DNA from: an uncultured bacterium | Lineage (GTDB): Bacteria > Verrucomicrobiota > Kiritimatiellia > RFP12 > UBA3636 | DNA: 64,000 nucleotides | Direction of reading: 5' to 3' | Assembly: GCA_902761575.1 (NCBI GenBank) | Contig: CACWKU010000001.1 | Location: 22,435-86,434, forward strand | Part shown: positions 1-64,000 of the stretch, piece by piece | How the letters are laid out: the number at the start of each line of letters is the position of its first letter | Numbering within the stretch: the stretch's first letter is position 1 | Program-made: the position numbers and the translations under genes | The notes under the pieces: generated by a model | Told to the model about the DNA's origin: nothing | Databases searched by the model: none | Seen by the model: only the letters and a program-made list of their open reading frames with translations

Positions 1-2976
1 TAGGAGACGGCGTAGGACGTCGCGTTCGCCCCCTCGTCGTCGGTGCCCATCACGATCCCGGAGAGGGAGATCGTCGCCGTCGTGCCGTTCACCTCGACGG
101 CCGCGGATCCGATCGACGGATCGACGACCGTCGCCCCGCCCGCGCCGAGCTCGCGGACCTGGATGGCGTTGATGCAGGCGTTCCCGGAATACTCGATCGT
201 GAATTCTTCCGAGGCGCCGCTTGCCGTGAAGACGCCGACGAGCGAACTTCCGTATTCCCAGCCCGTTCCGCCGAACTTGACGGTCGTCGTGCCGTCCGGC
301 GCGGTGGCGGACTGCGTCGTATAAGTCTGGTTGAACGCAATGATCTGGACCAGGTACCGCTTTCCGCTCTCAAGGTTGTTCAACTGGATCTTCCGGCCTT
401 TGGGGTTCGCCCACCAGCAGTGTCCCAGCATATTCTTATAGTCGACATCGTCGATGCCGGACGGAGGAGTCGGGGTGGCGGATTGCGCCCCCGTCGTGGC
501 CTCCCATACGACGCAGTCCGCGTTGTTGATGAGGCCACTACTAGCAATGAACGCGACACCGTTGACCGTGTAGTTCCCAGCCGCGTAGGCATACTTAAGC
601 GTGCCGTCGGTTCGTATCGCGGCGCTCGTCGCGCCCAGCGCCTCGCCGGTCCAGCCCTCCTCGGCGGAACCGCCGCCACCGCCGCCCGACGTGCTGATGG
701 CGAACGAGGCGGTCTTGGACGCCGTCTTGCCCTTGTCGGTCGTGATCGTGACTTCGCAGGTGTAGGAACCGTCGGCGAGATCGGCGATCTGGAACGAGGC
801 CGAGGCGGCGGTCTGGTTCGCGAGCACCGCCACCGCGGCCCCGCCGTTCAGCGCGTAGGAGACCGCGTAGGACGTCGCGGCCGCGCCCTCGTCGTCCGTG
901 CCGAGCACGATGTCGGAGAGCGAGATCGTCGCGTTCGAGCTGACGACGCTGGCTGCCGCCGACCCGATCGACGGCGCGACGACCGGCGGCGGCGGCGTGC
1001 CGATCCGGAAGGAGACGGTCTTTTCCGCCGAGGTCTTGTTCTTGTCGGTCGTGATCGAGACCGCGCACGTATACTCGCCGTCGGCGAGGTTCGCGATGTC
1101 GAACGAAGCCGTCGCGGCGGCCTGGCCCGTGAGCGCCTGCACCGCGGCCGCGTCGCCCAGGCGATAGGAGACGGCGTAGGACGTCGCGTTCGTCCCCTCG
1201 TCGTCGGTGCCCATCACGACGCCGGCGAGCGAGATCGTCGCGGTCGAGCCGTTCGTCGAGACGGAGACGGAGCCGATCTTCGGCAGGACGACGACCGGCA
1301 CGCCGCTCTCGCCGAGGTCGCGGACCTGGATGCCGTTGATGCCGTAGTTGCCGTCGGACGTGATGGTGAACGTCTTGGTGGTCTCGGTGGCCGTGAAGGT
1401 TCCCGTCAGCGTGCCGCCGCAGGACCAGCCGTCGCCATAGACCTTGATGAAGTTCGGATCCCAGTACGACTCCTTGATCCAGACATGAGCCTTGCTGTCG
1501 CCGTTGTAGTTGCGGTAGCCGAAGATCTGGACGAGATAGCTGCGTCCGACCGTGAGGTTCTTGAGCGTCACCGCCTTGTCGCCCTGGTTCGCCCACCAGC
1601 AGCGGTCCAGGAGTTCATGGTAGGCACCGGAGACGCTGCTCGGGGCCGACGCGCCCGAGGTCTGGCTGTACGGCCAGGCGATATCGCCCGAGATGTTCGC
1701 GTTGTTGTTCCCGGCGGCCGCGAACGCAACGCCGTTGACCGTGCACGCCGCGGGCGCATACGCATACTCGAGCGTGCCGTCCGTGCGGATGGCGCTGTCG
1801 TCGGTCGGCAGCGGGCTCGCGTACCACGGCTCGGTCATCGTGAAGTCGAGCAGCGTCACGAGCTCCTTGTCGTCGGCCGTCGTGACGGTCACCTTGCAGG
1901 TATGGTCGCCGAGGGCGACGTTCGGGATCGCGAACGAAGCCCGGGTGCCCGTCTGGCCGGAAAGCGCGCGCGTCTTCGCCCCGCCGTCGAGCTCGTAGTC
2001 GATTGCGTAGGACGTGACGGCGTTCGCGTTCGCGTCCGTTCCGAGGTTGACGCCGAAGACCGTGATCGTCGCCGAGCCCGCGCCGTCCGCGTTCGGGGCG
2101 GCCTTGGCGTAGCCGACGGAAGGATCCGCCACGTGCGCCTGGCCGGCGGGAACCGAGAGATACTTGTGCATCGCGTTGGTCAGCGCAGGCTTCCAGAAAT
2201 CCGAATAGGTGAAGAATTCCGGATGGAGGCAGAGTCCCACGGCGTCGTAGCCGCCGTGGCCGCCCTCGCGGTAGCAGACCTTGTCGGGCATCGAATTCTG
2301 CTGGAGGTACTGGCTGCGGAGGTCCACCCAGAACACGCGCTTGTTGTCGACGAACTGGAGGATGTAGTCGTTGACTGCCTCGCTCATGGCCGTCACTTCG
2401 GCCGCTTCGAAGTACCTGCTGTCGAAGCTGTAGGGGAGGATCGGCATCAGGAGGATCTTCGCGTCCGGATGCTTCGTCGCCATCTCGCAGAGCATGAGCC
2501 GGATCGACTCGGCGACATCCTCGGCGCGATCGGCGTGCTCGTTGTGGTCGATGCACTTCTGGTGGCCGTTGTTGATGCCGACCATCAGCGTGAAGTACTT
2601 CGTGGTATAGCCGTCGAGCGCGCCGTTCCGGAGGCGCCACAGGAGGTTCTGGACGCGGTCGCTGCCGATGCCCATGTTGAACGCCGCGGCGTAGTTGAGG
2701 GGATCCCCGTCGAGGGCCAGGCTGGGATTGTTCCAGAAGTCGGTGATGGAGTCGCCAAACAGGACCACGTCGAAGTCCTTGCCCTGGCTGCCGCTGATGT
2801 CGGCGCTGAAGTGGTTCTTGTGGTAGTCGTCCGTGCGCTCCTTCGGCGTGCACGGCTCCGAGCTGGGGTCGGATCCCGGCACCTGGGCGCCGATCACGAT
2901 CGGATCGGCGGACGCGACAGTCCAGGCCATCGCAAGGATCGCCGCCGACAGGAAGTGGAGGAGCTTGAGTTTCATG
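1..2976 (-). CDS. secreted SGNH/GDSL hydrolase with Ig-like repeats and two malectin-like beta-sandwich domains; partial, C-terminus lies beyond window start
   Basis: ATG at 2974-2976 (rc). N-terminus MKLKLLHFLSAAILAMA is signal-peptide-like. SGNH blocks FGDSITDFW, GIGSDRVQNLLWR, GINNG. Malectin-like signature HCWWAN...LVQI...NAIQVREL read on the reverse complement. Paralog of 10964..12616. Absent from the ORF track because it runs off the window edge. Confidence 0.8.
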
Positions 2977-3066
2977 GTGAACCTCGTGTTTGGATGAGCT
3001 GTTGTTTTCCTTGCGTAGTGCCGGTCCGGGCTCCGAGATGGCGGAGGTGCCGTTCGACAAGGCGGA

Positions 3067-3125
3067 ATTCTAGGCGTTGCCCCGTTTCGAAGATAGGGAC
3101 ACGGAACGCGGAAACAAGTAAATTT
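3067..3125 (-). promoter_or_regulatory. promoter of the left-edge SGNH gene: -10 TAGAAT plus upstream ATTTACTTG element 43 nt away
   Basis: rc ATTCTA at 3067-3072. Element ACAAGTAAATTT at 3114-3125. One member of the 11-copy promoter family. Confidence 0.5.
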
Positions 3126-3203
3126 CATTCATTCGCCCGAATCCAACCCGCGGCGCGAAGCGAACGGGTTGCCTCGCGTTCGGCCCGGTCTCCGCGTTCC
3201 CTA

Positions 3204-5243
3204 TCAAACGCGTGCGAGGTCCTTCTCGCGCAGGAGGCGCCAGGCGGCGTCGCGGACGTCCGTGACGTCGTCGCGCAGCCTGCCGCAGCGGCACGGGCGG
3301 AGGCGCACGAGGTGCGTCGCGTGGCCGGGGACGGAGGCCTCGTAGACGCCCATGAAGACGCCCTCGTCCTCCTGCCGCCACACGTCGCGCACGAGCCACT
3401 TGCAGAGCAGCCCGGCCTTCTTGAGGTCGAAGGGCACCATCCGCTCGAAGCCGGACTTGTTGTAGAGGCCGGCGGCGATGGAGCCGTCGGCGAGCGGGCG
3501 CGCCCAGACCTCCCAGCCGTCGCCCTCGGCGATGCAGCCCGCGGCCTTGCCGAGCTCGTCCTGGTCGATCTCGATCACCTCGTCGTTCGTGAGGAGCGAG
3601 CGCGTGAACGGGGAGAGCTTCGTAAGATCGCAACCGATCATGAGCGGCGCCGCGAGGAGCGCCCACATCGAGACGTGCGTGTACTGCTCGTTCGGCGCGA
3701 GGCGCGACTCCTTGCCGTCGTTCCAGCAGACCGCGCCGACGCAGAGCATGTCCGGGTCGTTCCACGCGCCGGGGCCGGCGTAGAGGAAGAGGCGCTTCTG
3801 CTTCTCGATGGCGGCGGAGACCGAGGACCAGGTGTCGAAGACGTCGCCCGTCGTGCGCCAGCTCTGCCCGCCGACGCATCGCCCCCACGCGCTCACGTTC
3901 TCCATGCCGTACTGGCAGAGCGAGAGGACGATGTCCCGCTTCTGGTGGCGCAGCGCGGCGCCCATCACGAGGTAGGGGTACATCGCGCGGAGCACGTCGG
4001 AGCCGAACGCGACGTCGTCGTAGAAGCACCAGTCGTGCTTGAGGTAGTCGAAGCCCCACTCGGCGAACGTCTTCGCGTCGAGCTCCTCGTGCTGCCAGCT
4101 CCCGGCGGCGCGGCCGCAGGTGAACGGACCGGGGCTCGAGTAGATGCCGGCCTTGAGGCCCTTCGCGTGGATGTGGTCCGCGAGCGCCTTCATGTCGGGG
4201 AAGCGCCGGTTCGCGGCGATGCGGCCGTCGGCGTCGCGCAGGGGCCCGTCGAGGTCGGGGTCCTCCTTCGCGCGCTCGGGGATGTTCTGCCAGAAGTCGT
4301 CGACGTTCACGTAGGCGTAGCCGTGGTCCGCGAGGCCCGTCGCGACGAGCGCGTCCGCGGCGGTGCGGACCTTCTCGTCCGAGACGCTTCCGGCGAACGC
4401 GTTCCAGCTGCTCCAGCCCATCGCGGGCGTGAGGCAGATCGTCTCGCCGACCCGGATCGTGAACGGCTTCTCGTCGCTGCCGAGGCGGTTCGTCGCGCGG
4501 ATCGCGAGCGCGTAGTCGCCGGGCTCGTCGATGCGGCCGGAGAGGATCCGCGTGGCGGGGTCGTAGGAGAGGCCCGCGAGCTTCGGACTGTCGAGCCCGA
4601 GGCCGATCACCTCGACGCGGAGCGGCGCGGCGCCGGTCGCGGGCACGCGGAAGAGGATGGGGCGGCCGGGCCGCACGCCGTAGACGCACGGGCCGTTCAC
4701 GCGCGGCTCGGGGCGCTCCGGCGGCGTGAGGATCCCGAGCTGGCGCGACGTGCGCCGGACGTCGTTCGGGAGCACCTTGCCGTCGGCGTAGAGCAGCTTC
4801 GCCCCGCCCCAGACGGCGCCGACGCCCTTCCCCGCCCCGCCGTCCGCCGGCTCGGCGACGAGCGTGAACGTCTGGGCGCCGCTCACGTCCGCGCGCGCCT
4901 TGAGGTCGGCCGTGTCGCCCGCCGCCACGACTCCCGACCAGACTTCGCGGCCGTCGGCGAGGACCTTCAGGGCGACCGTGCCCGGCGCGCCGGCGGCGTC
5001 GATGCCGCAGGACGCCTCGAACGCGGCCGCGTCGCCGCCGACCGGGATCTCCACGGCGAACGGCACGGGCGTGCGCAGCCCGAAGAAGTGCTTCTTCGCG
5101 GGGGTCGAGAAGCGCTTCTCGATCGCCGCGCAGGCGACCTCGCAGACGCCCTCGCCGCGCACGACCCTCGTGACGTCGAACATCTCGGCGGGGACGTAGT
5201 GGACGGCGGCGGGCGCCGTTGTGTGTTTCGTGGAACGTTTCAT
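3204..5243 (-). CDS. alpha-galactosidase, GH27 (melibiase) with N-terminal NPCBM-like and Ig-like domains
   Basis: Motifs LTPAMGWSSWNAF, YVNVDDFWQ, LKHDWC. The ATG (rc of 5241-5243) lies 5 nt after the stop of the upstream CDS. The track ORF 3204..6602 reads through into an overlapping gene in another frame. Confidence 0.75.
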   Translation of the reverse strand: MKRSTKHTTAPAAVHYVPAEMFDVTRVVRGEGVCEVACAAIEKRFSTPAKKHFFGLRTPVPFAVEIPVGGDAAAFEASCGIDAAGAPGTVALKVLADGREVWSGVVAAGDTADLKARADVSGAQTFTLVAEPADGGAGKGVGAVWGGAKLLYADGKVLPNDVRRTSRQLGILTPPERPEPRVNGPCVYGVRPGRPILFRVPATGAAPLRVEVIGLGLDSPKLAGLSYDPATRILSGRIDEPGDYALAIRATNRLGSDEKPFTIRVGETICLTPAMGWSSWNAFAGSVSDEKVRTAADALVATGLADHGYAYVNVDDFWQNIPERAKEDPDLDGPLRDADGRIAANRRFPDMKALADHIHAKGLKAGIYSSPGPFTCGRAAGSWQHEELDAKTFAEWGFDYLKHDWCFYDDVAFGSDVLRAMYPYLVMGAALRHQKRDIVLSLCQYGMENVSAWGRCVGGQSWRTTGDVFDTWSSVSAAIEKQKRLFLYAGPGAWNDPDMLCVGAVCWNDGKESRLAPNEQYTHVSMWALLAAPLMIGCDLTKLSPFTRSLLTNDEVIEIDQDELGKAAGCIAEGDGWEVWARPLADGSIAAGLYNKSGFERMVPFDLKKAGLLCKWLVRDVWRQEDEGVFMGVYEASVPGHATHLVRLRPCRCGRLRDDVTDVRDAAWRLLREKDLARV

Positions 5244-5248
5244 GGGAT

Positions 5249-8200
5249 CTAGCGCGTCAGGATCGCCCGGTAGAAATGGTGCTGGTCCGTGGCGGGCTGC
5301 CACGGGCCGGAAAGCGCGTCGGCGCCGAAGACCGTCACGGTCCCGTTGTAGGTCCCGGCGATGGCCGGAACCGTGCCCGGATCGATTCCCGCGAAGCGGA
5401 ACGCGGACTTCGCCTCGTCGAGGCCGGCCACGGCGCAGTTCAGAAGGTAGGCCGCCGAAAGCGCGTTGTCGGGGTTCCCGTCCGCGTCGAAGGACATCGC
5501 GTTCACGTCCGCGCCGCCGAACGGCACGCCGTTCGCGCGCGCCCACTTCGAGAGCCTGCGCAGCTCCGCCGTCGTGGTGCCGGCCTCCGCGAAGGCGCCG
5601 CCCGTGAGGCCGAGGTCCGCCGGCGAGGTGGCGTCCGTGATCGCCGTGTCGGGGTCCTCGGGCCAGTCCTGGAAGCCGCCGCCGCCGGCCTCGCCGAGGT
5701 CTCGGACCTGGAGGGCGGCGACGTAGCGCGCGGCGCCCGATCCGCCCATCTTGAACGTGACCACATGCGACGATGATTCCGCCGTGAACGAACCGTACAC
5801 CGTCGCGCCGGACGAGCCGTTCCCGTTCTGGATGCTGACGGAGGGCAGATCGCCGATCGTGATGTAGGCGTTTCCATACGAGTTGCGGGCCAGGATCTGC
5901 AGGAGATACGCATGGCCGGCCGTCAATCCCGAAAGCGTCAGATGGATCTCGCCCATGCCCGTATCCACGCCGAAGTCCCAGACCGTACCGAGGAGCGAGC
6001 TGCTCCCGGCGCTCACGTCCGCGCCGACGAAGGTCGGAGCAAAGGAAATGCTCGCCCCGGACAGGTTGGCGCCGGCCTGGAACGTCACGCCGCCCAGGGT
6101 CCGGTCCGTCGAGGCCCCGCGATAGGCGTAGAGAAGCGTGCCGTCCGTCCGGAGCATCGTTTCGTCCGACGCGCTCAGCGTCGCGACGGTCCAGCCCTCC
6201 ACGACGGAACCGCCGCCGCCCGACGTGTTGACGGCGAACGAGACGGACTTCGTGGCCGTCTTGCCCTTGTCGGTCGTGACCGTGACTGCGCAGGCGTAGG
6301 AGCCGTCGGCGAGGTTCTCGATGGAGAACGAGGCGGTGTCGTCGGTCTGGTTCGCGAGCGCCGCGACGGCGGTCCCGCCGTTCAGCGCGTAGGAGACGGA
6401 GTAGGACGACGCGGCCGCGCCCGCGTCGTCCGTTCCGAGCACGATGCCGGAGAGCGTGACCGTCGCGTTCGAGCCTGCAACATTGGCGGTCGCCGCGGCG
6501 ATCGACGGCGCGATGACCGGCGGCGGAGGCGTGCCGATCCGGAAGGAGACCGACTTCGCCGCCGAGGTCTTGCCCTTGTCGGTCGCGATCGTGACGACGC
6601 AAGTGTAGTCGCCGTCGGCGAGGTTCTCGATGGCGAACGACGCCGTCGCGCCGGTCTGGTTCTGCAGCGCCGTGACGGCGGTCCCGCCGTTCAGCGCGTA
6701 GGAGACGGAATAGGAAGTGGCGTCAGTCCCGGCATCGTCCGTCCCCATCACGATGCCGGAGAGAAAAAGCGACGCGGTGCTCCCGTCCGGAGTCGCGGTC
6801 ACGCTGCCGATCGACGGCTCGACGACCGTCGCCCCGCCGCCGCCGCCACCCCCGCCGCCGCCGTCGAGCTCGCGGACCTGGACGGCGTTGAACGGCATCT
6901 TGCCGCTACCGCCCTGATAGGTGATCGTCACGTCCTTCGTCGCGCCGACGGCCGTGAAGACGCCCGTGACGAGCGCGCCGTACTTCCCGCTCGCCTCGTT
7001 GTCGCCGTGGATGTGCACGGGGTCGCACCCGTTCGCGGAGACGGTCGTCGTGTTGTTCCAGTAGTTGTGCGCCAGGAACTGGACGAGGTAGATCTTCCCG
7101 CCTTCGAGATTCGAGAGCGTCAGCGTGACCGTGTGCGTGCCTGATCCGTCGCTGTCCCAGTACCAGCCGTTGCCGAGGGAGAGGCCGAGGTTGCCGCCGA
7201 CGCTTTCGTTCATGAAGTCGCCGGTGAAGCCGTCGATGTTGGGTGTGAAGGAGATCTTCGGAGGATTCTCCGAGGACTGGAGGTTCACGGACCGCTCGAA
7301 CGGGATTCCGTTGATGGTCCCGCCGTTGCAGACATAGCCGTAGACGAACGTGCCCTCCGTGCTGAATGCGGTGCCGCCCGCGTCCATGTATCCGGAGGTC
7401 CAGACATCGGAGACGGCGCTCGTGTTGACGTAGAAGACGACGGACTTCGTCTTCGCTCGCCCCTTGTCCGTCGTCATCGTGACCTCGCACGTGTGGTTGC
7501 CGTCCGCGAGGCCCTCGAGCGTGAACGAGCAGTCTTCCGACGTCTGGTCGGAGAGCGCCGTCACGGCCGCCGCGCCGTCGAGCTTGTAGGCGACGGAATA
7601 CTTCGTCGCGGGAACGGAGTTGGCGTCCGTGCCGAGGACGACGCCCGTGAGCGAGATCGTCGCGTTCGAACCGCTCGGCGCCGCGGCGAGCTCCGCGATG
7701 CGGGGATACTTCGGCCGGTTGTTCGTCGCGCGGTTCTGCGCGAACATCCAGACGAATCGGTGGTTCGGCGCGCCCGCCGTGACGTCGTCCTCCGTGGCGT
7801 AGCACGTCGTCCAGGCGTCGTGGCTGTTGTTCTCGAGCTTCTCGAAGATCACGTCCGATCCGAGCGCCCGGAGCGCCGTGACGATGCCCTCGGTCTGCTC
7901 GACGGGAATGGTCGGGTCTCCGCGGTTGTGCACGGCCAGGACCGGGACGTGCGCGATGTCGGCCGCGCAGGCGGGATCGCCGCCGCCGCAGCACGGCATC
8001 GCCGCGGCGAAGAAGTCGGGCCGGCGGCAGATCGCGTCCCAGGTCCCGTGCCCGCCCATCGAGAGGCCGGTGACGTAGATGCGGTCGGCGTCGACGTCCG
8101 CCATCGCGGCGTAGGCGTCGAGAAGGTCGAACACCGCCTGGAGCGCCGCGGACGGCTTGTCCTGGAACGTGCAGGTGGTCGAGTTCATGGAGAACTCCGC

Positions 8201-10795
8201 CCACTTGACGTCGTTCGGGCACTGGGGGACGAGAAGCTTGTAGCCGCTTGGGCCGCCCGCGCCGTCGAGGTAGCGCTGAATGTTCGACATCTCGTTGATC
8301 GTGAACGAATTGTCGACGCCGCACTGGCCGTATCCGTGAAGGAACACGACGACGGGAACCTTGCCGCCGTTCGGATCGGCCTTCGCCGCGACGCGGTAGG
8401 GGAGCTGAAGCTTGTTGGACGCGATGAAGGTCTTCTTGACGAATTCGCCGGTCAGGTCGTCGCCGCCGCCACCACCGCCGCCGCCGCCACCGCCGAGCTC
8501 GCGGAGCTGAATGGCCTTGACGAGGCATTTGCTGCCGGAGGTGGCGAACGTGACGGTCACGGTCTCCTGCGCGCCCGTCGCCTCGAACACGCGCGAAATG
8601 ACGGCGCCGCACTTGTAGTCGTTCTGCTTGGTGGCCTCGAACGGAACGAGATCGCCGGCGGAGAGCGTCGTCGAGGAATTGTTCCAGTGGTTGGCGGCGA
8701 GAATCTGGACCAGGTACTTCTTCCCGGCCGTGAGCCCCTGGAGGGTGAAGGCAAGGTCCAGCGAGGAGTCGCTCTTCTCCCACACCCAGCCGCCGTTGAA
8801 CACCGGGTTGTTCTCCGTCCAGCCCGCGCCGGCGTACGACGAGGGCGAGACCGTCGCCTGGTCCGAGCCCGGGAAGCCCGCGGAGAACGAGACGCCGTTG
8901 ACAGTGTGCCCGGTGAAGCCGCGCGCGAAGACCTGCGTGCCGTCGCTGCGGAACGCCGAGCCCGTCGCGTCCATCGGCGCGACCTTCCAGCCGACGGCGT
9001 CGGCCTGGGAATCGATCTGGAACTTGACGCGCTTCACGGCGGACATCACGACGCCGTCCGACGAAACCCAGACCGCGCAGGTGTGCCAGCCGTCGGCGAG
9101 GTCCGCGAGCTCGAACGAGGCCGAGGAGCCCGTCTCCGCCGCGGGAAGCGCCGTCTCGGCGCCCGCGTCGAGCTTGTAGGAGACCGCGAAGGACGCAGCG
9201 GCCGCGCCGCTCGCGTCCGTGCCCTTCGTCACGTTCGAAAGCGAGATCGTCGCCGACGTGCCGCTGACCTGCGCGGCGGCGGAGCCGATCGTCGGAAGCA
9301 CGACGGGCGAGGCGCCGGCCGTCGCCATCGCGCTGGCGATCGCGGGCGCGAGGATCTCCTCGTAGGCCTTCGTGGTCAGGTGCAGGAACTGGTCGGGATA
9401 GTCGCCGTTGCCCTGGAGGTACATCTCGCCGCGGTACGTCCCGTCGGCGTTCAGGAACTGGCTGCGGACGTCGACGAGGATCACGCGCTCTCCGTCCGCG
9501 AACGTCCGGATGATCTCGTTCGCCGCCTCGTTGTTGGCGTAGTGCGCGGCGCCCTTCGCGCCGTTCTGCGCGTTCGTGTAGCCGTAGGGGATGATCGGCA
9601 TCAGGAGGACCTTCGACTCGGGATGCTTCGCGAGGATGAGGTCGAGCACGGCGCGCACGCCCGCGGCGATGTCCGCGGGATCCTCGCTCGGATTCTTCCC
9701 GATCGTGTTGTTCGTGCCGATCAGCAGGTTGAAGAACTTCGTCGTGTAGCCGTCGATGCAGCCGCTCTCGAGGCGCCACAGCAGGTTCTCCACGAAGTCG
9801 CCGGTCCGGCCGAGGTTCAGGACGTTGGCGGCGAGTCCGTTCATGGACGAGGCGCTGTTCCCCTCCATCCACTTCTGAGTGAGGGAGTCGCCGAGGAGGA
9901 CGAGATCGAAGCTCCGGCCGTTTTCGCCGATGAGCTTCAGGTCGTCCTCGAACTTCCGCCAGAAGGCGTCCTGCAGATCGGCGTTGACCGCCGTCGGGAA
10001 CGTCGCGATGCGGTCGATCTCGGGACGCGCCGTCGCCACGAGGTCGGCGGGCATCGCGGAGCCGCCCGCCGCGGCGGCGACGTAGGGCGCGACCGCCTGG
10101 GCCCAGACCTCGTAGCCGGCCGCGTTCAGCGTGACGCGGTCGGCATTGAAGAGCGAGGTCTTCAGCGTGTGGTGGTCGTTCTCGAGGAAGAGGTCCGACA
10201 TGTCCACCCAGGCGCATCCCTTCTTCTGCGCGTACGCGCGAACGTCGATGTTCAGGCGGTCGTTGCGCGGACGCACGGGATCGGACTCGTCGAGCCCGCG
10301 CGGAAGCACCGCCTGCACGACGACCTTGGACGCGCCAACGCTTGCGACGAGGTCGTCGATGATTTCGCGCACGCCCAGGTACGTCTTCCCCTCCGGCTCC
10401 TCCTTCTCGGTGTAGATCGCGGCGTTGTTGCCGCCGACCATCAGGAAGACGACCTTGGGGCTGCCGAGCTCGCCGTTCCGGATGCGCCAGAGGACGTTCT
10501 CCGTGCAGTCGCCGGCGAAGCCGAGGTTGAACATTGTCCTGTCGCCGGTGAAGTAGGTCGCGAGCGCGCCCGCGCCCGTCGTCTCCCAGTCCTGCGTCAG
10601 CTCGTCGCCGAGGAAGACGATGTCCTTCCTGATGGAACTGTCGGCCACCGCCGCGACCTTCTCGGCGTGGCGCGCCGTCCACCAGGCGTCGAGCCGCGAG
10701 GCGGGGGTGTTCGCGCGGATGGACACCGCGGGTGCGTTCACAGCGGCCATCGCGAGGATCGCCGCGGACAGGAACGTGAAGGAGTGGGGTTTCAT
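5249..10795 (-). CDS. giant secreted multi-domain carbohydrate esterase: 2x SGNH hydrolase, one alpha/beta-hydrolase esterase (GLSMGGHGTWD), 5 Ig-like and 3 malectin-like domains, two Gly11 linkers, conserved ~130-aa C-terminal domain
   Basis: Real start MKPHSFTFLSAAILAMAAVNA (signal peptide) at 10793-10795, not the upstream TTG/ATG of the track ORF. Domain motifs are read directly from the translation. Confidence 0.8.
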   Translation of the reverse strand: MKPHSFTFLSAAILAMAAVNAPAVSIRANTPASRLDAWWTARHAEKVAAVADSSIRKDIVFLGDELTQDWETTGAGALATYFTGDRTMFNLGFAGDCTENVLWRIRNGELGSPKVVFLMVGGNNAAIYTEKEEPEGKTYLGVREIIDDLVASVGASKVVVQAVLPRGLDESDPVRPRNDRLNIDVRAYAQKKGCAWVDMSDLFLENDHHTLKTSLFNADRVTLNAAGYEVWAQAVAPYVAAAAGGSAMPADLVATARPEIDRIATFPTAVNADLQDAFWRKFEDDLKLIGENGRSFDLVLLGDSLTQKWMEGNSASSMNGLAANVLNLGRTGDFVENLLWRLESGCIDGYTTKFFNLLIGTNNTIGKNPSEDPADIAAGVRAVLDLILAKHPESKVLLMPIIPYGYTNAQNGAKGAAHYANNEAANEIIRTFADGERVILVDVRSQFLNADGTYRGEMYLQGNGDYPDQFLHLTTKAYEEILAPAIASAMATAGASPVVLPTIGSAAAQVSGTSATISLSNVTKGTDASGAAAASFAVSYKLDAGAETALPAAETGSSASFELADLADGWHTCAVWVSSDGVVMSAVKRVKFQIDSQADAVGWKVAPMDATGSAFRSDGTQVFARGFTGHTVNGVSFSAGFPGSDQATVSPSSYAGAGWTENNPVFNGGWVWEKSDSSLDLAFTLQGLTAGKKYLVQILAANHWNNSSTTLSAGDLVPFEATKQNDYKCGAVISRVFEATGAQETVTVTFATSGSKCLVKAIQLRELGGGGGGGGGGGDDLTGEFVKKTFIASNKLQLPYRVAAKADPNGGKVPVVVFLHGYGQCGVDNSFTINEMSNIQRYLDGAGGPSGYKLLVPQCPNDVKWAEFSMNSTTCTFQDKPSAALQAVFDLLDAYAAMADVDADRIYVTGLSMGGHGTWDAICRRPDFFAAAMPCCGGGDPACAADIAHVPVLAVHNRGDPTIPVEQTEGIVTALRALGSDVIFEKLENNSHDAWTTCYATEDDVTAGAPNHRFVWMFAQNRATNNRPKYPRIAELAAAPSGSNATISLTGVVLGTDANSVPATKYSVAYKLDGAAAVTALSDQTSEDCSFTLEGLADGNHTCEVTMTTDKGRAKTKSVVFYVNTSAVSDVWTSGYMDAGGTAFSTEGTFVYGYVCNGGTINGIPFERSVNLQSSENPPKISFTPNIDGFTGDFMNESVGGNLGLSLGNGWYWDSDGSGTHTVTLTLSNLEGGKIYLVQFLAHNYWNNTTTVSANGCDPVHIHGDNEASGKYGALVTGVFTAVGATKDVTITYQGGSGKMPFNAVQVRELDGGGGGGGGGGATVVEPSIGSVTATPDGSTASLFLSGIVMGTDDAGTDATSYSVSYALNGGTAVTALQNQTGATASFAIENLADGDYTCVVTIATDKGKTSAAKSVSFRIGTPPPPVIAPSIAAATANVAGSNATVTLSGIVLGTDDAGAAASSYSVSYALNGGTAVAALANQTDDTASFSIENLADGSYACAVTVTTDKGKTATKSVSFAVNTSGGGGSVVEGWTVATLSASDETMLRTDGTLLYAYRGASTDRTLGGVTFQAGANLSGASISFAPTFVGADVSAGSSSLLGTVWDFGVDTGMGEIHLTLSGLTAGHAYLLQILARNSYGNAYITIGDLPSVSIQNGNGSSGATVYGSFTAESSSHVVTFKMGGSGAARYVAALQVRDLGEAGGGGFQDWPEDPDTAITDATSPADLGLTGGAFAEAGTTTAELRRLSKWARANGVPFGGADVNAMSFDADGNPDNALSAAYLLNCAVAGLDEAKSAFRFAGIDPGTVPAIAGTYNGTVTVFGADALSGPWQPATDQHHFYRAILTR
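6831..6865 (-). repeat. GGC/GGT codon tract encoding a Gly11 linker in the giant esterase (second copy at 8458-8497)
   Basis: CCGCCGCCACCCCCGCCGCCGCC on the plus strand. Protein reads ...LRELGGGGGGGGGGGDDL... Confidence 0.8.
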
Positions 10796-10883
10796 CGTGA
10801 GCCTCGTGCTTTGGTTGCGTGCCCTTTCCGCACGCGTGCCGAATCCGGCCACGCGATGGCGATGGCTCCGTTCGACACCGCGA

Positions 10884-10942
10884 ATCATACCGCCGCGCCC
10901 GCCCGTTCGGCTAGGTAGATTCGCGGCGGATATCAGTAAAGA
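10884..10942 (-). promoter_or_regulatory. promoter of the giant esterase gene: -10 TATGAT plus upstream TTTACTGATA element
   Basis: rc ATCATA at 10884-10889. Element CAGTAAAGA at 10934-10942. Confidence 0.5.
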
Positions 10943-10963
10943 GACGGCTATACGCGCACTCGC

Positions 10964-12616
10964 CTAGCGCGTCAGGTCGCGGACCTGGATGGCGTTGAGG
11001 GCGTAGTTGTTGTCGGCGCAGACGGTGATCGTCTTCGTGGGCGCGGTCGCCGTGAAGGTTCCCGTGAGCACGCCGCCGCGGGCCCAGCCGTCGCCGCAGA
11101 CCTTGATGTAGTTCGTGTCCCGGAACGACTCCTTGATCCAGACGTGCGACTTCTCGTAGCCGTTGAAGTCGCGGAAGCCGACGATCTGGACGAGGTAGCG
11201 GTGGCCGGGCACGAGGTTCCGGAGCGTCACCTCCTTCTCGCCCGCGTTCGCCCACCAGCAGTGGGCCAGCAGGTCGCGGAGCCCGCCGCCCACGACGTCC
11301 GCCGGGACCTGCGAGCCGGAGGTCGGCCCGTAGGGCCAGGCGATGTTCGCGTCGTCGATGGCGCCGTTCGCGGCGGCGAAGGGAACGGAATGGGCCGTGT
11401 AGGTGCCGCTCCCGACGGCGTACGCGCAGACGAGCGTCCCGTCCGTCCGAATCGCGCCGCCGTCGGCGGAGAGCGCCTCGCCCCGCCAGTCCTCGGTCAT
11501 CGTGAAGTCGACCGAGGTCGAGAGCTCCCTGCCGTCCGCGGTCGTGACGGTCACCTTGCAGGTGTGCGCGCCGAGCGCGACGTCCGGGATCGTGAACGAG
11601 TTGCGCGTCTTCGTCTGGTTCGAGAGGACCGGCTTCCTCGGCCCGCCGTCGAGCTCGTAGGCGACCGAGTAGGACGCGACGGGAACGGCCTTCGCGTCCG
11701 TCCCGAGGAAGATGCCGCGGACCGTGATCGTCGCGGTCCCCGGGCCGTCCGCGTTCGGCGCGGCCGACGCGTAGCCGAGCGAGGGGTCCGCCACGTGGGG
11801 CCGGCCCGCGGGGATCGCGCGGTACTTCTGCATCGCGGCCGTCAGGGCGGGCTTCCAGATGGCGGGATAGGCGGAGTCGGCCGGATGCAGGCAGTGCCCC
11901 TTCGAATCGTAGACGCCGGCCTTGTAGCAGCTCTCCTTGCAGGAGGCGTCGGGGTTGAGGAACGCGCCGCGCAGGTCCACCCAGAACACGCGACTGTTGT
12001 CGACGAACCCCAGGATGATGTCGTTGACGTCCTCGTTCACGTTGCGGACGTCGAGCGCCGCGTAGTACCGGCTCTCGAACCCGTAGGGCAGGATCGGCAT
12101 CAGGAGGATCTTCGACTCGGGGTGCTTCGCCACGATCTCGCGCAGGATGAGCCGGATCGACTCGGCGACGTCCTCCGCGCGGTCGCAGGGGTCGTCGTGG
12201 TTGTCGACGTGCTTCTGGTAGCCGTTGTTCACGCCGATCATCAGCGTGAAGTACTCCGCCTGGTAGCCGTCGAGCGCGCCGTTCCGGACGCGCCAGAGCA
12301 GGTTCTGCGCGCGGTCGCTGCCGATGCCCATGTTGATCGTCCTGCCGGCATCCCCGTCGAAGCTCAGGTTCGAGTAGACCCAGAAGTCGGTGATGGAGTC
12401 GCCGAAGAGGACGGCGTCGAACGACTTGCCCTGGCTCTGGCTGCGGTCGTCTTCGAAGTGGCGAACGCCGTACTCGTCCGTGCGACGCGCCGGCGTGCAC
12501 GGCTCCGAATCCGGGTTTGAGCCCGGCACGGGGACGTCGAGCGGTCCGCCGAACGCGGCGGTCGCGGCGACCGCGAGGATCGCCGAGGAGAGGAGCGGGA
12601 GGGCGTGGAGCTTCAT
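10964..12616 (-). CDS. secreted SGNH hydrolase + Ig-like + C-terminal malectin-like domain
   Basis: Track ORF. Signal peptide MKLHALPLLSSAILAVAATAA. Motifs FGDSITDFW, GIGSDRAQNLLWR, GVNNG. Ends ...NAIQVRDLTR. Confidence 0.8.
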   Translation of the reverse strand: MKLHALPLLSSAILAVAATAAFGGPLDVPVPGSNPDSEPCTPARRTDEYGVRHFEDDRSQSQGKSFDAVLFGDSITDFWVYSNLSFDGDAGRTINMGIGSDRAQNLLWRVRNGALDGYQAEYFTLMIGVNNGYQKHVDNHDDPCDRAEDVAESIRLILREIVAKHPESKILLMPILPYGFESRYYAALDVRNVNEDVNDIILGFVDNSRVFWVDLRGAFLNPDASCKESCYKAGVYDSKGHCLHPADSAYPAIWKPALTAAMQKYRAIPAGRPHVADPSLGYASAAPNADGPGTATITVRGIFLGTDAKAVPVASYSVAYELDGGPRKPVLSNQTKTRNSFTIPDVALGAHTCKVTVTTADGRELSTSVDFTMTEDWRGEALSADGGAIRTDGTLVCAYAVGSGTYTAHSVPFAAANGAIDDANIAWPYGPTSGSQVPADVVGGGLRDLLAHCWWANAGEKEVTLRNLVPGHRYLVQIVGFRDFNGYEKSHVWIKESFRDTNYIKVCGDGWARGGVLTGTFTATAPTKTITVCADNNYALNAIQVRDLTR

Positions 12617-12690
12617 CGTGTGCCTCGTGTTGCTTGGGTTGTCGCCGCCGGGTCCGCCGCGATGGCGGGGACGCCGTCCGACAAGCCGGC

Positions 12691-12748
12691 ATTCTACCCG
12701 TACCGGCCTTTCGGCGGAAAGGGAGTCGCCCGGCGATATCGGGTAAAT
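12691..12748 (-). promoter_or_regulatory. promoter of 10964..12616: -10 TAGAAT plus upstream ATTTACCCG element
   Basis: rc ATTCTA at 12691-12696. Element GGGTAAAT at 12741-12748. Confidence 0.5.
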
Positions 12749-12803
12749 TTCGGCCAGTCCGCCGAAGCGGGCGCGGCGCGACGCCTCGGTTCGGGCGCCC
12801 CGG

Positions 12804-14384
12804 TCAGCGGGTCAGGATCGCCTGGAAGAAGCGGTGCTCGGCCGTGGCGGGCGCCCACGCGCCGCCGAGGTCGTCCGCGCCGAGGACCGTCACGCTGCCG
12901 TTGAGGCCGGAGGCGTCGATGGACGGCACCGTCCCGGGCGTGAACTCCGTGAAGCGGAACGCGGCCTTCCTCGCGTCCAGGTCGCCGACGCCGCAGCCGA
13001 GCAGGTACGCCGTCGTGAGATCGGTGTCCGGGTTGCCCGATTCGTCGAAGGCCATCGCGTTCACGTCCGCGCCGGCGTAGCGCACGCCGTTCGCGCTCGC
13101 CCACTTCGAGAGCCTGCGCAGCTCCGCCGTCGTGGTGGCGGACTCCGCGAAGCCGCCCGCGACGAGGCCCAGGTCGATCGGCCGCATCGCGTCCGTGATC
13201 TGCGCGTCGGGATCCTCGGGCCAGTCGAGAAACGGCGGAACGGTCGGACCGCCCTCGTCGGGAAGGCCCGTCAGCGTCAGCGCGCAGAGGCGGGGGACGG
13301 TCACCGCCCTAAAGGTCATGCCGTAGACCGTCTTCTCCTTGGTCTCGCCGCCGTCCGAGACGAGGAAGACGGCGCGAGTGCCGTCACCGAGGATCGGTCC
13401 GAGCGCGATGCCCTCGTAGACGATGATCTGCTCAAGCCCCCCGCCCCGAAACTCCAGCAGGGCGCTTCCCTTCGAGACCGCCTCGTAAGCGTCCGTCTCC
13501 GTCAGCGCGGCAATCTCCGAGACTTCCGTCGCCGCGGCAAGGGCGGCTGTCGTGATCCGGTAGACGCGACAGCGCCCGAAGGTCGTGGTGCTCACCTCGC
13601 GCTCGAGGGTCAACAGCGACCCGTCCGGCAGCGCGCACAGTCCGGAGAGGCCGCACTGGGAGAACTGGGCGAGCTGCGAGATGAGGACCGACGAGCACGG
13701 GTCGCACAGGTAGGCCCATTCGCCGGCCGACTCCCAGTCAGCCTCCGCCGACTCGCGCGTGAAGCGCGTCAGGCGTACGGCGGTGCTCACGGTGCTGTTG
13801 CCGCTCGAGGAATCGCCGTCGCACGTGAGCGCCTGCTCGTTGGCCGTCCACATCGTGAGCCCATCCGGCGAAACCGTGAGCGCCTCGAGCGAAAGGTTGG
13901 ACCGTTTGTAGTTGCGCTGGACGGCGGGAACCGGGGCGGTCCGCCCCGTGGCGACGCCGTCGAGGCCGTATTCGGCGATCGTCGGGGAGGCTTCGTCGCT
14001 GATCCACAGCGCTCCGGTCTGCGGGTCGAGGGCGATCCCCTCCGCGTCGGTGAGCGTCCCGGGCGTGAACTCCGCGCCGATCGACTGGGCGGCGATGGCG
14101 CCGGAGGCGGGATTGATCGCGAACGAAACCGGATAGACCTTCGACTTGTTGTCGCCCGCGTGGTCGCGCAGCACGTAGAAGACGCCGGCTCGCCCGGACC
14201 AGGCGATGCCGCCGCATCCGTCCTTCTCGAAGGAATACTCGGCGACCTTCTCGATCGAAAGCGAGTAGTCGGAGTCCGGACCGGCGACGATCTCTCGGCT
14301 CGCGGCGTGCGCGAGGGAGGCGCCCAGGACGATGGCGAGCGCGACGGCGGGAATGGCATGCATGGCGGGACTTGGGCTGGACAT
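12804..14384 (-). CDS. secreted beta-propeller protein of the phytase-like esterase family, with the C-terminal domain shared with 5249..10795
   Basis: Track ORF with a signal peptide (alternative start at MHAIPAVALAIVLGASLAHA). Motif EGIALDPQTGALWISDE. C-terminal 130 aa can be aligned by eye to the C-terminus of the giant esterase. Confidence 0.55.
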   Translation of the reverse strand: MSSPSPAMHAIPAVALAIVLGASLAHAASREIVAGPDSDYSLSIEKVAEYSFEKDGCGGIAWSGRAGVFYVLRDHAGDNKSKVYPVSFAINPASGAIAAQSIGAEFTPGTLTDAEGIALDPQTGALWISDEASPTIAEYGLDGVATGRTAPVPAVQRNYKRSNLSLEALTVSPDGLTMWTANEQALTCDGDSSSGNSTVSTAVRLTRFTRESAEADWESAGEWAYLCDPCSSVLISQLAQFSQCGLSGLCALPDGSLLTLEREVSTTTFGRCRVYRITTAALAAATEVSEIAALTETDAYEAVSKGSALLEFRGGGLEQIIVYEGIALGPILGDGTRAVFLVSDGGETKEKTVYGMTFRAVTVPRLCALTLTGLPDEGGPTVPPFLDWPEDPDAQITDAMRPIDLGLVAGGFAESATTTAELRRLSKWASANGVRYAGADVNAMAFDESGNPDTDLTTAYLLGCGVGDLDARKAAFRFTEFTPGTVPSIDASGLNGSVTVLGADDLGGAWAPATAEHRFFQAILTR

Positions 14385-14443
14385 GGCTGTCGATTCGCGG
14401 CTTCTCCGGCGCGACCGCCGGGCGGTCGCGTCGAACGGAACCC

Positions 14444-14523
14444 GATTTTACCCAAGCTCCGGCCGCAAGGCAAACGCGAGCGGCGGCGGCGCTGTTGCCG
14501 TGCGCGGGGCGGTCTGCTAGCAT
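14444..14523 (+). promoter_or_regulatory. plus-strand variant: GATTTTACCCAAG element with a TAGCAT hexamer 9 nt before the ATG of the tandem esterase gene (spacing 71, not 51)
   Basis: Element at 14444-14456. TAGCAT at 14518-14523. ATG at 14533. Confidence 0.3.
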
Positions 14524-14532
14524 CCCCCCGCC

Positions 14533-16236
14533 ATGAGCACGATGAAACCCTTCGATCCCGCCGTCGCGGAGCGCCAGCCGGTCTGGCCCGCCGGAGAGAT
14601 GCCCGACCGCCAGCCCCACCAGATCGCCGCGATGACCGACGAGGCGGAAGCCCCCGGCTTCGACCCCGCCGCGCACACGGAGCCCTTCCTCGACTGGTAT
14701 CCGCCGCCCGCGAACCCCATCGGAGCCTGCGCGATCCTCGTCTCCGGCGGCGCCTACCAGAACTGCTGCGACGTGGGCCTGATCAAGGAGTGGCGCGAGC
14801 GCTTCGAGGCGCTCGGCTGCCAGTGCGTGAACTTCGTCTACCGCACGCCGTGGGCGCGCGGGATGGCGATCTACAAGACCGCGTGGGAGGACGCCCGCCG
14901 CGCCGTCCGCCTCGTGCGCTCGCAGGCCGCCGCGCGCGGCTTCGACCCGGAGCGCATCGTCACGGTCTCGATGTCCGCCGGCTCGCACCTCTCGCTGCTC
15001 CTCGCGACGGCGTCGCAGACGAAGGTCTACGAGCCCGTCGACGCGCTCGACGAGATTCCCTGCCACGTGAACGCCGCCGTCGCCTTCGCGCCGGCCGGGA
15101 TGCTCTCCGACGGCCCGATGTGCCCGAACGAGCGCGACGGCGACGGCCTCGACATCGAGCTCGACCCCGCCTTCGCGTTCGACGCGAAGACGCCGCCGGT
15201 CTTCCTCTCGCACGGCGGCGCCGACGCGTACTCGACGTTCAACTCGACGCGCATCTACCGCCGCCTGCGCGCGGCGGGCGTCCCGGCCGAGCTGCACATC
15301 CATCCCGACAAGCCGCACGGCATGTTCGGCCTCGAGCGCGGCGTCGAGTTCCTGCGCCAGATCGGCTTCCTCGGCCCGCTCGGGCCCGAGGTGCCGATCC
15401 TCGAGCGGTTCGCGTCCGACGACGCGCGCGACGGCGCCGCGGAGGCCGCGCCGATCTGGCCGGAGGGGCGCATGCCCCACCCGCAGGCGGACCAGTGCGA
15501 GCCGATCCTCGAGTGGCACCTCCCGAAGAAGCGCACGACCGACGCCATCCAGATCGTCTGGAGCGGCGGCGCCTACCTCGGCAACGACCCGGACGGCTTC
15601 GAGGTCGCGCCCGCGCGGCGCTACCTGAACGGGAAGGGCATGGCCGTCGTCACGGTCCGCTACCGCACGCCGCGCCCCTCCCCTCCCCTCGCCAAGCACG
15701 TCGCGGCGTGGCAGGACGTCCAGCGCGCGGTCCGGCTCGTCCGCGCCGGCGCCGCGGCGCGCGGCCTCGACCCGGACCGCATCGGCGTGATGGGCAGCTC
15801 CGCCGGCGGGCACCTGGCGCTGCTGGCCGCGACCGGCTCGCGCCACCGCACCTACCTTCCGGTCGACGAGACCGACGCCCTACCCTGCACCGTGCAGTGG
15901 TGCGTTGCGATCTACCCGGCCTACACGATCGAGGGCACCTACGACAACGGGACACCCGACGGCTCCAACGACCCGGCGCTGCGCCTCGCCCCGGAGCTGC
16001 CGTTCGACCCCGACACGCCGCCGATCCTCTTCGTGCACGGCGACGCGGACGAACACCCCGCCACGGCATCCGTCGCGACGTGGGAGCAGCTGCGCCGCAT
16101 GGGCGTCCAGGGCGCGGTGCACACGCTCGCCAGGCGCGGCCACTGCTTCTACTTCGCCGCCGCCCCCGGCACCGGCTCCTACACCTTCCTCGACCGGGTC
16201 TGGGAGTTCCTGACGGACAAAGGCTTCAACAAGTAG
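14533..16236 (+). CDS. tandem-duplicated alpha/beta-hydrolase (esterase/lipase) protein, two GxSxG domains, no signal peptide
   Basis: Track ORF. Nucleophile elbows SMSAGSH and GSSAGGH. Each half ends with an HGxADxxV/HP motif. Confidence 0.65.
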   Translation: MSTMKPFDPAVAERQPVWPAGEMPDRQPHQIAAMTDEAEAPGFDPAAHTEPFLDWYPPPANPIGACAILVSGGAYQNCCDVGLIKEWRERFEALGCQCVNFVYRTPWARGMAIYKTAWEDARRAVRLVRSQAAARGFDPERIVTVSMSAGSHLSLLLATASQTKVYEPVDALDEIPCHVNAAVAFAPAGMLSDGPMCPNERDGDGLDIELDPAFAFDAKTPPVFLSHGGADAYSTFNSTRIYRRLRAAGVPAELHIHPDKPHGMFGLERGVEFLRQIGFLGPLGPEVPILERFASDDARDGAAEAAPIWPEGRMPHPQADQCEPILEWHLPKKRTTDAIQIVWSGGAYLGNDPDGFEVAPARRYLNGKGMAVVTVRYRTPRPSPPLAKHVAAWQDVQRAVRLVRAGAAARGLDPDRIGVMGSSAGGHLALLAATGSRHRTYLPVDETDALPCTVQWCVAIYPAYTIEGTYDNGTPDGSNDPALRLAPELPFDPDTPPILFVHGDADEHPATASVATWEQLRRMGVQGAVHTLARRGHCFYFAAAPGTGSYTFLDRVWEFLTDKGFNK

Positions 16237-17158
16237 CCCGAAGCGGGAACCCGGCCGACTCGCGCAGGAGCGCGGTGATGCGCGCGGAGACGGCGTCCTC
16301 CGGCGCGCGGAGGCGCAGGACGCGCGCGTTGCCCGCCGGATCGGGCGCGAAGGGCGTGGAGAGGTCCGGCGCCACGCGGACGCGCCCCGGCTCGCCAAGC
16401 CCGTAGCACTCGTTCTCGCCGTGGACCGCGAGGTCGACGGTGACCGGGTCCCAGCTCGGGCGCGTCATCCCGGGGCCGCAGTAGCGCCGGAACGCCTCGG
16501 CGAGCGGATGCGCGGCGCAGTCCGGCGGCAGGCCGGAGAGGTCGGTGACCACCTTCTCGCCGCTCTCGAACCCGACGAAGACGATCGGGCCGTCCCACGC
16601 GTCGAGGAAGCGGCGCGTGGCCTCCGGGCGTTCGCGGACGTTGGTCTCCGCGTAGCCCGCGCACCGTCCGAAGCCGCCCGCCATCGCCCAGACGGCGCGC
16701 ACCTTGCGTCGGAAGAGCGCGGGGTCCTCCGCGAGGACCTCGTCGAGCGTGTTGAAGAAGCCGATCGAGATCACGTCGACGGAGCCGTCCGCCGCCTCCG
16801 CGAAGACGCGGCGGTAGAGCTCGCGCGCGGCGCACGACGTGGCGGGGTGCGCACCCCGCCACAATGCCGCGAGCGCGGCGAGATACGGGGACTCGTTGCC
16901 GCTCGGCGGAGGCGGGTCGTCCGTGACGCCGACGGGGACGTCCTGCAGGCCCCACGCGGCGAGGACCGCCTTCACCGCGGGCGCGGCGAGCGGCGTCTCG
17001 ACGTTGCACGAGACGCCGCCGATGCGGAACGCGCCGGCGTGGCGGCGCGACTCGGCGCAAAGCAGCGCGAGCGCGGCGACGTCGTCGACGTCGCCGCAGA
17101 AGTCCGTCTCGAGAACGACGGTCGCGCCCGTGCGGGCGGCGAGGGGCTCGGGCGTCAT
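16226..17158 (-). CDS. nucleoside hydrolase (inosine/uridine-preferring family)
   Basis: Start MTPEPLAARTGATVVLETDFCGDVDDVAALALL carries the DxDxxxDD aspartate cluster. ATGA overlap with the upstream CDS stop at 17155-17158. Confidence 0.7.
   Translation of the reverse strand: MTPEPLAARTGATVVLETDFCGDVDDVAALALLCAESRRHAGAFRIGGVSCNVETPLAAPAVKAVLAAWGLQDVPVGVTDDPPPPSGNESPYLAALAALWRGAHPATSCAARELYRRVFAEAADGSVDVISIGFFNTLDEVLAEDPALFRRKVRAVWAMAGGFGRCAGYAETNVRERPEATRRFLDAWDGPIVFVGFESGEKVVTDLSGLPPDCAAHPLAEAFRRYCGPGMTRPSWDPVTVDLAVHGENECYGLGEPGRVRVAPDLSTPFAPDPAGNARVLRLRAPEDAVSARITALLRESAGFPLRATC
16839..16862. repeat. perfect 24-nt palindrome GTGGCGGGGTGCGCACCCCGCCAC inside the nucleoside hydrolase CDS (encodes WRGAHPAT)
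   Basis: Exact palindrome. In-frame translation LWRGAHPATS. Confidence 0.85.
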
Positions 17159-19524
17159 CGCAGAACCAGGATGGTCGGGGGGTCGCCGTAGTGTTCGAAG
17201 CACCCGACGTCGGGGCCGCCGCCGAAGTCGCGTGGCCGCTTGCCGAGGAAGTCGCGCGCGCCGGCCATCCAGTCGCAGAGAACGCCGGCATCCCTCAGCG
17301 GCGACTTCGCGCGGGGAGACCAGTCTCCCTTGTCCGGCTTCGCGAAACGGACGCCCCTTTCGTCGCAGGCCGCCGTGATCCGCGCGGACGCGCCCGACGG
17401 ATCGCGCGCGAGGACCTCCGCGACGGCGTTGGCGCTTCCGCCCTCGACGACCGTGCTCGCGATCCGGACCACGTTGGTCAGGGACGGGCAGTTGTCGACG
17501 GGGGACTCGCACCAGTAGAGGCCGGGCGCGCCCCTGTACTTCCGGCCCCAGGGCCAGCCGTCGGTCTTCGGGAGGTTGTCCCAGAACACGCAGTTGGTGA
17601 TCGCGGGGACCGACGAGTCGTTCTGGAAGTAGACGAGGCCTCCGACGTTGCGGACGAAGGTGCAGTTCGCGAGGGCGGGGAAGCTGCCCAGCTTGAACGG
17701 GCACCGGTTGTCGACGAAGAGCGTGCTGGTGATCTTGGCGACGGACGCGTCCGGCGACCGGAAGAAGGACGGCAGTTGGCTTCCGCTCGACGAGGTGTTG
17801 ATCGTCGTCGCGGTGTCCGAAACCACGCATCGGTCGAGCCGGGCGCGGCCGTAGAAGAGCCCGGCGTTCGAGGAATCGAGCACGTTGCCGGCGATCGTGC
17901 AGGCAACGAGGCGGACGGCTCCGTTCGGGCAGTCGCCGTTGTTGGAGCCGAACGTCATTCCGGCCAGCCCGCCGCCGTCCGAGCGGAGCGTCTGGTTCCG
18001 GAAGACGCAGTTCGTAACGGTCGTGTGGCTCGTCGCGGCGACGGATGTCTGCCCCCGGCTGGCGGTCCGCTCGACGTAGCAGGCGTCGAACGCCGAATTC
18101 TCGATCCAGAGCGAACCGTAGATCGCGCCGCCTGCGTTCCACATATCGGTCCAGGACGTTCCGCACCGGACGAACTCGCATCCGTCGACGATGCCGTATT
18201 CGGACCGCGCGTCGAAGTCCGTGTGCGTTTCGTCGGGGGCGTAGATCGCGCCGCCGAAGCGCGCCGTGCAGTCGACGAAATCGCAGTCGCGGATGGTCGC
18301 CGTGTTGACCGCCGCCGAACCGTCGAGCCGGATCGCGCCGCCCTTGTCCGAGCTGCCGTTCTTGAAGGTGACGCCCCGGACGGTGAAGCCGGACGCGGAC
18401 ACCCGGAGCAGGTTGGCGGACGAATCGCCGTCGAGGATCGTCTTGCCCTTGCCCTCGCGCGAGACGACCGTCAGGTTCGCCGCGGTGACGTCGATCGCCG
18501 ACGTCGCCGTGTAGATGCCGCGGTTCACGACGACCGTCGCGCCGTTGGTCGCGCCCTCGATCTCCGCCTTGAGCCGGGCGAAGTCCCCGACCGTCGCGAA
18601 GATCTCGAAGGAAACGCCCGCCGGCAGAGAGGTCTTGCCCTTGTCGCTTTCGATCGTGACCGTGCAGACGTAGTCGCCGTCGGCGAGGTTCGGGATGGCG
18701 AACTCGGCCGTCTCGCCGGTCTGGTCGCGGAGGACAGTCACCGGATCGCCGCCGTTCAGGCTGTACGAGACGGAATACTTCGTCGCGGGGTTCCCGTCCA
18801 CGTCCGTGCCCATCCCGACGTCCGCGAGCGCGATGGTCGCCGTCCGGCGGAGCGTGGAGGCGGACAGGGAGCCGATCGTCGGATGGGAGCCCGAGATGAT
18901 CTTGCGGACCTGGACCGCGTTGAAGAAGGCGGGTGCGCCCTCGTATTCGAACGTGAACGACTCGGTCCCGTTCTCGGCCGTGAACGTTCCGACGAGGGAG
19001 CCTCCGTACTGGAAGAAATAGCCTTGCGGCCGGGCGGAACACGAATGGTCCGGAGCCCAGACTTCGGTGCCGGCGGCGCCGGTGTTGGAGACGTCCGTGC
19101 AGTGGAGAATCAACTGCACGGCGTAGGTGGCTCCCGGCGTGAGCTTCTTGAGCTGAAGTTCGTGGTCGCCGACGCTCGACCACCATCCGTGCGACAGCAG
19201 GTTGGAGTAGGCGCCCGAAACACCCGGGGGAGGGACGTTCTCGTCCCCGTGCCAATGCCACTCGCCCGAAAAGCCGAAATCGGGGCATCCGGCGACGTCC
19301 TGCCGCCCGACGAACGGAACGCCGTTGACCGCGTTGGTGACGGCGGCGCCGCCGTTCGCCTGGCACCAGGCGTACGCAAGCGTTCCGTTCGTGATGATCG
19401 AATTGCCGGACTGGCTCATCGTGACCTCCTGCCACGTGACGTACGTCGCGGCGCCGGCGACGGGAACGAACAGAGATCCCGAGAGGATGGCGATCAAAAG
19501 TGTCAGAAGGGTCTTGGATTTCAT
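17155..19524 (-). CDS. secreted protein: N-terminal malectin-like domain, Ig-like domain, right-handed parallel beta-helix (pectate-lyase fold) C-terminal region
   Basis: Start MKSKTLLTLLIAILSGSLFVPVAGA at 19522-19524. Motifs ...HGWWSS...AVQLI...FNAVQVRKI, then beta-helix repeats (DGDSSANLLRVSASGFTVRGVTFKNG...). Confidence 0.65.
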   Translation of the reverse strand: MKSKTLLTLLIAILSGSLFVPVAGAATYVTWQEVTMSQSGNSIITNGTLAYAWCQANGGAAVTNAVNGVPFVGRQDVAGCPDFGFSGEWHWHGDENVPPPGVSGAYSNLLSHGWWSSVGDHELQLKKLTPGATYAVQLILHCTDVSNTGAAGTEVWAPDHSCSARPQGYFFQYGGSLVGTFTAENGTESFTFEYEGAPAFFNAVQVRKIISGSHPTIGSLSASTLRRTATIALADVGMGTDVDGNPATKYSVSYSLNGGDPVTVLRDQTGETAEFAIPNLADGDYVCTVTIESDKGKTSLPAGVSFEIFATVGDFARLKAEIEGATNGATVVVNRGIYTATSAIDVTAANLTVVSREGKGKTILDGDSSANLLRVSASGFTVRGVTFKNGSSDKGGAIRLDGSAAVNTATIRDCDFVDCTARFGGAIYAPDETHTDFDARSEYGIVDGCEFVRCGTSWTDMWNAGGAIYGSLWIENSAFDACYVERTASRGQTSVAATSHTTVTNCVFRNQTLRSDGGGLAGMTFGSNNGDCPNGAVRLVACTIAGNVLDSSNAGLFYGRARLDRCVVSDTATTINTSSSGSQLPSFFRSPDASVAKITSTLFVDNRCPFKLGSFPALANCTFVRNVGGLVYFQNDSSVPAITNCVFWDNLPKTDGWPWGRKYRGAPGLYWCESPVDNCPSLTNVVRIASTVVEGGSANAVAEVLARDPSGASARITAACDERGVRFAKPDKGDWSPRAKSPLRDAGVLCDWMAGARDFLGKRPRDFGGGPDVGCFEHYGDPPTILVLR

Positions 19525-19591
19525 GGTTCGCTCCCGGCTACGGGTTGCCTGGTCGGGCGAACGCGACGACGTCCCCCGCCACGAGTCCGGA

Positions 19592-19648
19592 ATCATAGTG
19601 CATCCGGCCTTGCGACGGTAGGGACGGCGCGGCCAAAAATGGGTAAAT
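19592..19648 (-). promoter_or_regulatory. promoter of 17155..19524: -10 TATGAT plus upstream ATTTACCCATTTTTG element
   Basis: rc ATCATA at 19592-19597. Element AAAAATGGGTAAAT at 19635-19648. Confidence 0.5.
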
Positions 19649-19694
19649 ACGAGGGCGGCCCGGTTGCTCGCCCAGGCGTCATTTCCGACGATGC

Positions 19695-21764
19695 CTACTT
19701 GACGATGATGATCGTGCCAAGGACCGGGCCGAACGTGTATTTCCCGTTGCCCTTCGCGGCGAAGCTCCAAAGCCCCGACCCGGGCGGCACGTCGCCCTCG
19801 AACGCCAGCCGGGGCGTGCCGTCCACGCGACTGGCCGTGAACGCCGTGACGGCGGGGTTGTGCGAATACGTCGCCAGGTTCTCCGGATCCGTGATCGTGA
19901 ACGTCGCGCCGGGCGCGAACGTGAGTCCGGCGGGGAAATCCGCGTACCGGCCCGCGAACAGGTCCGCGCACGAGGCGCGCAGGGAGTTCGTCACCGTGAC
20001 CGCGATGTTGGTGGCCCCTGCCGGGTCCGTCACGGCGCCCGCGCCCGCGAACGAGGAGAGAACGATCGAGTCGGCGCCCTCCGGGAGCCGCAGCGTCGCG
20101 CCGTACTCCACGCGCACGGACGTGTTGCTCGGCACGACGCCGTCCGTCTCGGCATGGAGCGTCCCCGACTCGACCGCTATGCCGTAAAACGTGTTGGTGG
20201 CATAGAGGAAGAGATCGTGAGTCCCGCGCTTCACCAGTTCGCCGCCCAGCCCCGCGTTGTCGGAGAGCGTGAGCGCGCATTCGTAGCGCGTAGCGCGGTT
20301 GTAGCTCTCCACATACGCCTTCGCGTTGTCGCTGTAGTCGCATCCGCGCGAGGTGACAACGACCCGCGAATGCGTCTTCGTTTCGTAGTCGTATTCGACG
20401 TAGGCGCTCGCGCCCCAGCCGGTCTCGTCCTCGAACACGATGCGCGCGGGGCCGAAATATGGCTCCGTCGTGTAGTCCCCCTCGGTCGGCAGAGCGACGG
20501 ACGCGACGCCCTTTCCCGTCGGCGCGGCAAACGAAAAAGGCATATGACTCACGGGGTTGTTTCCGGTCAATTCCGACGTGTCGATGACGAGGCCTTTCTT
20601 CCAGACGACGAAATGGCTGGGATTGCCCTTGTAGAAGTCCGCATGAGTCGGCCCAACCCCCGTCCAGTCGCTCGCCATCGTCGGCATCAGCGTTCCGCCG
20701 TCGGCGTTGACGGTAATGAGCGAAGCCGCGCCGGCAGCCCGGTGCTTGAAGAAACGCGCGGCCTTTACCGTCGCGCCGTCCTTCACGTTGAACACGTTTG
20801 TGGAAATCGTTCCGTTCCCGCCGCCAAACCGAAGCGTCTCGGTCGTAAGCAGCGTCCCCTCGCCCGACACCGTGACGTCGGAACAGCCACCGTAATCGCT
20901 AAGAAGAAAGCGCTGGGTCTGTCCGCCTTGCGTAACGCACGTGTCGTTCGTGCCGCCGGCCAGGTGGAACACGGCCGTTCCGGCGCGACTGGCGTGCACG
21001 GCGCTCTTGCTCCCGCCCTCCAGTTTGAAGAGCCCGCCCGTCTGGATAAAGCTGCCAAAACTGCCGGCGGTATGCGCGACATGGACGTTGTTGCTCACGT
21101 ACGCTTCGCCGCCCGACATGGCCCAGTGCCCTATGTCCGTGGCATTCATGCCGACTGCCGTTTCACCCTTCGCGACAAGGATGCCGCCCGTCTGGTGGAA
21201 CACGCCATAGCCGTCGTTTCCAACGCGAACCTTGTTGAGAAGCGTGTGCCCGTCGCCCATCAGAGACCGGCTTCCGCCTTTCACGATGAACCAATCGCGG
21301 AACACGCGCGATGCCGTGCTGATCATTTGCATAAGACCTTGGTCGATTTGCACACCGCACGCGAGGTCGACATTGCCGTTTAGGTACAGTACGCCCGTCC
21401 CCCTCTTGCGGAACAAGATGTCCGACGTGGTGGTCGAGCCGCGGGTCAAGGTTCCGTTGAGACGCAATTCGTTTGATCCGGCGGTTTCGATGTAGAGAGC
21501 GCCTTCCTCGATCACCACGTCGCCCGAATACTCCGTCGTCGTCGTCCGCAGCACCACCGTTCCGGCACCCCTCTTCACGACCCGCGAGAAACCGTCAATC
21601 GCCGCAACGACCGTATACTCTTCGCCGGCGTCGGCCGTCACGACGTAGTCCGTACCTTCCGCACCCTCGCTGCCGGCCCGCGCCGAGAGCGGGGCGAACA
21701 ACGTGCACGATGCGATGGTCGCCGCGAGGGTGGCGGCGGCGTTTCTCCTTGCGATGCATTTCAT
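19695..21764 (-). CDS. secreted autotransporter-associated beta-strand repeat (PATR-like) protein
   Basis: Track ORF. N-terminal signal/lipobox-like AATLAATIASC. Repeated G-rich beta-strand units (GTGVLYLNGN..., GGTLM...). Confidence 0.5.
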   Translation of the reverse strand: MKCIARRNAAATLAATIASCTLFAPLSARAGSEGAEGTDYVVTADAGEEYTVVAAIDGFSRVVKRGAGTVVLRTTTTEYSGDVVIEEGALYIETAGSNELRLNGTLTRGSTTTSDILFRKRGTGVLYLNGNVDLACGVQIDQGLMQMISTASRVFRDWFIVKGGSRSLMGDGHTLLNKVRVGNDGYGVFHQTGGILVAKGETAVGMNATDIGHWAMSGGEAYVSNNVHVAHTAGSFGSFIQTGGLFKLEGGSKSAVHASRAGTAVFHLAGGTNDTCVTQGGQTQRFLLSDYGGCSDVTVSGEGTLLTTETLRFGGGNGTISTNVFNVKDGATVKAARFFKHRAAGAASLITVNADGGTLMPTMASDWTGVGPTHADFYKGNPSHFVVWKKGLVIDTSELTGNNPVSHMPFSFAAPTGKGVASVALPTEGDYTTEPYFGPARIVFEDETGWGASAYVEYDYETKTHSRVVVTSRGCDYSDNAKAYVESYNRATRYECALTLSDNAGLGGELVKRGTHDLFLYATNTFYGIAVESGTLHAETDGVVPSNTSVRVEYGATLRLPEGADSIVLSSFAGAGAVTDPAGATNIAVTVTNSLRASCADLFAGRYADFPAGLTFAPGATFTITDPENLATYSHNPAVTAFTASRVDGTPRLAFEGDVPPGSGLWSFAAKGNGKYTFGPVLGTIIIVK

Positions 21765-21833
21765 GGGGAGTCTCCTGGCTGGGTCGGGTTTTCTGTCGTC
21801 CGCCGCGGACGATGCCCGCGCCGGACGCCCCCG

Positions 21834-21891
21834 ATTCTACGCCCACACGCTCGCGGAAGGATAGGTACAAGATGCGCAAAATCTGGTAAAT
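21834..21891 (-). promoter_or_regulatory. promoter of the PATR protein gene: -10 TAGAAT plus upstream ATTTACCAGATTTTG element
   Basis: rc ATTCTA at 21834-21839. Element TGGTAAAT at 21884-21891. Confidence 0.5.
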
Positions 21892-21947
21892 ATGAGACCA
21901 GGCCACCGCCCGCGACGAAGTCGCGTGGCGGCATTCTCGGTTCGCGG

Positions 21948-23765
21948 TCAGGTTCTTTCGACGGTAATCCGCGCGGAGAACGCGAGGCCGGCGCGGAGGG
22001 GCGCCGTCAGGTAGGCGTAGAGGAATCCCGCGATCGGGGAAAAGGCGCGGTCGCCGCGGTCGGTCTTCGCAAGTTCGAACGGCAGGTCGGATTCGACCGT
22101 GACGACCGCGTCGCCCCGCCGGATTCGGACGCGCCCGTCCGCGAGTTCGACGCGGTCGGCGGCCGTCGCGACGAGCGGAAGCACGAAGCGCGCGTCCGCC
22201 TCGCACATGCCGACGATCGAGAACGCGTTCCCGTCCACGCGCGAAACCAGTTCGTAGGCCGCGCCGCGCGTCCCGTCGCGCCCCGTCAGACGGCCGCGCG
22301 CGCGGCATTCGACGGCGCCCGCGGCGGATGTTGACTCCATCTCGGCGTCCGCGTCCCGCGCGGAGCTCGAAGAATCGTTCGCCTCGATGCGCGGCATCAT
22401 CGAAAGCACCGTCCGCTCGTGGCGGAGGTCCTGCAGGTTGCGGGCCTCGACGATCGCGTAGTCCGCCATCGTGCCGACGACGAGCGGCCCGACCGCTTCG
22501 TGCCAGACCATCGACGGACCGCCGCCGGAAACCCGGAGCCCGGTCATGCCCTGCGCGAAGGAGTCTCCGCCCGCGAACGTGACGCGCCAGGGACCGACGG
22601 CGGCGAGCGCCACGCCGATCGAGGGGAAGGACTTGAGTCCGTAGGCGCGTTCGCGCGGCAGGGGCGCATCGGCGCCCCGCTCGGGGATCGAATCGTCCAG
22701 GAGGACGTCGACGACGGACTTCGCGTGCGTGAACGAATGGTGGATGCATGCCGGCTCGCCGGCCGCCTCGTACTGCACGCCGCCCGCCAGAAGGCCGGAG
22801 GCGTTCGTGCAGCGCTCGTACAGGGCGAGGTGGAGCCCCATCGCCCTCGCGGCCCAGGGCACGCCCGACTTGGCGAGGGCGCCGAGGATCGGCAGGAGGC
22901 CGTCCGACGTGCGGCTGCCGTAGTACGTCCACTTCGCGCTCCGGCTCCCGAAGGAGTCGTCCACGCCGCCGTCGGGTAGGAGGAACTCGGCATGCACGGC
23001 CGCCGAGGCGAGGACGGCGTCCTTCATCCGCCCGTCGCCGCAGAGTTCGGCATACGCGAACAGAGACGGCAGCGACTCCTCCAGATTGTAGCCGAGGTCG
23101 ACGTACGCGTGCCCGCGCGGCGAGCGGTGCGACATCGGCGCGCCTTCGCCCGTGAAAAGTCCGTCCGGAAGGAACGACTTCATCACGCGGTCGGCCATCG
23201 ACCGGGCCAGAGCCGTCCTGCCGGCGTCGCCCAGTACGCGCCCGGCGAGCGCCATCGCCTCGCAGAAGGACGCCGGATAGTTCACGTTGGTGGACTCCAC
23301 GAACGACTCGTCGAACCGCTCGACGACGAAGTCCGTGTCCCGCTCGAAGAGCGCGCTCCAGCGCACGCGCAGGTCCCGCGGCAGCCGGTCGCCGAAACGG
23401 AGAAGCGTCTTGCCGAGGGCGATCTGCGCGAACACGGTGATGGCCCACCACTGGCTCTGGAAGTCGTTGTAGAGGCCGCCGTCCTCCCGGCGCATCGCGG
23501 CCTCCGTCCAGTCGACGGCCCGCTCCGCCGCCGCGAGGTACTTCTCGTCCCCCGTGCGCGTCCAGCGGTAGGCCAGCGGATAGGCGAGGTCGCCGACGCG
23601 CCCGTGGAGGACGCCGCACGCGGGGCACGCGATCGCGCCGTCGAGCATTGGGTCGCCCGTTCCCGCGATCTGCCGCGCGAGGAGGGCGTCGCACCACCGG
23701 GCGACGAGCCCCTCGGCGGCCTCCCGGCTCCAGGACGAAGACGTTGAAAGCGTGTTGGATTCCAT
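21948..23765 (-). CDS. hypothetical ~605-aa protein, possibly an alpha/alpha-toroid glycoside hydrolase or lyase-like enzyme (family not recognised)
   Basis: Start MESNTLSTSSSWSREAAEGLVARW at 23763-23765, 20 nt after the upstream stop. The long track ORF 21948..27086 is a read-through across the upstream gene. Confidence 0.4.
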   Translation of the reverse strand: MESNTLSTSSSWSREAAEGLVARWCDALLARQIAGTGDPMLDGAIACPACGVLHGRVGDLAYPLAYRWTRTGDEKYLAAAERAVDWTEAAMRREDGGLYNDFQSQWWAITVFAQIALGKTLLRFGDRLPRDLRVRWSALFERDTDFVVERFDESFVESTNVNYPASFCEAMALAGRVLGDAGRTALARSMADRVMKSFLPDGLFTGEGAPMSHRSPRGHAYVDLGYNLEESLPSLFAYAELCGDGRMKDAVLASAAVHAEFLLPDGGVDDSFGSRSAKWTYYGSRTSDGLLPILGALAKSGVPWAARAMGLHLALYERCTNASGLLAGGVQYEAAGEPACIHHSFTHAKSVVDVLLDDSIPERGADAPLPRERAYGLKSFPSIGVALAAVGPWRVTFAGGDSFAQGMTGLRVSGGGPSMVWHEAVGPLVVGTMADYAIVEARNLQDLRHERTVLSMMPRIEANDSSSSARDADAEMESTSAAGAVECRARGRLTGRDGTRGAAYELVSRVDGNAFSIVGMCEADARFVLPLVATAADRVELADGRVRIRRGDAVVTVESDLPFELAKTDRGDRAFSPIAGFLYAYLTAPLRAGLAFSARITVERT

Positions 23766-23785
23766 GGTTCCGATTCGTCGGGAGG

Positions 23786-26700
23786 CTACCGGAGGAACTC
23801 CTCCGCGTCGTCGCCGTAGTAGAACAGATGCGTCGAGTGGAGGGCGGCGTCGAACGAGAACACGTCCGTGTCGCGGGCGACGACGCGGCGGCCGACCAGG
23901 TCGACGACGGTCGTCCTGCGCGGCAGGCGGACGGTCTTCGCGCCCGCCGTGCGCGCATGCAGCGTGAACAGCGCGTCGTTCGCCTCGATCGGATCGTCCG
24001 AGTCGCACCAGACGTGCACGCCGGCCTTCGCGGCGAGCGACCGGATGAAGGGGATGTCGAGCTGCCACGCGCCCGAGAAGTACGACGGCGAGCCGTCGAC
24101 CGTCGAGACCGTCAGACCCGGCTTGCCGTTCGCGTAGACGCCCAGCACCTCGTCGGCCGCGACCGGGGCGAACGCCTGCGCGACCTGTGCGTCCGGCATG
24201 CCCATCCAGCGGCCGTCGCTCTCCATCTTCACGCCGGCCACGGTCGGCTCCGCGATGCGCTCGAACCCGATGCCCGTGAGGGCCTTCATGTCCGCGAGCG
24301 AATTCCCCCTGCTCCACCCGGGCGCGTAGAGCCAGAGGATCGTCGCGCCGCGCGCGCGGATCCGCTCCACCGCCTCGCGGACGGAGTCGTCGAAGGTCAG
24401 CTGGTTCAGGAAGACGTACAGCCTGTAGTCGCCGGCGTACCGGCCGAGGTCCTCCGCCAGCAGGAAGTCGACGGGCGTTCCGGAGCGCGCGAACTTCGTG
24501 TGCAGGGCGCCGAAGATCTCGCCGTTGTAGACCGCGAGCCTCTCCTCGGCGCGCTTCACGGTGCCGTCGGGGGCGTACTCCTGCGTCCAGCGGCCCGTCC
24601 GGGCGAACGGGCGCCGGTTGAGCGACGGCGTCGCCACGATCGACCGCTCGCTCGCGACGAGCGCCACCTCGGCATGGCGGCCGACCCGGCGCCCGAGGCA
24701 GAAGCGCATCGCGTCGAGCACGTCGCGTCCGACCTTCGCGCATTCGGGGGAATCGCAGTCGACGCCCGTCGCGAGCGCGTAGAAGTACGGCCAGCCGCCG
24801 CGGCACATCGTGGCGGCCGCGTCGCGCAGCAGCACCGCGGCGGTCTGCTCGGGGGTCAGGGTCTGCTTGAAGCCGTAGAAGTTCGGCCGGATCCGGTTGT
24901 GCGTGCGCGTGTCGTCCTCGTTGACGGCCAGGATGCCGGCGGCGTTCAGCGTGGCGGACGGCTTCATGTCGCCGCAGGCGTCGCCGATCCGGCGCTCGCC
25001 GTAGCTCTGGGGCGAAAGCAGGAAGTCGATCCGCCCGTCGTTCCCGTCCAGCAGCGTCTTGAGGGCGAAGTGCCCGCGCCACTGGTCGAACCCGTTCGCG
25101 TTCAGGTAGAACGTGTAGCCGTAGTAGGTCCCCACGAGCTTGGTGCGCCCGAGCGACCGCAGCACGTCCTTCGCGTGCCCGCACGCCTCCAGCGCGTCCT
25201 TCGCGATGATCCACGAGTTGTAGTCCATGTAGGCGATCGCGTTCCGATGCCGCTCCCCGTCCCAGAGGACGTCCAGGGGCGAATCGAGCGCCTGCCGCTC
25301 GGCGAGGTCGGGGACGTGCGGGTCCGCGAGCCCGGGATACCGTTCGGCGGCGAACGCCGCGAAGGCCTTCTTGTTGACGTCCGAGAAGTCGCGCACGTGG
25401 CCGGGCTTCGCGTCCCATCCCAGCCATTCCACCGTCACGCCCGAGTTCACGCGGTAGCCGATGATCCGGTTGGCGTAGGGGGACGATTCCAGGCGGCGGA
25501 TCGCCCGCTCCGTCATCTCCTTGATCTCGTCGAGCCCGAGGCGGGAGGCATAGCTCCAGCTGAAGCGGCTGGCCGGGACGATGTCCCCGGTTTCGTCGGC
25601 GGACATCTCTTGCGGGTACTTCTGCGCGAAGTCCGCCGGCGGATAGACCGAGAGGTCCCAGACGAAATACGCGTCGGGATTCGCCCGGCGGTATTTCTCG
25701 GCGATGCGGTCGAACGAGGAGAAGTCGTACGTACCGAGCCGCGGATGCCAGTCCACGCAATTGTTGTAGACCGTGACCGCGGTGAGCGGCATGTCGCTGT
25801 GGCGCGGCAGGCGGTCCGGGCGCCGCAGGTACTGGACGCCGCCCCACAGGAGCGGGAACGGCTTGTCGTCCAGATGGACCGTGGGGACGCCCGACACCGG
25901 CTTCACCTCGGCCCGGACGGGACGGTCGAATCCCGGAATCTCGGACGCCTTGCGCGCGGAGATCCGCAGGCGCCCTCCGGGCCATCCTCCCCCGTCGCAG
26001 CAGACGCCGGAGGACGAGAGCCGGATCTCGTATTCGCCCGAATGGCAGTAGAGGGGCGTCTCGAACGGAATCTCCAGCCGCCAGCGGCCGTCCGCGAGGC
26101 GGACGACGTTCGAGCTCCCCAGCGACAGCGTCTCGTCCCACCACGTGGCGTCGTTGCGGCGCAGCGCGAGGTCGGCCTCGAAGTCTCCTTCCGGCGGCGT
26201 CCCCTCGAACTCGTAGCGGAGCGTCGCCGTCTCGCCCGCCCGGACGCGCGGCGACTCGGGCCCGCCGCCGAGGAAGCGCTGCGGGCGGGCGAAGTCGCGG
26301 TAGACGAGGCGCGTGCAGCGCGGCGGCGCCGGCGGCGGGTCGGAGCAGACGACCCCCGTCCAGGCCCTTCCGTCCACGGACGACTCGAACGAGTCGTCGG
26401 TGTCGATGCGCTCCGTCGTTCCGTCGGCGTAGGCGACGAAGAGCTCCGCCAGCACGCCGCCGGGGTAGGGCCTGCGCACGCCGTACTCCATCCGGGCGTT
26501 GATCGTGTACTCCACGTCCAGCACGTTCTCCCCTTCGCGGAGCAGGGAGCGGACGTTCGCGGACGCCGGCACGCCGTCCGCCGCGCTGCGATCGTAGGCG
26601 GAGCGCATGGCGACGCTCCCGTTGAGGCTGAACGTGGCCATCGTGTCGCCGACGCCCTGGAGCCAGGCGTCCGCGGGCGCGGCCTTCAGCGCGAAGCGCC

Positions 26701-26947
26701 GGCGAAGCCGGTACTTCGGCTCGGGGTCGGCGCCGCCGGCGCGTCCTTCGGCGTCGGCGGCCGCGGAGACGAAGCGGCCCCCGAAGTACGGGCCCCGGAC
26801 GCTGCACGCCGGGTCGTTCGCGGCGTCGTAGAAGTGCGGCGTCACGTCGGGCCATTCGGGGGCGTCCAGTTTTCCCTCCCACGCCGGCCCGGCCATCGCC
26901 GCCGCCGCCGCGAAGACCGCCGCCATCGCCATTCTGTGAACGAACAT
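23786..26947 (-). CDS. secreted glycoside hydrolase, beta-galactosidase-like (GH42/GH35-type TIM barrel) with N-terminal beta-sandwich domains
   Basis: Start MFVHRMAMAAVFAAAAAMA at 26945-26947 (signal peptide). Central region resembles GH42-type beta-galactosidases by eye. Confidence 0.45.
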   Translation of the reverse strand: MFVHRMAMAAVFAAAAAMAGPAWEGKLDAPEWPDVTPHFYDAANDPACSVRGPYFGGRFVSAAADAEGRAGGADPEPKYRLRRRFALKAAPADAWLQGVGDTMATFSLNGSVAMRSAYDRSAADGVPASANVRSLLREGENVLDVEYTINARMEYGVRRPYPGGVLAELFVAYADGTTERIDTDDSFESSVDGRAWTGVVCSDPPPAPPRCTRLVYRDFARPQRFLGGGPESPRVRAGETATLRYEFEGTPPEGDFEADLALRRNDATWWDETLSLGSSNVVRLADGRWRLEIPFETPLYCHSGEYEIRLSSSGVCCDGGGWPGGRLRISARKASEIPGFDRPVRAEVKPVSGVPTVHLDDKPFPLLWGGVQYLRRPDRLPRHSDMPLTAVTVYNNCVDWHPRLGTYDFSSFDRIAEKYRRANPDAYFVWDLSVYPPADFAQKYPQEMSADETGDIVPASRFSWSYASRLGLDEIKEMTERAIRRLESSPYANRIIGYRVNSGVTVEWLGWDAKPGHVRDFSDVNKKAFAAFAAERYPGLADPHVPDLAERQALDSPLDVLWDGERHRNAIAYMDYNSWIIAKDALEACGHAKDVLRSLGRTKLVGTYYGYTFYLNANGFDQWRGHFALKTLLDGNDGRIDFLLSPQSYGERRIGDACGDMKPSATLNAAGILAVNEDDTRTHNRIRPNFYGFKQTLTPEQTAAVLLRDAAATMCRGGWPYFYALATGVDCDSPECAKVGRDVLDAMRFCLGRRVGRHAEVALVASERSIVATPSLNRRPFARTGRWTQEYAPDGTVKRAEERLAVYNGEIFGALHTKFARSGTPVDFLLAEDLGRYAGDYRLYVFLNQLTFDDSVREAVERIRARGATILWLYAPGWSRGNSLADMKALTGIGFERIAEPTVAGVKMESDGRWMGMPDAQVAQAFAPVAADEVLGVYANGKPGLTVSTVDGSPSYFSGAWQLDIPFIRSLAAKAGVHVWCDSDDPIEANDALFTLHARTAGAKTVRLPRRTTVVDLVGRRVVARDTDVFSFDAALHSTHLFYYGDDAEEFLR

Positions 26948-27035
26948 GACTTGACTTCTCCTTCTCGCCGCCGTTCGGGCGTCGCACGGACGGTCTCGCG
27001 GAACGGTCGCCCCCGCCCGCGCGCCACGAACCAGA

Positions 27036-27092
27036 ATGATAGAGGATTCCGGACGGCGGGACAAGGGATGAATCACGCAGATTCAAGTAAAA
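27036..27092 (-). promoter_or_regulatory. promoter of the beta-galactosidase-like gene: -10 TATCAT plus upstream TTTTACTTG element
   Basis: rc ATGATA at 27036-27041. Element CAAGTAAAA at 27084-27092. Confidence 0.5.
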
Positions 27093-27103
27093 CCGCGAGA
27101 CAT

Positions 27104-27144
27104 CTCCCTCGCGTGTCGTGGTGGCACCCCGCCACGCGAGGGAG
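27104..27144 (-). terminator. 12-bp-stem hairpin CTCCCTCGCGTG / CACGCGAGGGAG downstream of the 2097-aa gene stop, followed on the sense strand by TTTT
   Basis: Loop contains a half-copy of the palindrome (GTGGTGGCACCCCGCCAC). Confidence 0.45.
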
Positions 27145-27173
27145 GCGCGCGGCTCGCTTCGTCGGTCGCGCGG

Positions 27174-30100
27174 CTATTCCGGCATGCGCACCCAGACCCG
27201 GAAGAAGCGGCTGTCGGCGTTCGGCGCGGTCCAGACCTCGTTCGTGAGGAAGGGCTTGCCCTCTATGGTGTAGACGCGCTTGGCGCCGAGGTCCGGATGC
27301 CAGGAGATCTCCGGCTCGTCGCCGGGCACGAGGATGTCCGCGAGGAAGCGCGAGAGCGCATCGAGCGGGTTCAGGCCCGCGACGAACTCCTCCCAGAGCG
27401 TGTCGCCCTTGCCCGACGGCAGCGGCTTCAGCGCCTCGTAGCCGCTGGTCGACCCGATGCCGTGGAAGTCGATCCACGCCTCCCATTCGCCCTTCGTCGC
27501 CTCCGGAATCCACTGCACGCAGTCGAGGAAGCCGCGGTCTTCGCCGTCGGCCATTCCGGAGTCCTTCGCGTAGGTCCAGCGCAGCGTGTGCGCCCCCTCC
27601 CCCTCGACGGCGAACGACGCCCGCTCCCACTTCGTCCGCCCGTCGAGACGCGCCTTCTCGACGCCGTCGACGAGAAACGCAAGGTGGTCCCAGTCGCGAT
27701 AGCCGCTGTCGTCGCGCTCGCACGAGGCGCGCCAGCGGAAATCGATCTGTCCCGGTCCTTCGACCGTCGTCTCGATCCAGCTTTCGCCGTTGTCGCCGGG
27801 CGACGCGGAGGTCGCGCGGTGGACGCCGTCCGCCGAGTCCTCGGTCGCCTCGGGAACCCACGGATCGTCGTCCCCGGTCGTGAAGGCGAGCTGCGGCATG
27901 TTGACCGCCGTCGCGAGCCCGAGCGTCGAGCCGAGCGCCGGAACGCCCGCCCCCGAACGGCCCGCGAGGTTCTCCGAGACAACGAAGTAGTAGTAGGTCT
28001 TCCCGGGCTCGACCGTCACGTCGGTCCACGAAAGGCCCTCCGTCGTCCCGAGCTCCTCCGCCGCCGCGAGGTCGGGCGACGTCCCGCGGCAGACGCGGTA
28101 GGAGTCCGCCGTCTCCACGGCGTCCCACGAGAGCGCGATGCCCGCGCCTTCCTGCGCCGCCGCGAGGCCGTCCGGCGCCTGCGCCACGTAGACATGGACG
28201 ATCGTCGCGGTCGCGACCTCGCTCGCCCAATCGCCGCGCACCACGGCGATCGCCTTCACCGTCGTCGTCTCAAGGATCGAAAACTTGACGGAAGTCGCGC
28301 TGTTCGTCGCCGGGTCGGAACCGTCCACCGTGTGGTAGATCTTCGCGTCCGGATCGGTGCACGTGAGCATCACCGACTGCGAGTTCTTGTTCGCGAACTG
28401 CGTTCCGTCCGGCGGATCGATGACGGGCGTCGCCGGTACGCCGTATTCGTAGCAGCCCATGTCCACCGCCGCGTGCGCGACGCGCGGATTGCCGGCGAGG
28501 TCCGTCTTCCCCGCCGCCCACGACGTGTCGCCCGCGTCGACGCACGGCGCCACCGCGCGCACGCGGTAGTCGCCGTTCGCCGCGTCGAAGAAGAGGTCCG
28601 CCGCCGACGCGACGATATTGCTAGTCCCGACGGTTTCCGTGTCGAGGCAGGAATAGTCGACGTTGCACGTCGCGGCATGGACTTCGGTTCCGACCGGTAC
28701 ATTCTCGACGAAATTGCCGACAATGACGCAGTTTGTCGCGACGCATTTTCCGATGGCGCATGCCCCCAGACTAATGGCGTTCGTATTCGCGGCAACGGTG
28801 CAGTTCGCAAGCGAACATTTGTAGGCGGCACTGGGTGCACAACCGCTGTGATCGTCGTTCCAGACGACATTGCCGGCAATCAGGCAGTTCTCCATGTCGG
28901 CTTCGTACGCCGCGCCCCATTTCCGGCTGACATTACCGGTCAAAATGCAGTTCTTCAATGTCGCAGTCAGAACGGCCGACCCCCCACCCGAACAGTATCC
29001 ATTACGGAACATGAATCCTTCCATTGTCACGAGCCCGCGGAGGGTTTCGTAGTAATAGGCGCTCGGATCCGTCGGCTGATACGCCGCCATCTGGATACAG
29101 CGCCGGAGCCCTTGACCGTCGATGATCGTCGTCGCGGGACCGTTTGCGCTTCGAATGCGCAGGTGTGCGCTTTTCCAGTTCACGATGGAACTGGAAGCCT
29201 GCGCATCGCCCGTATAGACGCCGTCCGCCACGACGATTTCGTCGCCGTCCGCCGCCCAGTCGATGGCATTCTGGATGGTCGCCTTCGCCGTTTCCCAGGA
29301 GAGGCCGTCGTTCGCATCGTCGCCCGTCGCCTGCGCGACGTATTGCGTCGCCGCCGCGTAGTGGGTGGCCCATTCGTAGCAACCCATGTCGGTCCCGACG
29401 CCGATCCACCGCGAGTGGCCATCGAGGTCGGTTCCAAGCTTGGCCTCGGTTGTCAGTCCGCCCGCGTCGATGCACGGCGAGCCCGCCGTGAGCCGGTAGT
29501 CGCCGTTCGCCGCGTCGACGAAGAGCGGATCGGCGTCGATGTTGCCCGAGCCGGAGACGGCCGAACCGAAGCAGGAATAGGTCGCGGTGGAATTGTAGAT
29601 ATCGTTTGCGGCTCCGCTCGTGTAGGCGTTTCCGTAGACGATGCAGGATTCGAGCGTGCAGAAGTCGCAACCGCCGCCGCCGGGCTTGCTGGAAGAACCG
29701 TAGACGGCCCGGTTGTCCACAATCGTGCACCGGACCGCATCGCAGCTGCCAAGTCCGCCGCCCGTCGTGGCGGCGACGATGTTGTTCGCCAGATTGTCCG
29801 CAATCAAGCAATCTTCCAGCCGGGAATTCATGGCGCCGCCCCCGCCGGCGGACGAAACGTTGTTGGAAACGATGCATCGAAAGGCAATGCTGCATTGAAG
29901 TCCCCCGCCGTAGCCGCGGAACGAAGGGTCGTCGTCTTTCCCGGCGTAGTTCCCCGTCACGATGCACGCTTCCAGAATTCCGCCGCGAACGCCGGCTCCG
30001 TGGTCGTTCCGGCCGTTCCGCAACGTAAAGCCGACAAGCGTCGTTTTCACGGCATCGGTCCTTTCGGCACCTAGCGTCGCGCAGCGGTTCGTGCCGCCGC

Positions 30101-33100
30101 CGTCGACGATGGTCTTCTCCGCGCCTTCGACGCTGCGGATGACGATGTCCTTGTTCCTTGCGACGAACGGTTCGTAGACGCCGTTCGTGACGAGGACCGT
30201 GTTGCCCGCGACGGTGCGGTCCGCCGCGTTCTGGATCGTCCGCAGCGCGTCGTCCCACGAACGCCCCGTGTTCTCGTCATCGCCGCGTTCCGCGTCGACG
30301 TACCAGACCGTTTCCGCGGGTTCCGGATCTTCGCAGACAAGACGGAAGCCGACGTCGCTGTATTTGGTAGAAGCGCCGTCTTGGATGCGAAAGGCCGAAC
30401 GGCAACGATTGGCCGCGAACTTCCATCCGCCGCCGCGCCTCGAACGATGCGTTCCGGAACCGGCCCCCGCGGGATTGACCGCGGGTCCGCCGTCCAATTC
30501 GGCATACCAGTCGAGGCACCATTCGTAAACGTTGCCGTGCATGTCGAAAAGGCCCCATCGGTTCGGAAGATAGGACCCGACCGCTGCATGGTGGTCGTTC
30601 CCCCGGTTGTCGACGTATCGTCCGAGTTCCGCCAGATTGGCGCTGTAGCCCTCCGCTGATTCCAGATTCTTTCCAGAGTTCAAGGAGGATTCTGTCCCCG
30701 CGCGGCAGGCATATTCCCACTGCGCTTCGGTCGGGAGGTCGAAGCCGTCCAGGCCCGTCTTCGCGCGGAGGACGCCGAGGAAGCTCGAAGCGTCCACGGC
30801 GCTGCTCGCCGGGAAGTTCGTTCCCGCGTCGTCGCCGCGGATCATGTCGTAGGAAACCGTCTCGATCGGGTGGGTTCCTCCGAGATTCTGCGCCACGTTC
30901 GTTCCCATCACGAGTTCCCATTGCTTCTGCGTCACCTCGAAAACGCCGGCGTAGAAGCCGCGCGAGAGCGTGACGCGGTGGAGCGTCTCGTTGTCCTGAC
31001 GGCCTAGCTCGTCCTCCGGGCTGCCCATCCAGAACGAGCCCTCCGGCACATTGCGGAGGACGAGTTTCGTCGTCTTGTATTCCTCGGTCCAGCCGCCCGC
31101 GGGAACGTCGGAGAGGTAGGAGACCGGATAGGAGGTCGCGTTCGTTCCACCCGAGAGGTCGACGACGAGGAAGCGGGTCTCGTCGACCGGATCGATGCCG
31201 AACGGATAGACGAACGTGCCCTCGTAGTTGTTCTTGCCGGTCACGCGGACGCCCGCCGTGCCGACGTCCACGTTGTCGACGTATTCGACGTCGTAGTTCT
31301 CCGCGCCGAGGATGTCCGGCCAGCCGTCGCGGATGTGGACCTCGGGCGTCTTCGGCGTTCCGTCCCACACCTGGTCCGGAACGACGCACATCATCGAGGG
31401 GTCGATCCGCTTCTTCCGGACGGTGAGCGTCGCGGCGTTCGTGACGGCGGGATAGCCCGGCGCCGTCGCGACGACCCAGACCGGATGCTCGCCCGCGTCC
31501 GTGAACGACGGCGCCTCCGCCGTGAACGGGCCTTCCGCGGAAAGACCGTAGAGAATCGTCGCCTCCGCGCCGGGGAAGTCCGCCGTCACGGAGAGCGCGT
31601 TCGGGCCGCCGTTGTAGACGACATCCGTCCCCTCGACCTTGAGCCACGACTCCGGTCCCGCCTCGTAGGCGCCGATGTCCACGTGCGCGCCCTGCACGCG
31701 CGCGTTGCCCCAGAGGTCGGAGTCGCTCACCGCGTTCGCGTCGCTTCCCGCGTCGATGCAGGGCGACGAACCGAGCAGGCGGAAGTCGCCGGCAGCCTCG
31801 TCCGCGAACTTCGGGAACGCGACGATGTTCCCTTCGCCCTCCTTCAGCGACGTGAGGCAGCAGTGGTCGAGCGTGCACGCCGCCACGTCCGCTGCGATGC
31901 CGCCCACCGTGTTCCCCGTCACGATGCAGTTGTAGACCTTGCAGTCGTAGAGCCCTCCGGCGGGAGCCCCGGCAACGGCCTCGTTCCCGATGACCGTGCA
32001 GTTATAGAGGTCGCACTGGTAGGCACCTCCCGCGGCGGCGGTTCCGTCGGACGACAAAGACGCGTTTCCGAGAATCAGGCAGTTTACGAGTTTACAGCCG
32101 CCCGCGCCGCCGACCGTTTTCTCCGCATTCAGGCATTTCGTGGTCGTGCAATCCTGGATGACGCAGTTTTCCACGATACCGTGCGAAACTCCTCCTAGGT
32201 TCGTGAACAAGCCGTTTGTAATCGTAAAACCGACGAGCGTCGCAACGCGATCCGCCGTCCTTCCGTCGAGAGAAGCCGAAAGTTTTGCGCAACGGTATTT
32301 GCCTTCTCCGTCGAGAATCGTCTTTTCCGGTCCGTTCACACTTTTGATCAGGAGCTTGCCGCTGGTAGCATGGCAGTCGAGAACCATGTTTCCCGAGACC
32401 CTTTTGTATGTTCCGTCGTTCACGAGAACCGTGTCCCCGTCGATCGCCTCGTCCACCGTGGATTGGATGGACTTCTTCGCCGCGCTCCAGGAGAGACCGT
32501 CGTTCGAGTCGTTTCCGGAGGCGGCGTCCACGTGCCACGTCACGGGTTCACGGTATTCGTAGCAGCCGGCGTCCACGATTCCGTTCACGATGCGCCGACT
32601 TCCGCGAAGATCGTAATTCGTCGGAACCAATTCGTTCGTACCCGCGTCGACGCACGGCGATTCCGGGCGGAGACGGTAGACGCCGGCCGCGGCGTCGACG
32701 AACGGCGATTCGGAAAGGACGCCGTTGTTCGAGCCAGGAAGAACAACTTCGGCAAACGAGTTTGTGGCGGAAAAACTGGAGGAAACAAGCGATGCGGATC
32801 CTGTTTCGTTGCCGAACACGACGCAGTTGGCCAGGACGGAATCCGAAAACACGGCGCCAGATCCGTCAAAACCGCCATTGTTCGAAAACGTGCAATTGAA
32901 AGCGGTCGAATTCCGGACGAGGCATTGCAAAGCCCTGTTTCCGACGACCAGGCAATTGTCCATTCGGACTGTGTGGAGGACGACTTTGGAGTTCAAAGAC
33001 GTTCCCTTCACAATGCACTTCCTCAGTTTGGTCCAAGCTACTCCTCCGGTGTCTTGATGCAATCCGTTCTGCAACGTGAATCCGTCGAAAAGCAGGCAAT

Positions 33101-33467
33101 GGTCCATCCAGTCATTTTGATGGGCCGTGTTCGTTCCCTTGGCGACGCGGCGCTGACCATCGGCGTCGATGATCGTGACGAGAGGGCCGTCCGTGCTGCG
33201 GACCGTAGCAGAACGCCCATTGGAATTATAGACGGCACCAACGGAGTCCGCCGTCTCCTTGTAGGTTCCCGGGCCGACGAGGATCAAGTCGCCGTCGGAG
33301 CAGGAAGTCACCGCCTTTTGGATCGTTTTGAAGGGCTTTGCGGAAGTGCCTTCGTTCGAGTCGGAACCCGAAGAGGCGGAAACGTACCAGTTCTTCGCGA
33401 ACCCGGAGGGCGCGAAACCGGCGAGAAGAAGAAGGAACGAGACTGCGGGGAGGCGCGAGCGGAGCAT
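27174..33467 (-). CDS. 2097-aa secreted protein: four right-handed parallel beta-helix modules, internal FGE-sulfatase (SUMF1-like) domain, Ig/Fn3-like domains, unknown C-terminal domain
   Basis: Track ORF with signal peptide MLRSRLPAVSFLLLLAGFAPSGFA. Four module starts have the form W(Y/H)V(D/S)A..G(D/N)D.N.G(T/L)SW..A..(T/S)IQ.A.D.A..GD.(I/V)LV, each ending ...FVDAA.GDYRL...SPC(I/V)DAG. The FGE-like stretch includes HGNVYEWCLDWY...RGGGW. Confidence 0.8.
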   Translation of the reverse strand: MLRSRLPAVSFLLLLAGFAPSGFAKNWYVSASSGSDSNEGTSAKPFKTIQKAVTSCSDGDLILVGPGTYKETADSVGAVYNSNGRSATVRSTDGPLVTIIDADGQRRVAKGTNTAHQNDWMDHCLLFDGFTLQNGLHQDTGGVAWTKLRKCIVKGTSLNSKVVLHTVRMDNCLVVGNRALQCLVRNSTAFNCTFSNNGGFDGSGAVFSDSVLANCVVFGNETGSASLVSSSFSATNSFAEVVLPGSNNGVLSESPFVDAAAGVYRLRPESPCVDAGTNELVPTNYDLRGSRRIVNGIVDAGCYEYREPVTWHVDAASGNDSNDGLSWSAAKKSIQSTVDEAIDGDTVLVNDGTYKRVSGNMVLDCHATSGKLLIKSVNGPEKTILDGEGKYRCAKLSASLDGRTADRVATLVGFTITNGLFTNLGGVSHGIVENCVIQDCTTTKCLNAEKTVGGAGGCKLVNCLILGNASLSSDGTAAAGGAYQCDLYNCTVIGNEAVAGAPAGGLYDCKVYNCIVTGNTVGGIAADVAACTLDHCCLTSLKEGEGNIVAFPKFADEAAGDFRLLGSSPCIDAGSDANAVSDSDLWGNARVQGAHVDIGAYEAGPESWLKVEGTDVVYNGGPNALSVTADFPGAEATILYGLSAEGPFTAEAPSFTDAGEHPVWVVATAPGYPAVTNAATLTVRKKRIDPSMMCVVPDQVWDGTPKTPEVHIRDGWPDILGAENYDVEYVDNVDVGTAGVRVTGKNNYEGTFVYPFGIDPVDETRFLVVDLSGGTNATSYPVSYLSDVPAGGWTEEYKTTKLVLRNVPEGSFWMGSPEDELGRQDNETLHRVTLSRGFYAGVFEVTQKQWELVMGTNVAQNLGGTHPIETVSYDMIRGDDAGTNFPASSAVDASSFLGVLRAKTGLDGFDLPTEAQWEYACRAGTESSLNSGKNLESAEGYSANLAELGRYVDNRGNDHHAAVGSYLPNRWGLFDMHGNVYEWCLDWYAELDGGPAVNPAGAGSGTHRSRRGGGWKFAANRCRSAFRIQDGASTKYSDVGFRLVCEDPEPAETVWYVDAERGDDENTGRSWDDALRTIQNAADRTVAGNTVLVTNGVYEPFVARNKDIVIRSVEGAEKTIVDGGGTNRCATLGAERTDAVKTTLVGFTLRNGRNDHGAGVRGGILEACIVTGNYAGKDDDPSFRGYGGGLQCSIAFRCIVSNNVSSAGGGGAMNSRLEDCLIADNLANNIVAATTGGGLGSCDAVRCTIVDNRAVYGSSSKPGGGGCDFCTLESCIVYGNAYTSGAANDIYNSTATYSCFGSAVSGSGNIDADPLFVDAANGDYRLTAGSPCIDAGGLTTEAKLGTDLDGHSRWIGVGTDMGCYEWATHYAAATQYVAQATGDDANDGLSWETAKATIQNAIDWAADGDEIVVADGVYTGDAQASSSIVNWKSAHLRIRSANGPATTIIDGQGLRRCIQMAAYQPTDPSAYYYETLRGLVTMEGFMFRNGYCSGGGSAVLTATLKNCILTGNVSRKWGAAYEADMENCLIAGNVVWNDDHSGCAPSAAYKCSLANCTVAANTNAISLGACAIGKCVATNCVIVGNFVENVPVGTEVHAATCNVDYSCLDTETVGTSNIVASAADLFFDAANGDYRVRAVAPCVDAGDTSWAAGKTDLAGNPRVAHAAVDMGCYEYGVPATPVIDPPDGTQFANKNSQSVMLTCTDPDAKIYHTVDGSDPATNSATSVKFSILETTTVKAIAVVRGDWASEVATATIVHVYVAQAPDGLAAAQEGAGIALSWDAVETADSYRVCRGTSPDLAAAEELGTTEGLSWTDVTVEPGKTYYYFVVSENLAGRSGAGVPALGSTLGLATAVNMPQLAFTTGDDDPWVPEATEDSADGVHRATSASPGDNGESWIETTVEGPGQIDFRWRASCERDDSGYRDWDHLAFLVDGVEKARLDGRTKWERASFAVEGEGAHTLRWTYAKDSGMADGEDRGFLDCVQWIPEATKGEWEAWIDFHGIGSTSGYEALKPLPSGKGDTLWEEFVAGLNPLDALSRFLADILVPGDEPEISWHPDLGAKRVYTIEGKPFLTNEVWTAPNADSRFFRVWVRMPE

Positions 33468-33681
33468 GGCGGAATCCTTGCCCCGGGGTGTAGAGCCGAA
33501 GGCGGGTTCGGGGCGAAAGAGCCTACCTTCGGTGTCTGCCGTCCGTATGAAACGGCAGGTGCCGAGGCGGGGATGTTTGCCCCGTCACGGCGCGACGGGG
33601 CGTAGGATACCAGAACCGCCCCATGAATACAAGCGCAGTTTGCGGCAAAGCGGGCGCGCGCGAAGGTCCTGGCGGAGCCCG

Positions 33682-33950
33682 CTAGTCCGCGAGCCATTCA
33701 TGGGCCGGGACGACGCGGATGGCTCGGCCGTCCTCGCGGGCGAAGTCGCGCTGCCTCAGCGTGACGATCGTCCCTTCGCGCAGGCCGAACTGCCGCAGGG
33801 CGCCGAGAATCCCGGCCAGTTCGCGCTCGCGGTTCTCGGACACAAGCTCGTAGCAGACCTGCTCCGCGGAGAACGCGCCGGAGGCGTCGGCGAAGACGAA
33901 GTCGCACTCGGAGGCGTCGTCCGCCCAGTAGAAGCGCCGCGCGCTCCGGC
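33682..33950 (-). pseudogene. truncated C-terminal fragment of a COG1373/DUF4143 AAA+ ATPase homolog (no start codon, in-frame stop just upstream)
   Basis: Translation RRFYWADDASECDFVFADASGAFSAEQVCYELVSENRERELAGILGALRQFGLREGTIVTLRQRDFAREDGRAIRVVPAHEWLAD matches the conserved C-terminal block of COG1373 ATPases (..YWRD.SG.EVDFV..). An AT-rich junction at 33985-34040 is adjacent. Confidence 0.5.
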
Positions 33951-34096
33951 GGCGGATCCGCGCCCAGGCGCAACGGAGACGACCATTATTTTACCACGAT
34001 TGCAATATTTTTTTTCTATTGTTGAAATATCTGCCGCGCGTCCAGTTGCTTTCCGAATCAAGGGCGAATCGGACGCGAAGGGCGCGAGGGCGCGTC

Positions 34097-34121
34097 GTGG
34101 CGGGGTGCGACACCCCGCCAC
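34097..34121 (-). terminator. GC-rich palindromic hairpin GTGGCGGGGTGCGaCACCCCGCCAC 8 nt downstream of the GH36-like gene stop
   Basis: Copy of the recurring 24-nt palindrome family. No U-tract. Confidence 0.45.
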
Positions 34122-34128
34122 GGCATCC

Positions 34129-35724
34129 TCAACGAGGCGCGATCTTGACCCAGACGAAGTCGAGCTTGTCGCGGACGGCGACCGTGAGGACGCCGCCTTC
34201 GATCCGCGCTTCGCCGCGACCGCCGATGACGGTCGGCTCCAGGCCGTCCGAGGGCAGGTAGTCGGCGAGGGGCAGGGAGAACTCCTCGCGCGCGTCCAGC
34301 TCGCGGAAGAGAAGCGCCGTTCCCGCCGTTCCGTCGCGGGACGCCGACACGAAGCCCGTCCAGGAGAGGCCGTCCGGCGCGCTCCCGACGGGATGGACGT
34401 AGCCCTCGTGGATCGCGTCGCGCTCCCGCTTCCATCGGGCGATGAGGGGCTTCCACGCCTCGACCGTCTCCCGCGAGAGGTTCTGGATCTCGAACCATCC
34501 GAGCGGCGAGGAGTACATCGCGATCGCGAAGATCGCGTCGCGCGGCCAGCGCAGGGGCGCGAGCGAGTCGCCATCGGGATACAGTTCCGGCTGGCGCTCG
34601 GGGTTCAGGACCTCCATCCGCAGACGCACGGGATCGACGGCGTGCGCGAGGCCCCAGAGGTTCCGCAGCGTGCGGTGCGGCCACCAGAGGCGGCCGTCGC
34701 CCTCGCGGACGTAGCGGTTTTCCACGAAAACGGGGCCGATGCGCGGGAACGCGAAGTAGCCGGGGCGCCGCCCCGCCGTGACGTCGAGGTCGACGGTGAT
34801 GCGGCCGCCCGACCCGTCCATCAGCCGGTCCATCAGCATCCCCTGGCGCGCGAATGCGAGAGGGGTCGGCGTGTCCATCGAGTCGAACTTGAAGTAGTCG
34901 ATGCCGAAAGAGCGGTGGAGGGACAGGAGGAAGTCGGCGTCCCGCCGCCAGTTCGCCGCCTCGTCGGAGGAGTCCGGCCCGAACCACAGCCCGAACTTCA
35001 GGCCCTTCGCGCGCGCCTCCGCGATGAGCGGCGCGAGCCCGCCCGGGAACCGGACGGGGTCGACGTCCCAGAACCCCGCCTCCTCCCACCAGGAGCCCCA
35101 GCGCCCCTTTTCGCCCCTCGCGACGCGGACGGAATTGGCCGTGTAGCCCTTCTCCCAGCCGTCGTCGATCTGGATCACGTCCACGCCGAGCTCGGCCCCC
35201 GCCGCGATCTCGCCCCGCAGGAAGCGCTCGTTGACGCAGGCGTCCTGGTGCCCGTCGCCCCAGGTGTTGGAGAGGAAGAGCCCGTCGCGCCCCGCGACGT
35301 ACGGGCGGAACGACCGGTGGAAGTCCGTGGCCGCGCGGACGCGCCCCGCCCTCCCGCCGCGATAGCCGACGCGGAAGCACCGGTAGGGACTGGAAAGGAT
35401 GCGCAGCATCTGCCGCCCGGGATCCACGTGCCAGTCGGGCGAATCGTCCGCCCGCGCGTGCGGCAGCGGCGCCTGGCGGAAGAAGGCGACGCCCTCCCCG
35501 CCGAGCGAATCCTCGAGGAAGAGCGCCGGTCCGGCAACGTCGAACGGCCTCTCGCAGCGGGAAAGCAGGCGCTCCTTCTCGAAGTAGAGGTCATCGTGCC
35601 GGTCCGTGTCGTCCACCAGCTGGACCTCGACCAGCCGCGGATGCTCCCACGTGTAGCGGAACTCGCCGCCCTCCTCCGCTCCGTACGGAAGCGCACGGAC
35701 CTCGGGCACGACGGAATCGGGCAT
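34129..35724 (-). CDS. alpha-galactosidase-like glycoside hydrolase (clan GH-D, GH36/melibiase-like)
   Basis: Track ORF. Motifs VIQIDDGWEKG and DYFKFDSMD. 14-nt gap to the upstream CDS. Confidence 0.55.
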   Translation of the reverse strand: MPDSVVPEVRALPYGAEEGGEFRYTWEHPRLVEVQLVDDTDRHDDLYFEKERLLSRCERPFDVAGPALFLEDSLGGEGVAFFRQAPLPHARADDSPDWHVDPGRQMLRILSSPYRCFRVGYRGGRAGRVRAATDFHRSFRPYVAGRDGLFLSNTWGDGHQDACVNERFLRGEIAAGAELGVDVIQIDDGWEKGYTANSVRVARGEKGRWGSWWEEAGFWDVDPVRFPGGLAPLIAEARAKGLKFGLWFGPDSSDEAANWRRDADFLLSLHRSFGIDYFKFDSMDTPTPLAFARQGMLMDRLMDGSGGRITVDLDVTAGRRPGYFAFPRIGPVFVENRYVREGDGRLWWPHRTLRNLWGLAHAVDPVRLRMEVLNPERQPELYPDGDSLAPLRWPRDAIFAIAMYSSPLGWFEIQNLSRETVEAWKPLIARWKRERDAIHEGYVHPVGSAPDGLSWTGFVSASRDGTAGTALLFRELDAREEFSLPLADYLPSDGLEPTVIGGRGEARIEGGVLTVAVRDKLDFVWVKIAPR

Positions 35725-35737
35725 GGAAGGAAGGCCC

Positions 35738-36388
35738 TTACTTGACGGTAATGACCGCCGGCTTCCCCGCCGGTTCGTCCGACGGAAGCTCGCGCACCTG
35801 GATGGCGTTGATCAAAGCCTGGCCGCTGTACGAGATCGTGAACTCCTCCGTCGTGGCTTCGGCGGTGAACTGGCAGATCAGCGAACCGCCGTATTCCCAT
35901 CCGGTTCCGGCGAACTTGGCAACCGTCGTTCGGTCCGGCGCGGTCGCCGACTGCGTCGTGTAGTCGTTGCGGAAGGCGACCATCTGGACCAGATACCGCT
36001 TCCCGGATTCCAGATTCTTCAACGCGATCGGCCGGTCCTTGCCGTTTGCCCACCAGCCATTCGACAGCAGATCCTTGTAATCGCCCGACTCGGTGTCGGA
36101 GGGAGGCGACGAAACGGCGTTGCCGGCTCCGCCCGAGGCTTCCCAGACGACGCAGTCCGCCGTATTGACGATTTTGTCGCCGACACCGGCGAACGAAACG
36201 CCGTTGACCGTGTAGTTTCCGCGGGCGTAGGCGTACTTGAGCGTTCCGTCCGTGCGGATCGACGTGCTGCTCGCCGTCAGTGGCGTAGCAGACCACGTGA
36301 CGTCCGTTGCCGCCCCGGCGGGGGCGGCGACGAGCGCGGCGGCGGCCGCGAGGGCGAGGGCGGCGGTTTTCCTGACGATGCGATTCAT
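35738..36388 (-). CDS. small secreted stand-alone malectin-like beta-sandwich (putative carbohydrate-binding) protein
   Basis: Start MNRIVRKTAALALAAAAALVAAPAGA at 36386-36388. Motifs NGWWAN...YLVQMV...INAIQVREL. AAGGAG Shine-Dalgarno site 7 nt upstream. Confidence 0.6.
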   Translation of the reverse strand: MNRIVRKTAALALAAAAALVAAPAGAATDVTWSATPLTASSTSIRTDGTLKYAYARGNYTVNGVSFAGVGDKIVNTADCVVWEASGGAGNAVSSPPSDTESGDYKDLLSNGWWANGKDRPIALKNLESGKRYLVQMVAFRNDYTTQSATAPDRTTVAKFAGTGWEYGGSLICQFTAEATTEEFTISYSGQALINAIQVRELPSDEPAGKPAVITVK

Positions 36389-36476
36389 GGGACGTCTCCT
36401 TGTCCGGGACGGGGTTGTCGTCGGCCGGTTCTCCCGGCCGCCTCCGACGGAGGCCGTGGCGGTGCCGACGTCCCGT

Positions 36477-36534
36477 ATCATACCCCCGCGCCCCAGCGGG
36501 CGAGTAGGTTCAAATCGGGCAAAAACGGGTAAAG
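36477..36534 (-). promoter_or_regulatory. promoter of the malectin-like/GH36-like operon: -10 TATGAT plus upstream CTTTACCCGTTTTTGCCCGATTT element
   Basis: rc ATCATA at 36477-36482. 23-nt element at 36512-36534. Confidence 0.55.
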
Positions 36535-36549
36535 CGCCCAGCCCTTCGC

Positions 36550-36573
36550 GTGGCGGGGTGCGGACCCCGCCAC
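36550..36573 (-). terminator. palindromic hairpin GTGGCGGGGTGCGgACCCCGCCAC 25 nt downstream of the 36598..39927 stop
   Basis: Same palindrome family with one mismatch. Confidence 0.45.
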
Positions 36574-36597
36574 GGCGGCGAACGCCACAAGGGGCGG

Positions 36598-39500
36598 CTA
36601 CTTGATCCGGTAGACGTGCCGGCTGAAGCCGTCGAAGGCGTCGGAGAAGACGCCGCCCTTCGCCTGGAGGGTGCGGTTCTCGTAGAGGACCTCGACCGTG
36701 GTGTCCTGCGGGACGTCGTCCGGGAGGCGGAACGAGACCCGGGCGTTCGGGTGCGGGTTGACGTTGGCCGTGTAGATGCGGCGCTCGCTCCCGTGCCGGC
36801 GCGTGAGGCAGCGGATGTAGTTCTCGGTCTCGCTCGCGATGGCGCCGCCGCAGAGCTCGTCGGAGCAGAGGAAGTCGACGTTGTCCAGCAGCTCGCGGTT
36901 GATGTCCACGAGCGCGTCGTAGCAGCAGCGCGAGGTGGGCATGTTGACGAACCAGGAGAGGCCCGTCGCGCCGGCGGCGACACAGCCCCAGCACTGCGCG
37001 ACCTGCTCCTTGTAGGTCGGGATCCGCGGATGGAGCGAGTTCTCGCTCTCCATGAAGTACCAGCACGGCTTGCCGGGCGCGATGGAGCGCAGGACGTCGA
37101 CCTTCGAGACGACCATGTCGAGCGTGGTGCCGTCGACGGTCAGGTAGTAGTCGACCATCAGGATGTCGGTCGGGAGCCCCGCGAAGCGCCCGGAGATGCC
37201 GAGCCAGCAGTTGTTCATCTGCACGGGGTTGTAGGGGAAGAGGGCCTTCGTCCGCTTCATGAACGCCTTGCAGTCGTCGGCGTTGCGGTACTCGGGCTCG
37301 TCGAGGACGAGCCAGTTGATCACGTTCGGGCTGTCGAGCATGCCGTACATCTTCCGGCGCGACCAGTCGGTGACGGAGTTGTCCTCCCAGCGCCGGATCT
37401 CGCCCACGTCGTCGAGGGTCTGGCCCTCGCCGGTCCAGATCGTGAACTTCATGCCTTTCTGTGCCGCGTACGCGAGCGTCTTGCGGTTCATCTCGATGTC
37501 GCGGACGTTGAGGTTGTTCTGCAGGTTCAGGTACTTGAACCCGGCGTCGGCGAGGATGTCGACCGGACGCGAGGTGCCGTCGTCCATCGGCCCGTTCTCG
37601 CGGCCGATGAGGCACGGCGAGCTCATGAACACCTTCTCGCCGTCGTGGACGAGCGTGCGGGACCACTGGTTGATCTGCGTCGCGCCCTTCTTGAAGGGCA
37701 GCTTGCGGACCTCGGCCTTCCACTCGCGGCCGAGCGCGCGGACCGTGACGGCGTTGGTGCCGCAGGGCATCCCGGAGATGTCGATCGAGACCTGCTCGAA
37801 GCCGCCCTTGCCGTCCCACGCGCGGAAGTCGGCGGTCCTCTCCTCCATGTAGAAGTCGTAGTGGCCGAGGAGGAGCCCCTCGGGCGGGAGCGGATAGCCG
37901 CAGAGCGCGTTCTCGGCGGGCGTGAGCGGCGCCGTGCGCTCGGGCTTCGCGTGCGGGGTCGGCTTGCCGAGCGCGAAGTTCTCCGCGTCGCCGGACTTCG
38001 GCTTGTACTCCGTCGCGTAGGTCTTCGCGGGGTCGAAGCCGCCGGCCGGCGGGTCGACCATCTCGAGCTGCAGGTCGTCGAGCCAGATCGAGGCCTCGGT
38101 CGTGCGGTCGCGAAGGCCGGGGACGTCGAACCAGACGGGGCTGAAGATGCCGGGCGCGGGCAGGTTGGTCGTCGTGACCTCGTAGCGCGTCCATTCGGTC
38201 GTGAGGTCCACGATCCGGGCGTTGTCGGAGAGCTTCGCCTTGAACTGGACGCCGGGCTCGGACGCCTTCGCCCAGAAGGAGAGGACCGCGCTGCGGCCCT
38301 TCTGCGTGGGCGTGTTCCAGGCGAAGAAGTCGAAGCTGCGGACGAACGGCCCGATGCGCAGCCGGAGCGACTGCTTCCCGGAGTGCCTCTCGGCCGTGTC
38401 GACCATGAAGCACTTGAGGTACTTCTCCTTGTAGTCCTCGATCGAGACCTTCGACATCTCGCAGGAATTGCGGTTGCAGTAGTGCAGCGGCACGCCGTCG
38501 CCGTCGAACTCGAAGCCGGAGTTCGAGATCAGGTTCGGGCTGTCCTCGCCCTTGAGCGCGTAGATCGTGACGCGGCGCACCTCGAAGGGGCACTTGAAGT
38601 TCTCGATGCCGAGCGGGGCCCAGTGCGCGACGCCGTCGAAGCCGACGGTCTTCCTCGGCGTGGGCGCCGTGTAGTAGTTGCCCAGGACGCCGTTGAGGAA
38701 GAAGGCGTAGCCCATCATCGTCTCGCCGATCTTGCGACGCTCGAAGCGGACCGTGACCGGCTCGCCCTCCTTGAAGTTGGCGATCCAGGGGTAGGCGCTG
38801 CGCGTCGGCTGGTCGGCCACCGGCTGGTAGAGGGTCACCCCGTAGCCGTCGCTGCGGACGCCGAACGTGCCGTAGTCGCCGGTCATGACCGCCCAGTGGT
38901 AGTCGCCGTCCTTCGGGTCCTTGATCTCGCTCCACGCGGGGTAGACCGCGATCTCGGCCTCGGCCGCGAACTCGTCCGGCAGCTCGCCCTTCCACTGGAT
39001 GCCGTCGCCGGTGCCGCCGCTCGGGATGCGCACCGCGCCGTCCTTCACCTCGATGTCCTTCTGCGCGTGCCCGCGGAAGCTCCAGCGCTCGGCGAAGACC
39101 TTGGGCTCGGAGAAGTCGTCCTCGAAGATCGGGACCGAGAAGTCGGAGACCGGCCCGCCCGGCGCGCGGGCGGCCCCGGCGGCGTTCGCGGGCTCCTTCT
39201 TCTCGTAGCGCGGCCCCGCCTCGAGCGGCACGTCCGTCGCGCTTGCGTAGAACTTCCCCGTGACCTCCTCGTAGAGGCCGGCGACGCCGCCCTTCACGAC
39301 CGGGACGAAGCGCGCGAGCGGCTTTCCGTCCCGGTAGAACTCCGCCCCGTAGAGCGCGAGGTCGTAGCAGGCGTAGGACTTCACCGACCCGTCGTCGCAG
39401 GTCATCCCGAAGAACGAGACCGGGACCTTGCCGGCCGCGGTGCGCTCGCCCTCGAGCTTCATGTCGAAGCTGCCCCAGGTGACGTGCCGGCCGTCGTAGA

Positions 39501-39927
39501 CGATCGACACGCGGGTTCCGATGGCGGAGTCGTTCACCTCCTGGAGGCCGCAGTGGATCCACTTCTCGCGGCTCTTGCGGCCCAGGCTCGCGAACGTCTG
39601 GTAGGCCTGCGCCTCGTGCCCGCCGAGCGCGAGCTGGAAGAGGTCGCGGAAGCCCTCCGCGTCCTGCGCGTCCTCCTGGCCGAAGAAGACCGTCGTGTTC
39701 TTCGCGTGGTCGAACTTCCCGCCGAAGATCTGGTTGAACGGGCCGTCGAACCGGACGTCCATCCGGAACGTCGTCCCGGGCTGCGGCACGAGGTCGGTCT
39801 TCACGCAGCTGCCGTGCGTGGACTTGACGTATTCGACGCGGTAGTCGAAGTCCGCGGCGGCGGCGGACACGGCGGCGGCGGCGAGGCAGGCCGCGACGGC
39901 GCGGGCGTTTCGTTCGATGGCGTTCAT
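36598..39927 (-). CDS. 1109-aa secreted putative glycoside hydrolase of unrecognised family with CBM4/9-like domain; paralog of 43645..46467
   Basis: Track ORF with a signal peptide. C-terminal ~400 aa shared with 43645..46467 (MPCGTNAVTVRA.GR.W, TIWTGE/ILWTGD, PVQMNN, CW(Y/F)F, YENRTL). Confidence 0.55.
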   Translation of the reverse strand: MNAIERNARAVAACLAAAAVSAAAADFDYRVEYVKSTHGSCVKTDLVPQPGTTFRMDVRFDGPFNQIFGGKFDHAKNTTVFFGQEDAQDAEGFRDLFQLALGGHEAQAYQTFASLGRKSREKWIHCGLQEVNDSAIGTRVSIVYDGRHVTWGSFDMKLEGERTAAGKVPVSFFGMTCDDGSVKSYACYDLALYGAEFYRDGKPLARFVPVVKGGVAGLYEEVTGKFYASATDVPLEAGPRYEKKEPANAAGAARAPGGPVSDFSVPIFEDDFSEPKVFAERWSFRGHAQKDIEVKDGAVRIPSGGTGDGIQWKGELPDEFAAEAEIAVYPAWSEIKDPKDGDYHWAVMTGDYGTFGVRSDGYGVTLYQPVADQPTRSAYPWIANFKEGEPVTVRFERRKIGETMMGYAFFLNGVLGNYYTAPTPRKTVGFDGVAHWAPLGIENFKCPFEVRRVTIYALKGEDSPNLISNSGFEFDGDGVPLHYCNRNSCEMSKVSIEDYKEKYLKCFMVDTAERHSGKQSLRLRIGPFVRSFDFFAWNTPTQKGRSAVLSFWAKASEPGVQFKAKLSDNARIVDLTTEWTRYEVTTTNLPAPGIFSPVWFDVPGLRDRTTEASIWLDDLQLEMVDPPAGGFDPAKTYATEYKPKSGDAENFALGKPTPHAKPERTAPLTPAENALCGYPLPPEGLLLGHYDFYMEERTADFRAWDGKGGFEQVSIDISGMPCGTNAVTVRALGREWKAEVRKLPFKKGATQINQWSRTLVHDGEKVFMSSPCLIGRENGPMDDGTSRPVDILADAGFKYLNLQNNLNVRDIEMNRKTLAYAAQKGMKFTIWTGEGQTLDDVGEIRRWEDNSVTDWSRRKMYGMLDSPNVINWLVLDEPEYRNADDCKAFMKRTKALFPYNPVQMNNCWLGISGRFAGLPTDILMVDYYLTVDGTTLDMVVSKVDVLRSIAPGKPCWYFMESENSLHPRIPTYKEQVAQCWGCVAAGATGLSWFVNMPTSRCCYDALVDINRELLDNVDFLCSDELCGGAIASETENYIRCLTRRHGSERRIYTANVNPHPNARVSFRLPDDVPQDTTVEVLYENRTLQAKGGVFSDAFDGFSRHVYRIK

Positions 39928-39966
39928 GGTCGTTTTCCCCTGGATGGTTCCGGTCGGACTTGCGGG

Positions 39967-41121
39967 CTAGAGCCCGAGCTCCTTCGCCTGCTTGGAGGCG
40001 ACGCGCTCGGATTCGGCGGCGGCCTTCACGCGGTCGATCTGGAGGCCGAAGTCGCCGCTCTCCGCGTGGTCGCGGTCGGCGATCGGCTCGTCGCCGAAGC
40101 TCGTCGCCATGATCGAGAAGATGCGCGCGAAGTTGCCGTCGCAGGAGCTGAAGTGCGTGTCGTTCTCGTTGAGGCGGTTGGTGAGCACCACCTCGACGGC
40201 GTCGAGGCCCGGGTCGATCAGGAGGAAGCACCCCGTGGCGCCGGCGTGGCCGACGGCCTCCATCGTGTTCACCTCGCCGAAGTACTGGCCGAAGCCGACG
40301 TAGCCGGACTTGATGAAGAACGCCGGCGTGCGGTTGAACTCGGGCCTGAGGCAGCGGCGGAAGAGCGCGTCGGCACCCTGCGGCGTGAGGATGCCGGCCT
40401 TGCGCGTGCGGCGGATGTCGAGCAGGTGCCGGCCGAACTTCACGAGGTCCGGCGCGGTGATGTGAAGCCCCGACTGCCCCTGGTGCGCGGCGAAGGCGGA
40501 GTGCTCCATGCCGAGCGGGCGGAAGATGCGGTCGCGCGCGAGGTCGGCGACGTCCGCGGCGCCGGTGACCTTCTCGCAGATCTCGGCGAGGATGTCGTAG
40601 CCCTGCGACATGTAGCGGAACTTCTCGTTCACCTCGAAGTCCTGGTACATCGTGGCGTAGAACTCGTCGTGGCGCTTCTCATCCACGGCCTTCGCGACGT
40701 GCCCGGTGCGGTTGCGCCAGCCCGAGGTGTGCGTCATCAGGTTGATGATCGGCACGTTCTCGCCGGGGAACTCCGGAATGTACTTCCTCACGTAGTCGTT
40801 GAGGGAGAGCTTGCCCTCCTCCGAGAGCTGCATCAGCAGCGTCGCGGTGAAGACCTTGGTGATCGAGGCGACGTGGAGGGGCGTGTTCTCGTCGAACCCC
40901 TCCCAGCCCTTCTGCGCGACGAACCGGTAGCGCGTCTCGCCGTGCTGCTCGTAGACGCAGCTCATGCACTTGAGGGCGCCGCCCTCGAACTCGCTGGCGA
41001 GGAACGCGTCCACGCGGGACTTGGCGTCGGCGCCGTCCGCCGCGAACAGCGATCCGGCGAGCAGGGAGGTCGTTCCGACCGCGATGGCGCGGACGGCGTG
41101 GTTCCGAACGATGCGTTTCAT
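39967..41121 (-). CDS. secreted serine hydrolase, beta-lactamase/transpeptidase fold (esterase-like)
   Basis: Track ORF. SxxK motif ASITKVFTA. Confidence 0.7.
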   Translation of the reverse strand: MKRIVRNHAVRAIAVGTTSLLAGSLFAADGADAKSRVDAFLASEFEGGALKCMSCVYEQHGETRYRFVAQKGWEGFDENTPLHVASITKVFTATLLMQLSEEGKLSLNDYVRKYIPEFPGENVPIINLMTHTSGWRNRTGHVAKAVDEKRHDEFYATMYQDFEVNEKFRYMSQGYDILAEICEKVTGAADVADLARDRIFRPLGMEHSAFAAHQGQSGLHITAPDLVKFGRHLLDIRRTRKAGILTPQGADALFRRCLRPEFNRTPAFFIKSGYVGFGQYFGEVNTMEAVGHAGATGCFLLIDPGLDAVEVVLTNRLNENDTHFSSCDGNFARIFSIMATSFGDEPIADRDHAESGDFGLQIDRVKAAAESERVASKQAKELGL

Positions 41122-41203
41122 GGGAGGGCTCCGGACGATGGGGATGTCGTTCCTTCGGCGCGCCGCCCCCCCCGGGGGACGGCACCCGCGCCGAACGCCG
41201 CCG

Positions 41204-41261
41204 AGTATACCCCACGGACCGCTCGCGAAGAAAGGGCGAAATCGGGCAAAGACGGGTAAAT
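41204..41261 (-). promoter_or_regulatory. promoter of the serine-hydrolase/large-GH operon: -10 TATACT plus upstream ATTTACCCGTCTTTGCCCGATTT element
   Basis: rc AGTATA at 41204-41209. 23-nt element at 41239-41261, almost identical to 36512-36534. Confidence 0.55.
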
Positions 41262-41316
41262 CAATGTCACCCCCGTCTTTTCCCGTTCCTCGCCGGTCGG
41301 GCAGTGGAGGCGCGGG

Positions 41317-43515
41317 CTACTCTTCCGCGAAATCGATCTTCCAGCGGAAGAAGAGCCGGGGCGGGCTGCCGCCGGCGGCGGGCTTCCAGGTGCCGTCGCC
41401 GCCGTCGTACGCCATCGGAACCAGATTCTCGTCGGACCAGTCCGCAAGGTCTTCGGTGGCTTGCACCGTCAACGCCGCCCCCTCGGTGTTCACCGGCTCC
41501 GGAATCGTGACGGACGGATTGCCGTCCTCATCGAAGCCGATGTCGAGCAGCGGCTCGGTTAGGTCTGCGGGGCCGATCGAGGGGTCGATGTCGAAGACAT
41601 ACCGCACGCCGGCCGGGATTCCGTTCACCATATCTTCCGGTTTCGGCATGTCTTCCGGTTTCGGTTCGTCGGTAATGCCAACGTCATTCAGCCAGAGCTC
41701 GTACGCGCTGAAGAACGTCCGCAGGTACGGATACGTCTCTTCGTCGATCTTCCAGACGTCGACGAAGTCGAGGGCTGTGAAGGACTCTTTCCGCTGCATC
41801 TCCTCGTCGCCGAGCGGCGTGATGCCGGCGTAGTCGTCGGAGCCGCTACTCGTGCCGGCGGCCTTCAGGCCGTTCTCGGTGTCTTCATAGTAGGAACCCG
41901 TGACGAGACCGGAACTGGCCAGGCCGACGAACGCGCCGCGATAGTGCCCACCATCGCTCGAGACGTAGCTGTAGCACCAGGAGGTGTCGATTCGGGCCGC
42001 CTTCGACACGCCGCCCGCGAAGCCGCCGACATTGTCGCCACCATTGCCGCCGTAGCCGTCGCTGCTATCCACTGACGATTGGGCGCTGGAGTCCGCGATG
42101 AAGCCGCCGCCGTGGTTGCCGACGAAGCCGCCCGTGTACGACTTGCCGGACTCGTTCGCCACATAACTTTCCACGCAGCAGCGGAGAATGACGGGCGCGT
42201 CTGCGGTGTAGCCGACGAAACCGCCGGCGTTGACGCTGTTTGTATTCCAGACTTCTCCGACGAACCAGCAGCCGTCCACTAGCGACTTGGAGTCGATCTT
42301 GCCCGCGAGACCGCCGACGCCGACGTCCTCCAATCCGGAGTCGGCCGGACCGCCGGTGACATAACCCTCCTCCACTTGCACGCCGCTCACGCGGCCGCCG
42401 TTGATCTTGCCGAAGAGTCCCGCATACTTGTCCGTGGTGTCGATGTAGAAGTTGCTGATCTTGTGGTTCTGTCCGTAGAACTCGCCTTTGAACGGGGTTC
42501 TGTAGTTGCCGATGGGCTCGATGGTCTCGCCGTCGAAGTCGATGTCCGCCGTCAGCACATAGCTGCCCGAGAGGTTGTTCGTGACGGCGAGCAGTTCCTC
42601 GGGAGTCGAAATCGGAATCATCGCGCTGGACTTGGCGCGTTTCGGCGCTTCCGGCCACTTGGCGGAGCGTGCCTTTATGTCCGCCTGCGTGAGCCTGCCG
42701 CCCGTGATGGCCGGGTCGTTCCCGCAGAACGGACGCGGCCCGTTGGCGTAGGCCGAAACCGCGCAGTTGACATTCGTTCCTCTCACGTGGTGGCCGATGA
42801 ACGACCCAATGTCGCCGCCCGTGCCCCACACGGCGCCGGAGCACCAGCAGTCGCTGATCGTCGCATCGTCGTGGGCGAGCCGCCCGACGAAGCCGCCGTA
42901 GTAGCTGGCGGCGGAGCGCACGTCGCCGCGCGCCACGCAGTTGGAGATCACGGCTGGCGCATAAACGTAGCCGATGAATCCGCCCGCCATGCCGGAACCG
43001 CTGACGAAGCCGTCCGCACGGCAGTCGACGATTCGATTGGTCGCGCTGCCGCCGGCGCAGGCCCCGACCAGACCTCCGGCGTAGGAGTTGGTCGCCGCGA
43101 TCTCGACCGTCGCGATGCAGTTGCTGATGACCGTTCCGCCCGTGATGCATCCGACGAGACCGCCGACGTACTGCTTGCCCGCGACCGTTCCCGAGACGGA
43201 AACACGCTTGATCGTCGCATTGCTCGCGCAGCCGAAGAGCCCGCGATAGTCGCTGCCCGACAGGCTGTTCGTGCAGAAGAGGTTGCGGATGGCGCGGTCG
43301 TTGCCGTTGAACGTGCCGGTGAACGGCGCCGAATCGGTGCCGATGGGCGTCCAGTCCGCCCCGCCGAGGTCGATGTCCGAGCCAAGCTCGTAGGAGCCGG
43401 CGAGGTTCTCCGCGATCGCCGCGAACCCCTCGCGGGTGGTGACGAGCGTGGGCTCGGCGACCGCGTGCGCTGCCGCGAAGGCGAAGAGCAGGGGAAGAAG
43501 GGGACGGTGCTTCAT
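41317..43515 (-). CDS. secreted GLUG-motif repeat protein
   Basis: Track ORF. Many YxGG(L/F)(V/A)G repeats (YVGGLVG, YAGGLVG, NAGGFVG, NVGGFAG). Confidence 0.6.
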   Translation of the reverse strand: MKHRPLLPLLFAFAAAHAVAEPTLVTTREGFAAIAENLAGSYELGSDIDLGGADWTPIGTDSAPFTGTFNGNDRAIRNLFCTNSLSGSDYRGLFGCASNATIKRVSVSGTVAGKQYVGGLVGCITGGTVISNCIATVEIAATNSYAGGLVGACAGGSATNRIVDCRADGFVSGSGMAGGFIGYVYAPAVISNCVARGDVRSAASYYGGFVGRLAHDDATISDCWCSGAVWGTGGDIGSFIGHHVRGTNVNCAVSAYANGPRPFCGNDPAITGGRLTQADIKARSAKWPEAPKRAKSSAMIPISTPEELLAVTNNLSGSYVLTADIDFDGETIEPIGNYRTPFKGEFYGQNHKISNFYIDTTDKYAGLFGKINGGRVSGVQVEEGYVTGGPADSGLEDVGVGGLAGKIDSKSLVDGCWFVGEVWNTNSVNAGGFVGYTADAPVILRCCVESYVANESGKSYTGGFVGNHGGGFIADSSAQSSVDSSDGYGGNGGDNVGGFAGGVSKAARIDTSWCYSYVSSDGGHYRGAFVGLASSGLVTGSYYEDTENGLKAAGTSSGSDDYAGITPLGDEEMQRKESFTALDFVDVWKIDEETYPYLRTFFSAYELWLNDVGITDEPKPEDMPKPEDMVNGIPAGVRYVFDIDPSIGPADLTEPLLDIGFDEDGNPSVTIPEPVNTEGAALTVQATEDLADWSDENLVPMAYDGGDGTWKPAAGGSPPRLFFRWKIDFAEE

Positions 43516-43644
43516 GGCGGGGAACGGCGCCGCATTCTACCAGATTCCCGCGTGCGCGCAAACGCCCCCGCCTCCCGGCGGCACGGGGACCGGAATGGAG
43601 CCCGCACGCGGCCGCCGAGGAGGCGATGCCCGGCCCGGCGCGCG

Positions 43645-46467
43645 CTATGGCGCCGGATGGATGCGGTAGAGGTGGCGGTAGTGCCCGGGATAGAAGTCGG
43701 CGAAGGAGCCGTCCGCGAGCGGGAGGGTGCGGTTCTCGTAGAGGACCTCGACGGTGCCGGCGCGCGGGGCGTCGGGCGGGAGCGTGAAGGTCACGGCCTC
43801 GAGCGGGTCGGCGTCGATGTTGCACGAGAAGATATACCAGTCGTCGCCGCACTTCGAGGTGCGGTGGCGGAGGAGGTCCGGCCCGACAGAGGCGCGCGCG
43901 GGCTCGCAGACCTCCTCGCTCAGGATCTTGTCCTTGAGCTCCTGTGCCTCGCGGTTGAAGTCGACCATCGCGCGCCAGTTCGCCTCGGAGCCGACCATGT
44001 TCACGAACCACGTGACGCCGGAGCAGCCGGCGCAGATCGCGCCCCAGCACTGCGCGGTCTGCTCGGCGTAGGAGGGCTGCTTGTAGTGGATCGAGTTCAT
44101 CCCCGCGAGGAAGAACCAGCACGGGACGCCCTCGCGCGCCTTGAGCATCTCGTCGACGTTGCGCAGGATCTGGTCGACGGTGCCGAACTCGGCGGCGGTG
44201 AGATAGGCGTCGAGCATGAAGACGTCGGTCCGCAGGTCGGCGAACCGGCTCGGGAAGCCGAACGTCGTGTTGTTCATCTGCACCGGCGTGTAGGGATAGT
44301 GCCTCTTCTCCTCGATCATGAAGTCGCGCACCTCGTCGCTCGGGCGGGAGAGCTCGGGCTCGTCGGTCGCGACGCGGCTCACGATGTTGTCGAAGTCCTT
44401 CAGCCGCTCGCGCGTCTCGGCGCGCGTCTCGGTGGCGCCGTCGCGGTCGCCCGTCCAGAGGATGAAGTCCATCCCGATCTTCCGCCCGTACTCGAGCATC
44501 GCGATCGTCCGGTCGGTGCCCGCCTTGTCGGAGAAGGTGCAGACGTGCGCGTAGCGGAAGCCGCGCGCCTTCATCGCGTCGAGCATCGCGAAGCGGCCGT
44601 CCTCGCGGGGCGGGTTCTCGCGGACGACGAGGCAGTTGGCCGCCATCAGGACCTTCTCCCCTCCCCTCTCGAGGCAGCGCGCGAAGCGGTTGATCTGCGT
44701 GGCGCCCCTCCAGTACGGGAGCTTCACGACCTCGACGGGCCAGTCGCGGCCGTGCGCGCGGACCGTGACGGCGTTCGTGCCGCAGGGCATGCCGCGGATG
44801 TCGAGCGCGACCTCCTCGAGGCGGCCCTCCTCGTCCCAGATGCGCCAGCGCGCCTCGGGCTCGCGCATGTAGAAGTCGAGGCGGCCGAGGACGACCGGCT
44901 CCGGCGCGGCCTTCTTCGCGGCGGCGGCGCGCGCCCACTTCGCGTGGACCTCGGGCGGCAGGTCGAGCGAGGCCCAGAAGGCGTCGTCGCGGAAGTCGCC
45001 GTTCTTGGAGTAGGAGGTCCCGGGGCACTGCGGGTTCTCCCCGTGGCGGTCGTTGCGGCCGAGGTTGAAGAGCCAGTGCGCGTCCATGCCGCGCTCCGCG
45101 AGGTCCGCGAAGGGGACGGTGACGAGGTACTCGACCGCGCCGCCCGCGTCGCGCGCCTGCACGGTCCAGGAGCCGTCCCAGGTCTTGTCCTCGCCGTAGG
45201 CGTCGGCGCGGCAGCCGTTCGGCGCGCAGAAGAGGTGGTAGTTCTTCTTCTCCTCCGTCGGGCGCAGCAGCACCTCCACGGAGTCGCGGATGCAGATCTC
45301 GGTCGCGTCCTTGAAGTAGGGCGCGTGGCCGATCTCCGCGGGATCCTCGCCGAAGTTGCGGAAGCCGATGTAGAGGCGGTCGTCGTCGCACGCGAGGAAG
45401 GCCTGCGTGCGCTGGACCGGCTCCTCGCGCTTCACGTAGAACCGGCCGGCGTCGGCCGCGTGAGCCTCCCACGAGGAAAGATCGACGGTGGGCCGCACGC
45501 CCGCGGGGAGCTTTTTCACCCGAACGGTCGGCGGGCGCTCCGCCTTCTCCTGCCGCCCGAAGCGCGTGGCGTCGAGGTCGCTCGGACGCCACTGCGTCGC
45601 CGCGTCGCCGAACTCGAGCTGGAGGTCGTCGAGCCAGATGCAGCCGTCGTAGCGCGACGGATTTCGCACCTCGAACTGGACGGGGCTGAAGAGGCCTGGC
45701 GCCGGCATGTTCGTCGTCGCGAGCTCGTAGCGGGCCCACTCGGTCGAGAGCGCGAACGTGCGCCGCTCGGGGCCGAGCGACACGGTGATCTCCATCCCGG
45801 GCCTCTCCGCCTTCATCCAGCCCGAGAACACCCCGTGGGCACCCTTGCGCGTCGCCGTGCGCCACGGGTAGAACGACACGTTCGCGCAGTACGGCCGCAC
45901 CGCGAGGCGGAACGACTGCCTGCCCGAGTGCTTCTCCGCGGTGTCCACCGCGAAGCCCTTCGTCCACTCCTCGTACTCCGCGCCGCCGTAGTGGCGCCAG
46001 TCGAACGCGCCGCGGTTGCAGAAATAGGGCGGGACGCCGTCCTCGTCGAACTCGAAGCCGGAGTTCACGATGAGGTTCGGCGAGGCGTCGGCGTCCTCCG
46101 GGAGCGAGACCACGACGTCGTCGATCAGGCGCGGGGCCGCGCCCCGCGCCTCGAAGACGACGGCCGGGCTCTTCGCCCGCTCGCGCTCCTCGCGGCGAGG
46201 CGCGCGCTCCTCGCCCTCGACCCACTCCAGGACGTATTTCTCGGGCACGGCGCCGCGCCACGTCGCCTTCGCGCCGGGCGAGACGACGAGCCGGCCGCCC
46301 TCGCTGCGGATCTCGCCGTCCGCGCGCCAGTGCTCGGCGAGCGTCTGGCTCGTGGCGAAGTCGTCGGAGAAGACGGAGATCCCGGCCGCCGGAGCGGACG
46401 GCGCGGCCGCGGCCGCGAGCAGGACGAGGGCCGCCGGGAGGCGGGCGTTCCGGAAAGTCGCTTTCAT
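43645..46467 (-). CDS. 940-aa secreted putative glycoside hydrolase of unrecognised family with CBM4/9-like domain; paralog of 36598..39927
   Basis: Track ORF with a signal peptide. Shared C-terminal catalytic-like domain and central NSGFEFD.DGVP..CNR...VDTAE.HSG.QS.RL module. Confidence 0.55.
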   Translation of the reverse strand: MKATFRNARLPAALVLLAAAAAPSAPAAGISVFSDDFATSQTLAEHWRADGEIRSEGGRLVVSPGAKATWRGAVPEKYVLEWVEGEERAPRREERERAKSPAVVFEARGAAPRLIDDVVVSLPEDADASPNLIVNSGFEFDEDGVPPYFCNRGAFDWRHYGGAEYEEWTKGFAVDTAEKHSGRQSFRLAVRPYCANVSFYPWRTATRKGAHGVFSGWMKAERPGMEITVSLGPERRTFALSTEWARYELATTNMPAPGLFSPVQFEVRNPSRYDGCIWLDDLQLEFGDAATQWRPSDLDATRFGRQEKAERPPTVRVKKLPAGVRPTVDLSSWEAHAADAGRFYVKREEPVQRTQAFLACDDDRLYIGFRNFGEDPAEIGHAPYFKDATEICIRDSVEVLLRPTEEKKNYHLFCAPNGCRADAYGEDKTWDGSWTVQARDAGGAVEYLVTVPFADLAERGMDAHWLFNLGRNDRHGENPQCPGTSYSKNGDFRDDAFWASLDLPPEVHAKWARAAAAKKAAPEPVVLGRLDFYMREPEARWRIWDEEGRLEEVALDIRGMPCGTNAVTVRAHGRDWPVEVVKLPYWRGATQINRFARCLERGGEKVLMAANCLVVRENPPREDGRFAMLDAMKARGFRYAHVCTFSDKAGTDRTIAMLEYGRKIGMDFILWTGDRDGATETRAETRERLKDFDNIVSRVATDEPELSRPSDEVRDFMIEEKRHYPYTPVQMNNTTFGFPSRFADLRTDVFMLDAYLTAAEFGTVDQILRNVDEMLKAREGVPCWFFLAGMNSIHYKQPSYAEQTAQCWGAICAGCSGVTWFVNMVGSEANWRAMVDFNREAQELKDKILSEEVCEPARASVGPDLLRHRTSKCGDDWYIFSCNIDADPLEAVTFTLPPDAPRAGTVEVLYENRTLPLADGSFADFYPGHYRHLYRIHPAP

Positions 46468-46497
46468 CGGGTGCGTTCCATCGGTTGTCTGCGGAAC

Positions 46498-46555
46498 ATC
46501 CTACCACACCGTCCCGAGGGGCGGCTAGGTACGCCGGGGCCTGAAAGCGGTAAAA
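46498..46555 (-). promoter_or_regulatory. promoter of 43645..46467: -10 TAGGAT plus upstream TTTTACCGCTTTC element
   Basis: rc ATCCTA at 46498-46503. Element CGGTAAAA at 46548-46555. Confidence 0.45.
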
Positions 46556-46566
46556 CCCCGCCGGCG

Positions 46567-47484
46567 TCAGACGACGAACGCCTTCTCCCAGCGGCGCGCG
46601 GTGTGGTCGCGGAAGAAGACGCCGTAGGACGCGCCGCCGTACCACTCGACGACCGCCGAGCGGATCGCGTTGCCGCGGCGGTTCTCGAGCGAGGCGACGT
46701 CGAACTGCGTGACCGCGGAGCCGTCGATCCCGGAGATCTGGCGCAGGCAGTCCTTGCCGCCCCACTGGAAGTCTCCGACGTGGCAGTGGCCGTAGAAGTG
46801 CGCGACGACGTTCTCCGGCAGCGGCAGCAGCGTCCCCATCAGGTCCGAGGCGCGGTTGCCGCCCGGGAAGGCGTAGTGGCTCATCGTGAAGACGGGCTTG
46901 CCGAGCGCGGCGATCGCCGCTCGCGCCCGCTCCGCGGCTCCGGGGTCGGGGTAGTCGATCCGGTTCTCGCCGTCGGTCGCGCCGCCGTGGACGCAGAACC
47001 ACGAGCCGTCCGGCGCGGCGTGGTCGGAGAAGATCGCGAGCGCCAGGTCGCCGAAGTCCGCGACGAGCAGCCAGTCGCGGACGGAGGGCGTCGTGTGCCA
47101 CTGCGTCTCCCGCAGGACGCGCTCCCGCATCGGGATCGTGACGCGCCCGCTTCCGCGGCCGCCGCCCCACCGGTGGTAGTCGAACTCGTGGTTGCCCATC
47201 GCGTACCAGACCGGCGCGTCGACCCGCGCGAGGGCCTCGACCTGCATGTCGGCCATCTCGCGCAGGTGCGCCGGATCGGTCCCCTCGGTCGTGTCGCCGA
47301 GGTAGCACACGGCGTCCACGGGAAGGCGCAGCGAGAGGAAGTCCTCCACGCCCGCGTGCATGCAGCGGCGGGCGTTCGCCGGATCGCGCTGCTGCAGGTC
47401 GGAGATGACCCAGAGGCGCCGGCGCGCGGGACGGAGCAGGCCCGCGCGGAAGTCCGCGGGCGGCGTGGCGGGGTGCGCGCTCAT
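46567..47484 (-). CDS. calcineurin-like metallophosphoesterase
   Basis: Start MSAHPATPP at 47482-47484 with ATGA overlap onto the upstream gene. Motifs GDTTEGTD, GNHEFD, GHCHVG. Confidence 0.65.
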   Translation of the reverse strand: MSAHPATPPADFRAGLLRPARRRLWVISDLQQRDPANARRCMHAGVEDFLSLRLPVDAVCYLGDTTEGTDPAHLREMADMQVEALARVDAPVWYAMGNHEFDYHRWGGGRGSGRVTIPMRERVLRETQWHTTPSVRDWLLVADFGDLALAIFSDHAAPDGSWFCVHGGATDGENRIDYPDPGAAERARAAIAALGKPVFTMSHYAFPGGNRASDLMGTLLPLPENVVAHFYGHCHVGDFQWGGKDCLRQISGIDGSAVTQFDVASLENRRGNAIRSAVVEWYGGASYGVFFRDHTARRWEKAFVV

Positions 47485-48212
47485 TTCGACTTCCTCCGGT
47501 AGAGCGCGGCCGGACGGTGCCCCGCGCCGCCGCGCACGCCGCCCGCCGGCTCGACGAACGGTCGGATCTTGCGGCGGAAGTTCGCGGGGTCGTCGGCCGA
47601 GAGCCCGAACGCCAGGAAGACCTCGCGCAGCTCGGCGAGCGTGAAGGTCCGTGGCACGAACGCGAAGGCCAGGTCGCGCGCGGCGTCCGGCCCGCGCAGC
47701 CGCGCGAGCGCGCCGGCGAGGATCTCGTCGTGGTCGAAGGCGAGCCGGCGCCCCGGCTCCGCGAGCTCGCGCCATTCGGCGGCCGCGGCGTCGTCGCCGC
47801 CGCGCACGCCCTCGGCGCCCGCCGTGACGATGCACAGATACGGGCAGGAGAGGATCCACCCGCGCGGGTCGCGCCCGGGCTTGCTCCGCGGCGCGAGCGG
47901 AACGAGCGCGCTCGCCTCGAGGCCCGTCTCCTCGCGCAGCTCGCGCCGCGCGCACTCCTCCAGCGACTCGCCGGGCTGGAGGAACCCGCCCGGCAGCGCC
48001 CAGCGCCCCTTGAAGGGATGCCCGCCGCGCCTCACGAGCAGGATCGCGGCGCGGCGGCGCTCCGGCGCGCGCCAGTTGCCCGTCGGCTCGCAGCGCAGCG
48101 TGAGCGCGACGATGTCCGCCGCGACCGACGGCCGCGGGTACTTCTCGAGACTGTAGTGGGCGAGGAAGCTCGCCTCGTCGTCCAACGCGGATGGCTTGTC
48201 GTTCTTCTTCAT
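47481..48212 (-). CDS. nrtR: Nudix hydrolase-domain transcriptional regulator, NrtR-like (Nudix box plus C-terminal winged-helix-like tail)
   Basis: Track ORF. Nudix box GGFLQPGESLEECARRELREETGL. C-terminal FTLAELREVFL...NFRRKIRPFV. Confidence 0.55.
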   Translation of the reverse strand: MKKNDKPSALDDEASFLAHYSLEKYPRPSVAADIVALTLRCEPTGNWRAPERRRAAILLVRRGGHPFKGRWALPGGFLQPGESLEECARRELREETGLEASALVPLAPRSKPGRDPRGWILSCPYLCIVTAGAEGVRGGDDAAAAEWRELAEPGRRLAFDHDEILAGALARLRGPDAARDLAFAFVPRTFTLAELREVFLAFGLSADDPANFRRKIRPFVEPAGGVRGGAGHRPAALYRRKSK

Positions 48213-48228
48213 CGGCGCAGGGCCTCCG

Positions 48229-48756
48229 CTAGACGATGTCGCACTGGATCGAGCCGAGGACCGCCAGCGCGTGGACCTTCAGCTCCGGCGTCACGTCCGC
48301 CGTGGCGTCCGCGTGGACGACGATCGTCGCGTCCGGGAACCGCGCGCGCAGGATCGCCGCGTTGGAGAGGACGCAGATCGACGTGCATACGCCGCAGAGG
48401 TGCAGCTCCGCCGGCTCGTCGCCGATCCGCGCCGCGAGCGCGTCCGCGAGCGCGAAGCTGCCGAACGTGGGCTTGTCCACGACGATCGCGCCCGGCGCCT
48501 CCGCGAAGGACCGCAGCGCCGGCGCGATCTGCCAGCCGTCCGTCCCCTCGAGGCAGTGCGGGACCGGGAGCTTGCGCCCCTCGAGCGTGGAGGTGTAGTT
48601 TTCGTGGTGCGTGTCGCGCGTGAACGCGACGGCGTCCCACCCGCCCTGCGCGAGCAGCGCGCGGACGGGCTCCGCCGACGCCGCGCATTCGGCGTTCCCG
48701 AGGCTTCCCGTGAGGAAGTCGTTCTGCATGTCGATGACGACGAGGATCTTTTTCAT
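48229..48756 (-). CDS. pncA: nicotinamidase/pyrazinamidase (isochorismatase-family cysteine hydrolase)
   Basis: Start MKKILVVIDMQNDF at 48754-48756. Catalytic Cys context CGVCTSICV. Confidence 0.6.
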   Translation of the reverse strand: MKKILVVIDMQNDFLTGSLGNAECAASAEPVRALLAQGGWDAVAFTRDTHHENYTSTLEGRKLPVPHCLEGTDGWQIAPALRSFAEAPGAIVVDKPTFGSFALADALAARIGDEPAELHLCGVCTSICVLSNAAILRARFPDATIVVHADATADVTPELKVHALAVLGSIQCDIV

Positions 48757-48809
48757 GGGTTGAAGGGGCTGTCCTTTCGTGGTTCGGGGTGGTTTGTGTT
48801 CAACGCGTA

Positions 48810-48841
48810 CTGATACTATCAAAAATGAATTATCAGGTCAA
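48810..48841 (-). promoter_or_regulatory. pncA-nrtR operon promoter TTGACC-N17-TAGTAT overlapped by the palindrome CTGATA-N15-TATCAG (candidate NrtR operator)
   Basis: rc GGTCAA at 48836-48841 and rc ATACTA at 48813-48818. Palindrome 48810-48836 sits in a local AT-rich patch. Confidence 0.5.
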
Positions 48842-48943
48842 GCAAGAAATTGTACCATCCGCTCCGTGCCCTCCCCGTGCCCCTCGCTCGCCCCGCGCCG
48901 GGTCGGCGGTGGTCGTAGCTCGCATCGCTCGGTCCCGAAAACC

Positions 48944-49025
48944 AACAAACTCCCGAGTGTTTATTCAACAAACTCCCGAACGATTCTTCAACAAACTCCC
49001 GGACGAAATTTCAACAAACTCCCGA
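48944..49025 (+). repeat. four direct repeats of CAACAAACTCCCGA (period 22-23 bp) immediately upstream of the ATPase promoter
   Basis: Copies at 48944, 48967, 48989 and 49012. The third copy ends in G. Confidence 0.85.
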
Positions 49026-49030
49026 ACAAC

Positions 49031-49059
49031 TTGACATTTCCTTAGATTTCTCATAGAAT
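49031..49059 (+). promoter_or_regulatory. near-consensus sigma70 promoter TTGACA-N17-TAGAAT for the COG1373 ATPase gene; no Shine-Dalgarno site
   Basis: TTGACA at 49031-49036, 17-nt spacer, TAGAAT at 49054-49059, ATG at 49068. Confidence 0.6.
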
Positions 49060-49067
49060 TCGCCACC

Positions 49068-50348
49068 ATGAAACGGTACGCGAAGAGAGTGGCGGATAGT
49101 TTGCTCGCCCGAAAGCTCCAAGGGCTAGGCGCCGTTCTCGTCCAAGGGGCCAAATGGTGCGGCAAGACAACGACCTGCGAACAGGTCGCCAAGAGCGTTC
49201 TGTACATGGGCGACCCGAAGAAGCGCAAGGAGAATCTGGAGATGGCGTCGATCGACGTCACATCGCTTCTGGAGGGTGCGAAGCCAAGGCTCATCGACGA
49301 ATGGCAGGTCGCACCCGTGTTTTGGGACGCGATCCGCCACGCGGTGGACCACGCCGACGGTCCGGGGCAGTTCATCCTGACCGGCAGCGTGGTTCCCCCG
49401 AAGACCGAGGAGAAGACCCATAGCGGGACGGGGCGGATCGCCCGTCTCACCATGCGCCCGATGACGCTCTGGGAAAGCGGTGAGTCGAGCGGAACGATCT
49501 CCCTCGCCGAACTGTTTTCGGGAACGGCCCCGGATAGCGCCCGCGCCATGGGGCGCGAACTGGAGGAGATCGCGTTCCTCGCCTGCCGGGGCGGATGGCC
49601 CCAGGCGGTCCTTCGGAAGGGCGACGTCGCCCTCGACCTCGCCTTCGACTACGTGGACTCGGTCGCGGACGAGGACATCTCGCGCGTGGACGATGTGAGG
49701 CGCGACCCCGCGCGCGCCCGACGCCTTCTGCGCTCCTACGCGCGGCTCCAGGGCTCTCAGGCGAACCTCAAGGCCATCAAGCTTGACATGGCGGGCGGCG
49801 GGATCGACGCCCCGGACGAGGACACCGTCGCCTCCTACCGCGGCGCCCTCGAAAAGCTCTTCGTCGTGGAAGACGTGCCGGCCTGGTGTCCGAACCTTCG
49901 GTGCCGGACCCCTATCCGCACGAGCGGCACGCGCTGCTTCGTCGACCCGTCCATCGCTGCGGCGTCCCTCGGTCTCGGCCCGGGCGGCCTGATGTCCGAC
50001 CTGACGACGTTCGGCTTTTTCTTCGAAACGCTGGCCGTCCGCGACCTTCGCGTCTACGCAGAAGCCCTGTCCGGGAGCGTCGCCCACTACCGTGACGCCT
50101 CCGGGCTCGAATGCGACGCCGTCATCCATCTCCGCAATGGCGCCTACGGTCTCGTCGAGGTCAAGCTCGGCGGCGACCGACTCGTTGCCGAAGGCGTGGA
50201 AACCCTCCTGGCCTTCTCAGGCAAGATCGACACCGACGCAATGAAGGCGCCGGCGTTCCGTATGGTCCTTACGGCCGTCGGCGACTATGCCTACCGTCGT
50301 CCGGCCGATGGCGTCTACGTCTGTCCCCTCTCCGCTCTCTGTCCCTGA
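49068..50348 (+). CDS. AAA+ ATPase of the COG1373 family (DUF4143 C-terminal domain)
   Basis: Track ORF. Walker A GAKWCGKTT. C-terminal ..YRDASGLECDAVI..GLVEVKLG block. GC is lower than the surrounding DNA. Confidence 0.75.
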   Translation: MKRYAKRVADSLLARKLQGLGAVLVQGAKWCGKTTTCEQVAKSVLYMGDPKKRKENLEMASIDVTSLLEGAKPRLIDEWQVAPVFWDAIRHAVDHADGPGQFILTGSVVPPKTEEKTHSGTGRIARLTMRPMTLWESGESSGTISLAELFSGTAPDSARAMGRELEEIAFLACRGGWPQAVLRKGDVALDLAFDYVDSVADEDISRVDDVRRDPARARRLLRSYARLQGSQANLKAIKLDMAGGGIDAPDEDTVASYRGALEKLFVVEDVPAWCPNLRCRTPIRTSGTRCFVDPSIAAASLGLGPGGLMSDLTTFGFFFETLAVRDLRVYAEALSGSVAHYRDASGLECDAVIHLRNGAYGLVEVKLGGDRLVAEGVETLLAFSGKIDTDAMKAPAFRMVLTAVGDYAYRRPADGVYVCPLSALCP

Positions 50349-50362
50349 TCCTAGCTCCGCGC

Positions 50363-50389
50363 CCGCCCCGTCGCTTCGCGCCGGGGCGG
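50363..50389. terminator. candidate bidirectional terminator hairpin CCGCCCCG-N11-CGGGGCGG between the convergent ATPase and ABC genes
   Basis: 8-bp GC stem lying within the 61-bp convergent spacer. Confidence 0.35.
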
Positions 50390-50409
50390 AGACGGTCGGA
50401 CGCGGCGCG

Positions 50410-53025
50410 CTAGTTCTTCGCGGGCGTGCCGGCGCCGGCGCCGGCCTTGAACTCCATCCTGCTCAGGCGCTGGAGCTGAAGGACGGTGAAGCCGATCAGC
50501 ATGGAGCCGAGCACCCAGGCCATCGCCGTGGCGGGACCGAAGCGCAGGTAGCCGAACGCCTCCCAGAAGATGTGCAGCCCGACGACCTCCGTCGCGCCGT
50601 ACGGCGTGTAGGGGCCGCCGCCCGTCATCGCGAGCACGAACTCGCCGCCGCTCTTCATCGCGCCGATCGCGGCGCCGACGAAGTTGATCAGGATCAGCGA
50701 CCGGATGCCCGGCAGCGCCACGTGGCGGATCTTGCCGAAGAGGCCCGAGCCCTCGAGCTCGGCCGCCTCGTAGAGGTCGTCCGGGACGGTCTTGAGGGCC
50801 GCGAGGTACACGAGGCAGCCCGGCCCCATGCCGGCCCAGATCGTCGGCAGGAGGCACAGCAGGAGCGCCGCCTTCGGCTCGGAGAGCCAGGCCTTCGCGA
50901 GGTCCGGATAGGAGGTGCCGAACACGTAGTTCACGGCGTGGACGCAGCCGTTGATCATCTGGTTGAGGGCGCCGTAGGGACCGTAGAAGCCCTTCCAGAG
51001 GAAGATCACGACAACGCCCGAGAGCACGGCGGGGAGGTAGTAGATCGTGCGGTAGAGGATCTTGCCGCGCGGCACCTCGGAGAGGAGCAGGGCGAGGACG
51101 ATCGGCGCGACGAACCCGAGCCCGAGGTAGAGCGCGGCGTATTCCGCGGAGACGAGCATCGCGTGCCAGAACTCGCCGCTGAAGAGGACGTTGGCGAAGT
51201 TGTCGAGCCCGACCCACTGCGAGTAGCCGCGGACGTTGTAGTCCTGGAACGCCATCGCCGTGCCGCGCGCGAGCGGCCAGTAGGACCAGACCGCGAGCGA
51301 GAGCAGCGCGGGGAGCAGCAGCAGGTAGGCGGCGCCGCGCCCGGAGTCGTTGCGGCGCGAGCCGCCCGCCGGGTCGCGCGGGACCGCGGCGGCGAAGGTG
51401 CGCATCACGCGGCGGAAGACGAAGAAGAACGCGAGCGCCATGCCGACGACGACGACCGCCGCGACGCGGCGGCGGAAGCGCATCTTCTCCGGCGGCACGC
51501 GCCCGATCATCTTCTCGTCGGCGAGCGCGACGCGCTCGCGCAGGATCGCGCCGATGCGCTCGCGCGCGGCGGGGACGTCGCCGCGGCGGATGGCGTCGCG
51601 CACGGCGCCGTCGTTGCGCGCCTGGTCGATGGCGCGGGACATGTAGGTGTAGACGAGCTGGCAGTTGCGGCCGTAGGGCTCGGGGACGCCGTTCTCGCGC
51701 GCGACGGCGGCGGCCTCGTCCCAGCCCTCGGGGCAGGCGAAGGCCTCCGGGTCGAAGCCCGCCTCGCGCAGCGCGGAGGGCGGGACGAAGCGGCCGAGGC
51801 CGTTCTCGACGTAGGTGCGCGTCCGGATCTTGCGCGCCTCGCGCCCGCCCATGAACCACGCCCACTCCCACGCGAGCTCCGGCACGCGCGGGTCGCGGTC
51901 GCCGCTGCCGGCGTAGACGCCGAGCATGCCGCAGTTGTACTCGCTGCCGCGGCGGCCGGACGGGCCGCGGGGCACCGGGCCGAAGCCGATCAGGTTCGGG
52001 TCGATCTGCTGGAAGGTGTCCTGGTCGAGGTAGGAGAACCACATCGCGGAGCGCTGGCCGGGCGTGAAGGCCTCGCCCGTGTCGACGCACGTCGGGAGCG
52101 TGCCGCAGGCGTTGGTGAAGGGCTCCAGGTAGAGGCGGCAGACGAACGCGTAGGCGTCCGCCGCCTCGGGCGAGTCGAACGCGCAGCGCCAGGCGCCGTC
52201 CGCGTCGCGCTTCACGGCTCGGCCGCCCCACGAGTAGAGGAACGAGAGCGTGCTCCAGCCCGTCTCGCCGGTCGGGAGCGAGAGGCCCCAGGTCTTGTCC
52301 GCCGGGTTCGTGACGCGGCGCGCCCAGTCGAGGAGCTCGTCCGCCGTCTCCGGCACGCGGTCCGGGAGCCCCGCCTCCGAGAAGACGTCGCGCCGGTAGA
52401 AGAGCGCCATCACGAGCTGCTTGTGCGGGACGGCGAAGGTGTGGAAGTGCTCCGCGCACGGCTCGCGGCCCCATTCGCGCAGGTAGGGGCAGTCCTCGCC
52501 CCACGGGCACTCGCGGCGGATGACGTCCCACAGCACGGGCGGGAGGCGGTCGCGCAGCTCCTCCTCGAAGCGCGGGCCGGTCCGGAGCAGGTCGAGATAC
52601 TCCGGGTTGGGGAGCCGGTGCGCCTCGCGCGTCGCCTCCGGCGAGAGGCCGTCCTCCCGCTCGAGCCAGGCGTCGAGCGGCATCAGGAAGCGGTTGCGGA
52701 CGTAGGTGTCGGACTGGCGGAAGTTCACGTACATCGCGTCCGGCGCGACGTCGCCCGCAATCTGCATGAGCGGGGTCGTGTCCATCGCGCGACCGCCGGG
52801 CAGGACGAGCCCGCCGGAGGACTCGAGCCGCGCCTCGGGGTGCAGCGCGCGGAAGGCGTCCGCGACGCGGACGGAGCATTCGCCCTCGACGCCCTGCGGC
52901 TCGCCGCTGGGGACGCCCCACGAGCGCACGACGGGCGGGCCGTCCTCCGCCGCCGCGAACGCGGCGCACGCGAGGAGGACGGCGATCGCCGGCAGGCGAC
53001 GGAAGGGACGGATCGTTGCGTTCAT
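50410..53025 (-). CDS. ABC transporter fusion protein: family-1 sugar-binding periplasmic domain fused to a MalF/UgpA-type permease domain
   Basis: Start MNATIRPFRRLPAIAVLLACAAFAAA at 53023-53025. Permease EAA loop EAAELEGSGLFGKIRHVALP. No partner permease or ATPase gene adjacent. Confidence 0.6.
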   Translation of the reverse strand: MNATIRPFRRLPAIAVLLACAAFAAAEDGPPVVRSWGVPSGEPQGVEGECSVRVADAFRALHPEARLESSGGLVLPGGRAMDTTPLMQIAGDVAPDAMYVNFRQSDTYVRNRFLMPLDAWLEREDGLSPEATREAHRLPNPEYLDLLRTGPRFEEELRDRLPPVLWDVIRRECPWGEDCPYLREWGREPCAEHFHTFAVPHKQLVMALFYRRDVFSEAGLPDRVPETADELLDWARRVTNPADKTWGLSLPTGETGWSTLSFLYSWGGRAVKRDADGAWRCAFDSPEAADAYAFVCRLYLEPFTNACGTLPTCVDTGEAFTPGQRSAMWFSYLDQDTFQQIDPNLIGFGPVPRGPSGRRGSEYNCGMLGVYAGSGDRDPRVPELAWEWAWFMGGREARKIRTRTYVENGLGRFVPPSALREAGFDPEAFACPEGWDEAAAVARENGVPEPYGRNCQLVYTYMSRAIDQARNDGAVRDAIRRGDVPAARERIGAILRERVALADEKMIGRVPPEKMRFRRRVAAVVVVGMALAFFFVFRRVMRTFAAAVPRDPAGGSRRNDSGRGAAYLLLLPALLSLAVWSYWPLARGTAMAFQDYNVRGYSQWVGLDNFANVLFSGEFWHAMLVSAEYAALYLGLGFVAPIVLALLLSEVPRGKILYRTIYYLPAVLSGVVVIFLWKGFYGPYGALNQMINGCVHAVNYVFGTSYPDLAKAWLSEPKAALLLCLLPTIWAGMGPGCLVYLAALKTVPDDLYEAAELEGSGLFGKIRHVALPGIRSLILINFVGAAIGAMKSGGEFVLAMTGGGPYTPYGATEVVGLHIFWEAFGYLRFGPATAMAWVLGSMLIGFTVLQLQRLSRMEFKAGAGAGTPAKN

Positions 53026-53105
53026 CGAAAGGGGTTCCAAGGGTTGTGTCGCGGTCCCGCGGCCGGCCCGGATCCGATCGCCCCGACCCGCCGAAGACGG
53101 AACCG

Positions 53106-53163
53106 ATGCTATCACCTCGCGCGCGTTGCGGGTAGGGACGGACCGCCCAAAAAGCGGTAAATC
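53106..53163 (-). promoter_or_regulatory. promoter of the ABC fusion gene: -10 TAGCAT plus upstream ATTTACCGCTTTTTGGG element
   Basis: rc ATGCTA at 53106-53111. Element GCGGTAAAT at 53155-53163. Confidence 0.5.
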
Positions 53164-53231
53164 CGAGCAATGCCCGCCATTCTACCACAACTCCCCCGTC
53201 CCGCGCCAACCCGCCCCTGCGGCGGCGTGGC

Positions 53232-54626
53232 TCAGGCGAAGTGCGAGAGCGGCGCCTTGCCGATGGCGCGGACGTGGAACCCGAGCTCGAAGAGCTCGCG
53301 GCGGTCGAGGCAGTTGCGGCCGTCGAAGACGAAGGCCGGCTTGCGCATCCTCGCGAAGATCCGCGCCCAGTCGAGCTCCGGGAACTGGCGCCAGTCCGTG
53401 AGGACCGCGACGGCGTCCGCGCCCTCGACGGCCGTGTAGGGATCCTCCTCGAACGAGACGAGGTCGCCGTGGCGCGCGAGCTCCTTCCGCGCGTTCGGGA
53501 GCGCGTAGGGGTCGCACACGACGAGCTGCGCGCGCTCCTCGGCGAGCAGGTCCGCGACGACCTTCGCGGGCGTCTCGCGCGTGTCGGACGTGTCCGCCTT
53601 GAACGCGTAGCCGAGGATCGCGATGCGCTTGCCCGCGACGGTGTTGAACATCGCGTGGACCATCTCGGCGACGAAGCGCGTCTCCTGGTGCTCGTTCATC
53701 TCGACGACGGAGTTCCAGTAGGCCGCGGCCTCCGTCAGGCCCCGCTGCTCGCAGAGGTAGACGAGGTTGAGGATGTCCTTCTTGAAGCACGAGCCGCCGA
53801 AGCCCACGCCGGCGCGGAGGAACTTCGGCCCGATGCGCGAGTCGCGGCCGATGGCGCGCGCGACCTCGTCGACGTCGGCGCCCGTCTTCTCGCACAGCTC
53901 CGTGAGCGCGTTCACGCTCGAGATGCGCTGGGCGAGGAAGGCGTTGGCGGCGAGCTTCGAGAGCTCGGAGGACCAGACGTTGGTGGTGAGGATGCGGTCG
54001 CGCGGCACCCACTCGGCGTAGATGTCGACGACCGCCTCGCGCGCGGCGGCGCCGGTCGGGGTCTCGTCGGAGCCGACGAGCACGCGGTCGGGCTTCTCGA
54101 GGTCGGCGATCGCGGTGCCCTCGGCGAGGAACTCGGGGTTGGAGAGCACCTCGAAGCGGTGCGCGCCGCCGGACTCGAGCACGCGCTTCATCGCCGTCGC
54201 GGTGCGGACGGGGAGCGTGCTCTTCTCGACCACGATCAGGTCGTGCGTCGCGCACTCGCGGATCTCGTGCGCGGTCTTCTCCCAGTACTGCAGGTCGGCC
54301 GCGCGCCCGGCGCCCTGGCCGAAGGTCTTGGTGGGCGTGTTGACCGCGACGAACACGACGTCCGCCTCCGCGATCGCGGCGGGGATGTCGGTCGAGAAGA
54401 AGAGGTTGCGCCCGAGCGTCTCCGCGACGACCTCCTTGAGGCCGGGCTCGTAGAACGGGAGCGCGTCGGACTGCCACGCGGCGATGCGCTTCGCGTCGAT
54501 GTCGACGACCGTGACCTTGCGGTCCGGGCACTTTTTGGCGATCATCGCCATCGTGGGGCCGCCGACGTAGCCGGCGCCGATGCACAGGATGTTCGTGAGC
54601 TTTTTCGGGGTCTTGACGGTCTTCAT
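53232..54626 (-). CDS. ugd: UDP-glucose 6-dehydrogenase, long eukaryote-type form
   Basis: Start MKTVKTPKKLTNILCIGAGYVGG. Motifs GGSCFKKD, NPEFLAEGTAI. Long identical stretches to animal UGDH as I recall it. Confidence 0.85.
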   Translation of the reverse strand: MKTVKTPKKLTNILCIGAGYVGGPTMAMIAKKCPDRKVTVVDIDAKRIAAWQSDALPFYEPGLKEVVAETLGRNLFFSTDIPAAIAEADVVFVAVNTPTKTFGQGAGRAADLQYWEKTAHEIRECATHDLIVVEKSTLPVRTATAMKRVLESGGAHRFEVLSNPEFLAEGTAIADLEKPDRVLVGSDETPTGAAAREAVVDIYAEWVPRDRILTTNVWSSELSKLAANAFLAQRISSVNALTELCEKTGADVDEVARAIGRDSRIGPKFLRAGVGFGGSCFKKDILNLVYLCEQRGLTEAAAYWNSVVEMNEHQETRFVAEMVHAMFNTVAGKRIAILGYAFKADTSDTRETPAKVVADLLAEERAQLVVCDPYALPNARKELARHGDLVSFEEDPYTAVEGADAVAVLTDWRQFPELDWARIFARMRKPAFVFDGRNCLDRRELFELGFHVRAIGKAPLSHFA

Positions 54627-54706
54627 GGTCTGGATGGTCTGGATGGTCGGGATGGTCGGGATGGTCAGAGGGTCAGAGGGTCGGGATGGTCCTGATGGTC
54701 GGGAGG
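54627..54706 (-). repeat. nine tandem 8/9-nt GACCATCCN units filling the whole ugd 5-prime leader up to the ATG
   Basis: Sense strand reads GACCTCCC GACCATCAG GACCATCCC GACCCTCT GACCCTCT GACCATCCC GACCATCCC GACCATCCA GACCATCCA GACC-ATG. Confidence 0.9.
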
Positions 54707-55648
54707 TCACCGCTCCACGCGCATCGGGTTCTCGAGGAAGTCCCTGTAGGCGAGCTTGAGGCCGTCCTCGAGGGAGGTCTTCGGCCTCCAGCCGAGGGCG
54801 ATGGAGCGGGAGAGGTCGAGCAGCTTGCGCGGCGTGCCGTTCGGGCGGGTGCGGTCCCAGCGGATCTCGCCCTCGTAGCCGACGGTGCGCGCGACGAGCT
54901 CGGAGAGCGCCTTGATCGTGATCTCGCGCCCGGAGCCGGCGTTGATCGGGTCGTCGCCGTGGTAGCGCTCCATCACGAGGAGGCAGAGGTCGGCCAGGTC
55001 GTCCACGTAGAGGAACTCGCGAAGCGGCGAGCCGTCGCCCCAGCAGGTCACGAAGGGCGCCTTCGCCTCCTTCGCCTCGTGGAAGCGGCGGATCAGCGCG
55101 GGCAGGACGTGGCTGTGCTCCGGGTGGTAGTTGTCGTTCGGGCCGTAGAGGTTCGTCGGCATCACGGAGACGTAGTCCGCGCCGTGCTGGCGGTTGAGGT
55201 AGGCGCAGTACTTGAGGCCCGCGATCTTCGCGAGCGCGTAGCCCTCGTTCGTCGGCTCGAGCGCGCTCGTGAGCAGGCAGGACTCCGGCATCGGCTGCGG
55301 CGCGAACTTCGGGTAGATGCACGACGAACCGAGGAAGAGGAGCTTCCGGCAGCCGTTCCTCCACGCGGCGTGGATCGCGTTCATCTCCAGCATCGCGTTG
55401 TCGTAGAGGAAGTCCGCCGGCGCGGCGGCGTTCGCCGCGATGCCGCCGACCTTCGACGCGGCGAGGAAGACGTAGTCCGGCCTCTCCTCCGCGAAGAAGG
55501 CGTCCGTGGCGCGCTGGTCGCGCAGGTCGAGCTCCGCGTGCGAGCGGACGACGATGTTCTCGAAGCCGCGGCGCTTCAGCGCGCGGATGATGGCGGAGCC
55601 GACCATCCCGCGATGGCCTGCGACGTAGATCTTGGCGTTTGGTTCCAT
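54707..55648 (-). CDS. fcl: GDP-L-fucose synthase (GDP-4-keto-6-deoxymannose 3,5-epimerase/4-reductase)
   Basis: Track ORF. N-terminus [15 protein letters not shown]. Motifs YxxxK and LYGPNDNY. Confidence 0.8.
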
Positions 55649-55687
55649 GGTCTGGATGGTCCGATGGTCCGGATGGTCCGATGGTCA
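55649..55687 (-). repeat. four tandem GACCATC(G/CN) units forming the fcl 5-prime leader
   Basis: Sense strand reads GACCATCG GACCATCCG GACCATCG GACCATCCA GACC-ATG. Confidence 0.9.
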
Positions 55688-55804
55688 GAAGTGGCGCGCG
55701 GCATCATGAATTCGACATGGCGCGTTGCGATGGGCGCGGAGTCTAGCAGAGGGGTCGGCGGGAACGGAAGGGACGGAGTTGACCGTTTCTAGCACGATTT
55801 TGAC

Positions 55805-55833
55805 TTGCTTTCCGGGCGGGCCGATGATAGCAT
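55805..55833 (+). promoter_or_regulatory. candidate araC promoter TTGCTT-N17-TAGCAT with a very short leader
   Basis: Hexamers at 55805-55810 and 55828-55833. ATG at 55840. Confidence 0.35.
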
Positions 55834-55839
55834 GGACCC

Positions 55840-56691
55840 ATGAAACGTGCGCAGAACGAGGAGTCCGCCCCCCGGCGGCGGCTCTGCACACCGGACGGTT
55901 TTGCACGGTCGTCTCTCCTCCACGTGCAGGAGATCGGCGAGCTTGCTCCGTCACGTCCGATGACGAGCCGGCGCGCGGGATTCCCGTCGCTTCTCTTCCT
56001 GCTCGCCGAGTGGGGCGAAGGCGTGGTCCGCGAGGGCGCCGAGGAGCGTCCGCTGCGCGCCGGGGAGTGCGCGCTGCTGGACTGCCGCCGCGGGTGCGGA
56101 CACGCGACGGGCGAGCCGCCGTGGCGGCTCAAGTGGATCCACTTCGACGGACCCGGCGCGGCGGCGTTCGGCGAGAGATGGCGTGAGCGCGCCGGCGGAC
56201 CGGTCCTGCGCGCGACGTCGCCGGAGCGCTACCGGCGCGCGTGGGAGGAGGTCTGGGCCGCGGTCTCGTCGGAGGACGACCCGATCCGCGACCTCCGCGC
56301 GAACGAGGGGCTCGCCTCGCTCTGCACGCTGCTGATGCAGGACGCTCTCGGGACGGAGCCCGACCGGCGCGCGGAGCGCCTCGCGGCGGTGCGCTCCTGG
56401 ATCGATGCGCACTGCGCGGAGGAGGTCGCGCTCGACCGTCTCGCGGCGGTGGCGCACCTCAACAAGTACACGCTCGTGCGCGAGTTCCGCGCGCGGTACG
56501 GCGTGCCGCCGATGCGCGCCCTGGCGCAGGCTCGCGTCTCGAGGGCCAAGCGCCTGCTCCGCTTCACGGACGACACCGTCGAGACGATCGGCGCGGCGGT
56601 CGGAGTCCCCGACCCGAACTACTTCGCGCGCCTCTTCCGCCGCGTCGAGGGCCTCTCGCCGCGCGCCTTCCGCGAACGCTGGCGGGAATGA
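55840..56691 (+). CDS. AraC-family transcriptional regulator (cupin sensor + HTH)
   Basis: Track ORF. C-terminal HTH ...YTLVREFRARYGVPPMRALAQARVSRAKRLL. Confidence 0.75.
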   Translation: MKRAQNEESAPRRRLCTPDGFARSSLLHVQEIGELAPSRPMTSRRAGFPSLLFLLAEWGEGVVREGAEERPLRAGECALLDCRRGCGHATGEPPWRLKWIHFDGPGAAAFGERWRERAGGPVLRATSPERYRRAWEEVWAAVSSEDDPIRDLRANEGLASLCTLLMQDALGTEPDRRAERLAAVRSWIDAHCAEEVALDRLAAVAHLNKYTLVREFRARYGVPPMRALAQARVSRAKRLLRFTDDTVETIGAAVGVPDPNYFARLFRRVEGLSPRAFRERWRE

Positions 56692-56713
56692 CGCCCGCCC
56701 TTCCCCTGGTAGA

Positions 56714-57556
56714 ATGACGGACTTAGTTCCCAGACTCTCCTTCTCGACCCTCGGCTGCCCCGGATGGGACGCTTCGCGCATCGTCGAGACCGCCGTCGCC
56801 TCCGGCTACGGCGCCATCGACTTCCGAGGCTATCTCGACGACGTCGAGCTTCCCGAAAGCCCTGCCTTCCGCTCCGGCGCGCTCCGGGAGCTCGCCGCGC
56901 GCGTCCGCGACGCAGGTCTCGCGGTCTCGTGCCTCGGCAGCGGCGCGAAGATGACTGCCCCCGACGCCGCCGCCCGCGCGCGAGAGCTCGACACGATGCG
57001 CCGCTACGCCGACCTGTGCGCACCGCTCGGGTGCCGGCAGGTCCGCATCTTCGGCGGAGCGGCGGAGGAGATCGCGGACCCCGTCCAGAACGCGGCCGAA
57101 ACGCTCGTCGCGGCATCGGAGATCGCGCGGAACGCGGGGATCGAGTTCGCCGTCGAGACCCACGACTCCTGGACCGATACGGGGAAGCTGCGCGCGGCGT
57201 TCGACGCCGCGGGCCGTCCGGACGGCATCACGCTGCTCTGGGACGTCCACCATCCGTGGGCGGCGAAGGGCGAAGCGCCGGAGGTCTCGGCGCGGAATCT
57301 CGCGCCGTTCATCGGCAACACGCACTGGAAGGACTCCCGCCCGATGCCCGGCGGAAAGCGTCGGCTCTGCCTGCCGGGCGAGGGAGACGCGCCCCTGGGC
57401 TCGATCCTCGAAGCGCTCTCCTCCACCGGATACGACGGCTGGCTCACGTTCGAATGGGAGAAGCGCTGGCACCCCGAGATCGAGGAGCCCGAAGTCGCAA
57501 TCCCCGCGTTCGCGCGCTTCATGCGAGGCCTCTTCGCAAAGGCACTCGAGCCGTAG
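56714..57556 (+). CDS. sugar-phosphate isomerase/epimerase, xylose-isomerase-like TIM barrel
   Basis: Start MTDLVPRLSFSTLGCPGW, in frame with the longer track ORF 56405..57556. 22 nt after the AraC stop. Confidence 0.6.
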   Translation: MTDLVPRLSFSTLGCPGWDASRIVETAVASGYGAIDFRGYLDDVELPESPAFRSGALRELAARVRDAGLAVSCLGSGAKMTAPDAAARARELDTMRRYADLCAPLGCRQVRIFGGAAEEIADPVQNAAETLVAASEIARNAGIEFAVETHDSWTDTGKLRAAFDAAGRPDGITLLWDVHHPWAAKGEAPEVSARNLAPFIGNTHWKDSRPMPGGKRRLCLPGEGDAPLGSILEALSSTGYDGWLTFEWEKRWHPEIEEPEVAIPAFARFMRGLFAKALEP

Positions 57557-57573
57557 GGGCGCGCCGGAGTCCG

Positions 57574-59790
57574 TCAGCGAACGTCGATCCGCGCGGAGGC
57601 GCGGAGGGAGGCGGAGAGCTCGAATTCGCCCGCCTCGAAGCGGCGGGTGCCGTCGGGCTGCATCGCGGCGAGATCCTTGCGCGAGAGCGACAGCTTCACC
57701 GTCTTCGTCTCGCCCGGCTTCAGCGAGACCTTCTCGAATCCGACGACGCGCCGCACCGGCTGGGTGCTCGTGCTCTCGAGGTCCGAGAGATACCAGATCA
57801 CGGTCTCCGCGCCGGCGCGCCTGCCGGCGTTCCTCACCGTCACGGACGCCTCGACGCGCCCGCCGCGGCGCACGGCGGCCTTCGCCTTCCCGTATTCGAA
57901 CGTCGTGTAGGAGAGGCCGTAGCCGAACGGCAGCCACGGGTCGTTCTCGTGCGGACAGTCGAGGTAGTCGAAGAGGTTCTCGCGGCTGCGCGGCTGGGCG
58001 TTGTAGAACACCGGGATCTGCCCGACGGCGCGCGGGAAGGTCATCGCGAGGCGGCCGGAGGGGTTCGCGGCGCCGGTGACGAGCTCCCACGCGGCCTGGG
58101 CGGCGCGCGAGCCGCCCTGCCAGAGGTAGAGGATCGCGTCGAGCTTCGCGGCGGTCTCGGAAAACGCGAGCGGACGTCCCGCGGCGACGAGGCCGACGAG
58201 CGGCCGGCCGGTCTCCGCGAGGGCGTCGACGAGCGCCTCCTGCGCGGGCGAGAGGCGGATGTCGCGGCGCGACTTGTATTCGCCCGAGAGCCAGCCCGGC
58301 TCGCCGAGCGCGACGACGACGACGTCCGCGGCGCGCGCGGCGCGGACCGCCTTCGCGATCGCGGCGCGGTCCGGCGGCAGGCCCGGATCGAGGATCGAGC
58401 CCTCGACGAAGTCGACCGTACGCAGCCGCGGCGCGCCCTCGGGCGGCAGCGCGCAGCCCGGCGCGTAGTCGATCCTCGCGTTCGGGAAGAAGCGCGCGGC
58501 CTCGTCCCGGAGCGACGGCGTCTCCTCGTGGTTCTTCGCGCACATCGCCGCCCACGTGCCGACGAGCGCGGGGCAGTCGTCCGCCGCCGGGCCGACGAGC
58601 GCGAGGCGCTTCACCTTCCTCGGATCGAGCGGGAGCAGCCCCCCCTCGTTCTTGAGCAGGACGGCGCAGCCGCGCGCGCACTCGGCCGCGAGGTCGAGGT
58701 CGGCGGGCAGGCGGCAGGTCCTCTCGCGCGGGAGCTCGGGGACGTAGGGATGCTCGAAGAGGCCGCACTCGAACTTGACGCGCAGCACGCGCTCCACGGC
58801 GCGGTCGAGCACGTGCATCGGAAGGCGGCCGGCCTTGACGAGGGCCGGGATGTTGCGGAAGACGTCGTCCGACATGTCCATGTCGTTGCCGGCCGTGAGC
58901 GCGGCGAGCGTCTGGACGGCCGGGTCGGAGCTGTAATGCTGGATGCGCAGCTGCGAGACGGCGCCCCAGTCGGAGACGACGAAGCCGTCGAAGCCCCATT
59001 CGCCGCGGAGGATGTCCGTCAGCGTCTCCCGGTTCGCGACGGCGGGCGTGCCGTCGATGCAGTTGAAGGAGCTCATGAGCGTCCGCGCGCCGGCGCGCAC
59101 GCCCGCCTCGAACGGCGGCAGATACCACTCGCGCAGCGCCCGCGCCGAGATCTCCGTGTAGGAGTAGTCGCGCCCGCCCTCGCTCGCGCTGTAGCCGACG
59201 AAGTGCTTGAGGCAGGCGACGACGCGGCCCGGCTTCCGCAGGTCCGCGCGGCGGCGCCCCTGGTAGCCGCGGACGGCGGCCGCGGCGAAGACGCCGTTCG
59301 TGAACGGGTCCTCGCCGTAGCCCTCGACGTTGCGGCCCCAGCGCGGATCGTGCCCGACCTCGACCATCGGGGAGAAGGTCCAGTCGACGCCGCCGTCCGT
59401 CCAGCACTCGCGCGCCGCGACTCGGCACGCCCTCTCCGTGAGCGACGGGTCGAACGAGCAGGACTGCGCGAGCGGGACGGGGAAGCCCGTGCGCCAGCCG
59501 TGGATGACGTCGTAGCCCCAGAGGATCGGGATGCCGAGGCGCGTCCCCTCGACGGCCATGCGCTGGAACGCGTTGCGCGCGGCGGCGCCGCCGGTGAAGG
59601 AGAGGACGGAGCCGATCGTCGGGTCGAACGGATGGTCGGGCCCGACGTTGTTCGGATTGGTGTCGCGGCCGATCGGGTTCTGGATCAGCTGCGCGGCCTT
59701 CTCCTCGAGCGTCATGCGGCGGAGCAGGTCGCGCACGCGCGCCTCGGCGGGCTTCTTCGGATCCTTGTACGGGGGGAGTTTCGTTTTCAT
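57574..59790 (-). CDS. beta-glucosidase, GH3 (BglX-like), no signal peptide
   Basis: Start MKTKLPPYKDPKKPAEARVRDLLRRMTLEEKAAQL at 59788-59790. Nucleophile context GFDGFVVSDW. Confidence 0.8.
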   Translation of the reverse strand: MKTKLPPYKDPKKPAEARVRDLLRRMTLEEKAAQLIQNPIGRDTNPNNVGPDHPFDPTIGSVLSFTGGAAARNAFQRMAVEGTRLGIPILWGYDVIHGWRTGFPVPLAQSCSFDPSLTERACRVAARECWTDGGVDWTFSPMVEVGHDPRWGRNVEGYGEDPFTNGVFAAAAVRGYQGRRRADLRKPGRVVACLKHFVGYSASEGGRDYSYTEISARALREWYLPPFEAGVRAGARTLMSSFNCIDGTPAVANRETLTDILRGEWGFDGFVVSDWGAVSQLRIQHYSSDPAVQTLAALTAGNDMDMSDDVFRNIPALVKAGRLPMHVLDRAVERVLRVKFECGLFEHPYVPELPRERTCRLPADLDLAAECARGCAVLLKNEGGLLPLDPRKVKRLALVGPAADDCPALVGTWAAMCAKNHEETPSLRDEAARFFPNARIDYAPGCALPPEGAPRLRTVDFVEGSILDPGLPPDRAAIAKAVRAARAADVVVVALGEPGWLSGEYKSRRDIRLSPAQEALVDALAETGRPLVGLVAAGRPLAFSETAAKLDAILYLWQGGSRAAQAAWELVTGAANPSGRLAMTFPRAVGQIPVFYNAQPRSRENLFDYLDCPHENDPWLPFGYGLSYTTFEYGKAKAAVRRGGRVEASVTVRNAGRRAGAETVIWYLSDLESTSTQPVRRVVGFEKVSLKPGETKTVKLSLSRKDLAAMQPDGTRRFEAGEFELSASLRASARIDVR

Positions 59791-61496
59791 GGTGTGGTGT
59801 ACCGGGAACTTGATGAGCGGGAAGCGGAAACATCCGGCGTGGCGCCGTCGGCGCGGAGGCGCAGGGCGAGCCCGCCCTCCGGGGGCTCCTCGACGATCGC
59901 CTCGACGCGACCGAGCCCGGCCGCGGCGTGGAAGGCGAGGACGGCCGCGTCGAGAATCCCGGAGACCTCGGGGTCGAGGCGCAGCCCGAACTTCGCCGCA
60001 AAGCCCGCGAGCGCGTTCGCCGTGCGGACCTGCGCCGCGAGGCGCGGCATGTCCGCGCGCAGCGCGAGGAGCGCGGCGGGGTGCGCACCCCGCCACGCCG
60101 CCACGACCTGGCCGACGGTCTCGCCGCTCCCCTCCCCCGCCCCGCCGGTCAGCGCGTTCCACGCGCCCCGGCCGAGGCCGAGGTCGAGCCGACCCGCGGT
60201 AGCGTCCTCGGAGACGAACGCGCAGTCCGCCTCCGGCGTCTGGCCGAGCAGCTCGAACTTCTTCGCGCGGACGAGCCGCGTGGCGGGGTCCGGCGCCGAG
60301 TCGCGAAGGCGCAGGTCCACGTCCGCCTTGAGCGCCTCGAACCACGGCGGCCACCACTGCGCGAGCGGCGCCGCGGGATCGGCGGGAAGCGAAAGCGCGA
60401 GCGACGGCACCTCGAGGATCGCCAGGTGCGTCGCGTTCGGACGGTCCGCCGCCCACGCGACCGCCGTGCCTTCGCCGAAGGGCGGCAGGCCCGAGTCGGC
60501 CGGGATCCACCCCTTCGCGACCGGCGCGGCGACGAGGAGGAACGCCGCGTCCGCCGGCGCACGCGCCGCGGCGCCCGCGAGGGGCGCGGCGGCGCCGAGC
60601 GACGGGTCGGGGAGGCTGGACCGTATCCCGGAGCCGACCATGGCGTCGAGCTCGATGCCCGGGCGCCTGAACGACGCGAGGTCGAGCGTGAAGGGATTGC
60701 AGTCGAACGCGTAGGGACCGAGGTCGTAGGGCTGCACCCAGATGCGGTGGCGCTTGCGGATCTCGCGCCAGGGCTCCGGTTCGCGGTCGGCCTGGACCGG
60801 GCCGCCTGCCTTGAAGCATCCGGCGAGACGCTGCCAGGAGTCCGTCTTCCCCGCGACGCGCGCCGCGAGCTCGGCTACGCGGTCCGGGTCCTGCGCGAGG
60901 ACGGCGACGAGGACGCCGTCGACGATATCGAGGCCGAGGACGATGCCATTGTCGCGCAGCTCGCGGGCGTGCGGGAACTCCATGTAGCGCGTGCCCTTCG
61001 CGGTGGTGCGCAGCGGCCCGAGGCCGGGCACCCACCTGATGCGCCAGAGCAGCTCCAGCGCGCGCGCCTTCCAGCCGACGTAGCTCGCGCCCGCGAGGTA
61101 GCCGCCGAGCCCGGCGCATTCGCCCTCCTCCGGGACGACGCCGACGACCGAGTTCTCGCCCGTGAGCCAGAAGAGCGTCCAGAAGACGCCGGCGTTGTCG
61201 TCGATCGCGTCCTCCGGATCGCCGCCGAGCGCGCGCAGCGCGTACTGGAACGACGGGTTGCGCAGGAGTGCGCGGTCCTCCATCGCGAGGTTGCGCACGT
61301 AGGCCGCGGCGGCGGTCCGCTCCGGCAGCGCATAGAAGAGCTCCGCCCGGTCCATCGGATACCAGAAGAACCAGAGCGCGACGGCGGCGATCGCGCAGCG
61401 ACGCAGCGCCTTGCGGCGCCGCCGCGCCCAGGCGCGCGGCCCCGTGGCGGGGTCCGCCCCCGCGGCGAGAAATTCGTCGTCGTCCATGTCGCCCAT
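59787..61496 (-). CDS. hypothetical single-pass membrane protein
   Basis: Track ORF. One hydrophobic helix AIAAVALWFFWYP. ATGA overlap with the GH3 start. Carries an in-frame copy of the 24-nt palindrome (WRGAHPA). Confidence 0.45.
   Translation of the reverse strand: MGDMDDDEFLAAGADPATGPRAWARRRRKALRRCAIAAVALWFFWYPMDRAELFYALPERTAAAAYVRNLAMEDRALLRNPSFQYALRALGGDPEDAIDDNAGVFWTLFWLTGENSVVGVVPEEGECAGLGGYLAGASYVGWKARALELLWRIRWVPGLGPLRTTAKGTRYMEFPHARELRDNGIVLGLDIVDGVLVAVLAQDPDRVAELAARVAGKTDSWQRLAGCFKAGGPVQADREPEPWREIRKRHRIWVQPYDLGPYAFDCNPFTLDLASFRRPGIELDAMVGSGIRSSLPDPSLGAAAPLAGAAARAPADAAFLLVAAPVAKGWIPADSGLPPFGEGTAVAWAADRPNATHLAILEVPSLALSLPADPAAPLAQWWPPWFEALKADVDLRLRDSAPDPATRLVRAKKFELLGQTPEADCAFVSEDATAGRLDLGLGRGAWNALTGGAGEGSGETVGQVVAAWRGAHPAALLALRADMPRLAAQVRTANALAGFAAKFGLRLDPEVSGILDAAVLAFHAAAGLGRVEAIVEEPPEGGLALRLRADGATPDVSASRSSSSRYTTP
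60073..60096. repeat. near-perfect copy (GCGGCGGGGTGCGCACCCCGCCAC) of the 24-nt palindrome inside the CDS 59787..61496 (encodes AWRGAHPA)
   Basis: One mismatch at position 2. The same WRGAHPA peptide as at 16839-16862. Confidence 0.8.
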
Positions 61497-61528
61497 TCTA
61501 GCAGAACGGGCGCCGGACTTCCACCCGC

Positions 61529-61557
61529 TTGCGTTTGCATGCCCTTTTCGCTAGTAT
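61529..61557 (+). promoter_or_regulatory. candidate rdgB promoter TTGCGT-N17-TAGTAT
   Basis: Hexamers at 61529-61534 and 61552-61557. ATG at 61588. Confidence 0.4.
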
Positions 61558-61587
61558 TCCGGCCCCGCACGCCACCCCCGCCCCTCC

Positions 61588-62205
61588 ATGCGCCTCGTCC
61601 TCGCCTCCCGCAACTCCAACAAGCTCGTCGAGCTCCGCGCCCTCTGCGGCCTGCCGGCGGACTTCCTCGTCTCCGCCGCCGAATGCCCCGGCGCGCCCGA
61701 CCCCGAGGAGGATGCCGACACGTTCGTCGGCAACGCGCTCATCAAGGCGCGCGCGCTGCGCGACTTCTCGGGCGAGTGGGCGCTCGCCGACGACTCCGGG
61801 CTCGAGGTCGACGCCCTCGGCGGCGCGCCCGGCGTCCATTCCGCGCGCTACGCCGGCGTCCACGGCGAGGACGGCGCGAACAACGCGCTCCTCCTGCGCA
61901 ACCTCGACGCGCTCGGCCCGAAGGCCCCGCGCACATGCCACTTCTCCTGCGCGCTCGCCCTCGTCGCGCCCGACGGCCGCGAGTTCGTCGCGCTCGGCCA
62001 GTGCCCCGGCACGCTCCTGCGCGAGGGCCGCGGCACCAACGGCTTCGGCTACGACCCCCTCTTCCTCCCCGACGGCCGGGACAAGACCTTCGCCGAGCTT
62101 CCGCGCGAGGTGAAGTGCACCTTCTCCCACCGCGCCCGCGCCGCCGAACGCATGCGCCCCCTCCTCCGCTCCCTCTTCCCGACCCTCCCCCCTCCCCAAC
62201 CATAG
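61588..62205 (+). CDS. rdgB: non-canonical purine NTP pyrophosphatase (Ham1/RdgB family)
   Basis: Track ORF. N-terminus MRLVLASRNSNKLVEL. Motif GFGYDPLF. Confidence 0.7.
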   Translation: MRLVLASRNSNKLVELRALCGLPADFLVSAAECPGAPDPEEDADTFVGNALIKARALRDFSGEWALADDSGLEVDALGGAPGVHSARYAGVHGEDGANNALLLRNLDALGPKAPRTCHFSCALALVAPDGREFVALGQCPGTLLREGRGTNGFGYDPLFLPDGRDKTFAELPREVKCTFSHRARAAERMRPLLRSLFPTLPPPQP

Positions 62206-62242
62206 ACCATCGGACCATCCCGACCATCGGACCATCCCGACC
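62205..62242 (+). repeat. four tandem GACCATC(G/CN) units forming the galE 5-prime leader (the entire rdgB-galE spacer)
   Basis: Reads GACCATCG GACCATCCC GACCATCG GACCATCCC GACC-ATG. Near-identical to the fcl leader. Confidence 0.9.
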
Positions 62243-63265
62243 ATGCACATCCTCGTCACCGGCGGCGCCGGCTACATCGGCAGCCACACCTGCGTCGCGG
62301 CCTATGCCGCGGGCCATACGATCACGATCCTCGACAACCTGTCGAACAGCTCGCCCGAGTCCCTGAACCGCGTCGAGAAGATCAGCGGGAGGCGCCCGCG
62401 CCTCGTCGTGGGCGACATCGGCGACCGCTCCGTCGTCCGCTCCGTCCTCGACTCGGAGAAGTTCGACGCCGTCATCCACTTCGCCGGCTACAAGGCCGTC
62501 GGCGAGTCCGTCGCGAAGCCCTGGGAGTACTACCAGAACAACGTCGCGGGGACGCTCGTCCTCCTGGACGAGCTCCGGAGGCACGGGGTGCGCAACTTCA
62601 TCTTCTCCTCCTCGGCGACGGTCTACGGCAACCCCGACCCGAAGGACCTCCCGCTGAAGGAGACCGCGCCCCTTTCCGCCCTCAACCCCTACGGCGCGAC
62701 GAAGCTCTGGCTCGAGGAGATCATGCGCGCGATGGCCGCCGCCGATCCGGCGTGGCACTTCCTGCTGCTGCGCTACTTCAATCCCGTCGGCGCGCACGAG
62801 AGCGGCCTCATGGGCGAGGATCCCGCCGGCATCCCGAACAACCTGATGCCCTACATCACGCAGGTGGCGGTCGGCCGCCTGAAGGAGCTCACGATCTTCG
62901 GGAACGACTACCCGACGCCCGACGGCACCGGCGTCCGCGACTACATCCACGTGTGCGACCTGGCGGAGGGGCACGTCGCCGCGCTCGCAAAGGTCGCGGA
63001 CCTCCCCGGCTGCACCGCGATCAACCTCGGCTCCGGCTCGGGCGTATCCGTCGCGCAGCTCGTCGCCTCGTTCGAGAAGGCGATCGGCCGCCCGCTCCCG
63101 CACCGGTTCGGCCCGCGCCGCCCCGGCGACGCCGCGGCCTGCTACGCGGACGCCTCGAAGGCGCTGCAGCTCCTCGGCTGGAAGACGAAGCGCAACTCCG
63201 ACGACATGTGCCGCGACGCCTGGAACTGGCAGTCGAAGAACCCCAACGGCTACAAGAATGCGTAG
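62243..63265 (+). CDS. galE: UDP-glucose 4-epimerase
   Basis: Track ORF. Motifs MHILVTGGAGYIGSH and YGATK. Confidence 0.85.
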   Translation: MHILVTGGAGYIGSHTCVAAYAAGHTITILDNLSNSSPESLNRVEKISGRRPRLVVGDIGDRSVVRSVLDSEKFDAVIHFAGYKAVGESVAKPWEYYQNNVAGTLVLLDELRRHGVRNFIFSSSATVYGNPDPKDLPLKETAPLSALNPYGATKLWLEEIMRAMAAADPAWHFLLLRYFNPVGAHESGLMGEDPAGIPNNLMPYITQVAVGRLKELTIFGNDYPTPDGTGVRDYIHVCDLAEGHVAALAKVADLPGCTAINLGSGSGVSVAQLVASFEKAIGRPLPHRFGPRRPGDAAACYADASKALQLLGWKTKRNSDDMCRDAWNWQSKNPNGYKNA

Positions 63266-63770
63266 GCCCGCCGCCCGCTCCCGCGCAATCGGCGGCCGCG
63301 CTTCGCCCCGCCCTTCCGGAGACCGCCCGTCGGAGTTCCGTTCCGCGGGCGGGCATACTTGCCCGCCGGTCGACTGGCCCGCGCTCGTCGCCGCGGCGCG
63401 CGCCGCGGCCGCGCGCTCGTACTCGCCGTACTCGCGCTACGCCGTCGGCGCGGCGCTCCTCGCGGAGGACGGCCGCGTCTTCGCCGGCTGCAACGTCGAG
63501 AACGCCTCCTACGGCCTCACGAACTGCGCCGAGCGCACCGCGCTCTTCAAGGCCGTCTCCGAGGGCGCGCGGCGCTTCCGCGCGCTCGCCATCGCGGGCG
63601 GGACGGCGCGCTCCCCCGCCCTGCCCTGCGGCGCGTGCCGGCAGGTCCTCGCGGAATTCTGCGCGCCGTCGACGCCGGTCGCCGTCGCGCCGCTGCGCCG
63701 CGGCGCGCCCGTCGTCCGCGCCCTCGGCGACTACCTTCCCTTCTCGTTCGGCCTCGACGGGGCGCGCTAG
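63258..63770 (+). CDS. cdd: cytidine deaminase (start uncertain; possibly a long N-terminal extension or an internal start)
   Basis: Motifs CAERTAL and PCGACRQ. 8-nt overlap with the galE stop. Confidence 0.65.
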   Translation: MRRPAARSRAIGGRASPRPSGDRPSEFRSAGGHTCPPVDWPALVAAARAAAARSYSPYSRYAVGAALLAEDGRVFAGCNVENASYGLTNCAERTALFKAVSEGARRFRALAIAGGTARSPALPCGACRQVLAEFCAPSTPVAVAPLRRGAPVVRALGDYLPFSFGLDGAR

Positions 63771-64000
63771 AAGAGCCCGCCCTTCTCGGTGGCGAGGGAG
63801 TCGTCCCAGAAGCGGGGCGGCTTGTCGCCGCCCGCGATGGCGGAGATCGGCTTGGTGGTGATCTGCTTGCCGCGCGCGCGCACGCCTTTCACCGCAACCT
63901 CCTGCGAGGGGTCGAACTTCTTCTGCAGGATGCGCTGGCCCTTCGCCGGACGGAACTTGATCCAGATCGTCGGCGGCGTCCCCTCCTCCAGGAGCCGGAT
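63767..64000 (-). CDS. partial CDS (C-terminal ~77 aa only), unknown function
   Basis: Reverse-strand frame is open to the window end and terminates ...SLATEKGGLF with a stop at 63767-63769. Not in the ORF track because it is partial. Confidence 0.3.
   Translation of the reverse strand: MRLLEEGTPPTIWIKFRPAKGQRILQKKFDPSQEVAVKGVRARGKQITTKPISAIAGGDKPPRFWDDSLATEKGGLF

Follow-up and report, generated by a model that had tools for sequence, protein, structure and literature searches.

A C-terminal domain family on unrelated exported proteins of gut and rumen Kiritimatiellia-type bacteria, a candidate surface-localization tag

The Kiritimatiellia of the gut and rumen are abundant degraders of complex glycans that have not been cultured, and to our knowledge essentially nothing is known about how they export and position their enzymes. 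In the 64-kb stretch of DNA analyzed here (the window), a giant esterase and a phytase-like protein end in closely similar tails. This raises the question of why two such different secreted proteins carry the same C-terminal domain (CTD). The features concerned are as follows.

5249..10795, (-) strand: carrier 1, a giant secreted multi-esterase with signal peptide MKPHSFTFLSAAILAMAAVNAPAVS and the CTD at its end (Pfam, NCBIfam)
5252..5674, (-) strand: CTD copy 1, the last 141 residues of the giant esterase, FQDWPEDPD...HHFYRAILTR (translation, BLASTP, family HMM, AF2)
5675..5695, (-) strand: Gly-rich linker GEAGGGG, leading from the last CBM-like module (..AALQVRDL) to CTD copy 1 (translation)
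12804..14384, (-) strand: carrier 2, a secreted phytase-like protein with signal peptide ..AVALAIVLGASLAHA/AS and the CTD at its end (translation, Pfam)
12807..13232, (-) strand: CTD copy 2, the last 142 residues of the phytase-like protein, FLDWPEDPD...HRFFQAILTR (translation, BLASTP, tblastn, family HMM)
13233..13274, (-) strand: Pro/Gly-rich linker LTGLPDEGGPTVPP, leading from the phytase-like domain to CTD copy 2 (translation)

Two carriers and their shared C-terminal domain

The initial annotation had described a C-terminal domain of ~130 amino acids common to both proteins, with ~60% identity by eye over its whole length. Both tail sequences that it quoted were found exactly as written, and BLASTP aligned the two copies with 65% identity (91/139), one gap, and an E-value of 3e-64. 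The coordinates given for the domain, 5249..5650, covered most of copy 1 but missed its first 8 residues. Copy 1 corresponds to residues 1739-1879 of ORF 5249..10888(-), with the adjoining stop codon at 5249..5251, and copy 2 to residues 385-526 of ORF 12804..14384(-), with the stop codon at 12804..12806. With copy 1 as the query, tblastn detected two CTD copies in the whole window (E 1e-94 and 4e-58), and the next match had an E-value of 2.8. Against the profiles of the family described below, the two copies scored 133-242 bits (155-239 bits for copy 1 with the family HMM), and in both cases 0 residues separated the end of the profile from the stop codon. Chance similarity as the source of the shared tail was rejected outright. 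The dN/dS ratio of the copies was ~0.2-0.8, a value not used as evidence because a GC3 of >0.9 makes the synonymous rate unreliable.

The catalytic parts of the two carriers are unrelated, as had been proposed. Pfam and NCBIfam searches identified two GDSL domains and a DLH/PHB-depolymerase-like alpha/beta hydrolase in carrier 1 (Pfam matches including PF13472 at 6.6e-32, PF00657, PF01738, and PF19077), in which poly-Gly linkers join repeated Ig-like and CBM-like modules. Carrier 2 matched Phytase-like, PF13449 (3.2e-41, residues 56-344). The start of the giant gene at 10795 (MKPHSF..., signal peptide), which the initial annotation had preferred, is likely the true one and is conserved in two related loci, L002 and L003.

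A relative, P0013, encoded in a Kiritimatiellia MAG (L005), combines the esterase and phytase-like parts in one polypeptide with a single terminal CTD. Compared with the window giant, its esterase part shows 91% identity over residues 784-1310 and 73% over residues 1427-1707, and its phytase-like part is 60% identical to carrier 2. At the site that matches the linker of carrier 1, a Gly/Ser linker leads into the phytase-like domain of P0013. A counterpart of the carrier 2 linker is present in P0013 and also in P0016 and L006. In the window, by contrast, the two parts are separate genes, each with its own CTD. Thus, the number of CTDs tracks polypeptides and not catalytic modules. This fusion/fission pattern fits a tag that each polypeptide needs to reach the same place. 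The two window carriers are also functionally linked, as would be expected if the tag co-locates separately exported partners.

Family, position, and hosts

An HMM search for other proteins ending in the domain, a check put forward in the initial annotation, revealed a small family with a clear terminal bias. The exhaustive HMMER search of 1.84 billion representative proteins yielded 291 members at E≤1e-3, of which 114 had E≤1e-10; a word-indexed protein search gave mostly short fragments and was less informative. The family is defined by a match of ~130-140 positions that ends at the protein C-terminus and includes the core motifs WA, AYLLNC, F[KR]F, YNG, and FF[KR]A.L, a definition to which both window copies conform. 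Among the best 150 of the 291 members, the C-terminus was at most 2 residues away in 98 and at most 10 residues away in 133; nearly all of these 150 had one matched stretch only, and none had a full internal copy. Tandem or internal CTDs were never seen. Independently of gene callers, we determined the position in stop-to-stop ORFs of the window and of 52 loci, which were obtained from a species-representative genome scan, a metagenome scan, and exact look-ups. The CTD occurred in 53 such ORFs from 51 sequences (the window and 50 loci), and in 52 of them the stop codon followed 0-2 residues after the last profile position. In the sole exception, from L002 (RUG13889, with 96% identity to the window), a deletion has taken out the last 7 CTD residues together with the stop codon and the beginning of the GH27 gene downstream, which results in a fusion.

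K or R was the last residue in 107 of 147 representatives, and 79 of the 147 ended in L[TV][KR]. A minority of family members have up to ~12 extra residues beyond the CTD, which makes it improbable that recognition depends on the free C-terminus as such. The carriers are predominantly exported: 106 of 115 long Met-started members (~92%) passed a crude Sec-type signal peptide test, as did both window carriers. Since only 2 of the ~15 signal-peptide-bearing proteins in the window possess the CTD, it is not a general requirement for export.

The domains upstream of the CTD vary widely. They include GDSL/DLH esterases, phytase-like domains, CotH with LTD, PPC, and Calx-beta with Listeria-Bacteroides repeats (Flg_new), and many members lack a Pfam match in this region. 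Many carriers are non-enzymatic proteins of the repeat-rich or LamG-like type. A group of paralogues, 34 of the 147 representatives with pairwise identities of <50%, combines a near-invariant signal peptide, MK[QT]LKFMLAAATAIGLA.A.QA, with the CTD, while the middle parts between these conserved ends are divergent. This arrangement resembles a surface-protein paralogue family.

All CTD hosts are uncultured, and every host with a label is a MAG from rumen or gut that bears the name of Kiritimatiellae, Lentisphaerae, or Verrucomicrobia ('Kiritimatiellia bacterium', 'Kiritimatiellae bacterium ... Goat_Abomasum', 'uncultured Lentisphaerae', 'uncultured Verrucomicrobia', and RUG genomes). The identity of the window to L002 (96%) and L003 (93%) places it in the same rumen/gut Kiritimatiellia-type group, to which the CTD family appears to be restricted. 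None of ten clusters looked up had a source name, the only name returned by any search was 'hypothetical protein [Kiritimatiellae bacterium]', and a full-text literature search returned no description of the CTD.

Predicted fold and comparison with known C-terminal signals

Structure prediction, likewise proposed in the initial annotation, gave a confident AF2 model from a 10-sequence alignment (mean pLDDT 93.9, pTM 0.86). The model contains three short helices (8-11, 18-21, and 55-58), three longer ones (35-47, 71-77, and 82-91), and a terminal beta-hairpin (112-118 and 134-140). According to this model, the CTD is an independently folding alpha+beta module of ~140 residues that follows flexible Gly/Pro linkers. 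A Foldseek search of the PDB with the model gave no match at E≤0.001, a search of BFVD gave none either, and the CTD profile reached a best E-value of only 0.24 against PDB sequences. The predicted fold is probably new, with no recognizable solved relative in the PDB. The near-invariant positions (W, A, L, L, F, N, G, F, A, and L) are hydrophobic or Gly/Asn and look like core residues. The family alignment contains no conserved set of catalytic-looking polar residues, and a catalytic role of the CTD was rejected outright. Over 101 members, this strongly acidic domain has an average net charge of -9.5.

The initial annotation had also stated that the tail is not PEP-CTERM, LPXTG, or a T9SS CTD, and the profile scans agree with this. 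The domain and ten aligned members had no match in Pfam at E≤10, and the domain had none in NCBIfam at E≤1. These scans exclude the models for T9SS CTDs, including TIGR04183/PF18962 and type B TIGR04131, as well as those for PEP-CTERM, LPXTG, dockerins, SLH, and CBMs. The converse possibility raised at the outset, a known catalytic or binding family without bias to C-termini, is contradicted by the lack of a family match and by the extreme terminal bias. Signals for exosortase (PEP-CTERM) and sortase (LPXTG) resemble the CTD in being lineage-specific and in forming the C-terminal end of proteins that have a signal peptide. They are, however, only ~25-35 residues long and consist of a motif, a membrane-spanning helix, and a basic cluster, whereas the CTD is a 140-residue soluble folded domain. 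The PEP motif (TIGR02595/PF07589) is absent from both window tails, which end in ...FYRAILTR and ...FFQAILTR, and neither tail contains an LPXTG motif (PF00746/TIGR01167). The longest hydrophobic/Gly run in the tails is 9 residues, so that a membrane-spanning helix is absent, and a membrane-spanning sorting signal was rejected outright.

Possible roles of the domain and a second type of tail

Exported carriers, unrelated upstream domains, a single terminal copy, a linker, a separate fold, and the lack of a catalytic signature are hallmarks of a localization module. In kind, the CTD would be a C-terminal module of the sorting/anchoring type, and the conserved family itself is new and unannotated. 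We tentatively favor the view that it serves as a lineage-specific surface-localization tag, which tethers its carriers non-covalently to a common envelope receptor; the localization role, the non-covalent binding, and the existence of the receptor are points that we infer. The N-terminal signal peptide would direct the carrier to export by Sec. The CTD would then bind the common receptor, which may be a protein of the outer membrane or surface or else a surface glycan, and this would keep enzymes and adhesin-like proteins at one site of the cell despite their very different upstream domains. The initial annotation was right in describing a discrete terminal module shared by two otherwise unrelated proteins, but the roles it listed, sorting, anchoring, and docking, are not separated by our results. 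Judged from sequence, the tethering, secretion, docking, binding, and propeptide readings overlap.

A further check proposed in the initial annotation concerned co-occurrence with a specific secretion or sortase-like system. Neither in the window nor beside family members did we identify a gene for a receptor, translocon, peptidase, or scaffold, or a secretion, sortase-like, or cohesin-like partner. All-against-all clustering of the ORFs of the window and the 52 loci recovered lineage-specific synteny only and no machinery gene common to the CTD loci. According to Pfam, the rest of the window encodes carbohydrate-active enzymes, esterases, an ABC transporter, and sugar-nucleotide enzymes, with no secretion machinery.

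It is somewhat unlikely that the CTD is instead a cleavable secretion signal of an undescribed outer-membrane translocation or attachment system and thus functionally similar to T9SS CTDs. In this case, it would be recognized in the periplasm, the protein would cross the outer membrane, and the CTD would be removed. The overall pattern is indeed that of T9SS cargo, with a signal peptide, variable upstream domains, and one globular domain of ~100-140 residues at the extreme C-terminus of each polypeptide, and the likeness extends to the conserved, often basic-ended last beta-strand (K/R in 107/147, L[TV][KR] in 79/147). The T9SS CTD, however, is a seven-strand, Ig-like, all-beta sandwich of ~70-100 residues, whereas the domain described here is predicted to consist of six helices and a beta-hairpin, and neither sequence nor fold relates the two. 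No candidate machinery was present in the window or beside family members, and PorV, SprA, or PorU-like genes were not seen in the 64-kb window or in the loci of up to 20 kb. Moreover, we know of no T9SS in the PVC group, which includes the host Kiritimatiellia. The junction between linker and CTD is also not conserved across subfamilies.

The position of the CTD behind a linker on carbohydrate-active esterases of a rumen organism, its strongly acidic character, and the esterase/phytase-like fusion in P0013, which suggests that the two activities work side by side, are also features that would suit a dockerin-like module binding to a cohesin-like scaffold repeat in a cell-bound multi-enzyme complex. 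Type I dockerins (PF00404) are likewise acidic C-terminal modules that follow a linker on plant-polysaccharide-active enzymes of rumen bacteria, and like them the CTD plausibly brings enzymes together. We nevertheless consider this role unlikely. The dockerin model was unmatched even at E 10, and the duplicated 22-residue F-hand Ca-binding repeat of type I dockerins is missing from the CTD, whose length is about double. Distant members do not conserve the acidic D.DGNPD stretch seen in the window copies, many carriers are repeat-rich or LamG-like proteins instead of enzymes, and no repeated cohesin-like partner was seen. It is quite unlikely that the CTD is a ligand-binding, CBM-like module that aims enzymes at their substrate rather than at the cell. 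CBMs are usually all-beta modules that often lie inside proteins or in repeats and are not tied to the extreme C-terminus, whereas the CTD is single, terminal, and, according to the model, mostly helical. It matched none of the CAZy CBM families in Pfam by sequence or fold, and no surface motif of conserved aromatic or polar residues is evident. Its carriers further include CotH kinase-like, Calx-beta, and unknown proteins, for which a common substrate is not obvious. The terminal position on large secreted proteins would also agree with a C-terminal propeptide, that is, an intramolecular chaperone for large exported proteins that is later removed. This is very improbable, since propeptide chaperones normally serve one catalytic fold each, whereas the same CTD serves unrelated upstream folds and is found on proteins of only ~500 residues as well.

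Whether as the surface-localization tag that we favor or as a signal of another kind, the CTD offers a direct way to study how an uncultured PVC lineage exports proteins and displays them on its surface. With one HMM as the sequence handle, the likely surface and secreted proteome of gut Kiritimatiellia can be listed from metagenomes. The domain may also be used as bait for the receptor or export machinery, and structural work may be directed at its candidate new fold. Should the partner be a dedicated translocon, this would represent a new protein-sorting system in the PVC superphylum.

A tail that may be related to the CTD was found elsewhere in the window.

27177..27443, (-) strand: 'type-2' tail at the end of a giant secreted protein, 27174..33467(-), with the pattern ...VAGLNP...ISW.PDLG...RFFRV.V..P

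The tail of 27174..33467(-) reads ...LWEEFVAGLNPLDALSRFLADILVPGDEPEISWHPDLGAKRVYTIEGKPFLTNEVWTAPNADSRFFRVWVRMPE and is strictly C-terminal. Similar tails occur in L011 and in ten database fragments, and none of these tails, that of the window included, is annotated. The CTD HMMER profiles did not detect the type-2 tail or the other RFFRV-type tails in the window, and the AF2 model of the type-2 tail is unreliable (pLDDT 50). The type-2 tail lacks the helical N-terminal half of the CTD. We regard it as somewhat improbable that the CTD is the cargo tag of an undescribed outer-membrane secretion/attachment pathway, which would be the functional T9SS counterpart of the PVC group, would use a new alpha+beta recognition fold, and would include the RFFRV 'type-2' tails as a second, related class of tags. 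Homology of the CTD and the type-2 tails as such is possible. An hhalign comparison of the 101-sequence CTD alignment with nine type-2 tails was suggestive only: it aligned 70 columns, which start at AYLLNC and extend to the end (P 3.9e-4), at a probability of only 35%. The order of the type-2 motifs parallels that of the second half of the CTD, with AYLLNC corresponding to FVAGLNP and F.F..I to F.A.I, and further parallels are P.I, V.V.G...L...W, and FF[KR].

Modular architecture of CTD-bearing proteins

The giant esterase (5249..10795, minus strand), which ends in the ~140-residue C-terminal domain (CTD), carries repeated CBM-like modules, each with ..A[IV]Q[LV]R[ED]L as its final residues. 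Between these modules lie poly-glycine linkers, unbroken runs of up to ~11 Gly at protein residues ~768-780, ~1311-1321, and ~1524-1530. The same CBM-like module, without the CTD, closes the single-domain GDSL protein encoded at 10964..12616 (..NAIQVRDLTR*).

The esterase and the phytase-like protein (12804..14384, minus strand) are encoded by two separate genes in the window. Both parts are joined in a single polypeptide with one CTD in P0013, a representative of 1651 residues from a Kiritimatiellia MAG (JAZSOG010000027; L005 5516..10426). This Rosetta-stone fusion indicates a functional link between the two enzymes.

A near-invariant signal peptide, MK[QT]LKFMLAAATAIGLA.A.QA, was common to 34 of the 147 CTD representatives compared (pairwise identity <50%). 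Behind this peptide, these proteins (within P0032-P0159; for example P0033, L012 10001..11749) have an N-terminal domain that lacks annotation, then a central part that varies, and finally the CTD. The group has the appearance of a large set of paralogous surface proteins.

Alternative C-terminal tails

Further C-terminal tails were found in the window and in the loci L002 (RUG13889, 96% identical to the window) and L011.

Proteins and tails with W...FFR-type or type-2 ends, and a truncated paralogue
Window 3..3128, minus: giant-esterase paralogue, truncated at the window edge; GDSL and Ig-like modules, signal peptide of the same style
L002 12545..19507, plus: full homologue of this paralogue, 2320 residues
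Window 27177..27443, minus: type-2 tail, end of ORF 27174..33467
L011 2113..4008, minus: similar type-2 tail
Window 41317..43515, minus: GLUG-motif/M26-like protein, end ...DLADWSDENLVPMAYDGGDGTWKPAAGGSPPRLFFRWKIDFAEE*

The full homologue in L002 lacks the CTD and ends in a W...RFFRVAL-type tail, which shows that close paralogues bear different C-terminal modules. The type-2 tail, a second conserved C-terminal tail distinct from the CTD, follows the pattern ...W..FVAGLNP...F.A.I...P.ISW.PDLG..R.Y.I.G...L...W...RFF[RK]V.V..P* and belongs, in the window, to a 2097-residue protein with a beta-helix/FGE-sulfatase-domain. It is without annotation in Pfam or NCBIfam and has ten database relatives. 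To judge from an hhalign profile alignment (P 3.9e-4, probability 35%), it may be a distant relative of the CTD's second half. The DLADWSDENLVPMAYDGGDGTWKPAAGGSPPRLFFRWKIDFAEE end represents a further W...FFR terminal strand pattern, and CTD profiles gave no match to it.

Genomic neighborhood of CTD genes

Window 3204..5243, minus: GH27 alpha-galactosidase with NPCBM domain
L002 ~10395..10420: deletion relative to the window (counterpart ~5190..5275)

Only 5 nt separate the giant esterase stop codon from the GH27 gene start, and the two genes are therefore probably co-transcribed. The alpha-galactosidase N-terminus (MKRSTKHTTAPAAVHYVPAEMFDV) is unlike a signal peptide, in which the neighboring proteins differ. 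The L002 deletion removes the last 7 CTD codons and the stop codon, and the GH27 gene loses approximately its first 20 codons, resulting in a single esterase-galactosidase ORF of 2512 residues; it is either genuine or a MAG assembly artefact.

Recurrent ORF families lie 3' of distant CTD-bearing Calx-beta/Flg_new giants (34-37% identical) in L014 (18217..20849), L045, L046, L047, and L051. This synteny is lineage-specific and was not seen at the other CTD loci. In L014, the recurrent families are represented by one GH172 and one HEAT-like gene, after which come a Ser/Thr kinase gene and a sigma-70-like gene.

Follow-up and report, generated by a model that had tools for sequence, protein, structure and literature searches.

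A 24-nucleotide palindrome that lies within two unrelated genes of the 64-kb stretch of DNA that we analysed (the window) is probably a copy of a REP-type hairpin repeat that is specific to a lineage of high-GC gut and rumen PVC bacteria. Within the genes, it is probably an ancestral replacement of the same length that has been carried along vertically as a passenger. The lineage that carries the repeat consists of MAGs labelled Verrucomicrobia, Kiritimatiellae or Lentisphaerales. We will describe the copies in the window, the repeat family, and then how the copies within genes may have arisen.

The window has a GC content of 69% and is a chromosomal region that is rich in genes for carbohydrate-active enzymes. 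It contains no genes for a transposase, RAYT, dnaA, parAB or gid, no canonical parS site, and no tRNAs or Rfam families. Of the 26 genes called between positions 1 and 54626, 24 lie on the minus strand, a pattern that suggests a single long co-directional (leading-strand) block. The copies of the repeat in the window are as follows.

16839..16862, no strand assigned: full copy in the nucleoside-hydrolase gene; a perfect 24-bp palindrome, GTGGCGGGGTGCGCACCCCGCCAC, with a 10-bp stem and the loop GCGC
60073..60096, no strand assigned: one-mismatch copy in the membrane-protein gene; position 2 is C for T (outer pair, GCGG...), with the loop GCGC
36549..36574 (24-nt core 36550-36573), no strand assigned: intergenic full copy, C-GTGGCGGGGT-GCGG-ACCCCGCCAC-G
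34096..34122 (core 34097-34121), no strand assigned: intergenic full copy with a 5-nt loop, C-GTGGCGGGGT-GCGAC-ACCCCGCCAC-G
27113..27135, no strand assigned: degenerate copy, GTGtCGtGGT-ggc-ACCCCGCCAC
47465..47480, minus strand: half-copy (loop and right arm), GCGCACCCCGCCAC on the minus strand

The perfect palindrome lies within a nucleoside-hydrolase-like coding sequence (16226..17158, minus strand), whose protein matches the Pfam family IU_nuc_hydro. It is read W-R-G-A-H-P-A-T and yields the peptide LWRGAHPATS. The one-mismatch copy is read W-R-G-A-H-P-A-A, within the peptide AWRGAHPAAL, in a minus-strand coding sequence (59787..61496) for a membrane protein of 569 amino acids that has an N-terminal hydrophobic segment and no match in Pfam or NCBIfam. 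On either side of both genic copies, GC3 in the claimed frame is about 0.95. The half-copy includes GCGCACCCCGCCACG (47465-47476), which forms codons 3-7 of a metallophosphoesterase (46567..47484, minus strand; the protein starts MSAHPAT), and as a whole (47465..47480) it starts where the overlapping stop codon of the NUDIX/NrtR-like gene upstream (47481..48212, minus strand) ends. The preliminary description of this DNA had reported both genic copies, with these peptides, and the half-copy. We confirmed both genic copies in sequence and in frame, and the half-copy is real. That account was correct but somewhat understated, as it missed the full copies at 36550-36573 and 34097-34121 and the degenerate copy at 27113-27135.

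These additional copies follow genes. Measured from the stop codon, the core at 36550-36573 lies 24 nt past a gene that encodes 1109 amino acids (36598..39927, minus strand); the copy with the 5-nt loop lies 7 nt past the gene at 34129..35724 (minus strand); and the degenerate copy lies about 38 nt past a minus-strand gene whose coordinates begin at 27174. The degenerate copy is itself followed by a hairpin and T-tract of the canonical-terminator type (27113-27094, minus strand).

A search of the window that allowed up to three mismatches returned exactly three sites, each with at most one mismatch, against an expectation of 0.00 from shuffled sequences. The 5-nt-loop copy, the degenerate copy and the half-copy were revealed by a search of the window for half-sites, which gave 15 matches versus 0.92 expected; this enrichment is partly real (47465 and 27124), but the shuffles ignore codon structure, and DPAT/HPAT coding sites at 16053, 60280 and 61444 may be ordinary coding sequence. 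The tally is four full copies and one degenerate copy in 64 kb, or about one copy per 15-25 kb here. With their context, copies have predicted RNA folding energies of -27.8, -29.4 and -32.4 kcal/mol. When we aligned the copies, their flanks were unrelated, and conservation was confined to 24-26 nt.

The palindrome also affects gene prediction: the program that listed open reading frames took the GTG at its edge as a start codon and produced spurious long ORFs at 16839..17378 (plus strand), 36550..41259 (plus strand) and 56723..60088 (minus strand).

The repeat recurs in related genomes. A scan for the 20-nt core in one genome per GTDB species gave 35 loci. Among these genomes, the exact core with constant GT..AC flanks was found only in PVC MAGs (6, 4, 1, 1, 1 and 1 copies), and the highest counts of the exact core with the GCGC loop were in CAMVRE01 (6 copies) and CAMNDA01 (4 copies), which are both fragmented MAGs. 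MAGs labelled Verrucomicrobia or Lentisphaerales, along with rumen MAGs, contain the full GT...AC unit repeatedly. (One homolog of the membrane protein was labelled Kiritimatiellae by its source.) Actinomycete matches to the core in the GTDB scan were singletons with unrelated flanks.

We also scanned metagenomes for the stem with any loop of 3-6 nt. This identified at least 120 stretches, nearly all of them rumen or gut contigs with a GC content of 0.62-0.77. Among the matches listed, the loop is free, with dozens of sequences on one stem (GCGC, GCGG, CCGC, CTCC, GCGAC and so on), and the stem is flanked by C...G in 82% of copies. The family unit can be written as C-GTGGCGGGGT-(free loop, mostly 4-5 nt)-ACCCCGCCAC-G; it spans 24-26 nt and has a stem of 10-11 bp. 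Flank complementarity at offsets 2-4 is only slightly above expectation, and the unit does not extend past 26 nt. Because the stem is invariant and the loop is free and variable in length, the relevant form of the repeat should be a single-strand hairpin, either RNA or ssDNA, as opposed to a duplex operator. Copies of the PVC type are nearly all singletons that lie kilobases apart, and we did not find regular pairs or alternating clusters of the REPIN/BIME type among them.

A distinct subfamily, with the consensus ...cccgtt-GTGGCGGGGT-CTCC(C/G)G-ACCCCGCCAC-gg... and hence a 6-nt loop, was seen in six of the fetched loci (L086, L087, L100, L141, L154 and L113; GC around 0.61, for example Ga0070738). 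It forms irregular arrays of 2-4 copies with a spacing of 52-157 nt, and neighbouring variants show compensatory changes in the stem (GTGGCccGGT...ACCggGCCAC). This subfamily looks like a BIME-like cluster of a different organism.

The stem was present in only three viral contigs, and we rejected a phage origin. A 17-kb contig that is classed as viral (L162, or IMGVR_UViG_3300031994_003983; 71% GC) has one copy of the stem at 5447-5470, in a context that resembles that of another locus (L109). This contig could be prophage DNA or a piece of chromosome that was classified wrongly.

To place copies relative to genes, we called the genes around them with a GC3-based gene caller, which reproduced the gene map of the window. 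There were 112 unique high-GC copies among the matches listed. Of these, 45 are downstream of a strictly verified stop codon, at a median distance of 15 nt (range 4-73), 13 (about 12%) are strictly intragenic, and the others fall in neither class under our strict criteria. Thus, the copies are mostly extragenic and near the 3' ends of ORFs, which is the position expected of REPs.

The hairpins past stop codons are not followed by a U-tract: in the mRNA sense, the next 30 nt are 4-25% T, with no T run. A terminator scan did not call these sites, and relative to the upstream gene the loop is not biased towards either strand (G 73 versus C 83). Because there is neither a U-tract nor a strand bias in the loop, the hairpin is not a canonical intrinsic (Rho-independent) terminator, and we rejected this assignment. 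A broader version of the idea is that ordinary factor-independent terminators or 3' stabiliser hairpins converged on one stable GC-rich stem, with no common descent or copying. This would fit the very stable hairpin, its location directly past stop codons, and the occurrence of the same 20-mer as isolated terminator-like hairpins in many actinomycetes. But selection on structure only would permit compensatory changes in the stem, and instead the 10-bp stem and its C/G flank are identical at hundreds of sites in PVC contigs. The hairpin also has no U-tract behind it, and the intragenic copies would terminate their own genes. We consider convergence to be improbable.

In E. coli, REP/BIME sequences at the 3' ends of mRNAs stabilise them against 3'-5' exonucleases, and those that lie no more than about 15 nt from the stop codon have effects on translation. 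If the hairpins described here are transcribed from their usual site, 4-25 nt past the stop codon, then each transcript would contain a hairpin with a folding energy of about -28 to -32 kcal/mol. As in the E. coli REP/BIME, this is a stable hairpin a few nucleotides past stop codons, which suggests a similar role at the level of RNA: the post-stop hairpin may protect or define the 3' end of the mRNA.

We now turn to the copies within genes. The preliminary description viewed them as a MITE or REP-like palindromic element that had inserted into coding regions and was tolerated there, with WRGAHPA as part of an insertion of 8 residues. The view that this is a dispersed repeat of the REP type that is tolerated in genes stands up, as there are intergenic copies with the same 20-nt stem and the family is present in related genomes. 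The other parts, that it is a MITE and that it added residues, do not. Alignments of 81 homologs of the nucleoside hydrolase and 36 of the membrane protein are free of gaps at the motif.

Furthermore, homologs that lack the palindrome have equivalent residues at this position, an outcome that the preliminary description had itself given as a refutation. Two palindrome-free nucleoside hydrolases encode W-R-G-x-D/E-P: L168 (68% identity, from a genome with 76% GC) has TGG CGC GGC CCG GAG CCG CCG, and L040 (52% identity) has TGG CGC GGA GCC GAT CCC GGC. More broadly, homologs of the nucleoside hydrolase down to 52% identity read ARWRGADPxx, and at 47-50% identity the site has unrelated residues in a segment of the same length. 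Because palindrome-free homologs encode W-R-G-x-D/E-P with ordinary codons, this motif is ancestral. Homologs of the membrane protein with at least 72% identity read AAWRGAHPAA, while a 60% identical homolog reads EAARRDHPDAF and one that is 43% identical reads AEWARDTPDAAL; outgroups have segments of the same length, such as A-R-R-D-H-P-D-A and W-A-R-D-T-P-D-A. Thus, the genic copies in both genes of the window did not arise by the addition of 8 residues.

Nucleoside hydrolases of the hairpin clade have the codons TGG CGG GGT xCG xAC CCC GCC, with GCGC, CCGC or GCGG as the loop, and the variation in the loop alters the two central residues. A few substitutions set them apart from the hairpin-free nucleoside hydrolases, among them a switch to the rare codon GGT, which pairs with the A of the H/D codon. 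A rare GGT codon in a setting of about 95% GC3 points to a cause at the level of DNA. The site in the outgroups already matches the stem at 15 of 24 positions. The codons of the membrane-protein homologs lead to the same conclusion.

Could in-frame transposition of a mobile palindromic element (MITE or REP-like) into both genes nevertheless have contributed the 8-residue segment with WRGAHPA? The same 24 nt are found in unrelated genes and in intergenic DNA; in-frame insertion of palindromic elements has precedents in Rickettsia RPEs and in REPs (PMC3733652); and the nucleoside hydrolase of one related locus (L171) does contain a true in-frame insertion of 93 nt, in the loop of the hairpin. 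On the other hand, there is no gap at the motif in either protein family, the palindrome-free homologs have W-R-G-x-D/E-P or segments of the same length in the same columns, and the element is only 24-26 nt, without longer flanks or MITE-style ends. Transposition into these genes is therefore a distinctly improbable explanation. We specifically rejected a MITE, which would be 70-300 bp with terminal inverted repeats and a target-site duplication, as the unit is 24-26 nt, its flanks are unrelated, and the length of the host is unchanged. We also rejected an in-frame insertion of the Rickettsia type (RPE), as there are no extra residues relative to the hairpin-free homologs.

The insertion in L171 (3278-3388, in homolog P0023 of the nucleoside hydrolase) is of interest in its own right. 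The arms of the hairpin are split by an in-frame insert of lower GC content that adds 29-31 residues, so that the protein reads WRGA-EGGRFVEASLPCMTTADVSSGRGVPTALP-HPAT. The insert has an internal hairpin of its own and imperfect inverted ends. It is a genuine insertion into a REP loop within a gene, and it recalls the IS elements that target REP loops. Among the fetched loci, we found no other copies of the insert except for a weak 28-nt match in L129.

The genic copies have been inherited for some time. They occupy orthologous positions in contigs that encode proteins of 71-90% identity, and orthologous copies are present in L005, L009, L038 and L169. The intergenic copy after the 1109-amino-acid gene is conserved as well: in L036, it is at position 5919, again 24 nt past the homologous gene. 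In some lineages the genic copies have decayed. The nucleoside hydrolase of L036 has four mismatches to the hairpin and the peptide SRRGADPAT, and in the membrane protein of L166, GGTGCG has become AACGAC. The 8 codons of the hairpin show no better conservation than 33-46% of other 8-codon windows, and they rank with the least conserved in two lineages. Since conservation is not above that of other 8-codon windows, we dropped the idea that the hairpin has a function, or is under purifying selection, inside genes. From the orthologous genic copies, their decay, and the ordinary conservation of their codons, we conclude that the acquisition was ancient and the inheritance vertical, and we see nothing that indicates selection for the hairpin within genes.

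The loss of the hairpin in L166 (1704-1727, homolog P0084) involved the replacement of five of six adjacent bases, which changed G-A to N-D, and both flanks are identical. This looks like an event that altered a patch of several nucleotides and not like independent point mutations.

Another idea is that the palindrome is a site in duplex DNA for a dimeric protein, such as a dyad of the parS, matS or operator kind, that is selected both in and outside of genes. The dyad is perfectly symmetric, its sequence does not differ between species or at orthologous positions, and such sites can evolve within genes without changing the length of the protein. However, the arms are invariant while the spacer is 3-6 nt of any sequence, which does not fit the fixed footprint of a dimer. 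Also, copies are placed tightly at 4-25 nt past stop codons, they are abundant (at least 120 metagenome stretches, and about one per 15-25 kb in the window), the window lacks a canonical parS, parAB and dnaA, and the hairpin decays in some lineages while the gene stays. A dyad of this kind is very improbable. We likewise rejected a parS or other binding site close to the replication origin, as the window has no canonical parS and none of the genes dnaA, parAB and gid, and is instead rich in CAZymes. Finally, it is almost inconceivable that a shared WRGAHPA peptide and extreme GC codon bias gave the same DNA twice by coincidence: the ancestral W-R-G-x-D-P of nucleoside hydrolases does have high-GC codons that are near-palindromic, but the stem is shared by intergenic copies and by six unrelated host proteins, it requires the rare GGT where non-hairpin homologs use GGC or GGA, and shuffles give an expectation of 0.00.

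The six host proteins are those with a 4-nt loop that were verified by Pfam or by orthology: the nucleoside hydrolase (in the window and in L005, L038 and L169), the membrane protein (in the window and in L009), a MurF-type ligase (L017), a GT9 heptosyltransferase (L027), the nickel-insertion protein LarC (L066), and an RluA-type pseudouridine synthase (L140). One repeat is thus translated in six unrelated proteins, and in all six of them (6/6) the frame is W-R-G-x-x-P-A (p ~ 0.004 if the three frames are equally likely). With a 5-nt loop, the reading frame necessarily shifts across the loop; for example, genic copies of this kind in one unannotated protein family are read V-A-G-x-x-T-P-P-R.

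In our preferred account, the two genic copies in the window would have arisen in an ancestor by replacing or re-sculpting codons without a change in length. The recipient site would already have encoded W-R-G-x-(D/E/H)-P-A and so matched much of the stem, and the source of the replacement may have been short-patch conversion from another copy. The genic copies would then have been inherited vertically as tolerated passengers, with decay in some lineages. As for the mechanism, entry into coding sequence by homology-guided short-patch gene conversion, and not by transposition, is a tentative and on balance rather unlikely suggestion. Patch conversion at stem-like W-R-G...P-A sites would explain the constant length, the single frame in six hosts, and the rare GGT.

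We also searched for a transposase that might be associated with the repeat. The window has no Y1 transposase, and we did not find a RAYT flanked by inverted REPs. The locus L038 contains a gene (2024-3010) for a 328-amino-acid protein that resembles Y1_Tnp or REP-associated tyrosine transposases, with HUH and YxxLNP motifs; it scores 51 bits, versus the NCBIfam cut-off of 80. This gene is 7 kb from a nucleoside-hydrolase gene that bears the hairpin, and the next gene abuts it without a gap. Its flanks, including the upstream intergenic region, do not contain the hairpin. A tblastn search with the L038 protein found no homolog near any of the roughly 150 fetched copies of the hairpin. As the gene is not flanked by the hairpin, we rejected a link between the two.

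How does this family compare to known systems? A REP has been defined as a palindrome that has a non-complementary middle and is preceded by a GT(A/G)G head, and RAYT genes are defined as being flanked by REPs (Nunvar et al. 2010, PMC2817692). GTAG-tagged REPs have been described from Proteobacteria, Cyanobacteria, Chloroflexi and the PVC superphylum; most of them follow an ORF, no more than about 20 bp from its 3' end (Di Nocera et al. 2013, PMC3733652). Intragenic REPs reach their highest number in a PVC bacterium, Opitutus terrae, where the head is GTGG in most GTAG-20 units and the same REP-encoded peptide, VGPALAAG, recurs in unrelated ORFs (PMC3733652).

The hairpin family has the structure and the positions of REPs and belongs to this known type. 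The unit is a short GC-rich stem-loop (24-26 nt, -28 to -32 kcal/mol), and it starts with GTGG. This head was demanded by the pattern used in the metagenome scan, and independent support for it comes from the constant GT..AC flanks in PVC MAGs and the C before the head. Like the GT(A/G)G REPs of O. terrae, our family is a short, GC-rich, GT(A/G)G-headed stem-loop with many dispersed copies, mostly near the 3' ends of ORFs, and a minority of intragenic copies gives the same short peptide in unrelated proteins. The stem itself probably differs from those of O. terrae REPs; GTGGCGGGG does not occur in the supplementary files of PMC3733652 that we searched.

There are also differences from classical REPs, in which the GTAG head is unpaired and at one end: here GTGG pairs with CCAC, so that the unit is fully symmetric and there is a head on both strands. 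Many REP families form inverted pairs (REPINs or BIMEs), whereas the copies described here are mostly singletons, and in contrast to GT(A/G)G REPs with a flanked RAYT, none was found for this hairpin in the window or in the fetched loci. Unlike intragenic REPs as they are usually described, the genic copies in the window added no residues. The family also resembles the Rickettsia palindromic elements (RPE), in that a palindromic repeat lies in frame within functional genes, is tolerated, and encodes a recurrent peptide. RPEs, which were reportedly described by Ogata et al. in 2000 and are summarised in PMC3733652, are around 100-150 bp long and are clear insertions that add tens of residues. 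In contrast, our unit is 24-26 nt, there is no net change in length, and W-R-G..P was already ancestral at the site. Replacement with the same length and in a single frame at W-R-G..P-A sites is not stated in PMC3733652 or PMC2817692.

These results call for caution in annotation. In a high-GC genome, the GTG in the palindrome creates spurious long ORFs (such as those with starts at 16839 and 36550), and identical peptides in unrelated proteins need not imply a shared domain.

In summary, our analysis contributes a REP-type hairpin family that had not been described and that belongs to uncultured gut and rumen PVC bacteria of high GC content. The same-length replacements, in one frame and at pre-adapted sites, question the wording that REPs "interrupt" or "insert into" ORFs. 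If patch conversion is the correct explanation, then REPs would spread without transposition and would write one peptide into unrelated proteins. The hairpin family is a tractable case for how REPs spread.

Follow-up and report, generated by a model that had tools for sequence, protein, structure and literature searches.

A probable TvpA-like, non-enzymatic FGE-fold module with a lineage-variable loop in a predicted secreted giant beta-helix protein

The window analysed here, a 64-kb stretch of DNA that probably derives from a Kiritimatiellae-type gut or rumen bacterium, encodes a giant multi-module protein in which aa 764-1045 most likely form a non-enzymatic, TvpA-like ligand-binding module of the C-type-lectin/FGE fold; we infer both its function and its ligand. 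Judged from its sequence, the FGE-like domain would be a lectin-fold binding module, of a type familiar mainly from the hypervariable proteins of diversity-generating retroelements (DGRs), and not a sulfatase-activating enzyme, which is a known use of the fold rather than a new type of system. In the proposed mechanism, a rigid core (aa 764-986) is held constant, and a C-terminal loop region (aa ~987-1042) would provide an exposed binding surface that is almost wholly different between lineages, each lineage's protein probably binding a different ligand. In true FGEs this loop region carries the two cysteines that bind Cu(I), and in DGR targets it carries the programmed variable region (VR). 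The ligand may be a glycan or a cell surface, and the changing specificity would be kept up by ordinary mutation and recombination of old alleles, not by a currently acting DGR.

The 2097-aa ORF listed in the initial annotation exists and lies on the minus strand (Table 1), and four metagenome contigs carry a gene call for an identical protein. Read by eye, its N-terminus has a basic n-region, then a hydrophobic core, with small residues ahead of the cut site, and the product is presumably secreted. The start motif quoted for its four beta-helix modules was recovered at aa 27, 311, 1055, and 1375, and the four module ends correspond to four stretches of the choice-of-anchor Q family (NF041518; 113.6 bits against a cutoff of 25, which places the protein in that family), as well as to the DNA repeat family D17. 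Module 1 has DUF1565 and Pel9A-like beta-helix matches (aa 25-80), an NF041518 stretch, and a D17 copy at 32641-32713. Module 2 has its end motif at aa 554-574, the best NF041518 stretch (561-603), and a D17 copy at 31747-31819. A weak NosD-family match (1078-1156) and a D17 copy (29461-29533) are found in module 3, while module 4 carries weak NosD and DUF5123 matches, an end motif at 1626-1646, and a D17 copy at 28531-28603.

Table 1. Features of the giant ORF. Positions are those of the 64-kb window; amino acid (aa) numbering follows the encoded protein.
Feature	aa	Position	Strand	Evidence
Whole ORF, predicted secreted giant multi-module protein, 2097 aa	1-2097	27174..33467	-	ORF list; GC3 0.81 in frame
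Predicted Sec signal peptide, MLRSRLPAVSFLLLLAGFAPSGFA, cut before K	1-25	33393..33467	-	Sequence reading
Beta-helix module 1, choice-of-anchor-Q motif at end	26-300	32568..33392	-	
Beta-helix module 2	310-603	31659..32540	-	Motifs and NF041518
Beta-rich linker, probably two Ig-like domains	604-763	31179..31658	-	Sequence appearance
FGE-sulfatase / C-type-lectin-fold cassette	764-1045	30333..31178	-	PF03781, AF2 model, TvpA structural match
Variable-region equivalent, RSRRGGGWKFAANRCRSAFRIQDGASTKYSDVGFR	1008-1042	30342..30446	-	Column statistics; mapping onto proven VR/TR pairs
F1017 codon, under human catalytic C336	1017	30417..30419	-	Alignments
C1022 codon, under human C341; scaffold Cys in 'CRSA' motif	1022	30402..30404	-	Alignments
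Beta-helix module 3	1055-1370	29358..30305	-	
Beta-helix module 4	1375-1680	28428..29345	-	
CHB_HEX_C_1 / Fn3_assoc Ig-like domain	1694-1756	28200..28388	-	PF13290 E 7e-12, PF13287 E 1e-9
Ig/Fn3-like domain	1770-1860	27888..28160	-	Weak Ig_J_second match, E 0.001
CBM/MAM-type jelly-roll beta-sandwich	1860-1990	27498..27890	-	Predicted structure
Lineage-specific C-terminal domain, ~100 aa, ending RFFRVWVRMPE		27177..27485	-	Recurrence in giant proteins

The linker between module 2 and the cassette is strongly conserved across orthologs (0.77-0.94) and, by its appearance, is probably made up of two Ig-like domains; it gave no Pfam match at E<=1, and a Pfam search of aa 604-786 likewise gave none. 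Downstream of module 4, the chitobiase-type Ig domain that had been suspected corresponds to the CHB_HEX_C_1 and Fn3_assoc matches at aa 1694-1756. The 'Fn3' domain proposed after it (aa ~1770-1860) is plausible but not firm, the indication being a weak Ig-like match. The C-terminal region of ~250 aa described as unknown indeed comprises ~240 aa with no Pfam match (search of the C-terminal 238 aa), but it yields a confident model (pLDDT 91) of a CBM/MAM-type beta-sandwich followed by a small terminal domain. The latter, of ~100 aa, forms the extreme C-terminus of many otherwise unlike giant proteins (P0017, P0037-40, P0067, P0075, and P0086), and is a candidate sorting or anchoring module. The presence of a CBM/MAM-type sandwich within the same protein fits a glycan- or surface-binding role. 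In its four NF041518 stretches, giant modular build, and varied C-terminal ends, the protein resembles the choice-of-anchor Q giants of Kiritimatiellae, Lentisphaerae, and Verrucomicrobia, and NCBI names its homologs P0037 and P0058 choice-of-anchor Q proteins. Most of the choice-of-anchor Q relatives listed, such as the 1370-aa paralogs P0011-P0015, are without an FGE-type module, whereas this protein has one, placed between its modules 2 and 3.

This module, which the initial annotation had located within 30330-31100, is matched by PF03781 (FGE-sulfatase) at aa 807-1044 (30336-31049; E 3.3e-35, 122 bits against a Pfam cutoff of 23.3). The family consensus of the cassette reaches N-terminally to 'YLV.DLSGG..A.SYPVSYL...P.GGWTDEYKTTKLVLR', an N-terminal beta extension common to stand-alone relatives. 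The top structural match of its AF2 model (pLDDT 96.2, pTM 0.93) is the non-enzymatic TvpA (Treponema denticola variable protein A, PDB 2Y3C), with PvdO second-best; against human and bacterial FGEs, Foldseek returned E 1e-14 to 1e-17 (~1e-16, TM ~0.68). The fold is homologous to that of FGEs (human SUMF1, Streptomyces, Thermomonospora, and M. tuberculosis), and, like them, the domain keeps the residue aligned to C341 and the motifs 'LPTEAEWEY(A/S)C' and 'GN(V/A).EW'. Unlike them, it has Phe in place of C336, Gly in place of S333, and Tyr in place of W299, its loop from 'GGSW' to 'R.A.R' is 3 residues shorter, and it is embedded in a giant protein with no sulfatase clients in the 64-kb window. 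Other non-catalytic or non-FGE members of PF03781 include SUMF2/pFGE, PvdO, PorK/GldK, and the T6SS immunity protein Tsi3, but these are without the hypervariable C-terminal loop pattern and none lies inside a beta-helix protein.

The domain has four cysteines, C921, C984, C1022, and C1045. By eye, one of the paired catalytic cysteines had appeared to be missing, and HMMER pairwise alignment, MAFFT, and a 101-sequence profile HMM all agree, aligning F1017 with human C336 and C1022 with C341; no alignment showed both cysteines intact. On these sequence and profile alignments, C1022 would be the equivalent of C341. A C-x4-C arrangement is present in 2/120 of the closest relatives, which belong to the TvpA-like branch, and C1022 is conserved in 118 of the 120. 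Over the query and full-length orthologs, the column reads CCCAAVCCQ, with replacement by A, A, V, and Q in 4/9 full-length orthologs. The position of C1022 is identical in the VR and template repeat (TR) of proven DGRs, while position 1017 is hypervariable in relatives (Y/S/N/D/F/G) and corresponds to an AAC template codon in the DGR targets L020 and L081. C1022 is a scaffold residue of the TvpA-like branch and not a catalytic relic. The 3-residue gap had prompted another assignment, in which C1022 would be the structural counterpart of C346 and would pair with C921, the equivalent of human C235. It was rejected because the profile HMM and MAFFT put C1022 under C341 and S1024 under C346, and because the two cysteines do not covary, C921 and C984 remaining where C1022 is lost. 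The Cu(I) site of FGEs requires both cysteines (summarised in bioRxiv 10.1101/2021.05.21.445229), and the module should be unable to make formylglycine because its Cu(I)-binding pair is broken. The earlier proposal of a non-catalytic FGE-fold binding module is thus supported, the C336 equivalent being Phe by every alignment method.

The neighbouring genes encode GDSL esterases, an alpha-galactosidase, a feruloyl-esterase-type hydrolase, a GH3, a ulvan-lyase-like protein, and other beta-helix proteins, and the locus is devoted to polysaccharide breakdown. The clients of an FGE would be sulfatases with a C/S-x-P-x-R motif. No sulfatase, FGE, or anSME gene was found in the 64 kb, and no window gene contains a sulfatase domain; the suggested check for a neighbouring sulfatase that would need a genuine FGE thus found none. 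A weak blastn match at 58958-59012 was considered as a second FGE gene and rejected as a chance match inside a GH3-type glycosidase.

The VR-equivalent of the cassette, which evolves faster than any other part of the domain and is predicted to contact the ligand, is 33-44% identical to the query in orthologs whose remaining protein is 57% identical and in those where it is 87% identical alike. In the two closest pairs, no other 50-aa window is less conserved. The dN of the VR-equivalent is 0.47-1.28; that of the constant part of the cassette is 0.11-0.17, and no other region of the protein is as tightly constrained as this part (dN/dS 0.11-0.17). The dN/dS of the VR-equivalent is 0.16-0.66 where computable, and, dS being saturated there, gives no formal support to positive selection. 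Modules 3 and 4 are in parts almost as variable, so the loop is no unique outlier. Silent-site divergence in the cassette reaches 0.8-1.3 even where divergence over the 763 codons upstream is only 0.08-0.2. None of the nine full-length orthologs has lost the FGE-type module, which many further giant proteins also have, and the architecture itself is seen again in at least nine orthologs and in numerous other giant proteins of Kiritimatiellae and Lentisphaerae. Within the variable stretch, orthologs retain most of the W, RSA.R, P, and GFR scaffold positions; the scaffold is partly eroded in these giant-protein orthologs and not in stand-alone relatives. This erosion could reflect relaxed constraint instead of tuned specificity.

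Several features connect the cassette to DGR targets. Six relatives with 32-43% identity have VR/TR pairs in which 15-22 of 17-24 mismatches fall at template adenines, and in L020, L058, and L081, for which residue-level alignments were made, the VR falls exactly on the aa 1008-1042 segment. The TvpA-like, FGE-type C-type-lectin fold expected of a DGR variable protein of the CLec1 / FGE-sulfatase class is present, as is a variable region at the domain's C-terminal end, its variable sites interspersed in an otherwise invariant, here partly eroded, scaffold. Unlike TvpA and the CLec1 class (Wu et al. 2018, PMC5758913), where the module is C-terminal, it is internal here, between beta-helix modules. 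The proteins of that class belong to DGRs, whereas no TR or reverse transcriptase (RT) was found in the 64 kb; the divergence here is ordinary nucleotide divergence instead of adenine mutagenesis, and the scaffold is partly eroded in orthologs. Although the architecture had been considered undescribed, and its exact combination was not found in the literature examined, fusions of FGE-sulfatase domains to many modules are published, as are internal variable regions and targets of up to ~2700 aa (PMC5758913).

A local DGR was rejected, as neither a TR-like copy nor an RT occurs in the window. Blastn (word 7) and a pattern scan found no second copy of the variable stretch, Pfam gave no RVT match in any window gene, and tblastn of the RT ORFs of proven DGR loci against the window returned nothing. 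The loci of orthologs and relatives contained no template repeat, and no DGR was found within 7-10 kb of orthologs, three stand-alone relatives, and two other giant FGE-module proteins, nor at the closest metagenome loci. A scan of GTDB representatives, a set from which this organism is absent, for the scaffold-codon pattern returned three unrelated FGE-type genes and no second copy. Nei-Gojobori analysis and the distribution of changes over codon positions likewise rejected a DGR common to the orthologs. In the variable stretch, divergence peaks at third codon positions (0.52-0.74), silent positions not being preserved, and adenine-free scaffold codons are altered (C1022 to A/V/Q, R1023 to A/T), with indels also present; adenine mutagenesis cannot produce these indels and adenine-free codon changes. 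VR-restricted variation was absent in four clusters of relatives at >90% identity, in which the VR is stable, and that seen in the P0124/P0259 pair is suggestive only. K/E/Q/M/W make up 6% of residues at the variable columns of the closest stand-alone clade compared to 23% elsewhere, a statistic that ignores phylogeny, and 16% at those of the orthologs. AAY templates would give such a depletion, and enrichment in Tyr/Ser/Asn/Asp/Gly is typical of binding sites too; the depletion in the stand-alone clade is supportive only as a sign of a DGR.

The module could instead be the live target of a remote DGR, with its RT, accessory gene, and TR more than ~30 kb away, that rewrites aa ~1008-1042 by adenine mutagenesis and actively diversifies its specificity. 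The TvpA-like domain, the co-linearity of the stretch with proven VRs, the six DGR-linked relatives, and the depletion in the stand-alone clade would all fit, and published examples include targets >100 kb from their RT, internal VRs, and targets several kb long (PMC5758913). We nevertheless regard it as unlikely, given that neither RT nor TR copy was found in the window or near orthologs and relatives, that the third-position divergence, altered adenine-free codons, and indels run counter to it, and that the orthologs show the higher K/E/Q/M/W proportion. Assemblies of several samples also yielded the identical protein, and the >90% clusters have a stable VR. A related suggestion, which we hold to be improbable to much the same degree but a shade less so, is that the TvpA-like module is diversified either by a distant DGR in trans or, with no DGR involved, by the swapping of cassette alleles that diverged long ago, in the manner of antigenic variation. 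The stretch might also be the decaying relic of a captured stand-alone DGR target whose DGR was lost, now drifting under relaxed constraint in a module that is mainly a structural spacer. Scaffold erosion confined to the orthologs, their intermediate K/E/Q/M/W proportion, and the missing DGR are compatible with this, and orphaned targets are documented in Treponema strains without an RT (PMC4891356). Against it, constraint within the protein is strongest in the constant part of the cassette, scaffold positions are mostly kept, dN/dS in the stretch is <1 where measurable, and the module persists in nine full-length orthologs and many giant proteins, all of which argue for a maintained function and leave the relic a slim chance, below that of a remote DGR.

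Far less probable than any of these is an enzyme, be it a one-cysteine FGE or a PvdO-like oxidoreductase or EgtB-like sulfoxide synthase acting on a substrate of the beta-helix modules. The fold is common to enzymes, and PvdO is the second-best structural match. By alignment, human N259, D273, N293, G296, and E300, which we take to be the Ca2+ ligands of FGE, correspond to N944, D958, D975, G978, and E982, the first site lying in a poorly aligned loop; N944, D975, G978, and E982 are the residues regarded as largely kept. Yet the Cu(I) site needs two cysteines, and here one is Phe, at a position hypervariable in relatives, and the other is lost in 4/9 orthologs. The NCBIfam scores are well below the subfamily cutoffs, none of which is reached (PvdO 99.3 against 500, GldK 74.4 against 350, EgtB 24.7 against 360), the DinB domain of an EgtB-type site is missing, no sulfatase is nearby, and a hypervariable active-site region is unlike an enzyme.

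A TvpA-like binding module would bear on annotation, as databases label its relatives 'formylglycine-generating enzyme required for sulfatase activity'. The domain and thousands of Lentisphaerae and Kiritimatiellae relatives are without the catalytic pair and, from their sequences, resemble binding modules; averting this misannotation is relevant to inferring the sulfatase-maturation capacity of bacteria that degrade sulfated glycans. The protein also offers a concrete case of a DGR-type variable scaffold inside a giant modular surface protein that is still diverging without a nearby retroelement, which bears on how such scaffolds spread and on their fate after DGR loss. Should the variable loop determine which ligand is bound, the ortholog set would be a natural panel for the attachment targets of abundant gut and rumen bacteria. 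If it is diversified by either of the routes considered above, a distant DGR or allele exchange, it would represent a system akin to antigenic variation, in which the binding specificity of a polysaccharide-facing surface protein changes.

The giant protein of 2097 aa is carried in identical form by four metagenome contigs from several samples. The architecture described in the initial annotation, an FGE-type domain together with four beta-helix modules, is borne out by the ORF list, Pfam and NCBIfam; that observation was accurate, save that the strand had been left unstated. Beta-helix families give weak Pfam matches in the protein, and the NCBIfam 'choice-of-anchor Q' domain is found in four stretches that correspond to the quoted module ends 'FVDAA.GDYRL..SPC.DAG' (DNA repeat family D17). 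The chitobiase-type Ig domain is likewise present. The FGE-type cassette is placed mid-protein in a presumably secreted choice-of-anchor-Q beta-helix protein. Up to eight tandem copies of the CBM/MAM-like jelly-roll unit occur in other giant proteins (e.g., P0109). The C-terminal domain, which is preceded by the motif 'PVPVPY.WLD.Y...W.(E/D)(Y/F)VAG(T/L)(D/N)PT(N/D)', also forms the extreme C-terminus of many unrelated Kiritimatiellae and Lentisphaerae giant proteins, and could serve as a sorting or anchor signal not yet described.

Features of the giant gene and its surroundings
Feature	Window position	Residues (aa)	Remarks
Giant ORF	27174-33467		Minus strand; ORF list
Beta-helix module starts		27, 311, 1055, 1375
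FGE-sulfatase PF03781	30336-31049	807-1044	Pfam, E 3.3e-35
Full cassette	30333-31178	764-1045	Adds N-terminal beta extension common to stand-alone relatives
CHB_HEX_C_1/Fn3_assoc		1694-1756	Pfam; chitobiase-type Ig domain
CBM/MAM-like jelly-roll unit	27498-27890	1860-1990	No Pfam match
C-terminal ~100-aa domain	27177-27485	1995-2097	Ends '...RFF(R/K)V.V.MP(E)'; no Pfam family found
Downstream gene pair	21948-23765, 23786-27082		
GDSL-esterase genes	1-19000		Several, very large; minus strand
Ig-like repeat units (~300 nt), e.g.	676-1284, 6210-6818, 7407-7706, 8997-9296, 18584-18883		
Paralogous segments, e.g.	1315-2893, 10974-12540		
AAA_14/DUF4143 ATPase gene	49035-50348		~16 kb from giant gene

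In the window (GC ~0.61-0.75 in 2-kb windows) are genes for several GDSL esterases carrying Ig repeats, an NPCBM-bearing alpha-galactosidase, a phytase-like esterase, a feruloyl-esterase-type hydrolase, another beta-helix protein, an ulvan-lyase-like protein, a melibiase-like protein, a GH3-type glycosidase, an ABC sugar transporter fusion, an AraC regulator and nucleotide-sugar enzymes. The giant gene is followed immediately downstream by genes for a ~1050-aa protein that belongs to no Pfam family and for an ulvan-lyase-like one (PF25840/PF25841), a pair found in the same order on three independent contigs. The GDSL-esterase genes have Ig-like repeat units in common and long paralogous segments of 74-84% identity, and their region gives the impression of a local expansion of one multi-domain carbohydrate-esterase family. 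Two other loci (L099, 7203-8429 and 26789-27101; L100, 1-254) also have AAA_14/DUF4143 genes close to giant proteins with an FGE module, a proximity that may be coincidence.

The top PDB sequence match of the FGE-type domain is TvpA (2Y3C), a variable protein of a Treponema denticola diversity-generating retroelement (DGR), ahead of PvdO and human FGE. AlphaFold2 models aa 787-1050 with very high confidence (pLDDT 96.2, pTM 0.93), and the solved structure closest to this model in Foldseek is also TvpA (E 3e-21, TM 0.75). The query scores far below the cutoffs of the PvdO, GldK and EgtB NCBIfam models. The cassette belongs with the TvpA-like C-type-lectin/FGE-fold modules, a class diversified by DGRs. 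In the largest class of DGR targets, typified by TvpA, the variable region (VR) lies C-terminally in an FGE-sulfatase domain, at its end; TvpA itself lacks FGE activity and presumably binds ligands (Wu et al., 2018, PMC5758913).

Four cysteines are found in the FGE-type domain (C921, C984, C1022, and C1045). HMMER pairwise comparison with human FGE, MAFFT alignments, and a profile HMM of 101 family members concordantly align F1017 with the human catalytic C336 and C1022 with C341, also catalytic, so the by-eye claim that one catalytic cysteine is missing stands. Relative to true FGEs, the segment from 'GGSW' to 'R.A.R' is short by three residues. Human C235, S333, W299, C346, and R349 correspond to C921, G1014, Y981, S1024, and R1027, and by alignment the residues matching the human Ca2+ sites would be largely kept (N944, D975, G978, and E982). 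Since formylglycine generation requires both of the active-site cysteines that hold the copper ion, as summarised in bioRxiv 10.1101/2021.05.21.445229, the domain, judged from its sequence, cannot be a working FGE. The check for neighbouring sulfatases proposed in the initial annotation found no sulfatase, FGE, or anSME gene among the genes of the 64-kb window. The broken cysteine pair and TvpA as nearest solved structure support that annotation's reading of a probable non-catalytic binding module.

A domain-only search returned thousands of relatives, the closest 120 of which are stand-alone Lentisphaerae and Kiritimatiellae proteins of 270-460 aa (50-61% identity) that end in this domain. 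Across these 120, the last ~30 residues contain a rigid scaffold (W1015, A1019, C1022-R-S-A, R1027, P1032, and G1040-F-R, all conserved to 85% or more) interspersed with mostly Y, S, N, D, or G; K, E, Q, M, and W account for 6% at hypervariable columns versus 23% at the domain's other variable columns, a statistic that ignores phylogeny. C1022 is kept in 118/120 and C-x4-C in just two. These relatives (P0121-P0240; L008 8001-9218, L011 8001-9029) are commonly named 'formylglycine-generating enzyme required for sulfatase activity', though 118 lack C-x4-C. Some stand-alone relatives have mobile-element or defence-like surroundings, including FRG, PDDEXK, integrase, PriCT_2, and CoiA genes. Thirty scaffold nucleotides of the query segment recur, with equal spacing, in FGE-type genes of an uncultured bacterium, the planctomycete Schlesneria, and Thiodictyon (L016, L017, L018). 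The scaffold of the query's branch seems to be conserved across phyla even at the codon level.

We looked for a repeat of the domain's 3′-end, a second copy, in 80 viral-contig and 79 metagenome loci that encode relatives. Six independent loci contained one, with 15-22 of 17-24 mismatches at second-copy adenines, an adenine bias that is the sequence signature of a DGR. Three of the six were aligned residue by residue with the query. In L020, for example, the template reads 'RGGSW NNN P QN CRSA N R NNN TP DNR NNN I GFR' and the query 'RGGGW KFA A NR CRSA F R IQD GA STK YSD V GFR'. F1017, the 'missing cysteine', falls on an AAC-templated hypervariable site, and C1022 lies within the adenine-free 'CRSA' scaffold, where template and variable copies are identical. 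The lineage-variable loop of the cassette sits where FGEs have their active-site cysteines.

A DGR is probably not acting on the cassette, at least locally. The 64-kb window holds no second copy of the FGE-domain DNA, none of its genes matches reverse transcriptase (RT) families, and RT ORFs from proven DGR loci gave no tblastn match to it. Within 7-10 kb of the orthologs, of three stand-alone relatives, of two further giant proteins with an FGE module, and of the nearest metagenome relatives (at least 48% identity), no RT or template repeat was found. A remote DGR beyond the window is conceivable, as documented targets can lie over 100 kb away from their RT (PMC5758913) and the GTDB representative genomes scanned do not include this organism, but its action on the cassette is unlikely. 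In orthologs with DNA sequence, third codon positions are most diverged in the variable stretch (0.52-0.74), not preserved, and the VR is stable inside clusters of relatives of >90% identity. Residue 1022 reads CCCAAVCCQ over the query and full-length orthologs, so that adenine-free scaffold codons are altered, and there are indels as well; both count against a DGR, since adenine mutagenesis can yield neither.

In every ortholog, the VR-equivalent (aa 987-1039), the C-terminal variable stretch of the cassette, has 33-44% identity to the query, regardless of whether identity over the rest of the protein is 57% or 87%. No 50-aa window is less conserved than this stretch in the two closest pairs, although some parts of beta-helix modules 3 and 4 come near. 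By Nei-Gojobori estimates, the strongest constraint anywhere in the protein falls on the cassette's constant part (aa 764-986; dN/dS 0.11-0.17); dN in the VR-equivalent is 4-8 times higher (0.47-1.28), where positive selection is not formally demonstrable because dS is saturated. Constant-part dS is 0.8-1.3 in all pairs, even in the orthologs P0001/P0003 with their upstream 763 codons at 0.08; in the comparison with P0003, dS is 0.08 over the first 763 codons and 0.8 over the FGE-type cassette. A DGR rewrites just ~100-135 bp, and so the high constant-part dS is not explicable by one. Codons 1151-1210 of module 3 are identical to ortholog P0002 and strongly diverged from P0003, which suggests that old alleles of individual modules (the cassette and module 3) recombine. 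These patterns point to the giant gene as a mosaic, in which anciently diverged cassette alleles would be exchanged by recombination. Such a recombination-based system of cassette alleles may be a second reading beside a remote DGR.

Non-catalytic FGE-fold domains are known from SUMF2, PvdO, PorK, Tsi3, and TvpA. The FGE-type module is kept in nine full-length orthologs (56-84% identity), the 1370-aa paralogs P0011-15 are without it, and named homologs belong to Kiritimatiellae and Lentisphaerae. In many other giant proteins of these groups, PF03781 occurs together with InlB-B-repeat, peptidase C1, or lectin modules, and the giant beta-helix and FGE-module architecture recurs beyond the query. 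Fusions of FGE-sulfatase modules to many partners have been described (PMC5758913, PMC7159879). As both non-catalytic FGE folds and multi-partner fusions are already known, what is new here is the domain context, a module inside a beta-helix protein, while the non-catalytic FGE-fold module is itself of a familiar kind.

Follow-up and report, generated by a model that had tools for sequence, protein, structure and literature searches.

A probable in-situ deletion pseudogene of a COG1373/PDC-S01 ATPase gene and its putative orphaned promoter in an uncultured Kiritimatiellia bacterium

A spacer of the window (the whole stretch of 64,000 nucleotides that was analysed) contains what we take, with high confidence, to be an in-situ deletion pseudogene of a resident COG1373/PDC-S01 ATPase gene together with the orphaned promoter of that gene; in other words, an ordinary dead gene. 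The spacer, at 33468-34128, lies 3' of a GH36-like gene and 5' of a gene encoding a protein of 2097 aa, all on the minus strand. The initial annotation had placed it upstream of a GH36-like operon, but this orientation was reversed, the spacer being situated downstream (3') of the GH36-like gene. The features of the region are the following.

27098..33656, minus strand: strain-variable segment of 6.56 kb, which starts 25 nt past the stop of the remnant and carries the 2097-aa gene
27174..33467, minus strand: gene of 2097 aa with beta-helix and FGE-sulfatase domains, from the domains found
33682..33966, minus strand: pseudogene remnant, from its translation, the PDC-S01 profile, our own HMM and the identity to intact proteins
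33967..33970, minus strand: deletion junction with one residual copy of the 4-bp CGTC microhomology, CGCC in the window and CGTC in L003 and L004
33971..34045, minus strand: AT-rich segment, putative orphaned promoter and 5'-leader region, collinear with the region immediately 5' of the intact ORF in L007, L013 and L014
33982..33977, minus strand: proposed -10 box TCGTCT at a 17-nt spacing from the -35 box; TAGTCT in the intact alleles
33986..33984, minus strand: first ATG of the long ORF, inside the AT-rich segment
34005..34000, minus strand: proposed -35 box TTGCAA, at a position conserved in relatives
34046..34095, minus strand: GC-rich spacer from hairpin to promoter, in which the word CCCTCGCGCC forms the left breakpoint of a 967-bp deletion in L001
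34096..34122, no strand assigned: hairpin with a perfect 12-bp stem, a 3-nt loop and no T-run, just past the stop of the GH36-like gene
34129..35724, minus strand: GH36-like (Melibiase) gene, Pfam PF02065 with E=4e-7; missing from L013

Translation of the minus strand from 33966 to 33685 yields the last 94 codons (W..D) of an ATPase of the AAA_14+DUF4143 type (COG1373, PDC-S01 in PADLOC). The remnant reads WARIRRRSARRFYWADDASECDFVFADASGAFSAEQVCYELVSENRERELAGILGALRQFGLREGTIVTLRQRDFAREDGRAIRVVPAHEWLAD and is closed by a TAG stop at 33684..33682. Its minus-strand frame, ...SW*NNGRLRCAWARIRRRSARRFYWADDASECDFV...VPAHEWLAD*, is identical to the one quoted in the initial annotation, which had described a decayed C-terminal piece of a COG1373 ATPase that has no start codon and is preceded by an in-frame TAA. 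Both observations were borne out. The TAA is located at 33993..33991, no usable start codon is present in this frame 5' of the homologous part and a Shine-Dalgarno sequence or ribosome-binding site was not found before it. The sole internal start is a GTG at 33843, from which 53 aa would be read. With neither start codon nor ribosome-binding site and with the TAA at its 5' side, the window copy does not constitute a complete translatable ORF.

The similarity of the remnant to COG1373 ATPases is far above chance. The PADLOC model PDLC04787 (PDC-S01) recognized the 94-aa fragment with E=5.1e-12 at model positions 323-407 of 412 (last 85 matched). An HMM of our own, built from 36 full-length homologues that were each at most 50% identical to the search query, was run against 815 six-frame segments of the window and gave 89.5 bits (E=7e-27) for the remnant and no other match. 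A profile search had been named beforehand as the test that could overturn the proposed homology, and in both profile searches the remnant was significant. It was also detected by tblastn with full-length P0014, which is 43% identical, as the query (E=5e-16). In a large protein collection P0001 and P0002 were found to be 88-92% identical to the fragment and to continue into DUF4143 at their N-terminal side; when a longer relative was used as the query, P0008 (328 aa, AAA_14 + DUF4143, 98% identical) was retrieved along with some 100 homologues of the COG1373 type. Altogether, the remnant is 92-98% identical to the C-termini of the intact proteins in L013, L014 and P0008, and its nucleotides are 94-96% identical to the 3' ends of the intact ORFs in L013 and L014.

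Pfam (including PF13635) and NCBIfam produced no family match with the fragment alone, just a sub-threshold FeoA. Pfam is silent because no more than about 37 of the fragment's 94 residues are covered by the DUF4143 model, which spans residues 215-360 of the 415-aa intact ORF, the remainder being a 55-residue C-terminal tail past the model. The match to the DUF4143 block, as it had been put initially, is correct for the C-terminus of COG1373 but holds for a part of the fragment only where the domain itself is concerned. The N-terminal P-loop AAA_14 part, represented by residues 1-245 of P0008, had no tblastn match in the window, and Rfam returned only sub-threshold chance matches for 33300-34300. 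The other ATPase of the window, which is intact and located at 49068..50348, fails to detect the remnant when it is used as the query (BLASTP E=0.11; no match with tblastn). This comparison had been suggested as a check, and its non-significant outcome would have led to a wrong rejection of the homology of the remnant.

Intact alleles were found by scanning one genome per species. Two sequences, L013 (RUG13889) and L014 (the 'Verrucomicrobia' MAG SRR873595_bin.42), both from the rumen, carry an uninterrupted ORF of 415 aa at the exact locus of the remnant, or of 401 aa if counted from the MLESEL start, which is preceded by the purine-rich AAAGGGAAAGGAA. This ORF contains AAA_14 (PF13173) with E=1e-28 and DUF4143 with E=1e-19. 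The nucleotide identity of L013 and L014 to the window amounts to 94-97% on both flanks of the deletion, and the hairpin, the spacer and the AT-rich segment of the window also precede the gene in relatives with the intact locus. L014 5908-7757 corresponds to window 35813-33969 and L014 8702-9079 to window 33967-33590. Alignment of the breakpoints with L014, L013 and L007 revealed that the window equals the intact locus minus 944 bp, bounded by a CGTC word on each side. The intact alleles read CCGTTGCGTC followed by GAAAGGG at the left breakpoint and AACGCCGTC followed by TGGGCG at the right one. In the deletion alleles L003 and L004 CCGTTGCGTC is joined directly to TGGGCG; the window itself has CCGTTGCGCCTGGGCG here, owing to a subsequent T>C substitution at 33968. 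Lost along with the 944 bp were 307 codons, together with the start codon and the ribosome-binding site. A junction of this kind is characteristic of a deletion between direct repeats of 4 bp.

L003 (Logan SRR23823296) and L004 (GCA_002631825.1) are two further assemblies, independent and from different sources, and the junction they have in common with the window sits within collinear sequence on either side in all three. It is therefore no assembly artefact, and the notion that the whole arrangement is an artefact or a chimera has next to no probability. It would draw on the short contigs L006, L017 and L018, in which the 3' part of the gene is joined to unrelated sequence of lower GC content and which may themselves be chimeras. 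The joins in these contigs (L006 1-109, L017 1-1387 and L018 1-254 plus 402-752) are at three different points, and one of them leads to a predicted fusion with a Rossmann-fold N-terminus. As either chimeric assemblies or further truncation alleles, the three were left out of the lesion count given below.

The AT-rich segment that had been noticed next to the remnant is real, its GC content being 0.50 at 33950-34049 vs 0.68-0.76 on the flanks, but the 51-nt string quoted for it is found at 33983-34033 and not at 33985-34040. It had been regarded as a junction or element end. The same segment is, however, present directly 5' of the same gene in L007, L013 and L014, where it would act as the promoter and 5' leader of the intact gene. 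The pattern TTGCnn-17-TAnnCT aligns in these three sequences and recurs 5' of the 70-78% identical orthologues of L015 and L016, the neighbourhoods of which are unrelated. Because the pattern is kept before orthologues in unrelated neighbourhoods, the segment is read as the gene's own promoter; from its position and its conservation among orthologues, it would represent the promoter and 5' leader of the lost gene, which are now orphaned. The hexamer at the proposed -10 position is TAGTCT in L013 and L014, TATTCT in L007, TATGCT in L015, CATCTT in L016, TCGTCC in L004 and TAGTCG in L003. In the window it has been changed from TAGTCT to TCGTCT. The deletion begins 10 nt past this box. A scan of the spacer for consensus sigma-70 promoters and terminators gave 0 sites, TTGCnn-17-TAnnCT being below the threshold of the scan.

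The initial annotation explained the remnant and the AT-rich segment by repeated and partly erased insertions of an ATPase-bearing element. On that account the remnant would be the leftover of a separate insertion of a mobile element, and the AT-rich segment would be the end of this element, sharing TTCAACAA with the repeats that precede the ATPase at 49068. We consider this highly improbable. Its presence before the gene in L007, L013 and L014 means that the AT-rich segment is no scar, and the polymorphisms of the locus are internal microhomology deletions and not the presence or absence of a unit with fixed ends. Instead of repeated insertions there is one clean internal deletion of 944 bp, and element ends were not found: at 33400-34200 a search for terminal inverted or direct repeats and target duplications gave nothing beyond the 12-bp hairpin and some short GC-rich matches attributable to chance. 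Past the stop codon of the gene no similarity between the orthologous loci was seen. That orthologues with the same promoter architecture occur in unrelated Kiritimatiellae neighbourhoods is compatible with gene and promoter moving together. Among the immediate neighbours in the window (the GH36-like gene and the beta-helix / FGE-sulfatase giant gene) there is no transposase or integrase.

The proposed relation between the two ATPases does not hold either. Over the N-terminal 300 residues the ATPase at 49068..50348 (AAA_14 + DUF4143) is 22% identical to the lost one (E=6e-4), and by this measure the two are distant paralogues and not copies of one element. Of the five occurrences of the word TTCAACAA in the window, three belong to the 23-nt tandem repeats preceding the intact ATPase, and the other two are at 34026..34019 and 16225. 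In the AT-rich segment it is unconserved: alleles that have retained the gene differ in it (TCAGCAA in L014, TCAATAA in L007), and the orthologous promoters of L015 and L016 lack it. The 23-nt repeat unit of the intact ATPase matches the motif in its first 8 nt only. What does speak for a connection is the 10-nt word ATTTCAACAA, common to the AT-rich segment and the region upstream of the intact ATPase: a shared word of this length was reached in 45/5000 (same orientation) to 105/5000 (both strands) shuffles, which is nominally unusual. The intact alleles at the same locus, the microhomology breakpoints and the absence of terminal repeats at 33400-34200 all speak against reading the segment as an element junction or scar.

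The region upstream of the intact ATPase has some features of its own. At 48943-49067 it contains 3.7 copies of the 23-nt tandem repeat CAACAAACTCCCGAACGATTATT, which look like an operator or iteron array. Located 3' of the repeats is a near-consensus TTGACA-17-TAGAAT promoter; its -10 box ends 8 nt before the ATG, a distance which suggests that the mRNA of the intact ATPase might be leaderless or near-leaderless. In the related rumen contig L008 three COG1373 paralogues are found within 10 kb (9259-20669), interleaved with repeated PEP-CTERM-type gene cassettes, and the paralogue of 456 aa is preceded by three 33-nt tandem repeats (GATTTCGTGACATTTGGCTTGAAATCGAATATT) at 12503-12785. Directly 3' of the orthologous ATPase in L016, at about 6400-6540, lie at least five AT-rich palindromes TTTCCAAT(G/GA)(T/G)TTGGAAA in a genome that is otherwise very GC-rich.

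Apart from its missing 5' part, the remnant is well preserved, and gene callers predict ORFs of 60-61 aa on the same stretch in relatives (P0005, P0006). Remnants with a similar start point also exist in another lineage (P0004 in L002). The C-terminal piece could on these grounds be imagined to work as a small gene of its own, encoding a PD-(D/E)XK-like or winged-helix tail that stands alone and was kept after the deletion. This we find barely credible. In the window one private change, V35E (GTG -> GAG), removes the very start that is used by the gene callers in the relatives, and this comes in addition to the lack of any other start codon and of a Shine-Dalgarno sequence and to the in-frame TAA upstream. 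The preservation is explained by a recent deletion, since the flanking DNA is equally similar (94-97%). Moreover, the private changes of the window remnant comprise 6 non-synonymous vs 1 synonymous, which suggests relaxed selection on the remnant, with counts too small for proof; the intact L014 allele likewise has 5 non-synonymous and 2 synonymous changes, again small counts. An in-situ pseudogene remains the preferred reading, and the remnant is most likely without function.

The gene has been damaged in other ways as well. L001 has an independent deletion of 967 bp between two CCCTCGCGCC words, from just past the hairpin into the codons ARSLAPKK. In L007 a 19-nt deletion between TTCGC words causes a frameshift ahead of the P-loop and in L005 the first codon that is retained in the window is changed from TGG to TGA, each of these two lesions being represented by one short metagenomic contig in which an assembly or sequencing error is possible. 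In all three deletions short direct repeats (4, 5 and 10 bp) are present at both breakpoints, of which one copy has been kept. With three lesions that are independent of the 944-bp deletion in the window, the gene appears to be decaying repeatedly in the same lineage. More distant orthologues of the lost ATPase were located in Kiritimatiellae MAGs by the scan of one genome per species. P0009 in L008, a more distant copy, begins within the P-loop, immediately 3' of the stop codon of the gene before it, and further truncated or fragmented distant copies are P0004 in L002, L025 and L027. The latter two come from a scan of JGI metagenomes, which also yielded 84-87% identical intact orthologues elsewhere in other contexts and no further alleles from the species of the window.

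At least four independent knock-out lesions beside intact alleles in one rumen Kiritimatiellae/Verrucomicrobia-like species could be taken to reflect selection against carriage of the gene (because of cost or autoimmunity) and not neutral decay, and the orphaned promoter might then feed the glycan-related 2097-aa gene. We regard this as an unlikely extension of the present results.

Variation at this locus concerns the neighbouring genes too. In place of 27098-33656 about 61 nt of unrelated sequence is present in L001, L003, L004 and L013. L014 shares the first 67 nt of this strain-variable segment (to 33590), after which YcjX-like and DUF697 genes follow. The ends of 27098-33656 show no target duplication. 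In L013 (RUG13889) the alignment at 4810/4811 jumps from window 35473 to 34045, by which most of the GH36-like gene and the hairpin are gone; this 1.4-kb deletion ends within the promoter-proximal spacer and has left the ATPase intact. With the GH36-like gene, the ATPase and the giant gene each present or absent depending on the strain, the locus is, from the alleles compared, a local hotspot of gene-content variation. Comparison with L015, L016, L008 and L002 by tblastx revealed no shared neighbours and much high-GC noise.

The hairpin at 34096..34122 is probably a transcript end (factor-dependent terminator) or a REP-like palindrome. The palindrome GGCGGGGTG-CG(A)C-CACCCCGCC is found thrice in the window, at 16841-16860, 34099-34119 and 60075-60094, while none is expected by chance.

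The course of events that we propose begins with a resident single-gene COG1373/PDC-S01 ATPase that would have had its own promoter and have occupied the place between the GH36-like gene and the minus-strand gene that follows it. A single deletion of 944 bp between the CGTC words, of the replication-slippage or illegitimate-recombination type, would then have removed everything from 10 nt past the proposed -10 box through codon 307, with the entire ATPase domain and the greater part of DUF4143 among the losses. What would be left is the promoter region fused to the startless last 94 codons, and any transcript of this remnant would at most be an untranslated leader that runs toward the 2097-aa gene, which has the same orientation. 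For annotation purposes, the spacer is best described as a COG1373/PDC-S01 pseudogene with an orphaned promoter and not as an element junction, and counts of defence candidates in rumen MAGs should leave out such relics. That one species has both intact alleles and alleles broken independently of each other provides a modest natural example of the fast loss of single-gene defence candidates by microhomology deletion.

PDC-S01 has been described as a single-gene phage defence candidate that combines an ATPase with a PD-(D/E)XK domain in one protein; it is experimentally unvalidated and ranks fourth in frequency among the defence calls in prokaryotes (PMC12988326). In rumen genomes it is the most frequent single defence-candidate locus (PMC13356809). 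DUF4143/COG1373 has been classed in the PD-(D/E)XK superfamily (PMC3424549). The remnant has kept ECDF and QVC, the motifs of the C-terminal part that resembles PD-(D/E)XK. Alignment of the 36 homologues showed E-C-D-F and Q-V-C to be near-invariant in the subfamily of the lost ATPase (window positions 33907-33896 and 33863-33855), and where these proteins have E-C-D-F ... Q-V-C, the paralogue at 49068 reads E-C-D ... E-V-K. In the subfamily of the lost ATPase the acidic and lysine pair expected for PD-(D/E)XK is thus replaced by Gln and Cys, yet it is strongly conserved. A sequence search of the PDB with the intact protein gave no related solved structure.

The intact allele L014 has the same AAA_14 (PF13173) and DUF4143 (PF13635) architecture as the known PDC-S01 proteins and matches PDLC04787 end to end (E=2.5e-95). 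The window copy differs in having neither start codon nor ribosome-binding site, no ATPase domain and only a small part of DUF4143, and it is accordingly a relic. Its junction resembles known pseudogene deletions mediated by microhomology (slippage or illegitimate recombination) in having short repeats at the breakpoints; nothing about it is unusual, the mechanism being deduced here from the junctions only. The ATPase at 49068..50348 has the two-domain architecture and the PADLOC family in common with the lost ATPase, but it belongs to another subfamily model (best model PDLC04790, E=2.5e-57) and has a different upstream region, with four 23-nt tandem repeats and TTGACA-17-TAGAAT.
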